Positions 1-56,131 of a DNA stretch of 56,131 bases are shown one piece after another. The stretch's first letter is position 1, and each line of letters begins with the position of its first letter. The stretch comes from Gaiellales bacterium (GTDB lineage: Bacteria > Actinomycetota > Thermoleophilia > Gaiellales > F1-60-MAGs149). The stretch lies in NCBI GenBank assembly GCA_038321545.1, contig JBBQFB010000002.1, positions 1 to 56,131 of the forward strand, in the 5' to 3' direction. The notes under the pieces were generated by a model. It was not told the origin of the DNA, made no database searches, and worked only from the letters and a program-made list of their open reading frames with translations. Position numbers and translations under genes: made by a program.

Positions 1-51
1 ACCTCGCCCTCGAACTCGATGGTCTCTTCTTTCTTGCTGATCGCGTCCTCC

Positions 52-255
52 TCAGACAGCGATGACGTCGTACGCCTCGGGGCCCTTCTGGCCCTGGCGC
101 GTCTCGAACGTCACGCGTGCTCCCTCAGCCAGGGACTTGAACCCGCTGCCCGAGATGTTGGAGTGGTGAACGAACAAGTCCTTGCTGCCGTCCTCGGGGC
201 TGATAAAGCCGTACCCCTTGGCGTCGTTGAACCACTTCACAGTGCCGTTTGCCAT
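52..255 (-). CDS. cold-shock protein (CspA family, single cold-shock domain)
   Basis: Last 67 aa of ORF 52..777(-), from ATG at 253-255: [32 protein letters not shown]... It carries the RNP1 motif (KGYGFI) and an RNP2-like motif (LFVHH). The upstream part of the ORF is Arg/Pro-rich shadow sequence. Confidence 0.93.
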
Positions 256-330
256 GTCTAGTGCTGCTTCCCTTGCCGTGCTGGCGGGCAAGGTCGCACG
301 GGATGTGCGACCCGACACTCGCCCTTGTGT
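256..330 (-). promoter_or_regulatory. structured 5' leader of the csp gene (two stem-loops)
   Basis: Two inverted repeats lie just upstream of the csp ATG on the minus strand: CTTGCC(272-277)/GGCAAG(287-292) and GGTCGCAC(292-299)/GTGCGACC(305-312). Long structured leaders are typical of csp mRNAs. Confidence 0.4.
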
Positions 331-443
331 CCCGTGCAGCGTAGCGCGCGGTGACGGGCCGGGTCGCCGACGGGTGCTACCTTGCGGCCACGGGCGGCGT
401 TCCTGCGGCCCCGTGGAGTCGCCCTTCCGATCCTCGTATGCGC

Positions 444-472
444 GTTTCGGGTCAGGTTTCTCCCCCCGAAAC
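444..472 (+). promoter_or_regulatory. stem-loop in the 5' leader of the DEAD-box helicase gene
   Basis: GTTTCGGG(444-451) pairs with CCCGAAAC(465-472), leaving a 13-nt loop. The stem ends about 12 nt before the GAGAGGA Shine-Dalgarno at 485-491. Confidence 0.4.
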
Positions 473-493
473 ACGTCCTCCGAGAGGATCAAC

Positions 494-1747
<1,254 letters not shown>

Positions 1748-2707
1748 CTACGCAGAACCGAGCAGCCGCGCCGCCAGGGCGGGGTCGATGTTGCCGCCCG
1801 AGACGACGCACACCACGTTGCGCGCTCCGGCGGTGGCGACCCGCCCGGCGGCCAGCGCGCCGATCGGCGCGCTGCCTGCCACCTCGCACGCCACGCGGCC
1901 GCGTGCGTAGGCCAGCCTGAATCCTGCGGCCAGCTCGTCCTCGTCCAGCACCACGACGTCGTCGAGCCGGTCGCGAAGGATCTCGAGCGGCACCGCGCCC
2001 GTCGCCGGAGCCGTCAACGCGTCGGCAATGGTCGGCTGCATGTCGGTGGTCTCGGGCCGGCCGGCGGCCAGCGAGGCCGGCAGGGTGGCGGTGGCGATGG
2101 GTTGCACGCCGACCAGGCGCGCGGTGGGCGCGAGACCGCGCAGTGCGGTCGAGATGCCGGCGATCAGACCGCCGCCGCCGACCGCCACGACCACCAGGTC
2201 GACGTCGGGCAGGTCGGTCGCGATCTCGAGTCCGACGGTGCCGGCGCCGGCGATCACGACCGGATCGTTGAACGGGTGGACGACCACGCGACCCGACTCG
2301 GCGGCGATCGCCTCCATCCGTGCGAAGGCCTCCTTCGCGTCGGCCGACTCCAGGTCGACGGTCGCGCCGTAGCCGCGAGTGGCGGCGACCTTCGGCGGGC
2401 TCGCGGCGCGGGCCATCAGGACCAGCACGTCGGTGCCGACCGCCGCCCCGGCGCGGGCGACGGCCGCTGCGTGGTTGCCGGCCGACACCGTGATCACGCC
2501 GCGGCCCCGTTCCTCGGCCGACAGCTGCCGCATGCGATTCAGCGCGCCGCGGAGCTTGAACGAGCCGGTGTGCTGCAGCAGCTCCGCCTTCAGCCACACG
2601 GGAGCGCCGGCGACGTCGTCCAGCGCCTCGCACCGGACGAGCGGCGTCCGCACGATGCCGTCGCCGATCGCGGCGGCCGCGGCCTGGACGTCGGCGAGCC
2701 CGATCAT
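1748..2707 (-). CDS. PLP-dependent threonine/serine dehydratase family protein (fold type II)
   Basis: 319 aa with HTGSFKLRGA (PLP-lysine motif) and GGGGL (phosphate-binding loop). The start shares an ATGA overlap with the upstream gene. Confidence 0.85.
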   Translation of the reverse strand: MIGLADVQAAAAAIGDGIVRTPLVRCEALDDVAGAPVWLKAELLQHTGSFKLRGALNRMRQLSAEERGRGVITVSAGNHAAAVARAGAAVGTDVLVLMARAASPPKVAATRGYGATVDLESADAKEAFARMEAIAAESGRVVVHPFNDPVVIAGAGTVGLEIATDLPDVDLVVVAVGGGGLIAGISTALRGLAPTARLVGVQPIATATLPASLAAGRPETTDMQPTIADALTAPATGAVPLEILRDRLDDVVVLDEDELAAGFRLAYARGRVACEVAGSAPIGALAAGRVATAGARNVVCVVSGGNIDPALAARLLGSA

Positions 2708-3630
2708 CGGGCGTGCGGGAGGACCTCGGTCGCGACGAGCTCGACCATCTCCAGGTCGCGGTGGTCGAGGCGGTTCAGGAAGAAGCGCTCGACGCCCGCC
2801 GCGCGCAGCGCTGCGATGCGCTCGATGGCTCGGGCCGGCGTGCCGCTGACGTCCGCCGGGTCGCCTTCGTCGCCCTTCTCGAGCGCCCGCTCGTTCGCGG
2901 TCGCCTGGCGGCGGCGGTAGTCGGCCTCGTCGGTCCCGACGACGAGGCTCGCCATCACGCTCAGCGGCAGCGTGGCAGGATCGCGGTCGATCGCCTCGCA
3001 GGCGGCGTCAAGCCGTTCCCGCGCCGCGCGGGCGATCTCCGGCGTCGCCGTGGAGAGGTTGTAGCTGTCGGCCCACCGAGCCGCCAGCGCGGCGACCTTC
3101 GGCTTGGCGGAGCCGCCGAACACGATCGGCAGGCGGCCGTTCACCGGACGCGGCAGCAGGGTCGCGTCCTCCAGCGTGTAGTGCGCACCGCGGAAGTCGA
3201 GGTTCTCACCGTCGGTGAGCCGCCGGATGATCTCGGCCTGCTCCGCGAGCATCTGCAGGCGCTCGCCGAACGGCGGAAACGGCAGGCCCCACTTGCGGTG
3301 CTCGGTCTCGTGCCAGCCGGTGCCGAGGCCGACCTCGATGCGCCCCCCGGACAGCCCATCGGCCACCAGCGCGAGCTTGGCGAGCACGATCGGCGGCCGG
3401 AACGTGACGGGCGAGACCATGGTGCCGAGCTGGATCCGCTTCGTGACGACGGCCAGCGCGCACAGCACGCCCCACACGTCGAGCGAGCCGCGGCCCTCGG
3501 CTCCGACGACGGAGTAGTAGTGGTCGGACGTGAAGAAGCCGTCGTAGCCGAGACGCTCGGCCGCTTCGGCGTAGGCGAGCCAGTCGGCGACGGTGACGTC
3601 CTCCTGGCCCTCGAGCATGAGGGTGAACAT
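2704..3630 (-). CDS. LLM-class (luciferase-like) F420/flavin-dependent oxidoreductase
   Basis: 308 aa: MFTLMLEG...GYDGFFTSDHYY...GRIEVGLGTGWHETEHRKWGLPF. This is typical of luciferase-like monooxygenase family members of the Rv1855c type. Confidence 0.8.
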   Translation of the reverse strand: MFTLMLEGQEDVTVADWLAYAEAAERLGYDGFFTSDHYYSVVGAEGRGSLDVWGVLCALAVVTKRIQLGTMVSPVTFRPPIVLAKLALVADGLSGGRIEVGLGTGWHETEHRKWGLPFPPFGERLQMLAEQAEIIRRLTDGENLDFRGAHYTLEDATLLPRPVNGRLPIVFGGSAKPKVAALAARWADSYNLSTATPEIARAARERLDAACEAIDRDPATLPLSVMASLVVGTDEADYRRRQATANERALEKGDEGDPADVSGTPARAIERIAALRAAGVERFFLNRLDHRDLEMVELVATEVLPHAR

Positions 3631-3717
3631 CGTCGGGATGGTACGGCCCCGGACCTCGCTGCCGCGGTAGCATCATCCGGCGGCCGCCCGGTCGCCGAAC
3701 GTCGTCGGAGGTTGACC

Positions 3718-4101
3718 ATGGCGGAACGCTCGTGGGAGCCAGCGGGCTCGAGCGGTCTCGACATCCCCTACTCGCCGGCTGCGGTCAGCGACGGCACCGT
3801 GTGGGTCAGCGGCTGCATCTCGACCGACGAGTCGGGCGCGATCGTCGGCGACGGCTTCGCGAGCCAGGCGACGCGCGTCTACGACGGCATGCGACGGACG
3901 CTCGCGGCAGCCGGCTGCACGATGGCCGACGTCGTGCACGTGACGACCTACCTGACCGACCGTGATGACTTCGACGCGTTCAACGACGCCTTCCGCGCAG
4001 CATTCAGCGCGCCGTACCCGTCTCGCGCGACCGTGCTGGCCCAGCTGATCGTTCCCGAGCTCAAGATCGAGGCCACCTGCGTGGCGGTGCGGCCACGGTG
4101 A
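3718..4101 (+). CDS. RidA family protein (YjgF/YER057c/UK114), paralog 1
   Basis: Last 127 aa of ORF 2713..4101(+), from ATG 3718: ...SPAAVSDGTVWVSGCIS...VHVTTYLTDRDDFDAFNDAF...PSRATV...IEATCVAV. Confidence 0.85.
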   Translation: MAERSWEPAGSSGLDIPYSPAAVSDGTVWVSGCISTDESGAIVGDGFASQATRVYDGMRRTLAAAGCTMADVVHVTTYLTDRDDFDAFNDAFRAAFSAPYPSRATVLAQLIVPELKIEATCVAVRPR

Positions 4102-5195
4102 GCATCGGCCGGGTCCGGGCGTTCCGCCAGTGGCAGCCGTTCGCGGACGGCGCGTACTCGTGCTCGGGTGGGAGTGCCGACGGCTTCGACTCGACCGTCG
4201 TCGCGGTCACCGACGGCGACGGCGTCACCGGCTGGGGCGAGGCGGCGCCCCTCGGCGCGTTCTACGATCCGGCGTTCGCCGGCGGGCTGCGCGCGGGGGT
4301 CGCCGAGCTGGCACCGCTGCTGGTCGGGCAGGCGGCCACCCCACGCGCCGGGCAGCGGCTGATGGATCGCGTCCTGCAGGGACATCTCTACGCCAAGTCG
4401 GCGCTCGACATGGCGCTGTGGGATCTGACCGCGCGCCGCGCAGGGGTGCCGCTCGCCGAGGCGCTGGGCGGCAGCGATGGGGACGGCGTCGACCTGTACC
4501 GCTCCATCTCGGCCGACACGCCGCGGGCCATGGCTTCACGGGCCACCGATCTCGTCGCGTGCGGCTACCGGCGGCTGCAGGTCAAGCTCGGCGACCACCC
4601 GGAGCGGGATGCGGAGCGCCTCGCCGCGGTCCGCGACGCCGTCGGCCCGTCGGTGGCGCTGTTCGCCGACGCGAACGGGCTCTACTCGACGGCCGGCGCG
4701 CGGCGGTTCCTGCGCGCCGCCGCAGGGGTCGACTACTGGCTGGAGCAGCCGTGTGCGACGTACGAGGAGTGTCGCGCGGTCCGGGACCAGTGCCCGGTGC
4801 CGCTGGTGCTCGACGAGTCGATCGACTCGCTCGCGGCGCTGGTGCGCGCGGCGGGCGAGCGCGTGGCCGACGCGGTGACGCTCAAGATCGCCCGCCTGGG
4901 CGGCGTCACGCGCACCGCGCAGCTGCGCGACGTGGCCGTTGATCTCGGACTGCACGTCACGGTCGAGGACACCGGCGGCTCCGATATCGACACGGCAGCG
5001 ATGACGCACCTGTCGCTGTCGACGCCGGCCGACCGGCGCCTGCACACCGTCGACTTCAACGCCTGGGTGACGGTCGCCAACGCGACCGGGATGCCGGCAC
5101 CCACGGGGGGCCGGCTGACCGTGCCGGCCGGGCCGGGCCTCGGTGTCGACGTGCTGATCGACTCGCTCGGCGAGCCGTTCGTCGACGCGTCCTAG
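4098..5195 (+). CDS. enolase-superfamily enzyme (mandelate racemase / muconate lactonizing family)
   Basis: 365 aa. GTG start overlaps the RidA stop (GTGA). Capping domain followed by a barrel with KLG/KVK, FADANG, LEQP and LVLDES metal-ligand-type motifs. Confidence 0.85.
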   Translation: MSIGRVRAFRQWQPFADGAYSCSGGSADGFDSTVVAVTDGDGVTGWGEAAPLGAFYDPAFAGGLRAGVAELAPLLVGQAATPRAGQRLMDRVLQGHLYAKSALDMALWDLTARRAGVPLAEALGGSDGDGVDLYRSISADTPRAMASRATDLVACGYRRLQVKLGDHPERDAERLAAVRDAVGPSVALFADANGLYSTAGARRFLRAAAGVDYWLEQPCATYEECRAVRDQCPVPLVLDESIDSLAALVRAAGERVADAVTLKIARLGGVTRTAQLRDVAVDLGLHVTVEDTGGSDIDTAAMTHLSLSTPADRRLHTVDFNAWVTVANATGMPAPTGGRLTVPAGPGLGVDVLIDSLGEPFVDAS

Positions 5196-6649
5196 TCGTC
5201 GCCGAGCTCGGCCGTCCGCCGGGCGACGTACTCCACGAGCTCGGTGTGGATGCCGTCGTCGAGCGGCGGCGCCGACCAGCGCTCGAGCCGGAGCGGCCAC
5301 TTCTTCGCGGCGCGGGCGGCGGTGTCGAGGCTGCCGTACCTGGTCCAGCGGTCGAAGTTCTCGGTCGAGAACACCTCGGGGCGGTAGAAGCAGTCGCGGA
5401 ACCGTTCCAGCGTGTGGGCCGCACCGAAGAAGTGGCCGCCGTGCCCGACCTCCAGATGGGCGCCGAACGCGAGCGATTCCTCGTCGATCTCGAGCGGCGT
5501 GAACTCGCGCTGCAGGATGCGCAGGATCTCGATGTCGAGCTCGAACTTCTCGAAGCACGCGACGAGGCCCGATTCCATCCAGCCCGCCGTGTGGAGCTGG
5601 AAGTTCGCGCCGGCCATGAAGGCGGGCAGCATCGTGTTGAGCGACTCGAACGCGGCCTGCGCATCGACGATCTGCGCCGAGGTGAGGCCGCCACCGCCGG
5701 ACCGCCACAGCAGGCCGTAGCGGCGCGCGATCTGGCCGGTCGCGAGGATGCCGACGGCCGACTCCGGACCTCCGAAGCCCGGGCTGCCGGACTGCATGTC
5801 GGTGTGCGAGACGAACGAGCCCATGATTGCGGGGCAGCCGGGCCGGACGAGCTGCACGAGGGTCAGCGCCGCGAGCGACTCGGCCGTCTGCTGTGCGAGC
5901 GCCGCCGGTACCGACACCGGGCCCATCGCGCCCATCAGGATGAACGGCGTGACGATGACGATCTGGCCCGCGCTCGCCATCTCGAACAGCGAGTCGAGCA
6001 TGCGGACGTCGTAGCGCAGCGGCGAGTTGCAGTTGATGACGCCGGCGAGGGTGGGCCGATCGATCAGCGCCTCGCGGCCGCCCGCGACGATGGCGGCCAT
6101 GGTGATGGAGTCAGCCGCGCCGATGCCGTCGAACGCGGAGGCGAACTGGGGCTTGTCCTGGTCCTCGTACAGCGCGAGCTGGAGCTGCAGGTGGCGCGAG
6201 TCGATCGCGCCGTCGGTCGGATCGCACGACGGACACCCGGGCGAGTCGAGCTCGTCCGTCATGTAGGTCATGCGGTTGAAGCGACGGAACGCGTCGAACG
6301 TGGCCTCGTACCGCCGGTCGCCCTCGCGGACGAACGGCGCCGAGTTGACTGGCAGGAACGCCATCCGGTCGGGAGCGAACGGGATGTCGCGGTCGGGGTT
6401 GCGCGAGTGCCACGTGAAGGTCTTCGGGATCTTGGCGATCTGCTCGAGGATGAACTCCGGGTCGAGGTGCACGACGTGCCCCTCGACCTTCTGTCCGTGC
6501 GTGCGGAACAGTTCGAGCGCGCCCTCGTGGTCGAACTCGATGCCGATCTCGGACACGATTCGCTTCCAGCCGCGCTCGAGCGTCTCGAGCGATGACTCGG
6601 ACAGGATCTCCACGGGTGCGAGCTGCCGCTGGAACACGTGCTGAACCAT
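5192..6649 (-). CDS. MttB-family (trimethylamine methyltransferase superfamily) protein, non-pyrrolysine type
   Basis: 485 aa from ATG 6647-6649 within ORF 5192..6838(-): MVQHVFQRQLAPVEILSESSLETLERGWKRI...; full-length MttB-like TIM barrel with no in-frame TAG. The 63 upstream codons overlap the RidA gene and were rejected. Confidence 0.88.
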   Translation of the reverse strand: MVQHVFQRQLAPVEILSESSLETLERGWKRIVSEIGIEFDHEGALELFRTHGQKVEGHVVHLDPEFILEQIAKIPKTFTWHSRNPDRDIPFAPDRMAFLPVNSAPFVREGDRRYEATFDAFRRFNRMTYMTDELDSPGCPSCDPTDGAIDSRHLQLQLALYEDQDKPQFASAFDGIGAADSITMAAIVAGGREALIDRPTLAGVINCNSPLRYDVRMLDSLFEMASAGQIVIVTPFILMGAMGPVSVPAALAQQTAESLAALTLVQLVRPGCPAIMGSFVSHTDMQSGSPGFGGPESAVGILATGQIARRYGLLWRSGGGGLTSAQIVDAQAAFESLNTMLPAFMAGANFQLHTAGWMESGLVACFEKFELDIEILRILQREFTPLEIDEESLAFGAHLEVGHGGHFFGAAHTLERFRDCFYRPEVFSTENFDRWTRYGSLDTAARAAKKWPLRLERWSAPPLDDGIHTELVEYVARRTAELGDD

Positions 6650-6663
6650 AGAGGGGGAGGCCG

Positions 6664-7071
6664 TCAGCTGTCGTCGGGAGCTCCCACCCAGGCGATCGCC
6701 TCGATCTCGACGAGCATCTCGGGCTCGGCGAGGCGGGCTTCGACGGTCGTCCGCGCCGGTGGGTCGACAGGGAAGAACTCCGCGAACACGTCGTTCATGG
6801 CCTGGAAGTGCCGGATGTCGGAGAGGTACACGTTGCACTTCATGACGTCGGCGAGGGTCGCCCCGCCGGCAGTCAGGATGGACGTGACGTTGCGGAGCAC
6901 CTGGCGTGTCTGGGCGGCGGGGTCGCCGACGCCGACGATCCGCTGCTCGGCGTCCCAGGCCACCTGCCCGGACGTGTAGACGAGCCCGCCGCCCCGTGTG
7001 CCGGGCGAGTACGGATAGGCCCGCTGGGGCAGGAAGGTCAGGTTCTCGGGGCGGATCACAAGCTTGGCCAT
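6664..7071 (-). CDS. RidA family protein, paralog 2
   Basis: 135 aa: ...YSPGTRGGGLVYTSGQVA...CNVYLSDIRHFQAMNDVFAEFF...PARTTVEA...VEIEAIA. Confidence 0.88.
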   Translation of the reverse strand: MAKLVIRPENLTFLPQRAYPYSPGTRGGGLVYTSGQVAWDAEQRIVGVGDPAAQTRQVLRNVTSILTAGGATLADVMKCNVYLSDIRHFQAMNDVFAEFFPVDPPARTTVEARLAEPEMLVEIEAIAWVGAPDDS

Positions 7072-7123
7072 GCCGCCGAGCCTACACCGGCGAGTCCGCA
7101 GCAGCTTGTGTTGATAGTTGTGA

Positions 7124-7163
7124 GGGTCTGACCCTCGTGGCCGGGCGTTTCGGGGTCAGACCC
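7124..7163. promoter_or_regulatory. two copies of an 11-bp palindrome GGGTC(T/A)GACCC (candidate operator, or one 11-bp-stem hairpin)
   Basis: GGGTCTGACCC at 7124-7134 and GGGTCAGACCC at 7153-7163. They sit 55-95 nt upstream of the RidA-MttB operon start (7071, minus strand). Confidence 0.45.
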
Positions 7164-7277
7164 CAGAACGCAATGTGCCGGAAGGCGCGCATCTTGACCG
7201 ACCTGGGCGGGATGGTCTGCGGATCGGGGGAAGCGGGCGGGGTGTGTGACACCTCCGACGGCTACGCTCGCGAAGCG

Positions 7278-7300
7278 GTCCGCCCGTTTGCCGGGCGGGC
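7278..7300 (-). terminator. stem-loop downstream of secreted-protein gene B (candidate intrinsic terminator without a U-tract)
   Basis: CCGCCCG(7280-7286) pairs with CGGGCGG(7292-7298), 5-nt loop, about 26 nt after the stop at 7326. Confidence 0.4.
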
Positions 7301-7325
7301 TCAACGAGCGGTCCTACGGGACTCG

Positions 7326-7889
7326 CTAGTCGTCGGGCTGGCCGTCTCCGTCGCCGCCCTTGCCCTTGTCGGAGCCGCTGTCCTTGCCGTCGGATCCGCC
7401 GCCGTCGCCCTTGCTCTTGCCCTTGCCGGAGCTGCCGTCACCCTCGCCGTCGCCACCCGAGCTCTTGCTGGACGACGTGTCATCGGTGCCGCCCGAGCCC
7501 CGAGACGACGAGCCGCCCGACGGGGAGCCGTTGGACGATCCACTGGACTGCGGGGACTGGCTGGACCGCGAGCCGCCGCCCGGCGAGCTACCGCTGGAGG
7601 CGCCCGGTGTCGCGGCGGTCGTGGCCGGCTCGGGCTCCTTCGTCGGTGCCGGGGCATCGGTGACGGTGATCGCGTCGGCCGTCGGCGCCGGCGCCGCGGC
7701 GACCGCGTCCGAGTCGGCTGCCACCGGACCGGCGCCGGGGGTGGCCGGCGGCGCCAGCTCGCTGGCGGCCGGCAGTGGCCCGTTCGCGATCGAACGGCCG
7801 GCTATCGCGTTGGCCGCGAGGCCCACCCCGAACGCGATCGCGACGCCGGCGGTGGCGGCAGCGGTCGTCAGGAAGGAGGAGCGGCGCAT
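7326..7889 (-). CDS. exported low-complexity protein B (Tat-like signal; Ala/Pro linker; Ser/Gly then Asp/Gly/Lys-rich acidic tail)
   Basis: 187 aa from ATG 7887-7889: MRRSSFLTTAAATAGVAIAFGVGLAANA... and ends ...GKGGDGDGQPDD. An alternative GTG start lies at 7934. Third codon positions are strongly G/C, consistent with coding. I recognise no family. Confidence 0.6.
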   Translation of the reverse strand: MRRSSFLTTAAATAGVAIAFGVGLAANAIAGRSIANGPLPAASELAPPATPGAGPVAADSDAVAAAPAPTADAITVTDAPAPTKEPEPATTAATPGASSGSSPGGGSRSSQSPQSSGSSNGSPSGGSSSRGSGGTDDTSSSKSSGGDGEGDGSSGKGKSKGDGGGSDGKDSGSDKGKGGDGDGQPDD

Positions 7890-7914
7890 GGGGACAAGAG
7901 TAGAAGCTCGCCGG

Positions 7915-9300
7915 TTAGCGGACGGCAAAGTCACGCGGGAGGCGCAGCTCGGCGCGGGCGCCGCCGCCCTTGCGGTTCGTGATCAGCGCCCGCCCGCCCC
8001 AGCGCTCCGCCAGCGTCCCGGCGATCGCCAGCCCGAGACCCGAGCCAGGCGCGTCGGGACGGCGCCGCGCACCGCGCCGGAACCGCTCGAACGCGAGCGC
8101 GAGGTCCTCCGGCGCGAGGCCCGGGCCGTCGTCGAGCACCGCGACCCACGCGGACACGTCGTTGGCGCCCACCTCGAGCTGGACGCGTGTGTCGGGCGGC
8201 GTGTGGACGAGCGCGTTCTCGATCAGGTTGTCGAGCGCCGTCGCGACATCGCCCGACGAGGCGGACGCGTAGGCCGCCGGGCCATCCACCAGGGCGATCG
8301 ACCGCCCGTGAGCCTCGGCGCGGGGCGAGAACCGCTCGACCGCGGCGCTCGCCGCGGAGCGCAGGTCGACCGGCTCCGGGTCGGCGGCGGGCGCGTCGGC
8401 CGCGGCCAGCGACAGCAGGTCGGTGACCAGCCGCGCGAGCCGGTCGGCCTCGTGCTCGGCGGCGGCGAGCTCCCTCTGGACGACCGGGTCATCGGTCAGG
8501 ACGCCCGCCGCCTCGAGACGGAGCTTGAGGCCGGTCAGCGGCGTGCGGAGCTGATGGGAGGCGTTCGCGACGAAGTCGCGCTGGGCCTCGAGTGACCGCA
8601 CCAGCCGGTCGGTCATCAGGTTGAATGCGCCCGCGACCGCCCGTTGCTCCTCGGCGCCATCGATCGGCGCCCGCGCCTCCAGGTCGCCGTCGGCGATCCG
8701 CCGGGCGGTATCGGCCAGCTTCTGCAGCGGCCGCGACAGCGTGCCCGCGACCAGCCACGCGACGATCAGGCCGAGGATCAGCGCGCCGAGACCGACGCCG
8801 GCGAGCGCCAGCCGGTCGCGCCGGATGGTCGAGTTGACGCCGCCTACGCTTTGCGTGAGCCGCACCGCGCCAACCGTCTCCCCCTTGTCGAGCACGGGCA
8901 CTGCGGTGTACAGCAGGTCCTCGTCGAGCGTGTCGGAGTGACGCGTCCCCTGGACGGAGTTACCCGCCAGCGCCGACGCCACCTCGGGCCGCCCGACGTA
9001 CGTGTCGTCGGCCCGGTCGGGGCCTGCCGAGTCGGCCAGCGGGCGGCCGGCGGCATCGAGGATCAGCACGCGGCCGCCGAGGTCGGAGGCCGCGCGCGTC
9101 GCGATCGCCGCCAGCTCGTCCGGTCGGTCGAGCCGCCCGGCGGCGCTCGCCGCGACGACCTGCGCGCCGGTCGACGCGCTGGCCCGAACCTCGCTCTCGA
9201 TGCGGCGCGATGTCGTCAACGCCAGCGGGATTGCGAGCGCGACGATCACGAGCAGCAGCACGTACGCCACCGCGGCTACGACGCGGACGCGAAGGCTCAT
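7915..9300 (-). CDS. sensor histidine kinase (2 TM, about 135-aa extracytoplasmic domain, HAMP, HisKA, HATPase_c)
   Basis: 461 aa. TM1 VVAAVAYVLLLVIVALAIPLAL, TM2 LALAGVGLGALILGLIVAWLVAG. H-box NASHQLRTPL, N-box NLIENALVHTP, G-boxes DDGPGL and GSGLGLAI. Confidence 0.9.
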   Translation of the reverse strand: MSLRVRVVAAVAYVLLLVIVALAIPLALTTSRRIESEVRASASTGAQVVAASAAGRLDRPDELAAIATRAASDLGGRVLILDAAGRPLADSAGPDRADDTYVGRPEVASALAGNSVQGTRHSDTLDEDLLYTAVPVLDKGETVGAVRLTQSVGGVNSTIRRDRLALAGVGLGALILGLIVAWLVAGTLSRPLQKLADTARRIADGDLEARAPIDGAEEQRAVAGAFNLMTDRLVRSLEAQRDFVANASHQLRTPLTGLKLRLEAAGVLTDDPVVQRELAAAEHEADRLARLVTDLLSLAAADAPAADPEPVDLRSAASAAVERFSPRAEAHGRSIALVDGPAAYASASSGDVATALDNLIENALVHTPPDTRVQLEVGANDVSAWVAVLDDGPGLAPEDLALAFERFRRGARRRPDAPGSGLGLAIAGTLAERWGGRALITNRKGGGARAELRLPRDFAVR

Positions 9301-10010
9301 TGCACCTCGTCGGGCGCACTGAAGCGGAAACCCACGCCGCGCAGCGTGTGCACGTACCGCGGGGTGCCGGCATCGTCGCCGAGCTTCTTCCGCAGACCCG
9401 AGATGTGCACATCGAGCGTCTTCGTAGACCCGAACCAGTTCGTGTCCCAGACCTCGTCGATCAGCCGCTCCCGCGTCAGCACCGTGCCGGCGTTGCCCAT
9501 CAGCAGAGCGAGCAGCTCGTACTCCTTCCGCGTCAGATCCACCTCAGCGCCGGACAGCAGCACGCGCCGCATCGCCGTCTCGAGCACGATGTCGCCGATC
9601 ATGATCTTGTCCTCGCGCTCGGTCTGCGGCGCGGTCGCCTCGTCGCTTCGGCGCATGACGGCACGGATGCGGGCGATCAGCTCACGCGCCGAGAACGGCT
9701 TGACGACGTAGTCGTCAGCGCCCAGCTCGAGGCCGATCACGCGGTCGAGTTCCTCGCCGCGGGCCGTCAGCATGATGATCGGCACACGCGACTTCTGGCG
9801 GATCTCGCGGCAGACGTCGAACCCGGAGCCGTCCTCCAGCATCACGTCGAGCAGCACCAGATCGGGCGACACCGAATCGACCAGACCGGGTGCGTCCTTG
9901 GCGCTCGGCGTTACGTGGGTGGCCCAGCCCTCACGGGCGAGGGCGGCAGTCAGAGGCTCGGTGATCGACGCCTCGTCCTCGACCAGCAGGATCATTCGCG
10001 TGGTAGACAC
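9297..10010 (-). CDS. response regulator, OmpR/PhoB family (winged-helix output)
   Basis: 237 aa: ILLVEDE...DLVLLDVMLEDGSGFDVC...PIIMLTARGEE...GADDYVVKPF, followed by a trans_reg_C domain (LTRKEYELL...RGVGFRF). The stop overlaps the HK start by 4 nt. Confidence 0.93.
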   Translation of the reverse strand: MSTTRMILLVEDEASITEPLTAALAREGWATHVTPSAKDAPGLVDSVSPDLVLLDVMLEDGSGFDVCREIRQKSRVPIIMLTARGEELDRVIGLELGADDYVVKPFSARELIARIRAVMRRSDEATAPQTEREDKIMIGDIVLETAMRRVLLSGAEVDLTRKEYELLALLMGNAGTVLTRERLIDEVWDTNWFGSTKTLDVHISGLRKKLGDDAGTPRYVHTLRGVGFRFSAPDEVQ

Positions 10011-10034
10011 ATCGAAAGCATCGTACGACGCGCG

Positions 10035-10069
10035 ACGGGCCGGAGTGGCATCTCGCCGCTCCGGCCCGT
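10035..10069 (-). terminator. stem-loop between secreted-protein gene A and the response regulator gene
   Basis: GGGCCGGAG(10037-10045) pairs with CTCCGGCCC(10059-10067) and is extendable by 2 bp. On the minus strand it is followed by TACGAT (a TANNNT -10-like hexamer) ahead of the RR ATG. Confidence 0.5.
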
Positions 10070-10103
10070 TCCCCCGCGTCGAACGTTGTCCGCTTGTGGC
10101 GGG

Positions 10104-10709
10104 TCAGTCGTCCTGGCCGTCGTCGCCGCCGTGACCGCTGCCACCGTTGCCGCTGCCACCGTTGCCGTTGCCGCCGCCGCCGCCGCTGCCGCCGCCGTTG
10201 TCGTCACCGGCATCGTGGTCGGCGCCATCGTCGTTGCCGCCGCTGTGGCCGCTGCCGGAGTGATCGTCCGCGGCGTTGTCGTCGCCACCGTGGCCGCTGC
10301 CGGAGTGATCGTCACCGCTGGCGGCGTCGCCGGCCTTGCCATGGCCCGAGTTGTCCTTGGCCTGGTCATCGTCGTTGTCGTCGTTGGCCGTGCCGACGCC
10401 GGTGCAGCGCGGATCGTTGGCGTGCTCGGCCTCGTCGCACGGGCCCGAGACGTCCTCGACCGCGTCGTCATTGGTCGTCGTACCCGGATCCACAGCGGTC
10501 GTCGTGGTCTCGGTCGTGATGACCGGCTCGGTGACCACGGTCGTGGTGCCGGCCATCGTCGTCGTGACCGTGTCGGCGACCGTGGTGGTGGCCGTGATGG
10601 TCTCGGTGGCCGACTTGTCGGCCGACTGCGCGAGCGCGCCGGTGCCGAGGCCCGCAGCAAGCAGGCCGACGAGCAGGGCGACGCCGTATCCGATCTGATT
10701 TCGCTTCAT
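10104..10709 (-). CDS. exported low-complexity protein A (Sec signal; Thr-rich region; Cys pair; Asp/His/Gly/Ser-rich repeats)
   Basis: 201 aa: MKRNQIGYGVALLVGLLAAGLGTGALAQS..., then TTTVADTVTTTMAGTTTVVTEPVITTETTTTAV, then CDEAEHANDPRC, then DDHSGSGHGGDD / DDHSGSGHSGGNDD repeats. It ends GHGGDDGQDD. I recognise no family. Confidence 0.65.
   Translation of the reverse strand: MKRNQIGYGVALLVGLLAAGLGTGALAQSADKSATETITATTTVADTVTTTMAGTTTVVTEPVITTETTTTAVDPGTTTNDDAVEDVSGPCDEAEHANDPRCTGVGTANDDNDDDQAKDNSGHGKAGDAASGDDHSGSGHGGDDNAADDHSGSGHSGGNDDGADHDAGDDNGGGSGGGGGNGNGGSGNGGSGHGGDDGQDD
10245..10313. repeat. 45-bp in-frame tandem repeat inside gene A
   Basis: GTGGCCGCTGCCGGAGTGATCGTC occurs at 10245-10268 and again at 10290-10313. 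The 45-nt period equals 15 codons and encodes the DDHSGSGH units. Confidence 0.85.
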
Positions 10710-10803
10710 GTGTTCAAACCCCCGTGGTGTGCATCTCGTGCAGTTCCTACTGGCACAGCATCGCGTGGGCCCGGATAGCGAGAACCAAGCGCCGGGTTAG
10801 CGG

Positions 10804-10832
10804 TTGGTAAAGCATTCCGGCGCCGCTAGAGT
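10804..10832 (+). promoter_or_regulatory. candidate promoter giving a leaderless mRNA for the dimethylglycine-oxidase-like gene
   Basis: TTGGTA(10804-10809), 17 nt, TAGAGT(10827-10832), then 8 nt to the GTG start at 10841. Confidence 0.5.
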
Positions 10833-10840
10833 CTCGCCCC

Positions 10841-13258
10841 GTGGATCGCGCGAGGGTCGTCGTCATCGGCGGGGGCATCACCGGAGCCAGCGTCGCGTAC
10901 CACCTCGCGCGAGCTGGCTGCCGTGACGTGCTGCTGCTCGAGAAGGGCGAGCTGACGAGCGGCTCGACCTGCCAGGCGGCGGGTCTCGTCACGCAGTTCA
11001 ACCCGTCGCAGGCGATGATGCGGCTGCGCCGGTACTCGATCGAGCTCTACAACGAACTCGGGGTGTTCGAGACAGTCGGGTCGCTGCGCATCGCGGCCGG
11101 CCCGGAGAGCCTGAAGGAGTTGCAGCGCGGCCTCTCGCGCGCCCGGGGCATCGGCCTCGACGCGCAGCTGCTCGGCGCGCGCGAGGCTCGTGAGCTGATG
11201 CCCGCGGCATCGGCCGACAACCTCTATGGCGCGGTCTGGATGCCCGGCGACGGCTACCTCGACCCGCACGGTGCCACCTATGCGCTGGCCGGGGCGGCGC
11301 GCGACCTCGGCGTGCAGATCCGCACCCAGACGCGCGTCACCGGGATCGAGCTCGGCCCGGCTCGCGCTGTCCGCGCGGTGCACACCGACGCGGGTCCGGT
11401 CGAGTGCGAGATCGTCGTCAATGCCGCCGGCATCTGGGCGCCGCGGGTGTCCGCGATGGCGGGCGTGTTCACGCCGTCGATTCCCGTCGACCACCAGCAC
11501 ATCGCGCTGAAGGCCGTTCCGGGATACGAGTTGCCGCGCGACATGCCGTGCTTCCGCGACACCGACAACCTCGTCTACGGCAAGGCCGAGTCGGGCGGCG
11601 TGCTGTTCGGCGGGTACGAGGCGAACGCGCCCTCGCGCTGGGAGGACGGCGCGCCCTGGGAGCATGGTGGGCGTGCGCTGCCGGCCGACGAGGAACGGTT
11701 CGCGCAGCTGATGGCCGGGGCGGTCCGCCGCTTCCCGTTCCTCGCCGACGCGGGGGTGGCCGGACTCGTCTGCCATCCCGACGCGATGACGCCCGACGCG
11801 AACCCGCTGCTGGGACCGATGCCCGGCGTGCCCGGGTTCTGGCTGGCCGCAGGCCTGTCGCTGAACGGCTTCGGTGGCGCCGGCGGCATCGGCAAGGCGA
11901 TCGCCGAGTGGATCTGTGAGGGCGCCACCGAGGTGGACGTGTCGTCCTACCGCGCGTGGCGGTTCGGCGATACGTACCGCGACGTCGAGTTCGCGGCGGC
12001 CGCGGCGCGCGAGACGTACCGCTACTACTACCGCCTCCGCTACCCGCTCGACGCCGACGAGCTCGGCCGCCCGCAGCGCACGTCGGCGCTGTACGGACGG
12101 CTGCAGGAGCAGGGCGCCGTGTTCGGATCCAAGAACGGGTGGGAGCGCGCCGACTACCTCGAACCGGGTCGGCCGTGGCGCCGGGCCGGAGCCGACCAGC
12201 GCGTGTTCGGCTGGACCGCACCGCCGTACCTCGACCGGCTCCGCGCGGAGCACACGGCCTTCCGCGAGCGGGCCGGCATCATCGACATGACCTCGTTCGG
12301 CAAGACCGCCGTCGAGGGGCCGGGAGCGCTGGCGTTGCTGGAGCGCGCGTGCTGCAACCGCATCGACCGGCCAGTCGGGGCCGTCATCTACACGCAGATG
12401 CTCGATGAGCGCGGCGGGATCCTGGCCGACGTCACCGTCACGCGGCTCGCCGACGACCGCTTCCGCGTCGTCTCCGGCGCCGGCGCGGTGGACGCCGACC
12501 GCGGCTGGCTGGAGCACGCACGACGCCCAGGCGATGCGGCCGTCTCGATCCGCGACGTCTCGAACGACCTCTGCGTGATCGGCATCTGGGGTCCCGCCGC
12601 CCGCGAGATCCTGCGGGCCACAACGGTCGACGACGTGTCAAACGCGGCCTTCGCGTTCCGCACGGCACGCGAGATCTCGGTCGGCCCGGCACCGTTGCTC
12701 GCGCAGCGCATCACGTACGTCGGCGAGCTCGGCTACGAGCTCTACGTCGAGCCGCGCTGGGCCGTCCAGGCCCACGACGTGCTGACGGCGGCCGGTGCCC
12801 GCCACGGCCTGGAGCCCTGTGGCTACCGCTCGCTCGAGGGTCTCCGGATGGAGAAGGGCTACCGCTACTACGGCACGGATCTGACACCCGGCGACTCGCC
12901 CGACGAGGCCGGGCTGTCCTTCTGCGTCGACATGGCGACCGACTTCACGGGCCGCGCGGCGCTGGAAGATCGCCGCGCGCAGCCCGCGACCCGCCGCATC
13001 CGCACGCTGCTCGTCGGCGGCGGCGACTACCTGACCGTCTACGGCGGCGAGGCCGTCCACCACGACGGCGCAGTCGTCGGCCGCCTGCGCAGCGCGGCCT
13101 ACGGGTTCACGGTGCGGCGCAACCTCGCCTACGCCTACCTGCCGGTCGCGCTGGGGCCGGGCGACACGGTCGGCGTCGAGATCTTCGGCGAGCTGGTCGA
13201 CGCCGAGGTGGCTGACGACGTGCAGTACGACCCCGGCAACGAGAGGGTGCGCGCCTGA
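10841..13258 (+). CDS. FAD-dependent amine oxidase fused to a GcvT-type folate-binding aminomethyltransferase domain (dimethylglycine/sarcosine oxidase-dehydrogenase family)
   Basis: 805 aa. N-terminal VVVIGGGITGASVAYHLA dinucleotide fold (DAO domain); C-terminal GCV_T-like half (...FGKTAVEGPGA...GYELY...LRMEKGY...). Confidence 0.88.
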   Translation: MDRARVVVIGGGITGASVAYHLARAGCRDVLLLEKGELTSGSTCQAAGLVTQFNPSQAMMRLRRYSIELYNELGVFETVGSLRIAAGPESLKELQRGLSRARGIGLDAQLLGAREARELMPAASADNLYGAVWMPGDGYLDPHGATYALAGAARDLGVQIRTQTRVTGIELGPARAVRAVHTDAGPVECEIVVNAAGIWAPRVSAMAGVFTPSIPVDHQHIALKAVPGYELPRDMPCFRDTDNLVYGKAESGGVLFGGYEANAPSRWEDGAPWEHGGRALPADEERFAQLMAGAVRRFPFLADAGVAGLVCHPDAMTPDANPLLGPMPGVPGFWLAAGLSLNGFGGAGGIGKAIAEWICEGATEVDVSSYRAWRFGDTYRDVEFAAAAARETYRYYYRLRYPLDADELGRPQRTSALYGRLQEQGAVFGSKNGWERADYLEPGRPWRRAGADQRVFGWTAPPYLDRLRAEHTAFRERAGIIDMTSFGKTAVEGPGALALLERACCNRIDRPVGAVIYTQMLDERGGILADVTVTRLADDRFRVVSGAGAVDADRGWLEHARRPGDAAVSIRDVSNDLCVIGIWGPAAREILRATTVDDVSNAAFAFRTAREISVGPAPLLAQRITYVGELGYELYVEPRWAVQAHDVLTAAGARHGLEPCGYRSLEGLRMEKGYRYYGTDLTPGDSPDEAGLSFCVDMATDFTGRAALEDRRAQPATRRIRTLLVGGGDYLTVYGGEAVHHDGAVVGRLRSAAYGFTVRRNLAYAYLPVALGPGDTVGVEIFGELVDAEVADDVQYDPGNERVRA

Positions 13259-14460
13259 TGGCAACGTTCACGAACTGGGTCGGCAACCAGTCCTGCTCGC
13301 CCGCCGCCATCCTGTCACCTGTCTCTGAGGCTGAGGTGCAGGCAGCCGTGCGCGACGCGCGCCATGTGCGGTGCGTCGCGACGGGTCACTCGTTCACCCC
13401 GATTCACCTCACCGACGGCACGCTGCTGCGCATGGACGGCCTGCAGGGCGTGCTCGGCGTCGACGCCGCCACCGGCCGTGCGACCGCGCTGCCGGGCACG
13501 TCGGTCGCGGCGCTCGGTCTGCCGCTGTGGGAGGCCGGCTACGCGCTCGCCAACCAGGGCGACATCGACACGCAGGGCATCGCCGGCGCGATCGGCACCT
13601 GCACCCACGGTTCGGGGCTCGACCTGCAGTCGTTCTCGGCCGCGTTGCGGCGCGCGCGCCTCGTGACCGCCTCCGGTGACGTGATCGAGATCGGCCAGGA
13701 CGATCCGCGCCTGCCTGCGCTGCAAGCGTCGGTCGGCATGCTCGGCGTGATGACGGAGGTCGAGATCCAGGCCGTGCCGGCCCACCGGCTGGCCGAGCGG
13801 ATCGAGCATTGGCACTTCGACGAGGCGTTCGGACGGCTCGAGGAACTCGCGCGGGCGCACCGCCACTACTCGTTCTTCTACATCCCGACCGAGACCTCGG
13901 CTGCGCTCTACGACCTCGACACGCCGCCGGGCGCGCCCGTCGCGGACACCTGTTACGTGAAGATCTACGACCTGGCCGACGACGACCAGCCCGATTCGAC
14001 GGTCGCCGGGCGCCGCGTCGGTCGCTCGTACGAGATCTACCCGGCCGTCTTCGAACCGAACTTCCACGAGCTCGAGTACTTCGTTCCGTACACGCGGGCC
14101 GCGGAGGCGCTGGCCGCGATGCGCGAGCTGATGCTGTCGCGGCTGCCGCTGTCGATCTTCCCGATGGAGGTGCGCACCGTCGCCCGCGAGGATGCCTGGC
14201 TGTCGCACTCGTACCGGCGCGACAGCCTCGTGATCTCCGTGTCCGGGCAACCAGGCACCGACTACGAGCCGTACCTGCGCGACGTGCACGACCTGCTGGG
14301 GCTGTTCGACGCCCGCGTGCACTGGGGCAAGATCCACTATCTGACGGCGGACGAACTGCACGAGCGGTACCCGCGCGCGGCCGACTTCATCGCCCTCCGG
14401 CGCGAGCTCGATCCGGACGGCAAGTTCCTGAACGACCACCTGCGGCCGCTGTTCGCGTAG
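13258..14460 (+). CDS. FAD-linked oxidase, D-arabinono-1,4-lactone / L-gulonolactone oxidase-like
   Basis: 400 aa: TNWVGNQSC...GHSFTP...GAIGTCTHGSG, with a C-terminal ALO-type domain (HWGK...). The start overlaps the upstream stop (TGATG). Confidence 0.78.
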   Translation: MATFTNWVGNQSCSPAAILSPVSEAEVQAAVRDARHVRCVATGHSFTPIHLTDGTLLRMDGLQGVLGVDAATGRATALPGTSVAALGLPLWEAGYALANQGDIDTQGIAGAIGTCTHGSGLDLQSFSAALRRARLVTASGDVIEIGQDDPRLPALQASVGMLGVMTEVEIQAVPAHRLAERIEHWHFDEAFGRLEELARAHRHYSFFYIPTETSAALYDLDTPPGAPVADTCYVKIYDLADDDQPDSTVAGRRVGRSYEIYPAVFEPNFHELEYFVPYTRAAEALAAMRELMLSRLPLSIFPMEVRTVAREDAWLSHSYRRDSLVISVSGQPGTDYEPYLRDVHDLLGLFDARVHWGKIHYLTADELHERYPRAADFIALRRELDPDGKFLNDHLRPLFA

Positions 14461-14498
14461 AGGCTTACCCGGGCGGGGTCGGTAGCATCTCCTCCCTG

Positions 14499-15614
14499 AT
14501 GCCCGTCGAGTTTCGTGGTCACGTGCTGGCGCCCGAACCGCTCGGGCCGTGCCGCGTCGTCGTCGAGGAGGACCGGATCGCGGCGATCGAGCCGTTGCAG
14601 GATGCGCCCGAGAGCACGTGGATCGTCCCGGGCCTCGTCGACATCCAGCTGAACGGCGCGTACGGCGTCGACTTCGCAGTGCCGGACGACGTGGACGCAG
14701 CCCGGTCGCGCATCGCGGCCTCGGGCGTGACGACGTTCCTCGCAACGCTCGTCTCGGCGTCGCCGGGCGCCTACGACGCGCCGCTCGCCGCGCTCGTGCC
14801 CGACGCGACGCCGGGTCTCGCACGGCTGGCCGGCGTGCACCTCGAGGGGCCGTGGCTGTCCTCCACCTACCCGGGCGCGCACGATCCGGCAGCGCTGCGC
14901 CCACCGTCCACGGCCGAGCTGTCCGGCTTCCTCGCGCCCGGCACCGTGCGCCTCGTCACGCTGGCGCCCGAGCTGACGGGCGGCCTGTCCGCGATCCGCC
15001 GCCTGGCCGCCGCCGGAGTCACCGTCGCGGTCGGCCACACCAACGCCGACGAGGCCACCATCCGGGCGGCGCTCGACGCCGGAGCGACGCTCGGCACGCA
15101 CCTGTTCAACGCCATGCGGCCGTTCCACCACCGCGACCCGGGCGTCGCGGGAACGCTGCTCGACGCGGCCTGCGCCGTGTCGCTGATCGCCGACGGCGTG
15201 CACGTATCCGACTCCGCCCTGCGGCTGGCCTGGGCGGCGAAGGGCGCCGGGCGGTTCGTGCTCGTCTCCGACGGCGTCGCGCCGCTCGGCCTGCCTCCCG
15301 GCAGGTACCGCGTCGGTACGTGGGACGTCACCTCCGACGGCGCGGTCTGCCGGCTGGCGGGCGGCACGCTGGCGGGGTCGGCGACGCCGCTGATCGCCGG
15401 TGTCCGCCGGCTCGTGGCCTGCGGCGTGCGGTTCAACGAGGCGATCCAGGCGGCGACCGAGACGCCGGCGCGACTGGCCGGCATCGACGCCGGCCGCCTC
15501 GAGGTGGGCGGCCGTGCCGACCTGGTCGTGCTGGACGACGGGCTCCGGCCCGTGGCGGTGCTGGCGGGCGGCGTCAGCCCCCGGTTACGCCAGCCGTCGG
15601 CATCGGCTGGGTGA
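14499..15614 (+). CDS. nagA: amidohydrolase, N-acetylglucosamine-6-phosphate deacetylase-like
   Basis: 371 aa from ATG 14499 within ORF 13809..15614(+): VPGLVDIQLNGAYGVDF, HLEGPWLS, VGHTNA, HLFNAM. These are NagA-type metal-ligand motifs. Confidence 0.72.
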   Translation: MPVEFRGHVLAPEPLGPCRVVVEEDRIAAIEPLQDAPESTWIVPGLVDIQLNGAYGVDFAVPDDVDAARSRIAASGVTTFLATLVSASPGAYDAPLAALVPDATPGLARLAGVHLEGPWLSSTYPGAHDPAALRPPSTAELSGFLAPGTVRLVTLAPELTGGLSAIRRLAAAGVTVAVGHTNADEATIRAALDAGATLGTHLFNAMRPFHHRDPGVAGTLLDAACAVSLIADGVHVSDSALRLAWAAKGAGRFVLVSDGVAPLGLPPGRYRVGTWDVTSDGAVCRLAGGTLAGSATPLIAGVRRLVACGVRFNEAIQAATETPARLAGIDAGRLEVGGRADLVVLDDGLRPVAVLAGGVSPRLRQPSASAG

Positions 15615-16098
15615 CCGGTCCGCCGTCGAACCGGACGACGAGGAAGATCTCCACCGACGAGCCGTAGCCGAGGCCGGTGCAGCCGATCGCGGCGCGCGTG
15701 CCGAGGCCCCGCTGGCCGTACACCTCGACCAGCAGGTCGGTCGCGCCGTTGATGACGCGCGGCTGGTCGTTGAAGCCGGGCGCGGAGTTGACCCAGCCCG
15801 TCATCTGGACGACCTGTTGCATCCGGTCGAGGTCGCCGAGCGCGTGGTGAAGGGCCAGCAGCGCCGACAGCGCGGCGTAGCGCGCCGCCTCGTATCCCTG
15901 CTCGATTGTCAGATCGGCTCCGACGACGCCGGTCAGATACGGCAGGCCGTCACGCTCCGGCACGGTGCCGGACAGATAGAGGATCTCGCCCACGGCGAGG
16001 TGCGAGACGAACTTCGCACCCGAGGTGTCGAGGGCGTAGTTGTCGGCCAGCGGGGCCAGTGGCAGCCCCAGCTCGGCCAGGCGGCGCTCTGCATGCAT
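15574..16098 (-). CDS. RidA/YjgF-like family protein, paralog 3 (longer subfamily)
   Basis: 174 aa: ...ILYLSGTVP...DLTIEQGYEAARYAALSALLAL...QVVQMTGWVNSAPGF...TRAAIGCTGL...VEI. The 3' end overlaps the convergent nagA-like gene by 41 nt. Confidence 0.72.
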   Translation of the reverse strand: MHAERRLAELGLPLAPLADNYALDTSGAKFVSHLAVGEILYLSGTVPERDGLPYLTGVVGADLTIEQGYEAARYAALSALLALHHALGDLDRMQQVVQMTGWVNSAPGFNDQPRVINGATDLLVEVYGQRGLGTRAAIGCTGLGYGSSVEIFLVVRFDGGPVTQPMPTAGVTGG

Positions 16099-16118
16099 GC
16101 CGCCACGATACTTCCCGG

Positions 16119-16829
16119 GTGCTGTTGTTCGCCGTGGCGACCCTGCTCGCCGCCATCGCCGCGTGCGTGCAGGGAACGGTCGGCTTCGGCCTCGCCCTCA
16201 CGTCCGCGCCGCTGCTCGCGCTGCTCGACCCGGCGTTCGTGCCCGTTCCGCTACTCGTCGCGAGCTTGCCGGTGTCGCTGGCGGCGCTCGTACGCGAACG
16301 CCAGCACGCCGACGTGCACGGCGTCCTCTCGGCGTTCGCCGGCCGGGTGCCAGGAACGGCTCTCGGCGCGCTCGCGGTCGCTGCGCTGCCGGTGCTGCTC
16401 CTCCACGTCTCGATCGGTGTGCTGGTGCTGCTCGGGGTGGCGGTATCGCTCTGGGCGCCGCGGTTCGAGCCGACCCGGCGGGTGCTGGTCGGCGCCGGCG
16501 TCATCTCCGGCGTGACGGGCACGATCGCGGCCATCGGCGGCCCGCCGATCGCGCTCGTCTACCAGCACGCGACCGGGCCGACCCTCCGCGCCACGCTGGC
16601 GCTGTACTTCTCGGCCGGCACGGTGCTGTCGCTGGCCGCGCTGTGGCTGACCGGCTCGTTCGGGCACCACGAGGCGGTGCTGTCCGCGGTCCTGGTGCCG
16701 GGCACCGTCGTCGGGTTCCTCGCGTCCGGCTCGGTGCTGCGCATCGTCGACGCCGGGCGGCTGCGGCCGCTGGTACTCGGCGCCGCGGTCGTGTCGGCGA
16801 TCGTGCTGCTCGTGACCGCCCTGCTCTGA
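16119..16829 (+). CDS. TauE/SafE (DUF81) family anion exporter membrane protein
   Basis: Hydrophobic protein with about 7 TM segments within ORF 15906..16829(+). Start set at the in-frame GTG at 16119 (VLLFAVATLLAAIAACVQGTVGFG...). The start is uncertain. Confidence 0.72.
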   Translation: MLLFAVATLLAAIAACVQGTVGFGLALTSAPLLALLDPAFVPVPLLVASLPVSLAALVRERQHADVHGVLSAFAGRVPGTALGALAVAALPVLLLHVSIGVLVLLGVAVSLWAPRFEPTRRVLVGAGVISGVTGTIAAIGGPPIALVYQHATGPTLRATLALYFSAGTVLSLAALWLTGSFGHHEAVLSAVLVPGTVVGFLASGSVLRIVDAGRLRPLVLGAAVVSAIVLLVTALL

Positions 16830-16863
16830 CGGCGTCGGCTGCGGTCTGCGACGCTTCCGCGTC

Positions 16864-17742
16864 GTGCCCGTCGCTTGGCGCGTCCGGTTGGCCCTCGCCG
16901 TCACGGTGCTGATGTGGGCGGCCGCGTTCGTCGCCATCCGGGTCGGTGCGCGCGACTACGACCCCGGCCCGTTCCTGCTGCTCCGGTTCTTGATTCCGGC
17001 GATCCTGCTGGGCGCCTTGGCCGGTCGCGCGGGCAGCCTGCTGCCGCCGCGGTGGGATCGTGTCCGCGCGGTCGTGCTGGGGCTGCTGTTCGTGACCTAC
17101 ATCGGCCTGCTCGTGCTCGGCGAGGCGACCGTCGATGCCGGCACCGCCAGCATGCTTGCCGAGACCAGCCCGCTGATGACTGCCGCCCTCGCGGCGCTCC
17201 TGCTCGGCGAGCGGGCCGGCGGCTGGCTCATCTCGGGGCTGCTCGCGGGGTTCGTCGGAGCGGCGCTGATCGCGCTCGGCGAGAGCGGCGGCGTCGGGCT
17301 CGAGACGGGTGCGCTGGCGATCCTCGCCGCCGCCTTCGCCCAGGCGGCGCTGATCGTCGTCCAGCGCCCGATGCTCGAGCGGCAGTCGGCGATCGCCGTC
17401 GTGGCCCAGGCCTCGATCGTCGGCGCCGTCGTGACGCTGCCCTTCGCCGGGCAACTGGCGGACGGGATCCGCGAGGCGCCGGCGTCGGCCACGCTCTCGA
17501 TCGTGTTCGTCGCGATCACGACCGGCGCCGTGTCGTACGTGACGCTCGCGTACGCGCTCGCCCGCAGCACGTCGGCCGGCCAGGTGTCGGCGGTGCTGTA
17601 CCTGGTGCCGCCGCTGTCGGTGGCCATCTCATGGGTGGTGCTCGATGAGACGCCGGCGGCGCTCGCGATCGGGGGCGGCGCCCTGGCACTGGCCGGCGTC
17701 GCGCTCAGCCAGCGACAATGCGCAGATGCGCCAGGTCAATAG
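16864..17742 (+). CDS. EamA/DMT-superfamily transporter (10 TM)
   Basis: 292 aa: ...LALAVTVLMWAAAFVAIRVG...; two EamA-like repeats. Confidence 0.8.
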   Translation: MPVAWRVRLALAVTVLMWAAAFVAIRVGARDYDPGPFLLLRFLIPAILLGALAGRAGSLLPPRWDRVRAVVLGLLFVTYIGLLVLGEATVDAGTASMLAETSPLMTAALAALLLGERAGGWLISGLLAGFVGAALIALGESGGVGLETGALAILAAAFAQAALIVVQRPMLERQSAIAVVAQASIVGAVVTLPFAGQLADGIREAPASATLSIVFVAITTGAVSYVTLAYALARSTSAGQVSAVLYLVPPLSVAISWVVLDETPAALAIGGGALALAGVALSQRQCADAPGQ

Positions 17743-18109
17743 CGACGCCTCCGTCCGCGGCGGCACCTACTCTCACGCGGTCGTCGACGGCGATCACGTA
17801 TTCCTCGCCGGGCAGATCGCGGCCGACCGCCCCGACCCGCCGCTGCTGGGCGACATCGAGGTCGAGACACGCACGTGCATGGAGCTCATACAGGCCGTGC
17901 TGGGCGAGCTCGGACTGACGTTCGCCGACGTCGTGCGGGTCGGCGTGTTCATGACCGACCTGGGCGAATTCGAGCGGATGGATCGTGTTTACGCGTCGTT
18001 TCTGGCGCCCGGCCATGCGCCGGCCCGAACCACCGTGGGCGTCGCGCAGATCCTGTTCGGCTGCCTCGTCGAGATCGACTGCGTCGCCCGGTTGGCGACA
18101 GCGGGCTGA
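17726..18109 (+). CDS. RidA family protein, paralog 4
   Basis: 127 aa from ATG 17726 within ORF 17645..18109(+): ...YSHAVVDGDHVFLAGQIA...VRVGVFMTDLGEFERMDRVYASFL...PARTTVGV...VEIDCVA. Confidence 0.85.
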   Translation: MRQVNSDASVRGGTYSHAVVDGDHVFLAGQIAADRPDPPLLGDIEVETRTCMELIQAVLGELGLTFADVVRVGVFMTDLGEFERMDRVYASFLAPGHAPARTTVGVAQILFGCLVEIDCVARLATAG

Positions 18110-18230
18110 CAGCCTGCGGCCGGTATGCACGGTGCGGCGACGCACGGTATGCTCTCTCGGCCGCCGCGTCCGGAGGGACGTGCGGTATGGGTGTGAGGGC
18201 CCGTCGGGCCCGCAACTGGAGGAGGAGATC

Positions 18231-19328
18231 CTGAAGAGCAAGCGCGCAATCGTCACGCTGCTCGCCCTCGTCACGGCCACCGTCGCTGCTGCTTGCGGCG
18301 CGTCGGGTGACACGACGACGAGCGAGCCGGCAGCAACCACCGCCGCCCCCGCCGCGAGCGACACCGCTGCGGCAACCAGCACGGCGGCCGGTCCGGCCCT
18401 CAAGGTCGGACTCGCAACCGACCAGGGCGGACTGAACGACAAGGGCTTCAACCAGCTCGCGTTCCAGGGAGCGACGAAGGCGAAGGACGAGCTCGGCATC
18501 ACCCTCGAGGTGAAGGAGTCGAAGTCCGAGGCCGACTACGTGCCGAACCTGTCGTACTTCTGCGACAACGACTTCGACGTCATCATCGCGATCGGGTTCC
18601 TGATGGCGCCGACCGTCGGCCAGCTCGCCCCGAAGTGCACCAACTCGCAGTTCGCGATCGTCGACAACTCCGTCGTCGGCGATCCGATCAACGCGGCGCC
18701 GAACGTCACCGGTCTGCTGTTCAAGGAGCAGGAGACGGGCTACCTGGTCGGCTACCTCGCCGGACTGGTCGTGAAGAACAACATCAAGATCAGCGGCGCC
18801 AAGGCGGTCTCATCCGTCGGCGGCCTGAAGATCCCGCCCGTCGACCGGTTCATCGCCGGCTACCAGAAGGGCGCGGTCGACGCCGATCCCGGTCTGAAGA
18901 CACTGAATGGCTACTCCCAGGACTTCGTCGACCAGTCGAAGTGCAAGGAGCTCGCCCTGTCACAGATCGAGCAGGGCTCCGGCGTCGTGTTCCAGGTCGC
19001 GGGCGGCTGCGGTCTGGGCGCGCTCGAGGCGGCCGGTGAGAAGGGCGTCTGGGGCATCGGCGTCGACGCCGATCAGTCGGCTGTCGGGCCGCAGGTCCTG
19101 ACGTCGGCCGTGAAGCGCGTCGAGTCGGCCGTCTTCCTGGCCATCAAGGCGGCCCAGGACGGCACGCTCAAGGGCGGCACCGACAACATCTACGGCCTGG
19201 CCGAGGATGGCGTCGCACTGGGCAAGGTCTCGCCCGACGTGCCGCAGGCACTCGTCGACGAGGTCAACGCCAAGGCCGAAGAGATCAAGTCGGGATCGAT
19301 CGAGATTCCGGCCGAGCTCGCAGGCTGA
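18231..19328 (+). CDS. BMP-family (PnrA/Med-like) ABC substrate-binding lipoprotein, probably nucleoside-binding
   Basis: C-terminal part of ORF 17985..19328(+). Lipobox LVTATVAAAC|G, then a BMP-type domain (GLATDQGGLNDKGFNQLAF...). GGAGGAGGAG lies just upstream, but the only nearby in-frame start candidates are ATC (18228) and CTG (18231), so the start is uncertain. Confidence 0.82.
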   Translation: MKSKRAIVTLLALVTATVAAACGASGDTTTSEPAATTAAPAASDTAAATSTAAGPALKVGLATDQGGLNDKGFNQLAFQGATKAKDELGITLEVKESKSEADYVPNLSYFCDNDFDVIIAIGFLMAPTVGQLAPKCTNSQFAIVDNSVVGDPINAAPNVTGLLFKEQETGYLVGYLAGLVVKNNIKISGAKAVSSVGGLKIPPVDRFIAGYQKGAVDADPGLKTLNGYSQDFVDQSKCKELALSQIEQGSGVVFQVAGGCGLGALEAAGEKGVWGIGVDADQSAVGPQVLTSAVKRVESAVFLAIKAAQDGTLKGGTDNIYGLAEDGVALGKVSPDVPQALVDEVNAKAEEIKSGSIEIPAELAG

Positions 19329-19349
19329 TCTGCGCGGGGACTCGCACAC

Positions 19350-20906
19350 TTGACCGATGTCCCCGCAATGACGCCCCGGAGCCCGGGCACCACGGTGCTC
19401 GAGCTCCGGGGCATCACCAAGCGTTTCGGCGACTTCACGGCCAACGACCGCATCGACCTGGACGTCCGGGCCGGTGAGGTGCACGCGCTCCTCGGCGAGA
19501 ACGGTGCGGGCAAGTCGACGCTGATGAACTGCCTGTACGGCCTGTACCGGCCCGACGAGGGAGAGATCGTCCTCGAGGGGCAGGTGCAGCACTTCACGTC
19601 CAGCGCCGACGCCATCGGGGCGGGCATCGGGATGGTGCACCAGCACTTCATGCTGATCCCCGTGATGACCGTGACCGAGAACATCGTGCTGGCGGCCGAG
19701 CCGCGGCAGGGACTGTTCCTCGACATGGCGGAGGCCGAGCGTCGCGTCCGCGACCTGTCCGACCGCTACGACCTGCCCGTCGATCCGTCGGCGCGCGTCG
19801 AGGACATCGGCGTCGGCATGCAGCAGCGCGCCGAGATCCTGAAGGCGCTCTACCGCGACGCGCGGCTGCTGGTGCTGGACGAGCCGACCGCGGTGCTGAC
19901 ACCCCAGGAGGCGCTCGAGCTGTTCGCGGTGCTCAGCGAGCTGCGCGCCCGCGGCACGGCGATCATCCTGATCACCCACAAGCTCGACGAGGTGCTCGAG
20001 ATCGCCGACCGCGTGTCCGTGCTGCGGCGCGGGGTCAAGGTGGCGACAATCCCGGCTGCCGGCGCCACCGAGCGCGGCCTGGCCGAGCTGATGGTCGGCC
20101 GAGAGGTGCTGCTCGAGGTCACGAAGACCCCGTCGAAGCCCGCTGCGCCCGTGCTTGAGGTGACCGATCTGAATGTGTCCGACGACCGCCATCTCGAGGC
20201 GGTCAAGGACCTGACGTTCTCGGTCCGGGCCGGCGAGATCGTGGGCATCGCCGGAGTCGACGGCAACGGGCAGGCACAGCTCGTCGAGGCGATCGCCGGC
20301 ATGCGCTACGCGTCGTCCGGCGCGATGCTGATCGAAGGGCACGACATCGCAAAGGCGTCACCCCGCCGGTCGACCGAGGCCGGCGTCGCGCACATTCCCG
20401 AGGACCGGCAGGAGCACGGGCTCGTGCTCGACTTCTCGCTCGCCGAGAACGGCGTGCTGCACGACTACTACCGGCCGCCGATGTCGCACCACGGCTTCCT
20501 CGACCGGGACGCGATGCAGGAGCGGGCACAGGCCTACATCTCCCGCTACGACGTCCGCGGCGGCGGTCCCGGCACCCCCGCCGGCGCGTTGTCGGGCGGC
20601 AACCAGCAGAAGTTCATCGTCGCCCGCGAGGTCGAGTCCGACCCGCGCCTGATCCTCGCGTCGCAGCCGACGCGCGGCCTCGACGTCGGCGCCATCGAAT
20701 TCGTCCACCGACGCCTGATCGAGCAGCGCGACGCGGGCCGGGCCGTGCTGCTGGTGTCGTTCGAGCTCGACGAGATCCTGTCGCTCGCCGACCGCATCCT
20801 CGTGCTGTACGAGGGCCGGATCGTGCTGGAACGCACCCCTGCGACCACCAACGCGCAAGAGCTCGGCCTGGCCATGACCGGCGGCGTCGTGGAGCCCGTC
20901 TCGTGA
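19350..20906 (+). CDS. ABC transporter ATP-binding protein with duplicated ATPase domains (BMP/sugar type)
   Basis: 518 aa. Walker A GENGAGKST and signature/Walker B (LLVLDEPT) in domain 1; LSGGNQQK and LLVSFELDE in domain 2. Confidence 0.92.
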   Translation: MTDVPAMTPRSPGTTVLELRGITKRFGDFTANDRIDLDVRAGEVHALLGENGAGKSTLMNCLYGLYRPDEGEIVLEGQVQHFTSSADAIGAGIGMVHQHFMLIPVMTVTENIVLAAEPRQGLFLDMAEAERRVRDLSDRYDLPVDPSARVEDIGVGMQQRAEILKALYRDARLLVLDEPTAVLTPQEALELFAVLSELRARGTAIILITHKLDEVLEIADRVSVLRRGVKVATIPAAGATERGLAELMVGREVLLEVTKTPSKPAAPVLEVTDLNVSDDRHLEAVKDLTFSVRAGEIVGIAGVDGNGQAQLVEAIAGMRYASSGAMLIEGHDIAKASPRRSTEAGVAHIPEDRQEHGLVLDFSLAENGVLHDYYRPPMSHHGFLDRDAMQERAQAYISRYDVRGGGPGTPAGALSGGNQQKFIVAREVESDPRLILASQPTRGLDVGAIEFVHRRLIEQRDAGRAVLLVSFELDEILSLADRILVLYEGRIVLERTPATTNAQELGLAMTGGVVEPVS

Positions 20907-22096
20907 CGCCGGCGCTGCGAGCCCGGCTGGTATCGATCGGCTATCCGCTGATGACGCTCGTCCTCGGCCTGCTGGTCGGGGCGATCGCCGTCATCATCGT
21001 CGGCGGCAACCCGATCGTCGTCTACAAGCAGCTCGCCGACGGCGCCGGCCTGCAGTGGCTCCTGCAGTGGGTACCCGGCAACCCGTTCGGGGTGACCGTC
21101 AAGGACGCGAAGATCGGCGAGACGAACGTCACGTCCACGCTCGTCAACGTGACGCCGGCGATCCTGGCCGGCCTCGCGGTCGGCTTCGCGTTCCGGTGCG
21201 GGATGTTCAACATCGGGGCCGGCGGCCAGCTCGTGATGGGTGCGATCGCCTCCTTCGTCGTCGCCCACTTCGTCGGCGGCGGTATCGTCGGCATGGTCCT
21301 GGCATCGATCGCGGGCGTGCTCGCCGGGTTCCTCTACGGCGCCGTTCCCGGGGCCCTCCGAGCGTACCGCGGAGCGCACGAGGTGATCACGACGATCATG
21401 CTGAACTTCGTCGCGATCCAGATCGGCCGCTACCTCGTCGGCATCGGAGGGCCGCTCCAGAAGAAGAACAGCGGCACGCCCTTCTCGGAGAAGCTCGACC
21501 CGTCCGTGCGGTGGCCGCACTTCTGGGGCGAGTTCGAGACGAACCAGGTGCACCTCGGCCTGTTGCTGGCGCTGATCGCCGTCGTCGTCTACTGGGTCGT
21601 GCTCGAGCGCACGACGCTCGGCTACGAGGTGCGGTCGGTCGGATACAACCCCGAGGCCGCCCGCTACGGTGGCGTGTCGGTGCCGCGTGCAGTCGTGCTG
21701 GCGATGGCCATCGCCGGCGCCTTTGCGGGCCTCGCCGGCTCGGGCGAGACGCTCGGCCACTACTACCAGCTGCAGGAGAACACGCTCTCCGGCGTGCTCG
21801 TGACGCTCGGCTTCACGGGCATCGCCGTGGCGCTGCTCGGTCGCAACCACCCGGTCGGCATCGTGCTCGCGGCGTTTCTGTTCGCCGGCCTCGACTCCGG
21901 CGCGCGCCAGTTGTCGGGAGAGATCCCGGCCGAACTGGCCCGTGCGCTGGCGACCATCATCCAGGGCGCGGTGATCCTGTTCGTCGGCGGCGAGGGGCTG
22001 CTCCACTGGATCTTCCGGGCCCGCGGCCCGAAGAAGGAGCGCACCGTTCACCCGACGATGCCCGAGGCGGCGCCGACGCCGGGAGCAGACCTGTGA
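20903..22096 (+). CDS. ABC transporter permease (BMP-type system, first permease)
   Basis: 397 aa, polytopic. 4-nt overlap with the ATPase gene. Confidence 0.87.
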   Translation: MTPALRARLVSIGYPLMTLVLGLLVGAIAVIIVGGNPIVVYKQLADGAGLQWLLQWVPGNPFGVTVKDAKIGETNVTSTLVNVTPAILAGLAVGFAFRCGMFNIGAGGQLVMGAIASFVVAHFVGGGIVGMVLASIAGVLAGFLYGAVPGALRAYRGAHEVITTIMLNFVAIQIGRYLVGIGGPLQKKNSGTPFSEKLDPSVRWPHFWGEFETNQVHLGLLLALIAVVVYWVVLERTTLGYEVRSVGYNPEAARYGGVSVPRAVVLAMAIAGAFAGLAGSGETLGHYYQLQENTLSGVLVTLGFTGIAVALLGRNHPVGIVLAAFLFAGLDSGARQLSGEIPAELARALATIIQGAVILFVGGEGLLHWIFRARGPKKERTVHPTMPEAAPTPGADL

Positions 22097-23256
22097 CCGT
22101 CACGCCCGCGCGATTCGCGCAGGCCGGCATGGTGTCAGCCGGCCTCGCCGTGCTGTCGGTGGTGCCGCCGATCCTGCTCGACACGCTGATCGCGCCGCTC
22201 GTGTTCGCGAGCATCGCGGTGGTGCTCGGCATCGTCGCGATCCGCGGCGGCGAGGGGCGGCTCGGCGGGCTGGCGCTGTTCGCCGCTTCGGTCGGCGGCC
22301 TGTCCGGTGTGCTGTTCGCAAACACGGATACGGGCACCGTCGAGAACATCGTGACGGCCGGCCTGTTCGCCTCGACGCTGCGGTTCGCCACACCGCTCGT
22401 GCTGGGCGGCCTCGGCGGCGTGATCTCCGAGCGCTCGGGCGTCACCAACATCGCCATCGAGGGCATGATGTTGATGGGCTGCTTCTGGGGCTTCTGGGCG
22501 TCGACGGAGACGCTGTCGTGGCCGATCGGACTGCTGGCCGCCATGTTCGCCGGCGGCGTGTCGGCGCTCATCCACGCGTTCTTCTCGATCCACCTCGGCG
22601 GGAACCAGATCATCTCCGGCACGGCGATCAACATCCTCGCGCTGGGCGTGACGTCGTTCGCCTACCGCTCGCTGATCGGCTCGTCCGGTACGCCCAAGGT
22701 CGACCGGATCCCATCCGTTCACCTGCCCGGCATCGCCGACATCCCGTTCCTCGGCGACATCGTCGGCGACCTCAATCTGATGGTCTGGCTGATGTTCGCG
22801 CTGGTGGTGCTGACGTGGCTCTTCATCACACGCACCCCGTGGGGGCTGCGCCTGCGCGCCGTCGGCGAGCATCCGCGAGCGGCCGACACGGTCGGGATCG
22901 ACGTCTACCGCGTCCGCTATCTCGCGGTCGTCACGAGCGGGCTGCTGGCGGGCATGGCGGGCGCCTTCCTGTCGTTCGGCTTCGGCTCGTCGTTCAACGA
23001 GAACATGACGAACGGTCGCGGGTTCATCGCCCTGGCCGCGGTGGTGTTCGGCAACTGGCGGCCGTTCGGCGTCCTGTGGGCCGCGCTGCTGTTCGGATTT
23101 GCGAGCGCACTCGGCAACGTCCTGCAGACGGCGGCCGGCGTGAACGCCACGCTGGTGAACGCGCTGCCCTACGTCTTCACGCTGGTTGCGCTGGTCGGCC
23201 TGGTCGGCCGATCGCGTGCGCCGGCGGCCGCCGGCAGGCCGTACAAGAAGCAGTAG
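22093..23256 (+). CDS. ABC transporter permease (BMP-type system, second permease)
   Basis: 387 aa from GTG 22093 (GTGA overlap) within ORF 21055..23256(+): ...ERSGVTNIAIEGMMLMGCFWG... Confidence 0.87.
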   Translation: MTVTPARFAQAGMVSAGLAVLSVVPPILLDTLIAPLVFASIAVVLGIVAIRGGEGRLGGLALFAASVGGLSGVLFANTDTGTVENIVTAGLFASTLRFATPLVLGGLGGVISERSGVTNIAIEGMMLMGCFWGFWASTETLSWPIGLLAAMFAGGVSALIHAFFSIHLGGNQIISGTAINILALGVTSFAYRSLIGSSGTPKVDRIPSVHLPGIADIPFLGDIVGDLNLMVWLMFALVVLTWLFITRTPWGLRLRAVGEHPRAADTVGIDVYRVRYLAVVTSGLLAGMAGAFLSFGFGSSFNENMTNGRGFIALAAVVFGNWRPFGVLWAALLFGFASALGNVLQTAAGVNATLVNALPYVFTLVALVGLVGRSRAPAAAGRPYKKQ

Positions 23257-23315
23257 CGGCGCTCGGAAGGAGTCGCACTCATGTCGGCGAACCTCACTGC
23301 CGAGAGGAATTGCCA

Positions 23316-23645
23316 ATGGGACGCCCGCGCCACTCCAGCCGCCAGATCGACCGTCTGCTCGCCGCCTTCATGCGGGATCCGGGCATGTGGCGCTATGGCT
23401 ACGAGCTCGCGAAAGACGCGGGCATTCCGACCGGCACGCTGTATCCGGCGTTGCTGCGCCTGGCCGACGACGAGTACCTCGAGGACCATTGGGAGCTTCC
23501 CGATGACCGCGGTGGCCGCGTCCGCCGGATGTACCGCCTGACGCCGTCCGGCATGAGCTTCGCCGAGGACCGTCTGGTGGCAATGGGTCGCGACGCGATC
23601 CGCCGCGGCTCGGTCACCGTCGGCACGGTTCCCACCGTTACGTAG
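23316..23645 (+). CDS. PadR-family transcriptional regulator
   Basis: 109 aa from ATG 23316 (GAGAGGA 7 nt upstream): ...WRYGYELAKDAGIPTGTLYPALLRLADDEYLEDHWE...RRMYRLT. Confidence 0.8.
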   Translation: MGRPRHSSRQIDRLLAAFMRDPGMWRYGYELAKDAGIPTGTLYPALLRLADDEYLEDHWELPDDRGGRVRRMYRLTPSGMSFAEDRLVAMGRDAIRRGSVTVGTVPTVT

Positions 23646-23704
23646 CTCCCACCGTCACGTAGCTGCACGCCGGCGCGTGGCGGTCCGGGCCGATCGCTGC
23701 GATC

Positions 23705-24649
23705 ATGCGCAGCGTGGCACACGAGCTTCCCATCGACTCCGGGCAGGTGGCCCGCTTCGTCGACATCGCGACGTTCATGCGCGCCCCGCGCATCGCCGAC
23801 CTCGACCGCGTCGACATCGCGCTGTTCGGCATCCCGTTCGACCTCGGCCTGGCCTACCGGCCCGGCTCCCGGCACGCACCGGCCGCCGTCCGCGAGGCGT
23901 CGCGCGTCATCCGCCGCGTCAACCCGACGACCAGGGTCAACCCCTTCGCGCTCTGCCAGGTGGCCGACGTCGGCGACGTCAACGTCCATCCGTACGACTT
24001 CGACGGCGCCGTCGACGCGATGACGGCGTACGTGCGCGAACTCCGCGAGCACGGCGCAGCGCCCATCGCGTGCGGCGGTGACCATCTGATCACGCTGCCG
24101 TGCCTGCGCGGCCTGTACGACGGGACGCCGTTCGGCGTCGTCCAGTTCGACTCGCACTCCGACACGCTGGACGAGTTCTACGGCCGCAAGATCACCCACG
24201 CCACGACCATGCGGCGGGCCTGCGAGGAGGGCCTGATCGATCCGCGCCGTTGCGTGCAGATCGGCCTCCGCGGCAGCCTCTGGGACGGCGACGACTTCGC
24301 GTACGCCGAGGAGGCCGGCATGCGCGTGATCACCTACGACGAGTACGACGAGATGGGACGTGCGGCCGCGATCGCCGAGATCCGGCGCGTCGTCGGCTCC
24401 GGCCCGACCTACGTGACGTACGACATCGACGGCCTCGATCCGACCCAGGCGCCGGGCACGGCCGTGATGGAGCCGGGCGGCTTCTCGATGCGCGACTCGC
24501 AGGTGATCCTGCGCGGCATGCACGGCCTCAACATCGTCGGCGGCGACGTGTCCGAGGTGTCGCCGCCGCTCGATGTCGGCGGCATCACGGTCACGAACGC
24601 GGCGAACCTGCTGTTCGAGATCCTCTGCCTGGTGGCAGCCGCTCGCTGA
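23705..24649 (+). CDS. ureohydrolase-family enzyme (agmatinase / guanidino-acid hydrolase type)
   Basis: 314 aa: GIPFD...RHAPAAVR..., GGDHLITLP, FDSHSDT, DIDGLDP, SEVSPP. These are Mn-ligand motifs of the arginase/agmatinase fold. Confidence 0.87.
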   Translation: MRSVAHELPIDSGQVARFVDIATFMRAPRIADLDRVDIALFGIPFDLGLAYRPGSRHAPAAVREASRVIRRVNPTTRVNPFALCQVADVGDVNVHPYDFDGAVDAMTAYVRELREHGAAPIACGGDHLITLPCLRGLYDGTPFGVVQFDSHSDTLDEFYGRKITHATTMRRACEEGLIDPRRCVQIGLRGSLWDGDDFAYAEEAGMRVITYDEYDEMGRAAAIAEIRRVVGSGPTYVTYDIDGLDPTQAPGTAVMEPGGFSMRDSQVILRGMHGLNIVGGDVSEVSPPLDVGGITVTNAANLLFEILCLVAAAR

Positions 24650-25250
24650 TCCACGCCCGCGCGGCCGCCCATGCGGGCTCCGCCGGATCGATGTGCTCCA
24701 TGTGGCCGCAGCCGGCCAGCTCGACGTACTCGCACGCCGCGGCGACGGCCGCGTACTCGCGGCCGATCGCGACCGGCACGTGACGGTCGGCGTCGCCGTG
24801 GACGACGAGGTGCGGAACAACGGGCGGACGTCCGACGGGAGAGGGCGCGCCGGCGACGATCAGCCGCTCGGCCGCGCCCTGGCACGCGCCCAGCTCGACG
24901 GCTCGGCGGAGGTCCGCCACCGGCGCCTGGGCCACGGCCGGTAGGCCGCGGGCCGCCGCCACGAGCAGCGCCAGGTGGCCGCCCGCCGAGTGGCCGACGA
25001 CCAGCTCCGCGCCGGTGGCGTCCACCGCGGCCAGCACGTCGTCGAGCGGCTCCGGCCAGGTGCCTCCGGCGTCGAGGCGGCGGTACTCCACGTTCGCCAC
25101 CCGGTAGCCCAGCGCTGCCAGGTCGCCGGCGATCGGGCCGCACTGCGTCCGGTCGTACTGCGCGCGCCAGCAGCCACCGTGCACGATCGCCACGGTCGGC
25201 CCGTCGCCGGTCACGTCGACCACCTGCTCGGGATGCTCGCCATATCTCAT
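24591..25250 (-). CDS. alpha/beta-hydrolase, probable kynurenine (aryl)formamidase
   Basis: 219 aa from ATG 25248-25250 within ORF 24591..25778(-): HGGCW oxyanion motif, GHSAGG nucleophile elbow, HGDAD/GH. ATGA overlap with the kynureninase stop. The 3' end overlaps the convergent ureohydrolase gene by 59 nt. Confidence 0.62.
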   Translation of the reverse strand: MRYGEHPEQVVDVTGDGPTVAIVHGGCWRAQYDRTQCGPIAGDLAALGYRVANVEYRRLDAGGTWPEPLDDVLAAVDATGAELVVGHSAGGHLALLVAAARGLPAVAQAPVADLRRAVELGACQGAAERLIVAGAPSPVGRPPVVPHLVVHGDADRHVPVAIGREYAAVAAACEYVELAGCGHMEHIDPAEPAWAAARAWISERLPPGRGSRTAGSPRS

Positions 25251-26386
25251 GCGAGCACGGCGGTGAGCGCCTCGGCCGCCCGTGCGCAGTCGGCGTAGCT
25301 CGTGATCAGCGGCACGGGCGCGAACCGCAGCACGTCGGGCTCGCGGAAGTCGCAGATCACGCCGTGCTCGGTCCGCAGCCGGCCGGCCAGCATGCGCGCC
25401 TCGGGCACGCGCACCGATAGCTGGCAGCCGCGCCGCGCCGGGTCGCGGGGCGTCAGCAGCTCGACGCCGGCGATGGCATCGAGCCGCGCCTCGAGCATCG
25501 CCGTGAGCCGCACCGATCGCTCCCGCAGCGCGGCGAAGCCGATCTCGTCGAACAGCTCCAGCGACGCCGCCAGCGGGGCCATCGCGAGCACCGACGGCGT
25601 CGACAGCGCAAATCCGCCCGCGCCGGAACCGGCCACGAAGTCGGGCTCCATGCGGAATCGCTCGGCGGCGGCGACGCCCCACCAGCCCGCCAGCCGCGGC
25701 GCGTCGTGGTGGCGCTCGTTGACGAAGATCGCGCCGGGCGCTCCCGGCCCGCCGTTGAGGTACTTGTACGTGCACCACGCCGCCGCGTCCACGTCGCAGG
25801 AGCGCAGGTCGAGTGGCATGTTGCCGGCCGCGTGCGCGAGGTCGACCAGCACGACCGCACCGGCCGCGTGCGCCGCGGCGGTGATCGCGGCGATATCAGC
25901 GGCCGCGCCGGTCAGGTACGACACGCCGGCCAGCAGCACGACCGCCACGGTCTCGTCGATCGCACCGGCGTCGCGGGTGACGGCGACGGCCGGATCGAGC
26001 CCGTGCCAGCGGACGTGGCTCGCGGCGACGTGCGAGTCGGACGGGAACGCGTCGTCGTCGATCGCGATCCGGAACCGCTCCGCCGTCGGCCGGTACAGCG
26101 CGGCCAGCAGCAGGTGCAGGTTGACGCTGAGCGAGTTCATGACCGCGATGTCGCCCGGTTCGGCTCCGACGATCCGTGCCAGCGGCGCTCGCAGCCGGTC
26201 GGCCGCATCGAGCCAGCCGGCCTCCACCCAGCCCTCGACGGCGAGGGTCGCCCACTCGTCGACCCGGCGCGTGATCTCGTCGCGGGCGGCGAGTGGCTGC
26301 AGGCCGAGGGAGTTGCCGGCGAGGTAGACCTCGGGCGGCAGCGCGAACCGGTCGCGCGCAGGGGCGGGATCGCTGCGGTCGTTCAT
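25247..26386 (-). CDS. kynU: kynureninase
   Basis: 379 aa from ATG 26384-26386 within ORF 25247..26977(-): ...YLAGNSLGLQP...FPSDSH...WCTYKYLNGGPGAPGAIFV (PLP-lysine region). Confidence 0.87.
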   Translation of the reverse strand: MNDRSDPAPARDRFALPPEVYLAGNSLGLQPLAARDEITRRVDEWATLAVEGWVEAGWLDAADRLRAPLARIVGAEPGDIAVMNSLSVNLHLLLAALYRPTAERFRIAIDDDAFPSDSHVAASHVRWHGLDPAVAVTRDAGAIDETVAVVLLAGVSYLTGAAADIAAITAAAHAAGAVVLVDLAHAAGNMPLDLRSCDVDAAAWCTYKYLNGGPGAPGAIFVNERHHDAPRLAGWWGVAAAERFRMEPDFVAGSGAGGFALSTPSVLAMAPLAASLELFDEIGFAALRERSVRLTAMLEARLDAIAGVELLTPRDPARRGCQLSVRVPEARMLAGRLRTEHGVICDFREPDVLRFAPVPLITSYADCARAAEALTAVLA

Positions 26387-26411
26387 CGGAAGCCCAAGAT
26401 ACAGTCTCCGA

Positions 26412-27308
26412 ATGGCCCCTACGCGTCTCGTGATCGACTGCGACCCGGGCATCGACGATGCCATTGCCCTGCTGCTCGCCGTTGCCGGCCCAGAGCTGTC
26501 GCTAGAGGCCGTCACGGCCGTCGGCGGCAACGTCGGCCTCGAGCGCACCGCGCCGAACGCGCTGCGCGTGCTCGAGCTCGCCGGCCGTGCCGACATCCCG
26601 GTCAGCGCCGGCGCGGGGAGGCCGCTGGTCTGGCCTGTCGAGCAGCGGGCAACGGCCGTCCACGGCGCCGACGGGCTCGGCGATGCCGGCCTCGGCGATC
26701 CGACCGGCTGCGTCGACGGTCGCCACGCCGCAGACGTCCTCGGTACGCTCGACGGCGTCACCGTGGTTGCGATCGGACCGCTCACCAACGTCGCGCTGGC
26801 GCTTGCCCGGCGCCCGGAGGCGGTGCGCGGCATCGAGCGGCTGGTCTGGATGGGCGGAGGGTTCAGCGGCGGCAACGTCACCCCGGCGGCGGAGTTCAAC
26901 GCCTGGTGGGATCCGGAGGCGGCGGCGCGGGTGCTGCAGGCCGGCCTCGAGCTCGTGATCGTGCCGCTCGATGCCACCCGGGACGCGACGGTCGGCCCGT
27001 CCGAGATCGCCCGGCTGGCACCGGAGGCGGCGGCGATGCTGTCGTACTACCTGCGCTTCTATCACGGCGCGTACGGCGTGGAGGAGTGCCGCCTGCACGA
27101 CCCGCTGGCCGTCGCGGTGCTGCTCGACGAGTCGATCGTCGACCAGGTCGACGCGCGCGTCGAGATCGATTGCACACGGGACGTCTCGCGCGGCGCCACG
27201 CTGGCCGATCGACGCGGCCAGACCGGGCCCGCGAACGCGCGCATCGCCGTCGCGGCGGACACCGAGCGCTTCCGCGCGCTGATCGTGGAGCGCCTCGCCG
27301 TTTCCTGA
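26412..27308 (+). CDS. nucleoside hydrolase (inosine-uridine-preferring family)
   Basis: 298 aa with the N-terminal DCDPGIDDA aspartate cluster, ...GPLTNVA..., ...EFNAWWDPEAA.... TACAGT at 26400-26405 lies 6 nt before the ATG (leaderless-type promoter). Confidence 0.9.
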   Translation: MAPTRLVIDCDPGIDDAIALLLAVAGPELSLEAVTAVGGNVGLERTAPNALRVLELAGRADIPVSAGAGRPLVWPVEQRATAVHGADGLGDAGLGDPTGCVDGRHAADVLGTLDGVTVVAIGPLTNVALALARRPEAVRGIERLVWMGGGFSGGNVTPAAEFNAWWDPEAAARVLQAGLELVIVPLDATRDATVGPSEIARLAPEAAAMLSYYLRFYHGAYGVEECRLHDPLAVAVLLDESIVDQVDARVEIDCTRDVSRGATLADRRGQTGPANARIAVAADTERFRALIVERLAVS

Positions 27309-27319
27309 CGCCGGGTCGC

Positions 27320-27350
27320 TTTTGATAATCAGTCTCGTTTTCGGTAGCCT
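27320..27350 (+). promoter_or_regulatory. AT-rich candidate Zur/Fur-type operator overlapping a -10 element
   Basis: TTTTGATAATCAGTCTCGTTTTCGG(27320-27344) is followed by TAGCCT(27345-27350), 8 nt before the GTG start at 27359. Half-sites GATAAT / GTTTTC resemble GAAAAT / ATTTTC but have a longer spacer. It is the only AT-rich patch in this neighbourhood. Confidence 0.4.
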
Positions 27351-27358
27351 CTCGCTCG

Positions 27359-29089
27359 GTGCTCCATCCGTTCACCCTGCAGTTCGTCCAGCGAGGGCTG
27401 GTCGAGATCGCCCTGCTCGCCGTGGCCTCCGGCATCGTCGGCACCTGGGTGGTGCTGCGCGGACTGTCGTTCTACGCCCACGCGGTCGGCACCGCGGCGT
27501 TTCCCGGGCTGGTGCTCGCAGCCGGGCTCGGCTTCGCGCCGGCGCTGGGCGCGTTCGGCGTTGCCGTGCTGTTCGCCGGGTCGCTCGAGGCCCTGCGCCG
27601 CCGTCGCGCGGGTGGCACCGACTCCCTGACCGCGATCGTCCTCGTCGGCGCGCTGGCGGCGGGCGTGCTGCTGGCGAGCGATGTCTTCCACTCCGCCGCG
27701 TCCGTCGACTCGCTGCTGTTCGGCAGCCTGCTGCTGATCGACAACGGCGATGTCCTGCTGGCCCTGATCACGCTCGTCGTCGTGGTGGTCGCCGCATCGG
27801 TGGCCGGCCGTGCGTGGCTCGCCGCCGGGTTCGACGAGGGAGCGGCGCGGTCGATCGGCCTGCGATCGCGCGTGCCCGACGCGCTCCTGTACGGCGCCAT
27901 CGCCCTCACCTCGGTGGCCGCGCTCGCGGCGGTCGGCGCGCTGCTGACGACCTCGCTGCTGCTGGTTCCCGCTGCGACCACGCGCCTCCTCGTGCAGCGT
28001 CTGGCGCCGTGGCAGCGGTGGACGATGCTGCTCGCGGCCGCCGAGGGCGTCGCCGGGATGTGGCTGGCGGTCGAGTTCAACGTCCCGCCCGGGGCTGCGA
28101 TCGCCGTGCTCGCCGGAGGCGTGTTCGCGGTCGTCGCCTCGGTGCGGGCGCGCGTCGCGGCGGTCGTGATCGCCGGGGCGGTCGCGCTCGCGGCGTGCGG
28201 CGCCTCGGCGCCGGCCGGAACGCCCGCGGCGCCGTCGGTGGTGGCGACCACCACCGTGATCGCCGACTGGACGCGCGCCGTGGGCGGCGACCGCGCCACC
28301 GTGTACCAGGTGCTGCGCCCGAACACGGATCCGCACGAGTACGAGCCGCGCCCCTCCGACGTGCAGCAGACGGCGGACGCGAAAGTGGTGTTCCTGAGCG
28401 GCGACGGCCTCGACCACTGGATGGGCGACGTCCTATCGCAGGCCGACGGAGCCGCCCCGGTGGTCGACCTCTCGCAGGGCCTGCCGCAGCGGTTGCCGGG
28501 CGAGGACTCGGGCCACGGGGCGTCGGCGTTCGACCCCCACTGGTGGCACGACCCGCGCAACGCGCGCCACGCGGTGGATGCGATCCGCGTCGCGCTGGCG
28601 GCCGCCAACCCGTCCGCCGCCGCGACCTACCGCGCGAACGCCGACGCCTACCTCGTGAAGCTCGACGCTGCCGACCGCGCCGTCGCCACCTGTCTCGATC
28701 GCGTGCCGGTGGCGCAGCGCAAGCTGGTCTCCGACCACGATGCCTTCGGCTACTTCGCCGCCCGCTACGGCGTGCACGTGATCGGTGCCGTGATCCCGTC
28801 GCAGTCCACCCAGGCCCAGCCGTCGGCGGGCGACCTCGCCGACCTGGCCGCGACCGTCCGCTCGACGGGCGTGAAGGCGATCTTCCCGGAGGAGTCGCTG
28901 TCGCCCGGCCTCGCGCGGCAGATCGCGCGGGAGACGGGTGCGCGCGCCGATCTGACGCTGTACGGCGACGGCCTTGGCGCGGAGGGCTCGCCCGGTGGGA
29001 CGTACCTCGGCATGCTGCTCGCGAACGCGGACGCGATGGCCGACGGGTTCAGCGGCGGCACCGTCCGCTGCACGGCGGCGGCTTCATGA
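27359..29089 (+). CDS. fusion of an ABC-3 metal permease (ZnuB/TroC-like) and a cluster A-I metal substrate-binding protein (ZnuA/TroA-like)
   Basis: One uninterrupted 576-aa frame. Residues 1 to about 260 are polytopic permease (...VGTAAFPGLVLA...). A lipoprotein-like segment follows (VIAGAVALAACGAS), then the SBP (...LRPNTDPHEYEPRPSD...DPHWWHDP...SDHDAFGYFA...). An in-frame GTG at 28142 could also start a separate SBP. Confidence 0.8.
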   Translation: MLHPFTLQFVQRGLVEIALLAVASGIVGTWVVLRGLSFYAHAVGTAAFPGLVLAAGLGFAPALGAFGVAVLFAGSLEALRRRRAGGTDSLTAIVLVGALAAGVLLASDVFHSAASVDSLLFGSLLLIDNGDVLLALITLVVVVVAASVAGRAWLAAGFDEGAARSIGLRSRVPDALLYGAIALTSVAALAAVGALLTTSLLLVPAATTRLLVQRLAPWQRWTMLLAAAEGVAGMWLAVEFNVPPGAAIAVLAGGVFAVVASVRARVAAVVIAGAVALAACGASAPAGTPAAPSVVATTTVIADWTRAVGGDRATVYQVLRPNTDPHEYEPRPSDVQQTADAKVVFLSGDGLDHWMGDVLSQADGAAPVVDLSQGLPQRLPGEDSGHGASAFDPHWWHDPRNARHAVDAIRVALAAANPSAAATYRANADAYLVKLDAADRAVATCLDRVPVAQRKLVSDHDAFGYFAARYGVHVIGAVIPSQSTQAQPSAGDLADLAATVRSTGVKAIFPEESLSPGLARQIARETGARADLTLYGDGLGAEGSPGGTYLGMLLANADAMADGFSGGTVRCTAAAS

Positions 29090-29847
29090 GCGACGCCGCG
29101 CTGATCGTCGCGAACGACCTCGCCCTCGGCTACGGCGGGCGGCCGGTGCTGCGCGGGCTGACCTTCACCGTGCGGGCCGGCCAGCGGATCGGTGTGCTGG
29201 GACCGAACGGCGGCGGTAAGTCGACGCTGTTCCGGGCGGTGCTCGGCCAGCTCGACCCGCTGGCCGGGACGCTCGTCGTCAGCGATCGCGTGGGCGTGCT
29301 GCCGCAGACCGAACGGTCGCGGCTCGACTACCCGGTGAGCGCGCTCGATGTCGCCGTGATGGGAACGCTGTCGCGGCTGCCGTGGTGGCGTCCGCCGGGC
29401 CGTGCCGAGCGTCGCGCCGCGCTCGCGGCACTGAGACGCGTCGGCCTCGAGGACCGCGCGGGCGACCGGTTCGGCGAGCTGTCCGGCGGCCAGCGCCAGC
29501 GCGTGCTGCTGGCGCGCGCGCTGGTGCAGCAGGCGCGCCTGCTGCTGCTGGACGAGCCGTTCAGCGGCATGGACGCACCGAGCGCGGCGCGCACGCTGGA
29601 GCTGATCGACGAGCTGGCCGCCGATGGCCACGCCCTGCTGATCGCCACCCACGACGTCGACCAGGCACGGGCCTGGGATCGGGTGCTGTGCCTGAACCAC
29701 CACCAGGTGGCCTTCGGCGCGCCCGACGCGGTGCTGACCCGGGACGTGGTGGAGGAGACCTACGGCGGCCACATCGTCGAGGTGCCGGGCGGCAGCCGCG
29801 GGATCCTGCCGGCCCACCACCACGACCACGGGCACGACCATGACTGA
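29086..29847 (+). CDS. metal ABC transporter ATP-binding protein with a His-rich C-terminal tail
   Basis: 253 aa from ATG 29086 (ATGA overlap): GPNGGGKST, LSGGQRQR, LLLLDEP. It ends ...PAHHHDHGHDHD. Confidence 0.9.
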   Translation: MSDAALIVANDLALGYGGRPVLRGLTFTVRAGQRIGVLGPNGGGKSTLFRAVLGQLDPLAGTLVVSDRVGVLPQTERSRLDYPVSALDVAVMGTLSRLPWWRPPGRAERRAALAALRRVGLEDRAGDRFGELSGGQRQRVLLARALVQQARLLLLDEPFSGMDAPSAARTLELIDELAADGHALLIATHDVDQARAWDRVLCLNHHQVAFGAPDAVLTRDVVEETYGGHIVEVPGGSRGILPAHHHDHGHDHD

Positions 29848-30664
29848 GGCGCTGGCCCCGTTCCACGAGGGGTTCGTGCGGCTCGCCCTGGCCGAGCTGG
29901 CCCTGGTCGGGATCGCGGCCGCCGGCGTCGGCTGCTGGATCGTCCTGCATGGCCTGTCGTACGCCGCGGAGAGCCTGTCGCACGCGATCTTCCCCGGGCT
30001 CGTGGCCGCCGGCCTGCTCGGCATCCCGCTCGTGCTCGGTGGCGCCGGCGGCGCGCTGGTGGCGGCGGCCGCGATCGCGGCCGTCGGGTCAATCCGCGGC
30101 ATCGACCGCGATACGGGGACCGCGGTGGTCGTGACGACGGCGTTCGGTGCCGGCGTGCTCCTCGCCCTGTCGCCCGCGACGCCACGCGGGCTGAACGCCC
30201 TCCTGTTCGGTGACGCGCTGGCCGTCGAGCCGCAGGACCTCGTCGTCACGGCGCTGGTCGTCGCGCTGCTGCTGGTGGTGCTCGTCGGGCTCCACCACCG
30301 GCTGCTCGCAGTCGGCTTCGACCGCGGCGCGGCCGGCCTGATCGGCGCCCGGCCGCGGGTCACCGAGATCGCGCTGCTGGTCTGCATCGCCGCCGCGGTG
30401 GTGGTCGGCACGCAGGCGCTCGGCTCGCTGCTGGTGGTCGCGATCCTCGTCGCGCCGGCTGCAACCGCCCGGCTCGTGGCGCGCCGGCTGCCAACCATGT
30501 TCGCCGTCGCGGCCGCCGTCGCGCTGACCGCGAGCGTGGCCGGAATCGAGCTGTCGTACCACGCGGGCCTGGCTGCCGGCGCGTCGATCGCGCTGTGCCT
30601 GGTCGGTGCCTACCTGGTGGCGGTCGCGCTAGGCCCGCGCGCAGTCGGGGCACGCGCCGCGTAG
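29840..30664 (+). CDS. ABC-3 family metal permease (second permease, ZnuB/TroD-like)
   Basis: 274 aa: ...AESLSHAIFPGLVAA.... 8-nt overlap with the ATPase gene. Confidence 0.87.
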   Translation: MTEALAPFHEGFVRLALAELALVGIAAAGVGCWIVLHGLSYAAESLSHAIFPGLVAAGLLGIPLVLGGAGGALVAAAAIAAVGSIRGIDRDTGTAVVVTTAFGAGVLLALSPATPRGLNALLFGDALAVEPQDLVVTALVVALLLVVLVGLHHRLLAVGFDRGAAGLIGARPRVTEIALLVCIAAAVVVGTQALGSLLVVAILVAPAATARLVARRLPTMFAVAAAVALTASVAGIELSYHAGLAAGASIALCLVGAYLVAVALGPRAVGARAA

Positions 30665-31078
30665 CACCACGTCGTGCGCGCCCACGACGTAGTCGAGCCG
30701 GGCTGCGGCCCGCTCGATCGCGTCTTCCAGCTCGGGATCCTCGAACTGCGTGACCTTCCCGCACCGATCGCAGACCAGGTGGTGGTGGTGCTCGCCGCTC
30801 GGGTGCGCCGCCTCGTACCGGGCCGTGCCGTGGCCCATCTCGAGCCGGCGGACGAGGCCGAGGCGGACGAGGAGCTCGAGCGCGCGGTAGATGCTCGCGG
30901 TGCCGACGCGGCTGCCGTCGCGGTGCAGGTCGTCGGCGAGGTCCTGGGCCGTCGCGCAGCAGTCGCGGCCGGCCAGCGCGTCGAGCACCTGCTCGCGCGC
31001 GGCCGCCGAGCGGTGCCCCGTCTGCCGGAGCACGTCGCCGGCATGCGTGCGCCAGGCGGTTGTGTCGGTCGTGGCCAC
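30629..31078 (-). CDS. zur: Fur-family metalloregulator (Zur-like by context)
   Basis: 149 aa from GTG (31076-31078) within ORF 30629..32455(-): winged helix (...TASIYRALELLVRLGLV...), HHHHLVCDRCGKV and CPDC zinc-site motifs. The 3' end overlaps the convergent permease gene by 36 nt. Confidence 0.83.
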   Translation of the reverse strand: MATTDTTAWRTHAGDVLRQTGHRSAAAREQVLDALAGRDCCATAQDLADDLHRDGSRVGTASIYRALELLVRLGLVRRLEMGHGTARYEAAHPSGEHHHHLVCDRCGKVTQFEDPELEDAIERAAARLDYVVGAHDVVLRGACPDCARA

Positions 31079-31088
31079 GTGCCGAATG

Positions 31089-31101
31089 GTATCGGCGATA
31101 C
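31089..31101. promoter_or_regulatory. 13-bp palindrome GTATCGGCGATAC in the zur / GS-like divergent intergenic region
   Basis: Perfect palindrome around a central G. On the minus strand it overlaps TACCAT (TANNNT), which lies 7 nt upstream of the zur GTG. Confidence 0.35.
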
Positions 31102-31135
31102 GCCAGATCGATCGACCTCGCCTACGCTGCCGCCC

Positions 31136-32452
31136 ATGTCCAGCGAGGAACTCACGATGATCGCCTACTGCGATCTGGCCGGGCTCGTGCGCGGCCGCTC
31201 GGTGCCGGCGGCCACGTTCGACGACCGGATCCGGTCCGGCGTCGGCTGGGTGCCGGCGAACCAGGCGATCTGCTGCTTCGGCCCGCTCGCAGAGCCGAAC
31301 CCGTGGGGATCCGTCGGCGATCGCCGGTTGCTGCCCGACCCGGCCACGCGCGTGCAGGTCGACCTGTGGGAGGGCGTCAGCCCGCTCGACTTCGTCCTGT
31401 CCGACGCCGTGCACACCGACGGTGCGCCGTGGGATGCGTGTCCGCGCACGTTCCTGCGCCACGCGCTCGACGATCTGCGTGCCGAGACCGGCCTGCGGCT
31501 GATGGCGTCGTTCGAGCACGAGTTCGTCCTCGATGCCCGCGACGGCCCGATCGAAGGACCCTTCACGCTCGCCGCCCAGCGGGTCGCCGAGCCGTTCGCC
31601 GGCGACGTGATGGCGGCGCTCCGGCAGGCCGGCGCCGACCCCGAGATGATCCTCCCCGAGTACGGCCCGAATCAGTGGGAGGTGCTCGTCAGGCCGACCG
31701 AGGGCATCGGAGCGGCCGACCGCGCGGCAGTGGTCAAGGAGGTCGTTCGCGAGGTTGCACGGCGGCTCGGGCGGCGTGCCTCGTTCTCGCCGCTGCCCGA
31801 CCCGGACGGCATCGGCAACGGCGTGCACGTGCACATCAGCCTGCTCGACGACGAGGGGCGAAACGCGCTCTACGACGCTGTCCAGCCGGGCGCCCTGTCG
31901 CAGCTCGGCGGGGCGTTCGCGGCAGGCATGCTGCGCCACCTGCCGGCACTGCTGGCGTTCACGGCGCCCAGCGCCATCTCCTACCTGCGGCTCACGCCGC
32001 ACCGCTGGAGCGCCGGCACCGGCGCTCTCGGCTACCGGAACCGGGAGTGCGCGGTGCGCATCTGCCCGGTCGCCGAGCTGGCCGGGGGTGACCTGTCGCG
32101 CCAGTTCAACATCGAGTCTCGCGCGATGGACGGCACCGCGTCGCCCCACCTGGCGCTCGCGCTGCTGGTGCGCGCCGGCCTGGCCGGCATCCGTGGCAAG
32201 CTGGAGACGCCGCTGCTGCTCGACCGCGACCCCAACGAGCTCTCCGCCGGCGAGCTGGCCGCGTTCGGCGCACGCCCGCTCCCGGCCGACCTGGAGTCGG
32301 CGCTGGCCGCCGTCGAGGAGGACGCGTTCCTGCGCGGCTGGCTGCCCGACGACCTGTGGGACTGCTACCGCTCGCTCAAGGCGACGGAGCTCGCCGAGGT
32401 GCGCGACCTGACGCCGGCCGAGGCCTGCGCGCGGTACGCCGAGGTGATCTAG
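31136..32452 (+). CDS. glutamine synthetase-family ligase (GS-like; gamma-glutamyl-amine synthetase candidate)
   Basis: 438 aa from ATG 31136 within ORF 30674..32452(+): GS beta-grasp plus catalytic-domain pattern (...SFEHEFVL..., ...NGVHVHISL..., ...RFRICP-like NRECAVRICP...). TACGCT at 31123-31128 lies 7 nt before the ATG. Confidence 0.78.
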   Translation: MSSEELTMIAYCDLAGLVRGRSVPAATFDDRIRSGVGWVPANQAICCFGPLAEPNPWGSVGDRRLLPDPATRVQVDLWEGVSPLDFVLSDAVHTDGAPWDACPRTFLRHALDDLRAETGLRLMASFEHEFVLDARDGPIEGPFTLAAQRVAEPFAGDVMAALRQAGADPEMILPEYGPNQWEVLVRPTEGIGAADRAAVVKEVVREVARRLGRRASFSPLPDPDGIGNGVHVHISLLDDEGRNALYDAVQPGALSQLGGAFAAGMLRHLPALLAFTAPSAISYLRLTPHRWSAGTGALGYRNRECAVRICPVAELAGGDLSRQFNIESRAMDGTASPHLALALLVRAGLAGIRGKLETPLLLDRDPNELSAGELAAFGARPLPADLESALAAVEEDAFLRGWLPDDLWDCYRSLKATELAEVRDLTPAEACARYAEVI

Positions 32453-32533
32453 CAACGATCACGCGGCGCCGGCGGCGAGGCCGGCGACGGTCGAGACCGG
32501 CACGGGTGGATCGGACGGCGCCGTCGTGCGACG

Positions 32534-33469
32534 ATGCCGCGCATGGCCGAGCATGTCTTCGATCCAGACGTCTACCACCACGTATGGGATCGCGAGATCC
32601 CCAGCGCCCTCACGGTTGAGCCGGGGGACGTCGTCCACTTCGATCTGCTGATGGCCGGGGAGCGCCAGATCGCCGCCGGCTACACGTATGCCGACTGCGC
32701 GTTCGACTTCGACACGCTCTACAACCTGGCTGGCCCGATCGACGTCGCGGGCGCTGAGGTGGGCGATCAGATCGAGGTCGAGATCCTGTCGCTCGAGACC
32801 GGCCCGTACGGCTGGTGCGCGCTCCTCGAGGGCGCCGGACTCTTGCCCGACGACTTCACCGAGCCGTACGTGCACCACTTCGATCTGACCGGCGGCTCGA
32901 CCACGACGCTATGTCCCGGTGTCGAGATCCCGATCGTCCCGTTCTGCGGCACTATGGGCACGGCACCCAACCGGCCGGGCCAGTTCGCACCCTTCCCGCC
33001 GCACGAGGGTGGCGGCAACATCGACACGCGGCACCTGATCGTCGGCACGAAGCTCTACCTGCCGGTACACGTGCCCGGCGGCAAGTTCTCGTTCGGCGAC
33101 CCGCACGCCGCGCAGGGCGACGGCGAGGTGTGCGTCGCCGCCATCGAGTGCGGCATGAAGGCGACGCTGCGGTTCGGGCTCGTCAAGGGCCGTTCGACGC
33201 CGCCGTGGTTCGTGACGCCGCCCGGTTCGCTGACGCCGCGCAGCGACGTCGCCGGCTACTACGGCACCACCGGCATCGCGCCCGACCTGATGGAGGGCGC
33301 GCGGATGGCGGTGCGCCAGATGATCGAGCTGCTCGGTCACGAGCACGGCCTCGAGCCGCGGATGGCGTACATGCTCTGCAGCCTGGCCGGCGACCTGAAG
33401 ATCTACGAGATCGTCGACATGGGCATGTGGAACGTCGGCATGTGCCTGCCGCGCGTCGTGTTCACCTGA
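32534..33469 (+). CDS. acetamidase/formamidase family amidohydrolase (FmdA/AmdA)
   Basis: 311 aa: ...LTVEPGDVV...LAGPIDVAGAEVGDQIEVEI..., GGNID, DPHAAQGDGEV. Confidence 0.85.
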   Translation: MPRMAEHVFDPDVYHHVWDREIPSALTVEPGDVVHFDLLMAGERQIAAGYTYADCAFDFDTLYNLAGPIDVAGAEVGDQIEVEILSLETGPYGWCALLEGAGLLPDDFTEPYVHHFDLTGGSTTTLCPGVEIPIVPFCGTMGTAPNRPGQFAPFPPHEGGGNIDTRHLIVGTKLYLPVHVPGGKFSFGDPHAAQGDGEVCVAAIECGMKATLRFGLVKGRSTPPWFVTPPGSLTPRSDVAGYYGTTGIAPDLMEGARMAVRQMIELLGHEHGLEPRMAYMLCSLAGDLKIYEIVDMGMWNVGMCLPRVVFT

Positions 33470-34647
33470 TGTTCCTCGACCTTCTGCGCAGGCGGAACCC
33501 GGCGTTCGTCGAGGCGGTGTTCGCGTTGCACCAGGCCGGTCAGATCCCGGCCGGCGCATACGTGCTCGACCTCGACGCGATCGAGGCGAACGCGCGCGCC
33601 CTGCAGACCGAGGCCGATCGGCTCGGGCTCGAGATGTTCGCGATGACGAAGCAGGTCGGCCGCAACCCGGAGCTGATCGACGCCGTGGGGCGGGGCGGCA
33701 TCGACCGCTTCGTCGCCGTCGACATGGCGTGTGCCCGGGCCGTGGTCGCCGCCGGAGCGCGCGTCGGCCATCTCGGCCACCTCGTGCAGGTGCCGTTCGC
33801 CGAGGCTGACCGCGCGGCATCCTACGCGCCCGACGTGTGGACGGTGTTCACGCACGACAAGGCCCGTGAGGCCGCCGCCGCCTCGGCGCGTGCGGGTCGC
33901 ACACAGGGCCTGCTGGCGCGCATCGCCGCGGACGGCGACACGTTCTACCGCAACCAGGAGGGCGGCTTCGACGCTGCCGACATCGTCGAGGTCGCGACCG
34001 CGTTCGAGCAGCTCGAGGGCGCTCGCTTCGCCGGCATCACCACGTTCCCGGCGCTGCTGTACGACGCCACGTCGCGCGACGTGCGGCCGACGCCGAACCT
34101 GGGCACGCTGGAGCGCGCGGCCGAGCGCCTGCGCGACGCGGGGTTCACGCCGGCGATCAACGCGCCGGGCACGACGTCGACCGAGCTCCTGCAGCTGCTC
34201 GCCGACCACGGCGCGACGCAGGTCGAGCCCGGCCACGGGCTCACCGGCACCACCGCTCTGCACCTCGTACGCGACCTGCCCGAGGTGCCGGCGATCGCCT
34301 ACGTGAGCGAGGTCGCGCACCACCACGGCGGCGAGGCCTACGTGTTCGGCAACGGCTTCTACATCGACCCGATCTTCCCCGACTACCCGGTGCAGGCCCT
34401 GGTCGGCCGCGAGGCCGCCTCGGCCACACAGGTCGCTGCCGAGCTGGTGCCGGCGACCATGATCGACTACCACGCGATGCTCGACCAGCCCCGTCCGCTC
34501 GAGACCGGAGAGACCGCCCTGTTCGGATTCCGCGCCCAGATCTTCGTGACCCGGGCGCTCGTCGCGCCCATTTCCGGCGTCGCCTCGGGTTCGCCCAGAT
34601 GCGACGGCGTCTACGCCAGCGACGGACATCCGATCTCGTGGCCGTGA
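33469..34647 (+). CDS. fold type III PLP enzyme, YhfX-like putative amino-acid racemase
   Basis: 392 aa from ATG 33469 (TGATG overlap) within ORF 32815..34647(+): ...FAMTKQVGRNPELI... (lysine in an alanine-racemase-N-like barrel), then a C-terminal beta domain. Confidence 0.68.
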   Translation: MFLDLLRRRNPAFVEAVFALHQAGQIPAGAYVLDLDAIEANARALQTEADRLGLEMFAMTKQVGRNPELIDAVGRGGIDRFVAVDMACARAVVAAGARVGHLGHLVQVPFAEADRAASYAPDVWTVFTHDKAREAAAASARAGRTQGLLARIAADGDTFYRNQEGGFDAADIVEVATAFEQLEGARFAGITTFPALLYDATSRDVRPTPNLGTLERAAERLRDAGFTPAINAPGTTSTELLQLLADHGATQVEPGHGLTGTTALHLVRDLPEVPAIAYVSEVAHHHGGEAYVFGNGFYIDPIFPDYPVQALVGREAASATQVAAELVPATMIDYHAMLDQPRPLETGETALFGFRAQIFVTRALVAPISGVASGSPRCDGVYASDGHPISWP

Positions 34648-35774
34648 CGGGCGAGGGCCCGTTCTCCGGCTACCTGCCGGTGCGGATCCGGTTCGGCGAC
34701 GGCGTCGCCGACGAGCTCCCGCAGATTCTGGCCGACGCCGGGCTGACGAAGCCGTTCGTGGTGCTCGACCCGAACGTCCCCGATCCGCCCGTGCCGGCGG
34801 GAGCGACCGTGTACGAGATCGCGCGGCAGGAGCCGACCTGCGAGAGCGTTGAGGCGTGCGGTGAGGCGCTGAGGGATTCGGGCTGTGACGTGGTCGTCGC
34901 GATCGGCGGCGGCTCGGCGCTCGATACCGCCAAGGGCGCGCGGATCGTGGCGGCCTTCGGCGCGCCGATCAGGCGCTTCTGCTGGCCGGGCGAGCACGTC
35001 GAGCCGATCCCGCCGAGCCCGTACCGCCTGGTCACGATGCCGACCACGTCGGGCACGGGCTCGGAGGTCACCGGCGGCGCCGTCATGTACCACGAGGGCC
35101 ACAAGATCTCCGGCGCGCACCCGAACAACCGTGCCGACTGGGCGTTGGTCGATCCGCTGCTCACGCACGCGCTGCCGCCGCTGCCGACGCTGTACACGGC
35201 GGCCGACGCGCTCGCGCAGGCGCTGGCGGCCGTGGTGGTCGCGGCCCGGACGCCGATCGGCGACGCTGTCGGACTGGAGGCGACGCGCATCTCCGGCCTC
35301 GCGATGCGTGCCGTCGTGCGGCAGCCCGATGCGGCCTCGCGCAACCTGATGGCGCTCGGCTCGATGATGGCCGGGCTCGCGATGAACATCTCGGAGGCCG
35401 GCACCGAGCACGCGCTCGGCGAGCCGCTCGGGACGCTCTACCACCTGCCGCACGGCCTCACGATCGGCCTGGTGCTGGCCGAGTCGATGGACGTCGACCG
35501 GCGCCATGTCCCGGAGCGGTTCGAGCGTATCGCCGACGCGCTGGGAGCGCCGGCCGACGGCACGCGCGACGGCTCGCGGGCGGTGCGGGCCGTGCGGGAG
35601 ATCCTGGCCGAGACGGGCTTCCCGACGATGCGCGAGTCGGGTGTCCGCGACGAGGACGTCGAGCAGCTGGCGGTCCGGTGCCGCGAGGCATGGATCCCGG
35701 TCGAGCCAGGCCCGTGGACGCATGAGGACATCGTCGGCGCCTACCGGGCGGGCCTCGCCATCGAGCGTCGCTAG
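34644..35774 (+). CDS. iron-containing (group III) alcohol dehydrogenase
   Basis: 376 aa from GTG 34644 (GTGA overlap) within ORF 34599..35774(+): GGGSALDTAK, PTTSGTGSE, and a His cluster (...EHALGEPLG...HG...). Confidence 0.85.
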   Translation: MTGEGPFSGYLPVRIRFGDGVADELPQILADAGLTKPFVVLDPNVPDPPVPAGATVYEIARQEPTCESVEACGEALRDSGCDVVVAIGGGSALDTAKGARIVAAFGAPIRRFCWPGEHVEPIPPSPYRLVTMPTTSGTGSEVTGGAVMYHEGHKISGAHPNNRADWALVDPLLTHALPPLPTLYTAADALAQALAAVVVAARTPIGDAVGLEATRISGLAMRAVVRQPDAASRNLMALGSMMAGLAMNISEAGTEHALGEPLGTLYHLPHGLTIGLVLAESMDVDRRHVPERFERIADALGAPADGTRDGSRAVRAVREILAETGFPTMRESGVRDEDVEQLAVRCREAWIPVEPGPWTHEDIVGAYRAGLAIERR

Positions 35775-35832
35775 GGCGCTCGAAGAAGGTCGCCCGCCTC
35801 GAGTGCGCGCGACGTCTGCCGTAGGTCGGGGC

Positions 35833-35982
35833 GCGCCGGGCGGGGCTGCGGTTGGTGCCGCGGATGTTGGATGGGGTCGACGGCTTGCGATGGGTCGGGT
35901 TTGCGCTGCTGCCCGGGGCGTGCGCCAGGCCGGGCATGTCTGCGGTAGGTCGGACGAGCGGCCGGGTCGGATTGCAGACGCA
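35833..35982. repeat. direct repeat, copy A, in a 603-bp non-coding island
   Basis: Blocks shared with copy B: GCGCCGGGCG, GTTGGTGCCGCGGATGTTGGATG (35851-35873), GGCTTGCGATGGGTCG (35882-35897), GTCTGCGGTAGGTCGGACGAGCGGCC (35938-), GCAGACGC (35974-). Confidence 0.8.
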
Positions 35983-36145
35983 AGGCGTGCGCGGGTGCAG
36001 CGGCGGCGGTGTGCAGCTTTCGTCGGTTGCCGTGAAGAGCCGCATGCGCGGAGGCGACAGGGGGACGTCTCAAGTGCCAGGTGGTGACCTCATCCGGATC
36101 CGGGGCGTGGCGGATCGCAGCCTTCGGGCTGAGCTGCTTCGGGCG

Positions 36146-36329
36146 GCGCCGGGCGAGTCTGCGTTTGGTGCCGCGGATTTTGGATGAGGTATTGGGTGCT
36201 GGGAGGAGCGCTGGTGAGGCGTTCGCCGGCTTGCGATGGGTCGCCTCTGCGCCGCAGCCCGGGGCGGGGCGCCGGGCCGGCTGTGTCTGCCGTAGGGCGA
36301 ACGAGCAGCCGCCTCCGATCGCAGACGCC
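36146..36329. repeat. direct repeat, copy B
   Basis: TTTGGTGCCGCGGATTTTGGATG (36164-36186), GGCTTGCGATGGGTCG (36228-36243), GTCTGCCGTAGGGCGAACGAGCAGCC (36285-), GCAGACGC (36321-). The offset to copy A is 313 nt, then 346-347 nt after an insertion of about 34 nt. Confidence 0.8.
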
Positions 36330-36377
36330 CGGCATCCGCTCGTAGACCAGCAGTCACGATCCCGGTATCCTCGGCCG

Positions 36378-37448
36378 ATGAGCCAGGTCCTCCTGATCGG
36401 CGCGGGCGACATGGGCGAGCGGTTCGCCGCCGGCCTCGCGGCCTCCGGCAAGGTGCGCGAGCTGGTGCTCGTCGACGTGGCCGGGTCGGGTCTGCGCGAG
36501 AAGGCCGCGGCGCTCGTTAGCTCGTGCGACGTGCGTGTGCGGGCGGTCGAGGCGGAGCCGCGCGACCAGTACTCGTTCGAGCGGCTCCTCCGCGACCTCG
36601 CTCCCGATCTCGTGATCCAGGCAGCGGCGCTGCAGAGCCCGTGGGCGCTGGTCGGCCGCGACGATCCTGTCGCCCGGGCCCTCAACTCGGCGGGCCTCGC
36701 GATCCGGCTTCCGTTCCAGCTGCCGTGCCTGCTCGCTGCGATGCGCGCGGTGCGCGAGATCGGCTATGCCGGCCCGGTCGCGAACATCTCGCTGCCCGAC
36801 ATCACGCACCCGATCCTTGACCGGCTCGGTCTGACGCCGACCGTCGGCCTCGGCAACGTGTCGATGCTGCTGGTGCGTTCGCGGGCCACGTGGCGGAGCC
36901 GCAACGGCGACGGTCCGGCACCCTTCCTGCGCGTCGTCGGGCACCACAACCACGTGTACGGCGTGATGGGGTCGGTGGCCCCCGCCGATCCCGCCGACGG
37001 CCCGCGGGTGTACGTCGGCGAGGAGGGCTCGCGTGCCGACGACCTCGCGTACGGCGCGCCTCCGATGGCGCCCGGCCTGCGCTACAACCACGTCACCGCT
37101 GCGGCCGCGCTGCCGGTGCTGCTCGCCCTGCTGCCCGACGCCGAGCCGCTGCGCTGGTCGACGCCGGCGCCGTTCGGTCTGCCGGGTGGCTTCCCGGTGC
37201 GCATCGACGCCGGCCAGATCGAGCTGGACCTGCCGCCCGGCGTCGACCTCGACGAGGCGACGGCCTTCTGTCAGCGCATCGCGCACGGAGACGGCGTCGA
37301 CCACATCGACGCCGACGGCACCGTCCACTTCACCGCCGCGGCCCACGAGGCGATGGCGCCGTTCGCACCCGATCTGACCGAGCCGCTGCCGGTCGACGAC
37401 GGCGAGATCGCCCGCCGTGCGAAGCGCATCTTCGAGCTGCTGGCCTAG
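36378..37448 (+). CDS. NAD(P)-binding Rossmann-fold protein, saccharopine-dehydrogenase-like (function unknown)
   Basis: 356 aa from ATG 36378 within ORF 36081..37448(+): MSQVLLIGAGDMGERFAAGL (GxGxxG). TATCCT at 36366-36371 lies 6 nt before the ATG. Confidence 0.6.
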   Translation: MSQVLLIGAGDMGERFAAGLAASGKVRELVLVDVAGSGLREKAAALVSSCDVRVRAVEAEPRDQYSFERLLRDLAPDLVIQAAALQSPWALVGRDDPVARALNSAGLAIRLPFQLPCLLAAMRAVREIGYAGPVANISLPDITHPILDRLGLTPTVGLGNVSMLLVRSRATWRSRNGDGPAPFLRVVGHHNHVYGVMGSVAPADPADGPRVYVGEEGSRADDLAYGAPPMAPGLRYNHVTAAAALPVLLALLPDAEPLRWSTPAPFGLPGGFPVRIDAGQIELDLPPGVDLDEATAFCQRIAHGDGVDHIDADGTVHFTAAAHEAMAPFAPDLTEPLPVDDGEIARRAKRIFELLA

Positions 37449-37450
37449 GC

Positions 37451-38716
37451 TCAGGCCTCGCGCCGCGTGAAGCGGACGCGCATCTCCTTGAGGCCGTTGG
37501 TGAAGTTCGACCGCAGGCGGCGCGGCGGCGCCACCAGCTCGACTCTGTCGACCCGCTTCACGAGCTCCTCGACCATGATCGCGATCTCGAGCCGCGCCAG
37601 GTGGGCCCCGATGCAGAAGTGCGGCCCGCCGCGACCGAACGACGCGTGCTCGTCGCGCTTGCGCGTCAGCACCAACCGGTCGGGCTCCGGAAAGACGTCG
37701 GGATCACGGTTGGCCGCCGCGAACCACACCACGACCCGCTCGCCCCTGGCGATCTTCACGCCGTTCAGCTCGGTGTCCTCGGTGGCCGTCCGGCGGAAGT
37801 GCCAGACGGGCGACGCGAGCCGCAGCAGCTCGTCGATCGCGGTCGGGTAGAGCGTCGGATCGGCCCGCAGCTCGTCCATCGCCCACGGGTTCGCGATCAG
37901 CTGCAACAGCCCCAGCGCCATGCCCTGACGGGTCGTCTCGTTGCCGGCGACGATGAACAGCGCGAAGTTGTTGTCGAGCTCGACCTGCGACAGCGGCTGG
38001 CCGTCGATCTCCATGTTCGCGAGGATCGACAGCACGTCGTCACGCGGGCACGTCTGGCGCTCTGCGATCAGCGGACGGCCGAGCGCGCACAGCTCCGCAG
38101 CGGCCTCCGAGCCGAACGGCTGATACTTGAACGCCTCGGCCTCGGGCGAACCGGCGAGCACGTGGGCGATCTCCGGGTCGGTGTCGATGATCATCCGGTC
38201 GCCCAGCTCGACGAGCCGCCCGAGCAGCTCCTCCGGAACGCCCAGCATGTGCCCGAGCGCCCGGATCGGGATCACCGCGGCGATCTCGTGGACGAACTCG
38301 ACCTCGCCCCGGTCGATCGCGTCGTCCAGCATCTGCCCGGTCAGCTCGCGCAGGAAGTCGGCGTAGTCGGCGACCGCGCGCGGCGTGAAGGACCGGGCGA
38401 ACTGGCGGCGCCACGCCGTGTGACGGGGCGCGTCAGTCTCCATGAAGTTGCGCCGTGCCTCCAGCACGTCGGGCTCCATCCACTCGATCTGCGCCGAGCC
38501 GTTCGCCTCCGACGAGTAGAGCTTTGCGTTCTTCAGCACGTGCACGAGGTCGTCGTACCGCGTGACGCACCAGAACCCCTCGCCCTCCTCGGGGCCGGCG
38601 TGCCAGTAGACGGGTGCCTCGCGCTGAAGCAGGGCGAACACGTCCCACGGCTCGCGTTCGGCGAAGAGGTCCTGGTCGAGCAGATCGACCTGGTCGAGCG
38701 TCAGCTCCGGCGCCAT
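37451..38716 (-). CDS. cytochrome P450
   Basis: FGRGGPHFCIGAHLAR heme-thiolate loop, EELLR (ExxR) and AGNETT I-helix motif. Start taken at ATG 38714-38716; an alternative ATG lies at 38729-38731. Confidence 0.92.
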   Translation of the reverse strand: MAPELTLDQVDLLDQDLFAEREPWDVFALLQREAPVYWHAGPEEGEGFWCVTRYDDLVHVLKNAKLYSSEANGSAQIEWMEPDVLEARRNFMETDAPRHTAWRRQFARSFTPRAVADYADFLRELTGQMLDDAIDRGEVEFVHEIAAVIPIRALGHMLGVPEELLGRLVELGDRMIIDTDPEIAHVLAGSPEAEAFKYQPFGSEAAAELCALGRPLIAERQTCPRDDVLSILANMEIDGQPLSQVELDNNFALFIVAGNETTRQGMALGLLQLIANPWAMDELRADPTLYPTAIDELLRLASPVWHFRRTATEDTELNGVKIARGERVVVWFAAANRDPDVFPEPDRLVLTRKRDEHASFGRGGPHFCIGAHLARLEIAIMVEELVKRVDRVELVAPPRRLRSNFTNGLKEMRVRFTRREA

Positions 38717-38766
38717 GCGAGTTGTATACATTATCCCGTTCCGGTCCGCAAGCTACGCTTCCGGCC

Positions 38767-39366
38767 GTGGCCAACCGTGGGAACCCGTACCAGAAGGCCG
38801 ATGGCTACACGAAGCGGGCCCGCGAACGCGGCTTTCCGGCGCGCTCCGTCTTCAAGCTCGAGGACATCGATCACCGCGCCCGGCTGCTCAAGCAGGGCAT
38901 GCACGTGCTCGACCTGGGGGCTGCGCCCGGCTCCTGGACGATGTACGCGGCCGGCAAGGTGGGGCCGCGGGGCCGGGTGCTCGCGATCGACCTGACGCCG
39001 ATCACGATCGCGCTGCCGGACAACGCGCGCACCATCCAGGGCGACGCCTTCGAGGTGGCGAACGACGACCTCGCGGCCTTCGCTCCGTATGACGTGGTGC
39101 TGTCCGACATGGCGCCATCCACCACCGGCTCGCGCTCCACCGACGCGATCCGCTCGGCGGCCCTCGTGGAACGCGCGATCGCCGTCGCCGACGCCCTCGC
39201 GAAGCCCGGCTCGGCGCTGGTCGCGAAGCTGTTCATGGGTGGCGAGTACGACGCCGTCCGAGCTCTCATCAAGGAGCGCTACGCGACGCTGAAGACGCTG
39301 CGGCCCGACGGCGTGCGCGCCCACAGCGTCGAGGTGTTTCTGGTTGCGACGGGTCGCAAGCCGTGA
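38767..39366 (+). CDS. rlmE: 23S rRNA (uridine-2'-O)-methyltransferase RlmE/FtsJ
   Basis: 199 aa from GTG 38767 within ORF 38614..39366(+): ...RSVFKLEDID..., VLDLGAAPGSW, VLSDMAP, KLFMG. Confidence 0.87.
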   Translation: MANRGNPYQKADGYTKRARERGFPARSVFKLEDIDHRARLLKQGMHVLDLGAAPGSWTMYAAGKVGPRGRVLAIDLTPITIALPDNARTIQGDAFEVANDDLAAFAPYDVVLSDMAPSTTGSRSTDAIRSAALVERAIAVADALAKPGSALVAKLFMGGEYDAVRALIKERYATLKTLRPDGVRAHSVEVFLVATGRKP

Positions 39367-40754
39367 TTCCGCCCGAGATGACGGCCGACCTCGGGGCGGG
39401 CCACGCGTTCGTCGACCTGGTCGAGGAGTACCTCGAGATGGCCCGCTCGCGCGACGTGGCGGCGCCCGTGCCGCCGCCGCTGGCCGACGTGATCGCAGCC
39501 TTCGACGAGCCGCCGCCCGCCACCGGCCGCGCGCTCGACGACGTGCTCGACGACGTGCGCCGCCGCGTGCTGCCGAACGCGGTGTGGCTGCACGATCCGA
39601 TGCACATGGGTCACCAGCTGTCGGTGCCGCTGCCGGCCGCGATGTGGTCGGAGCCGCTGATCGCGGCCCTCAACCCGTCGCACGCCGTGGCAGAGCTGTC
39701 GGCCGCCACCACGTCGATCGAGCGCCGCCTCGTGCGCTGGCTGGCCGACTTCGCCGGCCTCGGCCCGGAGGCCGGCGGCGCGTTCACGGTCGGCGCCACC
39801 GAGGCCACGTTCAGCGGGCTGGCGGCGGCCCGCGCGCGGGCACTGCCGCACGCCTGGGAGGAGGGCGTGCGCGGTGGCGAGGCGGTCGTGTACTGCTCGG
39901 AGCACGCGCACTACTCCGTCGCCCGGGCTGTCGCGTTGCTCGGCATCGGCGCCCGCAACGTCATCCGCGTGCCGTCCGACGAGCGCCGGGCCATGGATCC
40001 CGGCGCTCTCGAGTCGCTGCTCGCGGCCGAGAGCCGCACCGTGATGGCCGTCGTCGCGACGTCCGGATCGACCGCGGTCGGCGCGTTCGACGACCTCGAC
40101 GCGATCGGGCAGATCTGCGCGGCCCGCGGCATCTGGCTGCACGTCGACGGTGCGCACGGCGCCTCGGCGCTGCTGTCACCGACCCACCGCCACCGCATGG
40201 CCGGCGTCGAACGGGTGCGCTCGCTGGCGTGGGATCCCCACAAGATGATGCTGATGCCGCTCGCGGCCAGCGCGCTCCTGATGGCTGACGAGGGCGACCT
40301 CGACGCGGCCTTCGCACAGAGCGCCCCGTACCTGTTTCACGACCGCGCGGCGCGGCCCGTCGACATGGGCGTCCGCTCGTTCCAGTGCTCGCGCCGCGGC
40401 GACTCGCTGAAGCTGTGGATCGCGTGGCAGCGGTACGGCACCGAGGGGTTCGCGGCCGTCTACGACCACCTCTGCGCGACCACGCACGCCATCTGGGAAC
40501 ACGTCGTCGAACACCCGTCGTTCGAGCCGGTCAACGAGCCGGAGTGCAACATCCTCTGCTTCCGGCACGTCGGCGACGACGACCTGAACGCGCGCCTGCG
40601 GCCGGCCTACAACGCGACCGGCGAGGGGTGGATCACGCTCACGCGCCTAGAAGGCCACCCCGTACTGCGGATCACGGTCATGAATCCACTCACGACGGAA
40701 GCCGACGGTGCTCGCATGCTTGACGGCGTCGCCCGCCTTGCGGGCAGCGCGTAG
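39363..40754 (+). CDS. group II PLP-dependent amino-acid decarboxylase
   Basis: 463 aa: ...GATEATFSGL..., HVDGAHGA, SLAWDPHKMM (PLP lysine). GTG start overlaps the rlmE stop. Confidence 0.85.
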   Translation: MIPPEMTADLGAGHAFVDLVEEYLEMARSRDVAAPVPPPLADVIAAFDEPPPATGRALDDVLDDVRRRVLPNAVWLHDPMHMGHQLSVPLPAAMWSEPLIAALNPSHAVAELSAATTSIERRLVRWLADFAGLGPEAGGAFTVGATEATFSGLAAARARALPHAWEEGVRGGEAVVYCSEHAHYSVARAVALLGIGARNVIRVPSDERRAMDPGALESLLAAESRTVMAVVATSGSTAVGAFDDLDAIGQICAARGIWLHVDGAHGASALLSPTHRHRMAGVERVRSLAWDPHKMMLMPLAASALLMADEGDLDAAFAQSAPYLFHDRAARPVDMGVRSFQCSRRGDSLKLWIAWQRYGTEGFAAVYDHLCATTHAIWEHVVEHPSFEPVNEPECNILCFRHVGDDDLNARLRPAYNATGEGWITLTRLEGHPVLRITVMNPLTTEADGARMLDGVARLAGSA

Positions 40755-41198
40755 CTTGAGTTTCGGGCGCACCGCGCCCAGGTAGCCGCGGTGGGCGTGC
40801 GAGCCGTGCAGGTAGCCGATCCGGACACCCTTGCCCCGGCCGACGGCGTGGATGAACCGGCCGTGGCCGATGTAGATGCCGACGTGGCCGGAGGACCCGC
40901 CGCTGCCGAACGCGAGCACGTCGCCCTTCCGGAGGTGCTTCACGCGGTACAGCGAGTGCCACAGCTGGTCGGACTGGTGCGGGAGCTCGACGCCGAGCTT
41001 GCGATAGACGGCGACCACGAGCCCGGAGCAGTCAACGCCGCTGCGGCGGCTCTCGCCGCCCCAGGAGTACGGCGTGTGCAGGAACGTGCGCGCGATCGCG
41101 ACGACCCGTGCTCCCGGGCTGGGAGCGGGAACTTCGGCGTGCGGAACACCGGTCGTGGCCAGTACGGCTGCGACCGGCGCGAATGCTGCAGGCAGCAT
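40647..41198 (-). CDS. NlpC/P60 (C40) cell-wall peptidase, secreted
   Basis: 183 aa from ATG 41196-41198 within ORF 40647..41426(-): signal-like MLPAAFAPVAAVLATTG, then YSWGGES...GVDCSGLV (catalytic Cys) and GHVGIYIGHGRFIHA (His). The last 36 or so codons are antisense to the decarboxylase 3' end. Confidence 0.85.
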   Translation of the reverse strand: MLPAAFAPVAAVLATTGVPHAEVPAPSPGARVVAIARTFLHTPYSWGGESRRSGVDCSGLVVAVYRKLGVELPHQSDQLWHSLYRVKHLRKGDVLAFGSGGSSGHVGIYIGHGRFIHAVGRGKGVRIGYLHGSHAHRGYLGAVRPKLKLRAARKAGDAVKHASTVGFRREWIHDRDPQYGVAF

Positions 41199-41375
41199 CG
41201 AGCGGGATCCTTTCGTCTGCTGCCGAACGCCGTCGCGGCAGTCGGAAGCGGGCAGGGAACGCGCCACGCCGACTCCGTCGATGGTGGGCCGGCACGAACC
41301 CCTGGGCTGTCGTATCCGGGTCTCACCGTACCAGCCGATTTCAAAAGGAACGGAGCTACCTCTAGCAGAATTCAA
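41199..41375 (-). ncRNA. long structured 5' leader of the NlpC/P60 gene with ydaO-like (c-di-AMP riboswitch) sequence signatures
   Basis: The minus-strand RNA contains GAAAUCGGCUGGUACGGUGAGACCCGGAUACGACAGCCCAGGGG (plus coordinates 41299-41342), then several GC hairpins before the GAAAGGA SD. This resembles the AAUC...GGUACGGnGGAACC and CCCGAAUCCGACAGCUAAC blocks of RF00379 as I recall them, but the spacing is not canonical. Confidence 0.35.
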
Positions 41376-41426
41376 TAGAAAACGCGCCGAATTGCCAGCC
41401 GGGCCGTGAAAAACGGCGCAAGACAT

Positions 41427-41558
41427 GTGACGGACTTGTCATCCGAGCCGGGCGGCATCGAGTTCGACAGCCGCTCGAACTCGCTGCTCGTCACGAACAA
41501 GGGCACGCACGCCGAGGACGGCGAGCAACTCCAGATCAGGCTGCCCAAGGGCAAGTAG
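41427..41558 (+). CDS. small hypothetical protein (43 aa; 50 aa if GTG 41406 is used), absent from the supplied ORF track
   Basis: Frame 0 reads V(M)TDLSSEPGGIEFDSRSNSLLVTNKGTHAEDGEQLQIRLPKGK*. Third positions are nearly uniformly G/C and the composition is non-repetitive and protein-like. There is no clear SD. Confidence 0.3.
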   Translation: MTDLSSEPGGIEFDSRSNSLLVTNKGTHAEDGEQLQIRLPKGK

Positions 41559-41565
41559 CTCCACC

Positions 41566-41599
41566 CGAGGGGCGCCGCGCGCTGCGCGGTCGCCCCTCG
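41566..41599 (+). terminator. strong GC stem-loop between the small ORF and the M24 peptidase gene
   Basis: CGAGGGGCG(41566-41574) pairs with CGCCCCTCG(41591-41599), with an inner CCGCG/CGCGG extension. It ends 2 nt before ATG 41602. Confidence 0.45.
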
Positions 41600-41601
41600 C
41601 T

Positions 41602-42765
41602 ATGGTCCGGCGCATGCCTGAGGGACTGCTCCTCGTCGCCGAGACGGCGGCGAACGGCGACATGTACGCCGCGACGCGCTTTCTGACCGCCGATCCGGTG
41701 CTGTGGCTCGAGGCCGGCGATCGCCGGATCCTCGTCGTCACGGGCTTCGACGTCGGGCTCGCCAAGCGCTCCAGCCCGGCCACCGAGGTGTGGGCGCTGG
41801 AAGAGGTGGTGGCCGCCGAGCGCGCCGCCGGTGGCCGCGAGCGGGACCTGCGGCTGGCGCGCGCGCTGAACAGTGTGCGCCGGGCGGGCCTGGACGCCGT
41901 CCGGGTGCCGTACTGGTTCCCGCTCGACGAGGCCGACCACCTGCGCGCCAACGGCATCGCCGTCCGCCTCGACGACGAGGAGACGATCGCGACGCGGCGC
42001 CGCACCAAGTCGGCCGCCGACGTCGAGCTGCTGCAGGCGGTGCAGCGCGAGACCGAGATCGCGATGGAGCTCGTCCGCGCCACGCTGCGCCGTTGCGACG
42101 TGGCCGGCGACCGCGGCCTGATGCTTGACGGCACGGCGCTGACGTCGGAGCGGCTGCGCTCCATCATCCAGCTGCACTGGGTCGCGAACGGCATCGAGCC
42201 GGCCACGCCGATAGCGGCCGGCGGCCCGCAGGGCTCCGACCCGCACGAGCACGGTTCCGGCCCGCTGCGGGCCGGGGAACCGATCGTCTTCGACCTGTTC
42301 CCGCGCGACGAGGCGACGCGCGTCTACGGCGACATGACGCGCACGTTCTGCGTTGGCCAGCCGTCCGACGAGGTGGCCGAGGTGCACGCCGCCTGTGACG
42401 CGGCGATCCGGCTCGCGATCGCCTCCGCGCGGCCGGGCATCACGGGACGCGAGCTGCAGATCCTCGTCTCCGACCTGTTCCGCGACCGCGGGTACCCGTC
42501 GCAGATCCACCCGGCCGCGACGCTGCCGAACGCCTCCGAGTGGGTCTTCAACCACGGGCTCGGGCACGGCGTCGGCTTCCACGTGCACGAGCCGCCGAAT
42601 GCCGGCACGCAGGGCTTCGGAGAGCTCGCCGAGGGCGACTCGCTGACGATCGAGCCGGGGCTCTACCGGCCGGGCGTCGGCGGCTGCCGCATCGAGGACC
42701 ACGTGATCCTGACGGCCGACGGCTGCCGGAACCTCAACACTATGGACTACGCGCTGGTGGTCTGA
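41602..42765 (+). CDS. M24-family metallopeptidase (Xaa-Pro aminopeptidase / creatinase fold)
   Basis: 387 aa: creatinase-like N domain, then the pita-bread domain with DLFPRD, GHGVGFHVHEPP, EPGLY, RIEDHVILT metal ligands. An alternative ATG lies at 41614. Confidence 0.87.
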   Translation: MVRRMPEGLLLVAETAANGDMYAATRFLTADPVLWLEAGDRRILVVTGFDVGLAKRSSPATEVWALEEVVAAERAAGGRERDLRLARALNSVRRAGLDAVRVPYWFPLDEADHLRANGIAVRLDDEETIATRRRTKSAADVELLQAVQRETEIAMELVRATLRRCDVAGDRGLMLDGTALTSERLRSIIQLHWVANGIEPATPIAAGGPQGSDPHEHGSGPLRAGEPIVFDLFPRDEATRVYGDMTRTFCVGQPSDEVAEVHAACDAAIRLAIASARPGITGRELQILVSDLFRDRGYPSQIHPAATLPNASEWVFNHGLGHGVGFHVHEPPNAGTQGFGELAEGDSLTIEPGLYRPGVGGCRIEDHVILTADGCRNLNTMDYALVV

Positions 42766-43940
42766 GCCTGAGCGAGCGTGGCCTGGAAGGCCGCGATCCG
42801 GCGGCACGCCTCGACCAGGCGCTCGTCGTCGGCGACCAGCCCGATGCGGACGTGGCCGACGCCCGACGGCCCGAAGCCCTCGGTCGGCGTCACCGACACA
42901 CCGTGGTTCTCGAGGAGCGCCATCGCCCAGTCCAGCGCGGACATTCCCGTGGCGCGGATGTCGGCCATCACGAACATGCCCGCCTCGGGCTCGTGCGTCG
43001 AGATGCCCTCCACGTCGCGGAGCGCGTCGACCACCACCCGTGCCCGGCGCCGGTAGGCGGCGCGCATCATGTCGGTCGGCGCCTGCGAGCCGGTCAGCGC
43101 AGCGACGCCGGCGTCCTGCACGAACGGCGGCGAGCCGAACAGCATCGACTGCAGGAGCGTGTCGACGTGCTCGACCAGCTCGGTCGGACCGACCACCCAG
43201 CCATGCCGGAACCCGGTCATGGCGTGCGATTTCGACAGCGAGCCGACGATCGCAACCCGGTCCTCGCAGCCTTCGATCGCGAGCGCGCTGGCGTGCTCGC
43301 CCTCGTACACCAGGTCGGCGTACACCTCGTCGGCGACCAGCCACAGGTCGTGCTCGCGACACAGCTCGCCGAGGTGCGCGAGCGTCTCGGGCCGCAGGCA
43401 CGCGCCGGACGGATTGTGCGGCGAGTTGAGGATCAGCAGGCGCGTCCGGTCGGTGATCCGTGTCGCGACGTCGGCCGGGTCGAGATGGAAATCGCGTGCG
43501 GCGTGCAGCGGCACGTGCACCACCGACGCGCCGGTCGCCGCCATCACGCCCTCGTACGTCGCGTACGACGGCTCGGGCAGCAGGATCTCGTCGCCGCGCT
43601 CGGCCAGCACCAGGCAGACCGCGAACAGCGCCGCCTGGGCACCGGGCAGGAACACGACCTGGCCGGGTCCGATCGGGCGCTTCGCGTACCGCTCGACGTG
43701 GCGCGCGATCGCCTTCCGGATCGTCAGCTCGCCGGACGACGGGGTGTAGCCGTTCCGGCCGCGCCTGATCGAGTCGACCAGCGCGTCGACGATCGGCGCG
43801 GGGGCGGGGAAGTCGGGCTCGCCGATCGACAGCAGGATGACGTCGCGGCCCGCTGCCTGCAGCTCGGCGCCGCGCTCGTGGACGGCCCAGACGCGGGATC
43901 CCTCGCCGTGCAGGCGCGATGTCAGGCTTGCGTAGCGCAT
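42747..43940 (-). CDS. class I/II PLP aminotransferase (aspartate/aromatic type)
   Basis: 397 aa from ATG 43938-43940 within ORF 42747..44702(-): ...LSIGEPDF..., NSPHNPSG, SLSKSHAMTGFRHG (PLP lysine). Confidence 0.9.
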   Translation of the reverse strand: MRYASLTSRLHGEGSRVWAVHERGAELQAAGRDVILLSIGEPDFPAPAPIVDALVDSIRRGRNGYTPSSGELTIRKAIARHVERYAKRPIGPGQVVFLPGAQAALFAVCLVLAERGDEILLPEPSYATYEGVMAATGASVVHVPLHAARDFHLDPADVATRITDRTRLLILNSPHNPSGACLRPETLAHLGELCREHDLWLVADEVYADLVYEGEHASALAIEGCEDRVAIVGSLSKSHAMTGFRHGWVVGPTELVEHVDTLLQSMLFGSPPFVQDAGVAALTGSQAPTDMMRAAYRRRARVVVDALRDVEGISTHEPEAGMFVMADIRATGMSALDWAMALLENHGVSVTPTEGFGPSGVGHVRIGLVADDERLVEACRRIAAFQATLAQAQTTSA

Positions 43941-43957
43941 CCCCTCAGTGTGCGCGA

Positions 43958-45166
43958 TCAGGCCTCGACGCCCTCCCACAGACCCTTCACGCGATCCCAC
44001 TCGGCGTCGGCCGGATCGGGCGAGGGCGGGAAGTAACGGCTCCCGGGATGCCGGTGCGCCGGCGGCGTCCACGAGCCGCGGTCGACCAGACGCTGGATGT
44101 TCGCGCGGTACACCTCGTCCACCTCGGCGTGCTGCTTCGGATCGTCGTGGAGCCACAGGTTGGCGGGGTGGATGGGCGCGTCGTACATCGTACTGAACAG
44201 CTCGGTGCGCAGGTCCTTCATCCAGTTGGAGTTCAGGTTCATGGCGCGGAAGTTGCGCAGCGCCTCGATGTCGACCAGGCCGGCGCAGAAGCTGTTCGCG
44301 CCGCTGCGCGACACGCCGAGCACGTTGCCCTGGAAGTCGACCACGTGACCGCCGCCGCCGCCGATGTCGTACGGGTGCTCCATCGCCGGGTGCACATAGA
44401 CCGGGCCGACGTTCGGGCACACCATGTAGACGTTGTTGAAGTGCGCGTGGGCGCGGTTCTGGAGCAGCCAGGTGCCGCCGGGATCGGGTCCGGCCTGCGT
44501 CATCGGCACGGCCTCCGACGGGCGGTAGATCACCTCGGCGCCGTTGAACGCGAGCGCCCGGATGGCCTCCGGGTACTCGCCGTCGGAACAGCAGATGGTG
44601 CCGATGTTGCCGATGTCGGGTGTGCGCAGCACCGGGTAGAAGGCCTCCGGCCCGTCCCCGAACAGCTCGACCCAGCGGTCGTAGACGTCGTGCGGCGTGC
44701 ACGACCGCTCACGGCACCAGAGGTGGTTCTTCGCCGCGCGGTGCACCACCTCGCCCTGTGGCGAGATCACGAACAGCATGTTGAAGAAGCGATCCGGCAT
44801 CACCTCGGGCCAGCGCGCCTTGCACTGGCAGATGATGTACGTGTCGTAGAGCTTCGCGAGCTCGGCCAGCCGGTCGGTCTCAGGCCCCGGGATGTCGATG
44901 AACAGGTCGCGCGCCGCGACCACGTGCGGGATATCGAAGATCTCGTCGGTGAAGCCCGTCAGCGCACCCTCGGCGAGGGCGATCATGCGCACCGGCATGT
45001 TGATGCCGATGATCGAGACGGCTGCGTGGATCGCGTCCTCGATGATCGCGAGGTTGCGCTCGATGTGCTTCCGGGCGCCGATGCCGTGGACGACCGTCGA
45101 GATGCCGACGGCCATGTACGGCGCGACGGGCGCCCGCTGGCCCTTTCCGTTCCGCGATGCAGCCAT
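43958..45166 (-). CDS. carbon-nitrogen hydrolase (nitrilase superfamily) with a C-terminal extension of about 90 aa
   Basis: 402 aa with E-K-C triad context: IALAEGAL, AAKNHLW, GTICCSDGEYPE. Confidence 0.78.
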   Translation of the reverse strand: MAASRNGKGQRAPVAPYMAVGISTVVHGIGARKHIERNLAIIEDAIHAAVSIIGINMPVRMIALAEGALTGFTDEIFDIPHVVAARDLFIDIPGPETDRLAELAKLYDTYIICQCKARWPEVMPDRFFNMLFVISPQGEVVHRAAKNHLWCRERSCTPHDVYDRWVELFGDGPEAFYPVLRTPDIGNIGTICCSDGEYPEAIRALAFNGAEVIYRPSEAVPMTQAGPDPGGTWLLQNRAHAHFNNVYMVCPNVGPVYVHPAMEHPYDIGGGGGHVVDFQGNVLGVSRSGANSFCAGLVDIEALRNFRAMNLNSNWMKDLRTELFSTMYDAPIHPANLWLHDDPKQHAEVDEVYRANIQRLVDRGSWTPPAHRHPGSRYFPPSPDPADAEWDRVKGLWEGVEA

Positions 45167-45175
45167 GGCGGAAGC

Positions 45176-45454
45176 CTACAGCCCGAACATGCGCTCCAGG
45201 TCGTGTCGCGAGTAGGCCTGGAAGGCCGTCAGCGTCTCGGTGTGCGCGACGCCGTCGACGCGCAGCAGGTGGCCCGTCACGAGCGCGGCCATCTCGTCGT
45301 TGGTCTTGACGCGCAGCAGCGCTACCAGGTCGTAGCGGCCGGCGACGGAGAAGACCTCCGACACGCCGTCGATCTCGGTGAGCTGCTGGGCGACGTCGAC
45401 GACGCGCCCGCGCTCGGTGTTGATGAGGACGATCGCGGTGACCACGGTGCCCAC
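45176..45454 (-). CDS. stand-alone Lrp/AsnC ligand-binding (RAM) domain protein
   Basis: 92 aa: ...AIVLINTERGRVVDVAQQLTEIDGVSEVFSVAGRYDLVALLRV.... No HTH domain is present. Confidence 0.72.
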   Translation of the reverse strand: MGTVVTAIVLINTERGRVVDVAQQLTEIDGVSEVFSVAGRYDLVALLRVKTNDEMAALVTGHLLRVDGVAHTETLTAFQAYSRHDLERMFGL

Positions 45455-45505
45455 TCTACAAGCAGGCCCGCGCAGGCGCCGATCCCGCCTGCCTGCAGCC
45501 TGCCG

Positions 45506-46162
45506 TCAGGGCTGGATGAGTCCGCGGCGAATGGCGTAGCGCGTGAGTTCGACGCGGTCGCTCATACCGAGCTTGTCGAGAATGTTCTGCCGATGCCGTT
45601 CAACGGTCTTGACGCTGATCCAGAGCAGCGCGGCGATCTCCTTCGACGATTGGGCCTCGGCGATCAGCTTGAGCACCTCCAGCTCGCGCGGCGTCAGGAC
45701 GTCGAACTCCTCCTCGCCACGACCGTGGCGATCGACGTACTCCCGCACCAGCGTCGCCATCGCCGACGAGTAGATGTAGGTGTCTCCGCGCATCGCGGCG
45801 CGGACGGCGTCGACGATGTCGGTGTCGGCGGCTGACTTCAGCACGTAACCGGAAGCGCCGGCCTTCAATGCCTCGAACAGGAACTGTTCGCTGTCATACA
45901 TCGACAGCATCAGGATCCGGACCTCGGGTTTTCGCTTCTGGAGTTCGGCGGCGGCCTGGATGCCCGTCTTGCGAGGCATCGACACGTCCAGGATCGCCAG
46001 GTGGACGTCCTCCGTGAGCGCCTTCTCGACCGCCTCCGCACCATCCGCAGCCTCGGCAACGACCCGCAGGTCGGGCTTGGCGTCGAGCACCTTCTTCAGG
46101 CCGGAGCGCACGATCGAGTGATCGTCGGCGATCAGAATCCGCGTCACGGCGGGGATGGTCAC
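45506..46162 (-). CDS. response regulator, NarL/LuxR family
   Basis: 218 aa: ILIADDHSIVR...LAILDVSMP...ILMLSMY...GASGYVLK, plus a LuxR HTH (LTPRELEVLKLIAEAQSSKEIAALLWISVKTVERH). Confidence 0.93.
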   Translation of the reverse strand: MTIPAVTRILIADDHSIVRSGLKKVLDAKPDLRVVAEAADGAEAVEKALTEDVHLAILDVSMPRKTGIQAAAELQKRKPEVRILMLSMYDSEQFLFEALKAGASGYVLKSAADTDIVDAVRAAMRGDTYIYSSAMATLVREYVDRHGRGEEEFDVLTPRELEVLKLIAEAQSSKEIAALLWISVKTVERHRQNILDKLGMSDRVELTRYAIRRGLIQP

Positions 46163-47145
46163 GGCGAGGCCTTCGCCGGACGCACGACGACGCCCATCGC
46201 CGGGACCTCGAGACGCACCTCGACGCCACCCGGCGAAGCAGACGTGATCGCCAGCGCGGCTCCGATCAGGACCGCCCGCTCACGCATGCCGCGCAGACCT
46301 CCATGCTCTTCGAACGTATCTGCGAGGCCGCACCCGTCGTCGATGACGCGCAACACCAAGCTGCGGGGGCCGCACTCGAGAACCATCCTCACGCGCGTCG
46401 CCCGTGCGTGGCGGGAGATGTTGGTCAGACCCTCCTGCGCGATCCGGTAGACCGCGAGCTCGACATCCGCCTCGAGCTCCGGTAGCGGCCGGGCGAACTC
46501 CCGATCAACGCGGACGCCCGAGGTTCGCGCGAAGCTACGGGTCAGCTCCGTCAGCGCACTCACGAGCCCCAGCTGCTCAAGCATCTCCGGACGCAGCTCG
46601 CTGGAGATGCGGCGCACCTCATGCAGCGCACGGCGCACCGACTGCTTGGCATCGGCGATCTCGCCGCGATGAGCTGGAGCGGTTTCGGCAATCGAGTCGA
46701 GATGCAGCAGGACACCGGTCAAGACCTGCCCCACCTCGTCGTGCAGATCACGGGCGATGCCGACGCGCTCGGCCTCCTGCGCGGCCAGAACACGCCGGCT
46801 CGTCTGTTGACGCTCGGTCTCCAACCGATCGACCATCCGGTTGAACGCGACGATGGCGCGGCCGATCTCGTCGTTCCGAAGCACCTGCAGTCGCTGGCCG
46901 GGGCGGAGGAGATCAACCGCTTCCATTTTCTGCGCGAGACGTCCGAGGGGCCTGAGAGCCCGTCGGAGCAGCACGGCGTTCGCCACCAGTCCGACCGCGA
47001 GCCCCACGACGACGATCAGCGCCTGCCCGCGCCGAATCGGCGCATCGATCTCGACCGGGCTGAACACGAGCAGAAGGGCCAGGACGCCGATGGCCGACCC
47101 GCTCGCGATGAAGGCGCGCCAGAAGACGGACATCGGACGGGACAT
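46159..47145 (-). CDS. sensor histidine kinase, HisKA_3 (NarX/DesK-like) with 2 TM and HAMP
   Basis: ORF 46159..47319(-). H-box IARDLHDEVGQVL and an HATPase_c domain (VIDDGCG...GLRGMRERA). Start set at ATG 47143-47145, before TM1. The ORF continues upstream to 47319, encoding a USP-like fragment of about 58 aa. Confidence 0.85.
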   Translation of the reverse strand: MSRPMSVFWRAFIASGSAIGVLALLLVFSPVEIDAPIRRGQALIVVVGLAVGLVANAVLLRRALRPLGRLAQKMEAVDLLRPGQRLQVLRNDEIGRAIVAFNRMVDRLETERQQTSRRVLAAQEAERVGIARDLHDEVGQVLTGVLLHLDSIAETAPAHRGEIADAKQSVRRALHEVRRISSELRPEMLEQLGLVSALTELTRSFARTSGVRVDREFARPLPELEADVELAVYRIAQEGLTNISRHARATRVRMVLECGPRSLVLRVIDDGCGLADTFEEHGGLRGMRERAVLIGAALAITSASPGGVEVRLEVPAMGVVVRPAKASP

Positions 47146-47413
47146 GGACTTCACGTCGCTGCCCCAGTCGTCCCGTTCATACGGCCATTCTCCCCTACCG
47201 CCGTCGACATGGACGAGCACGAGCCGCATGTCGAGCCGGCAGCTCTGGTCGACTGCCGTCTCAAGCGCATCACGACGTCGATCGTGGTCGTCGACACCGC
47301 AAACCACTGTACGTCGCATCCGGTCTCCCCGACGTTCGTCGGCTCACGATCACACGTCGAGCGACTCGGCGCCATCGGGTCGCGGCCCCATCTCTGCCGG
47401 GACTGGTAGGAGG

Positions 47414-47433
47414 AATGGGGTCGCGACCGGATT
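47414..47433. promoter_or_regulatory. inverted-repeat site 1: AATGGGGTCGCGACCGGATT (candidate NarL-family operator)
   Basis: Lies in the divergent HK/STAS intergenic region, about 100 nt from either ORF. It shares GAATGGGGT...ATTGGA with site 2. Confidence 0.4.
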
Positions 47434-47532
47434 GGAGAGTCGTCCGGTGCCTGCGATGGTTGAAAGAGGAACGATCCATCCCGCGCCGTTGCCGCGTGTG
47501 CCCGCCGGCGCAGCGAGATGAAGGGAGCAACG

Positions 47533-48048
47533 ATGAGCGCACAGGCGACGACGAACACGGCCCGGCACGATCGCGAAGCCGGACTGACTGTGACAGCAGG
47601 TGTTGCGGATGGCCGATGGACCGTTCGTCTGGTCGGCGAACACGATCTGGGGTCGGTGCCCATTCTGGATTCCGGCACATGCGAGATCGTCGCTGGTCTG
47701 CCGGATGTCGTCATCGACCTGAGCGGCGCCACCTTCATCGACTGCGCCATTCTCAACTGGCTCATCCGCACGAACCGCACACGGCTGCAGGCAGGGCTGA
47801 GCGGACTGCGGATTGTCGAAGGCGCGCCTTCAGGAGCAGTCGCACGTGTGCTTGACCTGGCGGGGGGCCGGACGCTGCTGGAGGGCGATCGAGTCGTCGT
47901 TCCCGCCGGTTCGGTGGCACCTCCTGATGCTGCTGTCTTCCAGCGCGCCCTTCGTACGTGGGAGTCTGAAGGTGGTAGCCTCGGCCCGGAGGACCGCGAC
48001 TTGGAGCCCGGCTCCGGCTGCGGTCCTGACCGGCGTACGCGAGAGTGA
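47533..48048 (+). CDS. STAS-domain protein (anti-sigma-factor antagonist family) with a C-terminal extension
   Basis: 171 aa from ATG 47533 (AAGGGAG 6 nt upstream; alternative ATG 47518): ...VVIDLSGATFIDCAILNWLI.... Confidence 0.72.
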   Translation: MSAQATTNTARHDREAGLTVTAGVADGRWTVRLVGEHDLGSVPILDSGTCEIVAGLPDVVIDLSGATFIDCAILNWLIRTNRTRLQAGLSGLRIVEGAPSGAVARVLDLAGGRTLLEGDRVVVPAGSVAPPDAAVFQRALRTWESEGGSLGPEDRDLEPGSGCGPDRRTRE

Positions 48049-48426
48049 GTGACCTTGGACATCCGCGCGAAGCGCGCCTACGAGGCGGCTGAAACGTCGG
48101 ACGGGTATCGCGTCCTGATCGACCGGCTCTGGCCGCGCGGTGTCACCCGACAGCGCGCCGCCCTGGACGAGTGGGACAAGTTGCTCGCCCCGAGCACCGA
48201 GCTTCGAACGTGGTTCGGGCATGACCCCGAACGCTTCGCCGAGTTTCGTCGGCGCTATCGCATCGAGCTCCGCGACCAGAGCCCGCGGCTGGCTGTCCTG
48301 AGACGACGAGCGCGGGAAGGACCGCTGACGCTGGTCTACGCCGCGCGCGATCGCGAGCACAACGGCGCGATCGTGCTCGCCGAAGTCCTTCAGCATGGCC
48401 ATTCCGCGAGGGGCGCACCCGAGTGA
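48049..48426 (+). CDS. DUF488 family protein
   Basis: 125 aa: ...DGYRVLIDRLWPRGV...WDKLLAPSTELRTWFGHDP...FRRRY...LTLVYAARD.... The GTG start directly abuts the STAS stop. Confidence 0.85.
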   Translation: MTLDIRAKRAYEAAETSDGYRVLIDRLWPRGVTRQRAALDEWDKLLAPSTELRTWFGHDPERFAEFRRRYRIELRDQSPRLAVLRRRAREGPLTLVYAARDREHNGAIVLAEVLQHGHSARGAPE

Positions 48427-48496
48427 GCGCTGTCCACCGTGCGGATCTGGCGCCGTGGCGACGTCTGAACTCGGCACGGACTTCGGGGCGAGCTCG

Positions 48497-48516
48497 AATG
48501 GGGTGAGAACCCCATT
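48497..48516. promoter_or_regulatory. inverted-repeat site 2: AATGGGGTGAGAACCCCATT (perfect 8-bp arms)
   Basis: Lies 70 nt after the DUF488 stop and 78 nt before the Gre-paralog ATG. It could act as an operator, a hairpin, or both. Confidence 0.45.
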
Positions 48517-48593
48517 GGATGCGATCCGCTTGCGTGGCACGGTTCCTGCAGGGCGCCGAGAGCGCGACGAAACGCGAGAGAGGGGTTGCGACC

Positions 48594-49058
48594 ATGAGTG
48601 ATATTGTCATGACGCAGAACGGCCTCGAGAACCTGGTACGTGAGCTTGACCGGCTGCAAGGCGAGCGCGACTTCGCCACAGATCGCATCCGGTCCTCGTT
48701 GCAGAATGGCGGCCCGGCGGCCGAGAACGGCGAGTACACCGCCGCGAGCGCCGAGCTGGGCCAGATCGAGCGCCGCATCGGCATCCTCGAGGAGCGGTTC
48801 GCCGCCGCGAGTCTGGCGCAAGCCGAATCCGACGGCGAAGTGGATATCGGCGAGACGGTCCGCGTCAAGGAGCTCGGCACGGGTGTGCTCACGACGTTTC
48901 GGATCGTCGGAGCCGGCGAAAGCGAGCCGGACGACGGCGACATCTCGTACGAGTCTCCGGTCGGCGCCGCGTTGCTCGGGTGTCGTGTCGCCGACATCGT
49001 CGAGGTGCGCATCCCGCGCGGACTGCTTCGACTCGAGATCGTTGCCGTCCACGAGTAG
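48594..49058 (+). CDS. GreA/GreB-family protein (paralog with an altered coiled-coil tip)
   Basis: 154 aa from ATG 48594 within ORF 48519..49058(+). N-terminal coiled coil with tip ...NGGPAAENGEY... (canonical GreA has HGDLxENAEY) and a C-terminal FKBP-like domain (...ISYESPVGAALLG...). Confidence 0.83.
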   Translation: MSDIVMTQNGLENLVRELDRLQGERDFATDRIRSSLQNGGPAAENGEYTAASAELGQIERRIGILEERFAAASLAQAESDGEVDIGETVRVKELGTGVLTTFRIVGAGESEPDDGDISYESPVGAALLGCRVADIVEVRIPRGLLRLEIVAVHE

Positions 49059-49094
49059 GAATGTGGGGCGCAGATGGAGTGACGACCCCATATG
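49058..49094. promoter_or_regulatory. inverted-repeat site 3: GGAATGTGGGG-N16-CCCCATATG
   Basis: Related half-sites with a longer spacer, lying between the Gre-paralog stop and the USP start (49160). Confidence 0.3.
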
Positions 49095-49159
49095 CAAATC
49101 GACCTGCGTGCATGAGCATTGCAGTGTCCACACACCACCGACCGAAGGAAGTGAGCAAG

Positions 49160-49630
49160 GTGAAAACGATCATCCTCCCAGTCGACGGGTCCGAGTCGCT
49201 GGCGGCAGTTTCGACCGCGACGGATCTCGCCGGCAGATTCTCGGCGGGTATCGTCGTCGCGCACGTCACGCGTCTCCAGCCGGGCGCACGGGGCGCGCCC
49301 GTCGCAACCTCTCCCCAGGACCACGAGGCGAAGAAGGCCGCGGCACAGCTCGTCCACGATCTGCGTCAGGCCGGGTTCGACGCGCAGCTCGAGCTCCGTC
49401 GCAGCGCGTTCGTCCACGTCGCGGACGTCATCGCCGACGTCGCGCGCCGTCATCACGCGGTCGCGATTGTTCTCGCAAGCCGGCAACGGTCACCGATCGC
49501 CCGCGCGCTGGCGTCAGGTGTCTCGCAACGCCTGCTGCGCGTCGCGCCGTGCATGGTCGTGACCGTGACGCCGAAGGCCGCCCACGCCGTGCCTGCCGAC
49601 AGCGCCTGGCGCTCCGTCGCCGCGGCCTGA
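49160..49630 (+). CDS. universal stress protein (UspA family)
   Basis: 156 aa from GTG 49160 (AAGGAAG 8 nt upstream) within ORF 48980..49630(+): KTIILPVDGSE...IVVAHV...VADVIADVARRHHAVAIVLASR.... Confidence 0.83.
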   Translation: MKTIILPVDGSESLAAVSTATDLAGRFSAGIVVAHVTRLQPGARGAPVATSPQDHEAKKAAAQLVHDLRQAGFDAQLELRRSAFVHVADVIADVARRHHAVAIVLASRQRSPIARALASGVSQRLLRVAPCMVVTVTPKAAHAVPADSAWRSVAAA

Positions 49631-49639
49631 GGGGTCCTG

Positions 49640-50269
49640 ATGGCTGCCGCACGACGGATCCAGCCAGCCGCAAAGCACACTCGATCGCCGGCGCCATCCA
49701 TCGGTGGGTGGCGCCGGCATGCGAGCGTCGCATGGCCCTATCTCGTCCCGATCGGCGTTGCGAGTGCCGCGGCCGCTACCGGCTGGGCGTCACCGCTGAC
49801 CTTGTCTGCCGTCGCGATCGCGACTGCTATCGGTGCGTCCGTTCGAGCCGGGATCGAATGCGTTCGGATCGACCTCCAGCGCGAGCGGCTCGACGCTTGG
49901 ATCATCACCAGGGGCGGCGAGGTTCCCGTTGCATCCGACCTCAGTGCACGCGTCGAAGAGCTGAGGAGCGAACGCCTGCGTGGAGCGTTGGCGACGACGC
50001 TGTGGAGAATCGCCACAGCGGCGGTCGCGACCGGCGGACCAGGCGCTGCGCGCGCCCGGAGGGCACGACGCGCACTGCAACCGTTCGTGGGTGACCTGCT
50101 CGCGCTTGCCGAGCAGCTGCGAGATATCCAGCATCCGCTCAGCCCGCGCGCCGTCGCGCTGGCGAACCGCCTCGTCAGACACGCTGAGAGCCCCATCTAC
50201 TCCACCAGGCCGGACCCCGCGCTCACGATGGCGCTTCGCGACATACAGCTGGAGCTGTGCCACGCCTAG
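49640..50269 (+). CDS. hypothetical membrane protein (2 predicted TM, helical C-terminal part)
   Basis: 209 aa: WPYLVPIGVASAAAATGWASPLTLSAVAIATAIGASV.... I recognise no family. Third-position GC is coding-like. Confidence 0.5.
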   Translation: MAAARRIQPAAKHTRSPAPSIGGWRRHASVAWPYLVPIGVASAAAATGWASPLTLSAVAIATAIGASVRAGIECVRIDLQRERLDAWIITRGGEVPVASDLSARVEELRSERLRGALATTLWRIATAAVATGGPGAARARRARRALQPFVGDLLALAEQLRDIQHPLSPRAVALANRLVRHAESPIYSTRPDPALTMALRDIQLELCHA

Positions 50270-50297
50270 CGCCTCGACCAGCGGGGAGCATCTCCGC

Positions 50298-51461
50298 CTA
50301 CTTCGACAGTGCGCCGAGGTCGGGCGTGACGACCTTCCAGATCGCGCCGGCCCGGTCTTCCTCGCGCACGCGCCCCCCGGTGAGACGCCAGTCCGTGGCC
50401 ACGCCCTGCAGCCGCGATCCGACCCAGCTGTCCGGCCCGGCCTGGACGCGGTACAGCGCCGAGTCGAGCGAGACGCCGCCGGCCTCGGCCCTCGGGTCGC
50501 CCGCCGTCACGTTGCCGGCCAGCGACAGCCACCACGCGGTCAGGCCCTCGTAGGCCGGTCGCTGCGCGTAGGCGTCCTGGCGGCAGTTGCACGGGTTCAG
50601 CCGCAGGTGCCGATCGCCGATCCGGTAGGTGTCGCTCTCGAGCCGGGTCACCGCGCGCGCCACGCGCATCGCATCGTGCGTGCGGGTGAACAGGTACGCC
50701 GCGGCCGCCAGCGTCCACGACTGCAGGTACGAGCGACCCGACCAGGCGATGTCGCCGTTCGGCGCCTGCAGCGCCGCCATCGCTCGCTCGGCGCACGCCA
50801 GCGGGCGGCCGGCGAGGCGCAGCAGCGCCGTCGTCAGCACGTGGTACGCGAGCGGGAAGCGGGGCGGGTCGCCGATGATGCAGGTGCCATCTGATCCGGC
50901 CACGCGGCGCATCCGGTCGAGCACGCGCTCGGCGTGCCGGCGGAACCGGTCCCAGCGCACGGGCTCGATGCCGGCCCGCCGGATCAGGCGGTATGCCGCG
51001 TAGTCCACGACCTGGGCGTTGCCGAAGTAGGTCGTCCGCTCCTTCCAGCCGTAGGCGCTCGGCTGGTGGCGCGCGAGGCACTTGCGCAGGGCCTTGGACG
51101 TGGCCGCGTAGTGGTGCTGGAGGTGCTGCTGCTGGAGCGACAGGTAGCCGCTCGCGATGCCGAGAATCTGGAACTCGCGGTGGTAGTTCGGGTGCCGGCA
51201 GGCCGCGAGCAGCGAGGTGAGGCCGCGCTTCACGAGTACGGGGCGGCCCGACATGACCTGGGTCGCGCCGAGCATCGCCGCGGCGTACTCGTCGAAGTAC
51301 GGATCGTCGTTGCGTGGGTCGCGACTGGCGTACGTGCCGTTGCGGTCGGGCGTCCACTGCGCGGCGATCTTCGTGCCGAGCGACCGCAGCGTCGCGGCGT
51401 CGGCGGTCGCCGTGCCGACGGACAGCACGATCGCGATCGCCAGCAGCAGCCCCCGCATCAC
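50298..51461 (-). CDS. secreted hypothetical protein
   Basis: 387 aa with signal peptide MMRGLLLAIAIVLSVGTATADA. The composition is non-repetitive, globular and rich in aromatic residues. I recognise no family. Confidence 0.6.
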   Translation of the reverse strand: MMRGLLLAIAIVLSVGTATADAATLRSLGTKIAAQWTPDRNGTYASRDPRNDDPYFDEYAAAMLGATQVMSGRPVLVKRGLTSLLAACRHPNYHREFQILGIASGYLSLQQQHLQHHYAATSKALRKCLARHQPSAYGWKERTTYFGNAQVVDYAAYRLIRRAGIEPVRWDRFRRHAERVLDRMRRVAGSDGTCIIGDPPRFPLAYHVLTTALLRLAGRPLACAERAMAALQAPNGDIAWSGRSYLQSWTLAAAAYLFTRTHDAMRVARAVTRLESDTYRIGDRHLRLNPCNCRQDAYAQRPAYEGLTAWWLSLAGNVTAGDPRAEAGGVSLDSALYRVQAGPDSWVGSRLQGVATDWRLTGGRVREEDRAGAIWKVVTPDLGALSK

Positions 51462-51483
51462 TCCCGCATTGTGCCCGGCCTGA

Positions 51484-53451
51484 TCAGGCGTCGGGCCAGA
51501 ACGCCACGGCGCGGCGGGCGAGCATCTCCCTGAACTCGGCCGTCGTGCGCTCGTGCAGCTCGCCGGTCGCCCAGTCGACGATCACGCCGTAGCGCCGGAC
51601 GAGGTCGAGCACGCCCAGCTCGCCGTCGCGGAACCGCCGTGCGACGCCGGCCGCGTCCTCGGCCAGCCAGCCGCGGCGCTGCGTGCGCGTCTCGGCCCGG
51701 AGCGCCTTGGTGGCCGCCTCGTCGTACTCGTACGAGGCGAGCTCGGCGTCGATCTCGCGCACCACGACGCCATAGTCGAGCGCCGCGCGCTCGACCGACA
51801 CGTAGTCGTCGGCCACGTCCTCGACGACCCGCGCCGGATCGCGCTCCAGCGGGTCGCCGTAGCCGCCACCGCCGGCCGACGGCCGGGTGAACGACGAGCC
51901 GGCCGGGATCGGGAAGTTCGAGAAGACGGCGCCGAGGAACCGCTCGTCGTCGCCGCCCGGGTTGAGCCAGACGCCGTGCGGCAGCGACGGCAGGCCGCCC
52001 TCGATGCCCCACGTGATCGAGCGCGCGCGGTCGCAGCAGTACGACATCACGGTGCCCTCGGCCTCCGTCAGGCGGCCGCCCTTCTCGACGCCGCAGCCGC
52101 CGCGAAAGCGGCCGGGACCGCCCGAGTCGGTCTTGATCTCGTGGCCCGAGGTGACCACCGGCGAGAGCCGCTCCTGGCCCTCGACGGGCTGCACGGCGAG
52201 CCCGACGCCGAAGATCGGCGACGTCGCGTTCGCGCCGTCACGGCCGTTGCGACCGCCCCAGCCGCCGGCCATCCAGTCGTACCACATGTAGATCGGCCGG
52301 CTGGACTGGCGCGCGTCGCGGCCGCCGACCAGCAGGTACTCGAGGTTGAACGAGCACGCCAGCGCACGCTCGGGCATGACGCGCGACCACAGCTCGAAGA
52401 TCGAGTTCATGATCTTCTCGTACGGCCCCGAGCAGAAGCCCGTGACGGCGATCGGCCAGGGCGCGTTGATGACGCTGCCCTCGGGGCCGAGGTCGACGGT
52501 GACGGCGCGGTAGAAGCCCGAGTTGAGCGGCACGTCGGGGAAGAAGGTCTTCGTGCCGGCGTAGACCGCCGACGTGGTCGCGCCGTAGCCCGAGTTGAGG
52601 AACGAGCCGACCGCCGGGTGCGACCCGTTCAGGTCGTAGTGCACGCGGTCGCCCGAGATGGTCATCTTGACGCGGATCGGGATCAGTCCCTCGCTGCCGG
52701 CCGGATCGAGGTCGAGGTAGTCGACCGTCTCCATCACGACGTCGGGCAGCGCCGCGATCCGTGCCCGGGTGAGCCGCTCGACGTAGTTCTGCACCTCGCC
52801 GAAAGCCGTCTCGACCGTGTCGGCGCCGTAGCGCCCGACGAGTCGGAGGATCTCCCGCTCGCAGGCCCGCGTGGCCTCGGCCTGCGCGTGCATGTCGCCC
52901 TCGCAGTCGCTGGGCATGCGGGTGTTCGAGAAGATCAGGCGTCCGACGTCGGGGCGGTAGACGCCGCGGTCCCAAAGTCGCACGGGCGGGATCCGGAGGC
53001 CCTCTCCGAAGTGCTCCTTCGCGTTGATGTCGAACGAGCCCGGCACCGATCCTCCGACATCGGCCCAGTGCCCGTTGGCCTGTGCATAGGCGATGATCCG
53101 GCCCTCGTGGAAGATCGGGCGGATGATGCGCACGTCGTTGAAGTGCGTGCCGCCCAGGTACGGATCGTTGACGGCGAACACGTCGCCCTCGTTGATGTCG
53201 CCGGCGAACGCGTCGATGACGGCCTTGCACGTGAAGTGCAGCGTGCCGACGTGCACGGCGATGTCCTGGGAGCCCTGCATGATCGTGTCGCCGCTCGCGT
53301 CGCACAGCGAGCACGAGAAGTCGCGCGCGTAGATGACGAACGAGTGGCAGGTGCGCAGGATCTGCTCGCTCATCAGGTCGACCGAGGTCGCGAACGCGTT
53401 CTTCAGCACCTCGAAGGTGACGGGATCGAGCGCGCGCTCGGTCTTGCTCAT
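51484..53451 (-). CDS. hydantoinase B / oxoprolinase family protein (HyuB)
   Basis: 655 aa from ATG 53449-53451 within ORF 51484..53487(-): ...DPVTFEVLKNAF...RDFSCSLCD...NDPYLGGTHFNDV.... ATGA overlap with HyuA. Confidence 0.92.
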   Translation of the reverse strand: MSKTERALDPVTFEVLKNAFATSVDLMSEQILRTCHSFVIYARDFSCSLCDASGDTIMQGSQDIAVHVGTLHFTCKAVIDAFAGDINEGDVFAVNDPYLGGTHFNDVRIIRPIFHEGRIIAYAQANGHWADVGGSVPGSFDINAKEHFGEGLRIPPVRLWDRGVYRPDVGRLIFSNTRMPSDCEGDMHAQAEATRACEREILRLVGRYGADTVETAFGEVQNYVERLTRARIAALPDVVMETVDYLDLDPAGSEGLIPIRVKMTISGDRVHYDLNGSHPAVGSFLNSGYGATTSAVYAGTKTFFPDVPLNSGFYRAVTVDLGPEGSVINAPWPIAVTGFCSGPYEKIMNSIFELWSRVMPERALACSFNLEYLLVGGRDARQSSRPIYMWYDWMAGGWGGRNGRDGANATSPIFGVGLAVQPVEGQERLSPVVTSGHEIKTDSGGPGRFRGGCGVEKGGRLTEAEGTVMSYCCDRARSITWGIEGGLPSLPHGVWLNPGGDDERFLGAVFSNFPIPAGSSFTRPSAGGGGYGDPLERDPARVVEDVADDYVSVERAALDYGVVVREIDAELASYEYDEAATKALRAETRTQRRGWLAEDAAGVARRFRDGELGVLDLVRRYGVIVDWATGELHERTTAEFREMLARRAVAFWPDA

Positions 53452-55478
53452 GCCGCACCGCCCACGTGGAGGATGATGTTCAGCCACGGGTCAACCTCGG
53501 CCTCGACTCCGGGTGGGACGAGCGTGGTGGAGTCCAGCTGGTCGATCACGACCGGGCCCGTGAACCGGACGCCGGCCCGAAGGTCGTCGCGCCGGTAGAC
53601 CGGAGTGGAGACGGCGACGCCGTCGAACTGCACGTCGCGCAGCGCGTGCGGCGCGGGCAGGTCGGACGCCCCCGGCTCGTGGCGCGCGAGGCCGGGCTTC
53701 GGTGTCACACCGATGGCCTGGAGCTCGAGCTGGTAGATCTCGACCGCGGCCCCGTCGCGGCGGTACGAGAAGGCGCGCTCGTGCTCGTCGTGAAAGCGGG
53801 CCACGGCGTCGGCAACGGCCTCGGCACCGACGCCCGCCGGCACCGACAACGACCGCCACTGGCCCAGGTAGCGCATCGCGATCGAGCGCTGCAGGCTGAC
53901 CTGCTCGTCGGGCACGCCCTCGTGCTTCAGCCGCTCGCGGGCCTCGTCCTCGAGCTTGCGAAACTCCGCCTCGATCTCGGCCGGGTCGGCCGCGTCGGCG
54001 CGGCGCAGGAACATCGACGACAGGTCGTGGCGGATGTCGACCAGCAGACAGCCGAGCGCGGACGTGATGCCGGGGTTCGGCGGCACGATCACGGTCGGGA
54101 TCGAAAGCTCCTTCGCCAGCGCCGCGCCATGGAGCGGGCCGGCCCCGCCGAACGCCACCAGCGCGAAGTCGCGCGGGTCGTAGCCGCGCCGGATCGAGAT
54201 CAGGCGCACCGCGTCGGCCATGTTGGCGTTCGCGACGGTGAGCACCGCCTCGGCCGCCTCCGACGGCGTCATCTGCAGAGGCTCCGCCACGCCCTCGGTG
54301 ATCGCGCGGGCGGCCAGCTCGGGATCGAGCTGCAGCTCGCCCACCAGCTCCGGCGTCAGGCGCCCGAGGAGCACGTTCGCGTCGGTGTTCGTGGGCTGCG
54401 TGCCCCCGCGGCCGTAACACGCGGGGCCGGGCTCGGCACCCGCCGACTGCGGGCCGTTGTGCAGCGAGCCGGCCTCGTCGATCCACGCCAGCGAGCCGCC
54501 ACCGGAGCCGATCGTGAGCACCTCGATGGACGGGAAGCAGATCGGATAGCCGTACTCGACGAACCACTCGCGCGTCGTCCGCAGCTCGCCCGCGAACGCG
54601 AGCGAGATGTCGGTCGACGTGCCGCCCATGTCGAGGCCGATCGAGTTCGGGTAGCCGGCCAGGGCCGCCAGGTGACGGCTCGCGATCGCGCCCGCCGCGA
54701 TGCCGGAGGCGGCCAGCCGGACGGCGAACCTCTCGACCGTCCGCGGCGTCATGACACCACCGCCGGAGTGCAGCAGCAACAGGTCGCCCTCGTAGCCCTC
54801 GCCCGCAAGGCGCTCCTCCAGCCGGCGCACGTAGCCGCCGACCAGGGGCTGTAGCACGGCGTTCGCGATCGTGGTCGAGAAGCGCTCGTGCTCGAAGATC
54901 TCGGGCAGCACCTCGCTGGAGGTGGTCACGTTCACGCCCGGCAGCTCCTCCTCGAGGATCGCCCGCATGCGCAGCTCGTTCTCGCCGTTCGCGTACGCGT
55001 TGATGAAGCAGACGGCCACCGACTCGACGCCGCGCCGGCGCAGGATCCGCGCCACGTCGCGGGCCGCCACCTCGTCGACCGGCTGCAGCACCTCGCCGTC
55101 GTAGCCCACCCGCTCGGGCACCTCGAACCGGTCGCGGCGCCGCACGTACGGCGGTGCGACGTCGGCGTAGGCGTCCCACAGGTCCTCCTTGGTGCCGCGC
55201 CGGATCTCGATCACGTCGCGGAAGCCCTGGGTCGTGACCATCGCCACGGGCGGGAAGCGACGCGTGATCAGGGCGTTGGTGGCGACGGTGGTGCCGTGCG
55301 AGAAGAGCACCGTGTCGCGCAGGTCGATGCCGGCCTCGCGGACGCCCGTCATGACGCCCTCCATCGGGTCGGCCGGCGTCGAGGGGACCTTCGCGACGCG
55401 GATCGCCGACGTCTCCTCGTCCAGGATGCAGATGTCGGTGAACGTGCCGCCGACGTCGACCGCGACGCGAATCGGCAT
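53448..55478 (-). CDS. hydantoinase A / oxoprolinase family protein (HyuA)
   Basis: 676 aa: MPIRVAVDVGGTFTDI...SHGTTVATNAL...DMGGTSTDI.... Confidence 0.92.
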   Translation of the reverse strand: MPIRVAVDVGGTFTDICILDEETSAIRVAKVPSTPADPMEGVMTGVREAGIDLRDTVLFSHGTTVATNALITRRFPPVAMVTTQGFRDVIEIRRGTKEDLWDAYADVAPPYVRRRDRFEVPERVGYDGEVLQPVDEVAARDVARILRRRGVESVAVCFINAYANGENELRMRAILEEELPGVNVTTSSEVLPEIFEHERFSTTIANAVLQPLVGGYVRRLEERLAGEGYEGDLLLLHSGGGVMTPRTVERFAVRLAASGIAAGAIASRHLAALAGYPNSIGLDMGGTSTDISLAFAGELRTTREWFVEYGYPICFPSIEVLTIGSGGGSLAWIDEAGSLHNGPQSAGAEPGPACYGRGGTQPTNTDANVLLGRLTPELVGELQLDPELAARAITEGVAEPLQMTPSEAAEAVLTVANANMADAVRLISIRRGYDPRDFALVAFGGAGPLHGAALAKELSIPTVIVPPNPGITSALGCLLVDIRHDLSSMFLRRADAADPAEIEAEFRKLEDEARERLKHEGVPDEQVSLQRSIAMRYLGQWRSLSVPAGVGAEAVADAVARFHDEHERAFSYRRDGAAVEIYQLELQAIGVTPKPGLARHEPGASDLPAPHALRDVQFDGVAVSTPVYRRDDLRAGVRFTGPVVIDQLDSTTLVPPGVEAEVDPWLNIILHVGGAA

Positions 55479-56131
55479 CAGACCGCCGCCGCCTTCTCGC
55501 GCTCCATCAGCACGCGCCGCAGGATCTTGCCCGACGCCGACTTCGGGATCTCGTCGATGAACTCGCAGGCCCGGATCCGCAGGTGCGGCGCGACGTGGGC
55601 GGCGACGAAGTCCATCACCTCGGCCGGCGTCATCACGACGCCCGGCTTGAGCACCACGAACGCCTTCGGGATCTCACCGGCCTCCTCGTCGGCCACGCCG
55701 ATCACGGCCGCGTCGGCGATCGCCGGATTCGTCAGCAGCACGCCCTCCAGCTCGGCGGGCGGCACCTGGTAGCCCTTGTACTTGATCAGCTCCTTGAGCC
55801 GGTCGACGATCTGGAAGATCCCCGCGTCGTCCATGGTCACGATGTCCCCCGTGCGCAGCCAGCCGTCCGCGTCGATCGTCGCGGCGGTTGCCTCCGCGTT
55901 CTCGAGATAGCCGGTCATCACCTGCGGCCCGCGGATCCAGAGCTCTCCGCGGTCGCAGTCGGTGACCGTTTCGGGGTCAACGATACGTGCCTCCGTGCTC
56001 GCCAGGAGCATTCCCACCGCGCCCGGTGTGCAGACCTCCCCGCTGCGCCACGCGTGGGTGACGGGACTCGTCTCGGTGAGCCCGTAGCCCTGGAACACGT
56101 CGCAGTGGAGTCGCTCGGCACACGCGTTCTG
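55478..56131 (-). CDS. AMP-binding acyl-CoA synthetase/ligase, C-terminal part (gene continues beyond the window)
   Basis: QGYGLTETSP, ...GDIV...D..GF..IVDRLKELIKYKGYQV and the terminal ...SGKILRR motif. The stop overlaps the HyuA ATG. Confidence 0.87.
   Translation of the reverse strand, partial: QNACAERLHCDVFQGYGLTETSPVTHAWRSGEVCTPGAVGMLLASTEARIVDPETVTDCDRGELWIRGPQVMTGYLENAEATAATIDADGWLRTGDIVTMDDAGIFQIVDRLKELIKYKGYQVPPAELEGVLLTNPAIADAAVIGVADEEAGEIPKAFVVLKPGVVMTPAEVMDFVAAHVAPHLRIRACEFIDEIPKSASGKILRRVLMEREKAAAV

Follow-up and report, generated by a model that had tools for sequence, protein, structure and literature searches.

A modular, non-coding repeat family of the Gaiellaceae occupies the gap beside an inverted dehydrogenase gene

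Pfam assignments in the window, by which we denote the whole 56,131-nt stretch of a Gaiellales bacterium contig (JBBQFB010000002.1) that was analysed, place a gene encoding an iron-containing alcohol dehydrogenase (Fe-ADH; 34599-35774) on the same strand as a gene for a saccharopine-dehydrogenase-like NAD(P) protein (SDH-like; 36378-37448, plus strand), with a cytochrome P450 gene (37451-38731) on the minus strand beyond them. Homologues of the SDH-like protein that align over its full coverage are 356 aa long, which sets its start at ATG 36378 and not at an upstream GTG (36081); close homologues show 85-91% identity, and one member of the cluster is labelled Gaiellaceae. A -10-like hexamer, TATCCT, is found at 36366-36371, 6 nt before this ATG. 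It had been read as the gene's own leaderless-type promoter; a TANNNT pattern is kept at this position in all the relatives compared for it (L012-L016).

The 603 bp between the two dehydrogenase genes (35775-36377) had been described as by far the largest gap of the window. The gap itself is real, but the superlative needs qualification, given that the interval at about 47.2-50.3 kb is also devoid of clear coding signal and of Pfam matches. This second interval (47200-50300) covers approximately 3 kb with a lowered G+C content of 64-69%, a weak or shifting third-position periodicity and ORFs without Pfam matches; it adjoins a HisKA_3 kinase/LuxR response-regulator pair (45506-47319, minus strand) and could be foreign or decayed DNA. 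Elsewhere in the window, Tandem Repeats Finder reported a repeat with a period of 45 nt at 10212-10312 (2.1 copies, 75% matches).

Third-position G+C along the island (35775-36360) ranges from 0.6 to 0.88 and follows no stable phase, versus 0.9-1.0 in both flanking genes, and the ORFs that cross it yielded no Pfam match. The absence of third-position periodicity and of domain matches agrees with the initial annotation, which had considered the region non-coding and built from an imperfect direct duplication. A repeat search of the island outlined three direct-repeat blocks, pairing 35826-35877 with 36139-36190 (87% identity, spacing 313), 35870-35935 with 36216-36281 (76% identity, spacing 346) and 35912-35992 with 36259-36339 (75% identity, spacing 347). 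The blocks are collinear, and the step in spacing from 313 to 346/347 denotes an indel of 33-34 nt. BLASTN of the island against the window returned self-matches (E 2e-23 and 5e-12) and no further copy within the 56 kb. The duplication is therefore genuine, and so are the finer features ascribed to it. The 20-mer GGTGCCGCGGATKTTGGATG, one of the shared blocks, occurs twice in the island and reached two occurrences in none of the shuffles. The GTCTGCSGTAGG box is indeed present three times (35814, 35938 and 36285), against an expectation of 0.53 and with 2 of 100 shuffles attaining that count, and each of the two copies originally delimited contains one GTCTGC-N30-GCAGAC inverted pair. The third box, GTCTGCCGTAGGTCGG at 35814-35829, falls within a left junction (35775-35825, plus strand) that follows the Fe-ADH stop codon (35772-35774) and has no counterpart in relatives; homology with the closest complete relative (L012) stops at 35779.

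The best-matching public run, a sediment metagenome that holds 72% of the sampled window words (hereafter X1), provided a different delimitation of the repeated unit. Logan contigs of this run and of three other metagenomes (X2, X4 and X5) were mapped onto the island region, with assembler word depth taken as the measure of depth. In X1, depth was 1000-3000 over 35936-36265 versus approximately 10-30 in the flanks, placing the unit at about 100-200 times the flanks, with a peak of 3250. The high-depth span is contiguous and approximately 350 bp long, running from the end of the first annotated copy (copy A), through what had been considered a spacer, into the first half of the second (copy B). 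Shoulders of intermediate depth were observed at 35914-35935 and 36266-36331, values of 85-330 at 36261-36347, and low depth at 35826-35913 (30-70 versus 10 in the flank) and 36288-36339, both outside the canonical unit defined below. The same multi-copy pattern was repeated in X2, X4 and X5.

Around 500 short X1 contigs match the unit at 80-99% identity, with no indel variants among them; 76 do so at 99% or above, 101 at 95-99%, 226 at 90-95% and 97 below 90%. Contigs from all four metagenomes also present back-joints, in which approximately 36265-36328 is followed by approximately 35937-36014 with 7-32 letters in between. The resulting periods of 344-349 match the 346/347 observed in the window, indicating that other copies also lie head to tail. 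One X1 contig of 1340 nt that carries such a back-joint matches at only approximately 82% and would appear to hold several diverged units. On a rough calculation, a 347-nt unit covered to a depth of about 2500 accounts for some 0.9 Mb out of a total of 3228 Mb for X1, or about 2% of the contribution of a 4-Mb genome at depth 10. Depth sums over all the family-carrying genomes in the sample, and the corresponding copy number would lie, again roughly, between about 10 units per genome, if copies are spread over all the actinobacteria in the sample, and about 250, if all of them belong to the organism of the window. Long-read-style contigs carry one or two units per locus, which makes many small clusters likelier than a few giant arrays.

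The repeat unit is thus a tandem element of approximately 347 bp, best exemplified by window positions 35914-36287, and the two copies annotated initially are overlapping parts of 1.5 head-to-tail units. The unit length of about 150-185 bp assigned to them has to be abandoned in view of the metagenome depth, and the most conserved part of the element turns out to be their former spacer. With 1.5 diverged units, the window was not called as a tandem array by Tandem Repeats Finder. The array begins with a diverged partial unit (35826-35913, plus strand) made up of modules a' and b'. It corresponds to the 3' part of a preceding unit, devoid of module i, and matches 36139-36190 at 87% and 36216-36260 at 76% identity. 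The canonical full unit follows (35914-36287, plus strand; period approximately 347 bp), with its modules in the order c, core, M2, a, i, b; the single-copy member found in another genome (L024) covers this same span. Module c contains the inverted pair at 35938-35979, and modules a, i (36190-36222) and b occupy 36139-36260 (plus strand), the first half of copy B. A diverged start of the next unit, module c' (36261-36347, plus strand), is 75% identical to 35912-35992, carries the second inverted pair at 36285-36326 and is truncated at the border of an inverted gene segment. Module i had been interpreted as a 34-nt insertion in copy B. It occurs in every other family member and is missing only from copy A, indicating that copy A carries a deletion and copy B no insertion.

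The conserved core (35983-36091, plus strand) is common to all five copies fetched, and an alignment of the five cores revealed two blocks, 36038-36073 (AGCCGCAWGCGCGGAGGCGACAGGKGGACRTCTCAA) and 36078-36089, that are identical or nearly so in all of them. A profile built on the cores returned them with nhmmer E-values of 1e-49 to 1e-54. The X1 depth peak lies in this core, and no variant attains 4% across about 250 contigs at 36029-36044 or 36046-36061, versus variation of 20-60% at nearby positions. X1 variants at 35998-36108 and 36181-36204 form runs spaced 3 nt whose phase shifts along the unit, and part of this zone is a (GGC)n-like run.

Alignment of the copies further resolves the family into two composite segments: E1, comprising the end of module c, the core and M2, to which the copies in L023 and L024 add an extra module of approximately 110 nt, and E2, comprising modules a, i and b and the start of module c. 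In these terms, the window reads E2' E1 E2 E1' (truncated), L015 reads E2 E1 E2 and onwards, L023 reads E1 E2 E1 and L024 reads E1 E2. The extra module (L023 10297-10420 and 10782-10900; L024 4300-4400) contains a 13-bp hairpin (GTCCGATTCGCTG...CAGCGAATCGGAC) that, on the strand opposite to the window plus strand, is followed by the T-run ATTTTTGG and is terminator-like in appearance. The boxes noted earlier are variants of a 12-mer motif, GTCTGCGATCGG, which occurs six times with up to two mismatches in approximately 410 nt of the island (35938+, 35968-, 36111-, 36157+, 36315- and 36336-, with strand as signed), compared with about 0.24 occurrences expected at the window-wide rate. The 12-mers stand as inverted pairs 18-34 nt apart.

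Eleven syntenic loci (L012-L022) were compared to establish how the site is occupied in relatives. The closest complete relative, a 4.17-Mb contig (L012) whose flanks match those of the window at 87% identity, presents an unrelated 242-nt spacer without the repeat (11072-11313). The site adjoining the SDH-like gene consists of a 4-nt spacer in L016 (9354-9357) and of 692 nt that include an ORF of 208 aa in L013 (11039-11730), and in L017-L022 it is bordered by another neighbour, a LacI-type regulator accompanied by a sugar ABC transporter cluster (L017 11072-11099). The site 3' of the dehydrogenase gene is hence hypervariable and coincides with a synteny break among close relatives. An intergenic pair of GGGTCWGACCC palindromes approximately 15 nt apart, seen both in the window (7124-7165) and in the L012 spacer (11225-11265), may represent a second, REP-like family of this lineage; the same spacer also contains TTGTCTGAC-TTTA-GTCAGACAA (11106-11130).

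Among these loci the repeat is present only in L015, directly after the SDH-like stop codon, where it shares 74% identity with the unit of the window and forms two units 95% alike with a period of 375, the contig ending inside the array. Two further genomic loci were identified by tracing to DNA two ORFs that had matched the translated core in protein searches. The first of these loci, on a 201-kb long-read-style contig (L023), contains two units 83% alike with a period of 485 in a different gene context; the second (L024) contains a single unit, placed between unrelated genes in approximately 715 nt of non-coding DNA. The family is thus interspersed, with copies that adjoin the dehydrogenase gene in the window and in L015 and lie in other gene contexts in L023 and L024, and head-to-tail periods were recorded in the window (346/347), in metagenome contigs (344-349), in L015 (375) and in L023 (485). 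The repeat runs in the direction of the neighbouring genes in the window and is antisense to its neighbours in L024. When the profile of the five cores was applied to 288 kb of fetched DNA, it detected just these five, all of them copies that had been targeted. Searches with the exact 21-mer GKTTGGTGCCGCGGATKTTGG, which lies in a variable module, yielded chance matches of 21-42 nt only, six against one genome per species and five against JGI metagenome contigs, and no match was returned for a core 30-mer against viral contigs or by blastn against plasmids.

The gene segment downstream of the island has itself been rearranged. A short spacer (36348-36377, plus strand) that does not belong to the repeat precedes the SDH-like gene, and homology to relatives resumes within it, at 36358-36366. 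From there, the SDH-like segment (36358-37448, plus strand), which includes its 17-nt upstream spacer, stands in opposite orientation to that of the 11 related loci. The ancestral order, conserved in 11 of 11 relatives, has the P450 gene and, 17-19 nt further on, the SDH-like gene in the same orientation, and in L012, L013 and L016 the Fe-ADH gene converges on the SDH-like gene. The two inversion breakpoints map 0-2 nt beyond the stop codons of the P450 gene and of the SDH-like gene, respectively, and the second junction, GGCCTAGGCTCAGGCC at 37441-37456, is a near-palindrome. A 155-nt contig from another run (X15) spans this junction (37435-37570) with three mismatches, and runs X13, X14 and X16 show the ancestral junctions. 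An assembly artefact was considered and rejected: exact X1 contigs extend from the Fe-ADH gene into the repeat up to 35964, and a 126-nt contig spans 36300-36425, from the repeat into the start of the SDH-like gene, covering both ends of the island, with X15 covering the second junction; this support is confined to those ends and that junction, the link between the two halves of the island running through the repeated core. The repeat has the same orientation with respect to the SDH-like gene in the window, where it lies upstream, and in L015, where it lies downstream, and a single inversion of an L015-like ancestor consequently cannot produce the arrangement in the window. It is most simply explained if the repeat arrived or expanded independently at the two sites, or if two events took place.

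These data show that the island consists of a partial, a full and a truncated unit, head to tail, of a non-coding modular repeat family of the Gaiellaceae, whose units of approximately 350-500 bp are each built from a conserved core, some 110 nt in length, and variable modules bearing inverted 12-mer pairs. Of the three candidate identities put forward for the island, the one naming a MITE-like or REP-like genomic repeat comes nearest, being right about a multi-copy family and off in the anatomy of the unit. Several known repeat systems offer points of comparison. BOX elements of Streptococcus pneumoniae are modular intergenic repeats of the form boxA-boxB(n)-boxC. Like them, the family described here is non-coding, intergenic and multi-copy, spans a few hundred bp, encodes no transposase and is composed of modules that may be present, absent or repeated. 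It differs in the absence of sequence similarity, in host phylum, in having whole units arranged head to tail (periods 313-485 bp) and in having one 110-nt core that is much more conserved than the rest.

REP/BIME (REPIN) elements, which have RAYT transposases, share with it a short motif in alternating orientation, intergenic clustering, high copy number and a GTAG beside the motif (GTCTGCCGTAGG). However, the 12-mer forms no stable palindromic hairpin and the units are ten times longer than REP. In place of the 20-40 nt REP/BIME palindrome there are GTCTGC/GCAGAC arms of 6 bp with loops of approximately 30 nt, and the second inverted pair contains mismatches, both in the window copy and in most family members (GCAGCC/GTCTGC). 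A scan covering part of the window's ORFs revealed no RAYT gene, nor was one noticed beside any other copy. The family resembles MITEs in size range, multi-copy and non-coding nature and variable presence at orthologous sites, and the 12-mers near the unit ends constitute imperfect inverted repeats (9/12), but its copies lie head to tail and not as single insertions, and have no known parent insertion sequence. Comparison with L012, L013, L014 and L016 revealed neither a target-site duplication nor a clean pair of empty and filled sites, owing to the junction being unrelated in those loci, and no transposase was found. Mycobacterial MIRUs, of 46-101 bp and often in frame with the stop and start codons of flanking genes, are likewise actinobacterial and intergenic, lie head to tail between genes of the same orientation and vary in copy number between strains; unlike them, the units described here span 350-500 bp and are not in frame. 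A diversity-generating retroelement was discarded, as copies differ by all kinds of substitution and by indels and no reverse transcriptase is annotated in the syntenic loci, and the architecture does not fit a CRISPR array or an integron attC site.

Taken together, we favour, as a somewhat better than even proposition, a modular interspersed and tandem repeat of the BOX/BIME kind, probably selfish or structural in nature. Such a repeat would behave as selfish or structural DNA whose units multiply locally, through unequal recombination or slippage between neighbours, a process that would keep the units of one array alike as arrays diverge from lineage to lineage. Further loci may be seeded by recombination, or by a putative trans-acting recombinase or transposase recognising the invariant core and the inverted 12-mers. 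At the present locus, the repeat would have arrived or expanded after the split from the closest sequenced relative, at a rearrangement-prone junction, and would now separate the Fe-ADH operon from a flipped dehydrogenase gene endowed with its own predicted leaderless-type promoter. This explanation would imply no function specific to the locus.

Within the core, a block of approximately 36 nt remains invariant amid neighbours that vary by 30-60%, which counts against this explanation and points to functional constraint rather than pure junk. A more specific proposal, which we regard as speculative and on balance unlikely, is that the 110-nt core is the functional heart of a new kind of non-autonomous mobile or recombinogenic element of the Gaiellales, acting as a recombination site or a guide-like RNA, that spreads as modular units of 350-500 bp and drives precise gene-scale rearrangements such as the exact dehydrogenase flip.

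Another reading of the core, similarly doubtful, would make the units tandem genes for a structured small RNA, encoded on the plus strand and acting in trans, with a long and imperfect core hairpin at approximately 35986-36034. The conservation of the core, far above that of the rest of the unit, is compatible with this proposal, and so is the predicted hairpin itself: one-sided changes in it keep G-U pairs on the plus strand and give A-C mismatches on the minus strand, and 92% of cells are paired on the plus strand, a value reached by only 3 of 500 shuffles. The structure was nonetheless derived from the same five sequences, in which two-sided changes number 5; shuffles give 3.2, and the figure of 5 is attained by 76 out of 500 of them. 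The RNAalifold covariation term for the five cores is positive, that is, a penalty (+1.0 on the plus strand and +5.5 on the minus strand), and folding z-scores for the unit reach just -1.8 and -2.4 on the plus and minus strands, respectively. A 13-bp long-range helix of the window copy (36046-36058 with 36240-36252) is broken by the family-majority CC>GG variant. Orientation with respect to neighbouring genes differs between loci, simple scans detected no promoter-like or terminator-like site, and no RNA run was found to contain the sequence. No Rfam family was matched across the window at gathering thresholds (cmscan), and relaxing the search to E-values of up to 10 over 35500-36700 produced only three chance matches, all outside the repeat. 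With no Rfam match, non-significant covariation and no RNA runs found, the earlier suggestion of a duplicated small-RNA gene receives no support. Hammerhead-like motifs (GUGAUGA, GUC) were also inspected and set aside, since by eye they are wrongly spaced and Rfam returned no match, and by eye only partial G-quadruplex motifs could be discerned.

The enrichment and paired inverted arrangement of the GTCTGCGATCGG 12-mers, 18-34 nt apart, together with a CCGC-N4-GCGG motif with a tolerated central change inside the invariant block of approximately 36 nt, could also point to an array of protein-binding sites, another of the identities put forward earlier, for a regulator, a nucleoid protein or a recombinase, insulating or regulating the flanking genes. 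Yet the family adjoins unrelated genes at different loci, and close relatives in which these genes are retained lack it at the corresponding junction, which argues against a gene-specific regulatory role, and no candidate binding protein was found; we deem such an array quite improbable.

Far less probable still is that the island constitutes the degenerate remnant of a tandem repeat that once encoded protein, in other words a pseudogene of a repetitive protein. The idea draws on a T-poor minus strand nearly without stop codons and on the spacing of variable positions in X1, which come in runs three apart (for instance 35998/36001/36004/36007/36010 and 36045...36108). The phase of these runs, however, switches without indels, and not every one of the periods (313, 347, 375 and 485) is divisible by 3, both of which make coding unlikely. 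A 1-nt indel separates the window and L015 cores, third-position G+C stays at 0.6-0.88 compared with more than 0.9 in real genes, and Pfam matches are absent. When the stop-free minus-strand translation (192 aa) was searched against 1.84 billion representative proteins, it yielded six weak matches (E 3e-7 to 1e-3), all six sharing VITCHLRRPPVASALAA.HGIRRGLH...APAHAF, the translation of the core, and one carrying the peptide twice. These matches are ORFs running across other copies of the same core. Against 5.8 billion proteins, a concatenated six-frame translation of the island returned no match, and a core-peptide profile returned a single one, of 91 aa on an 883-nt contig.

That the island is a neutral local duplication without relatives, a null hypothesis congruent with the single locus in the 56-kb window and with first database scans that gave chance matches only, is effectively eliminated by hundreds of variant contigs in four metagenomes and by homologous units at other loci in other genomes (L015, L023 and L024).

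A literature search on this repeat family returned nothing relevant. The family is previously undescribed, and its hosts are uncultured actinobacteria of soil and sediment. As an object it is of an ordinary kind, an uncharacterised bacterial repeat family, with a sharply conserved core that may prove to be a new RNA or a new site of recombination. The Gaiellales are abundant and almost uncultured, and a multi-copy repeat that breaks short-read assembly, as seen in Logan contigs that shatter to approximately 100 nt across it, helps explain why their metagenome-derived genomes are fragmented. The repeat also marks spots at which gene order has changed between close relatives.
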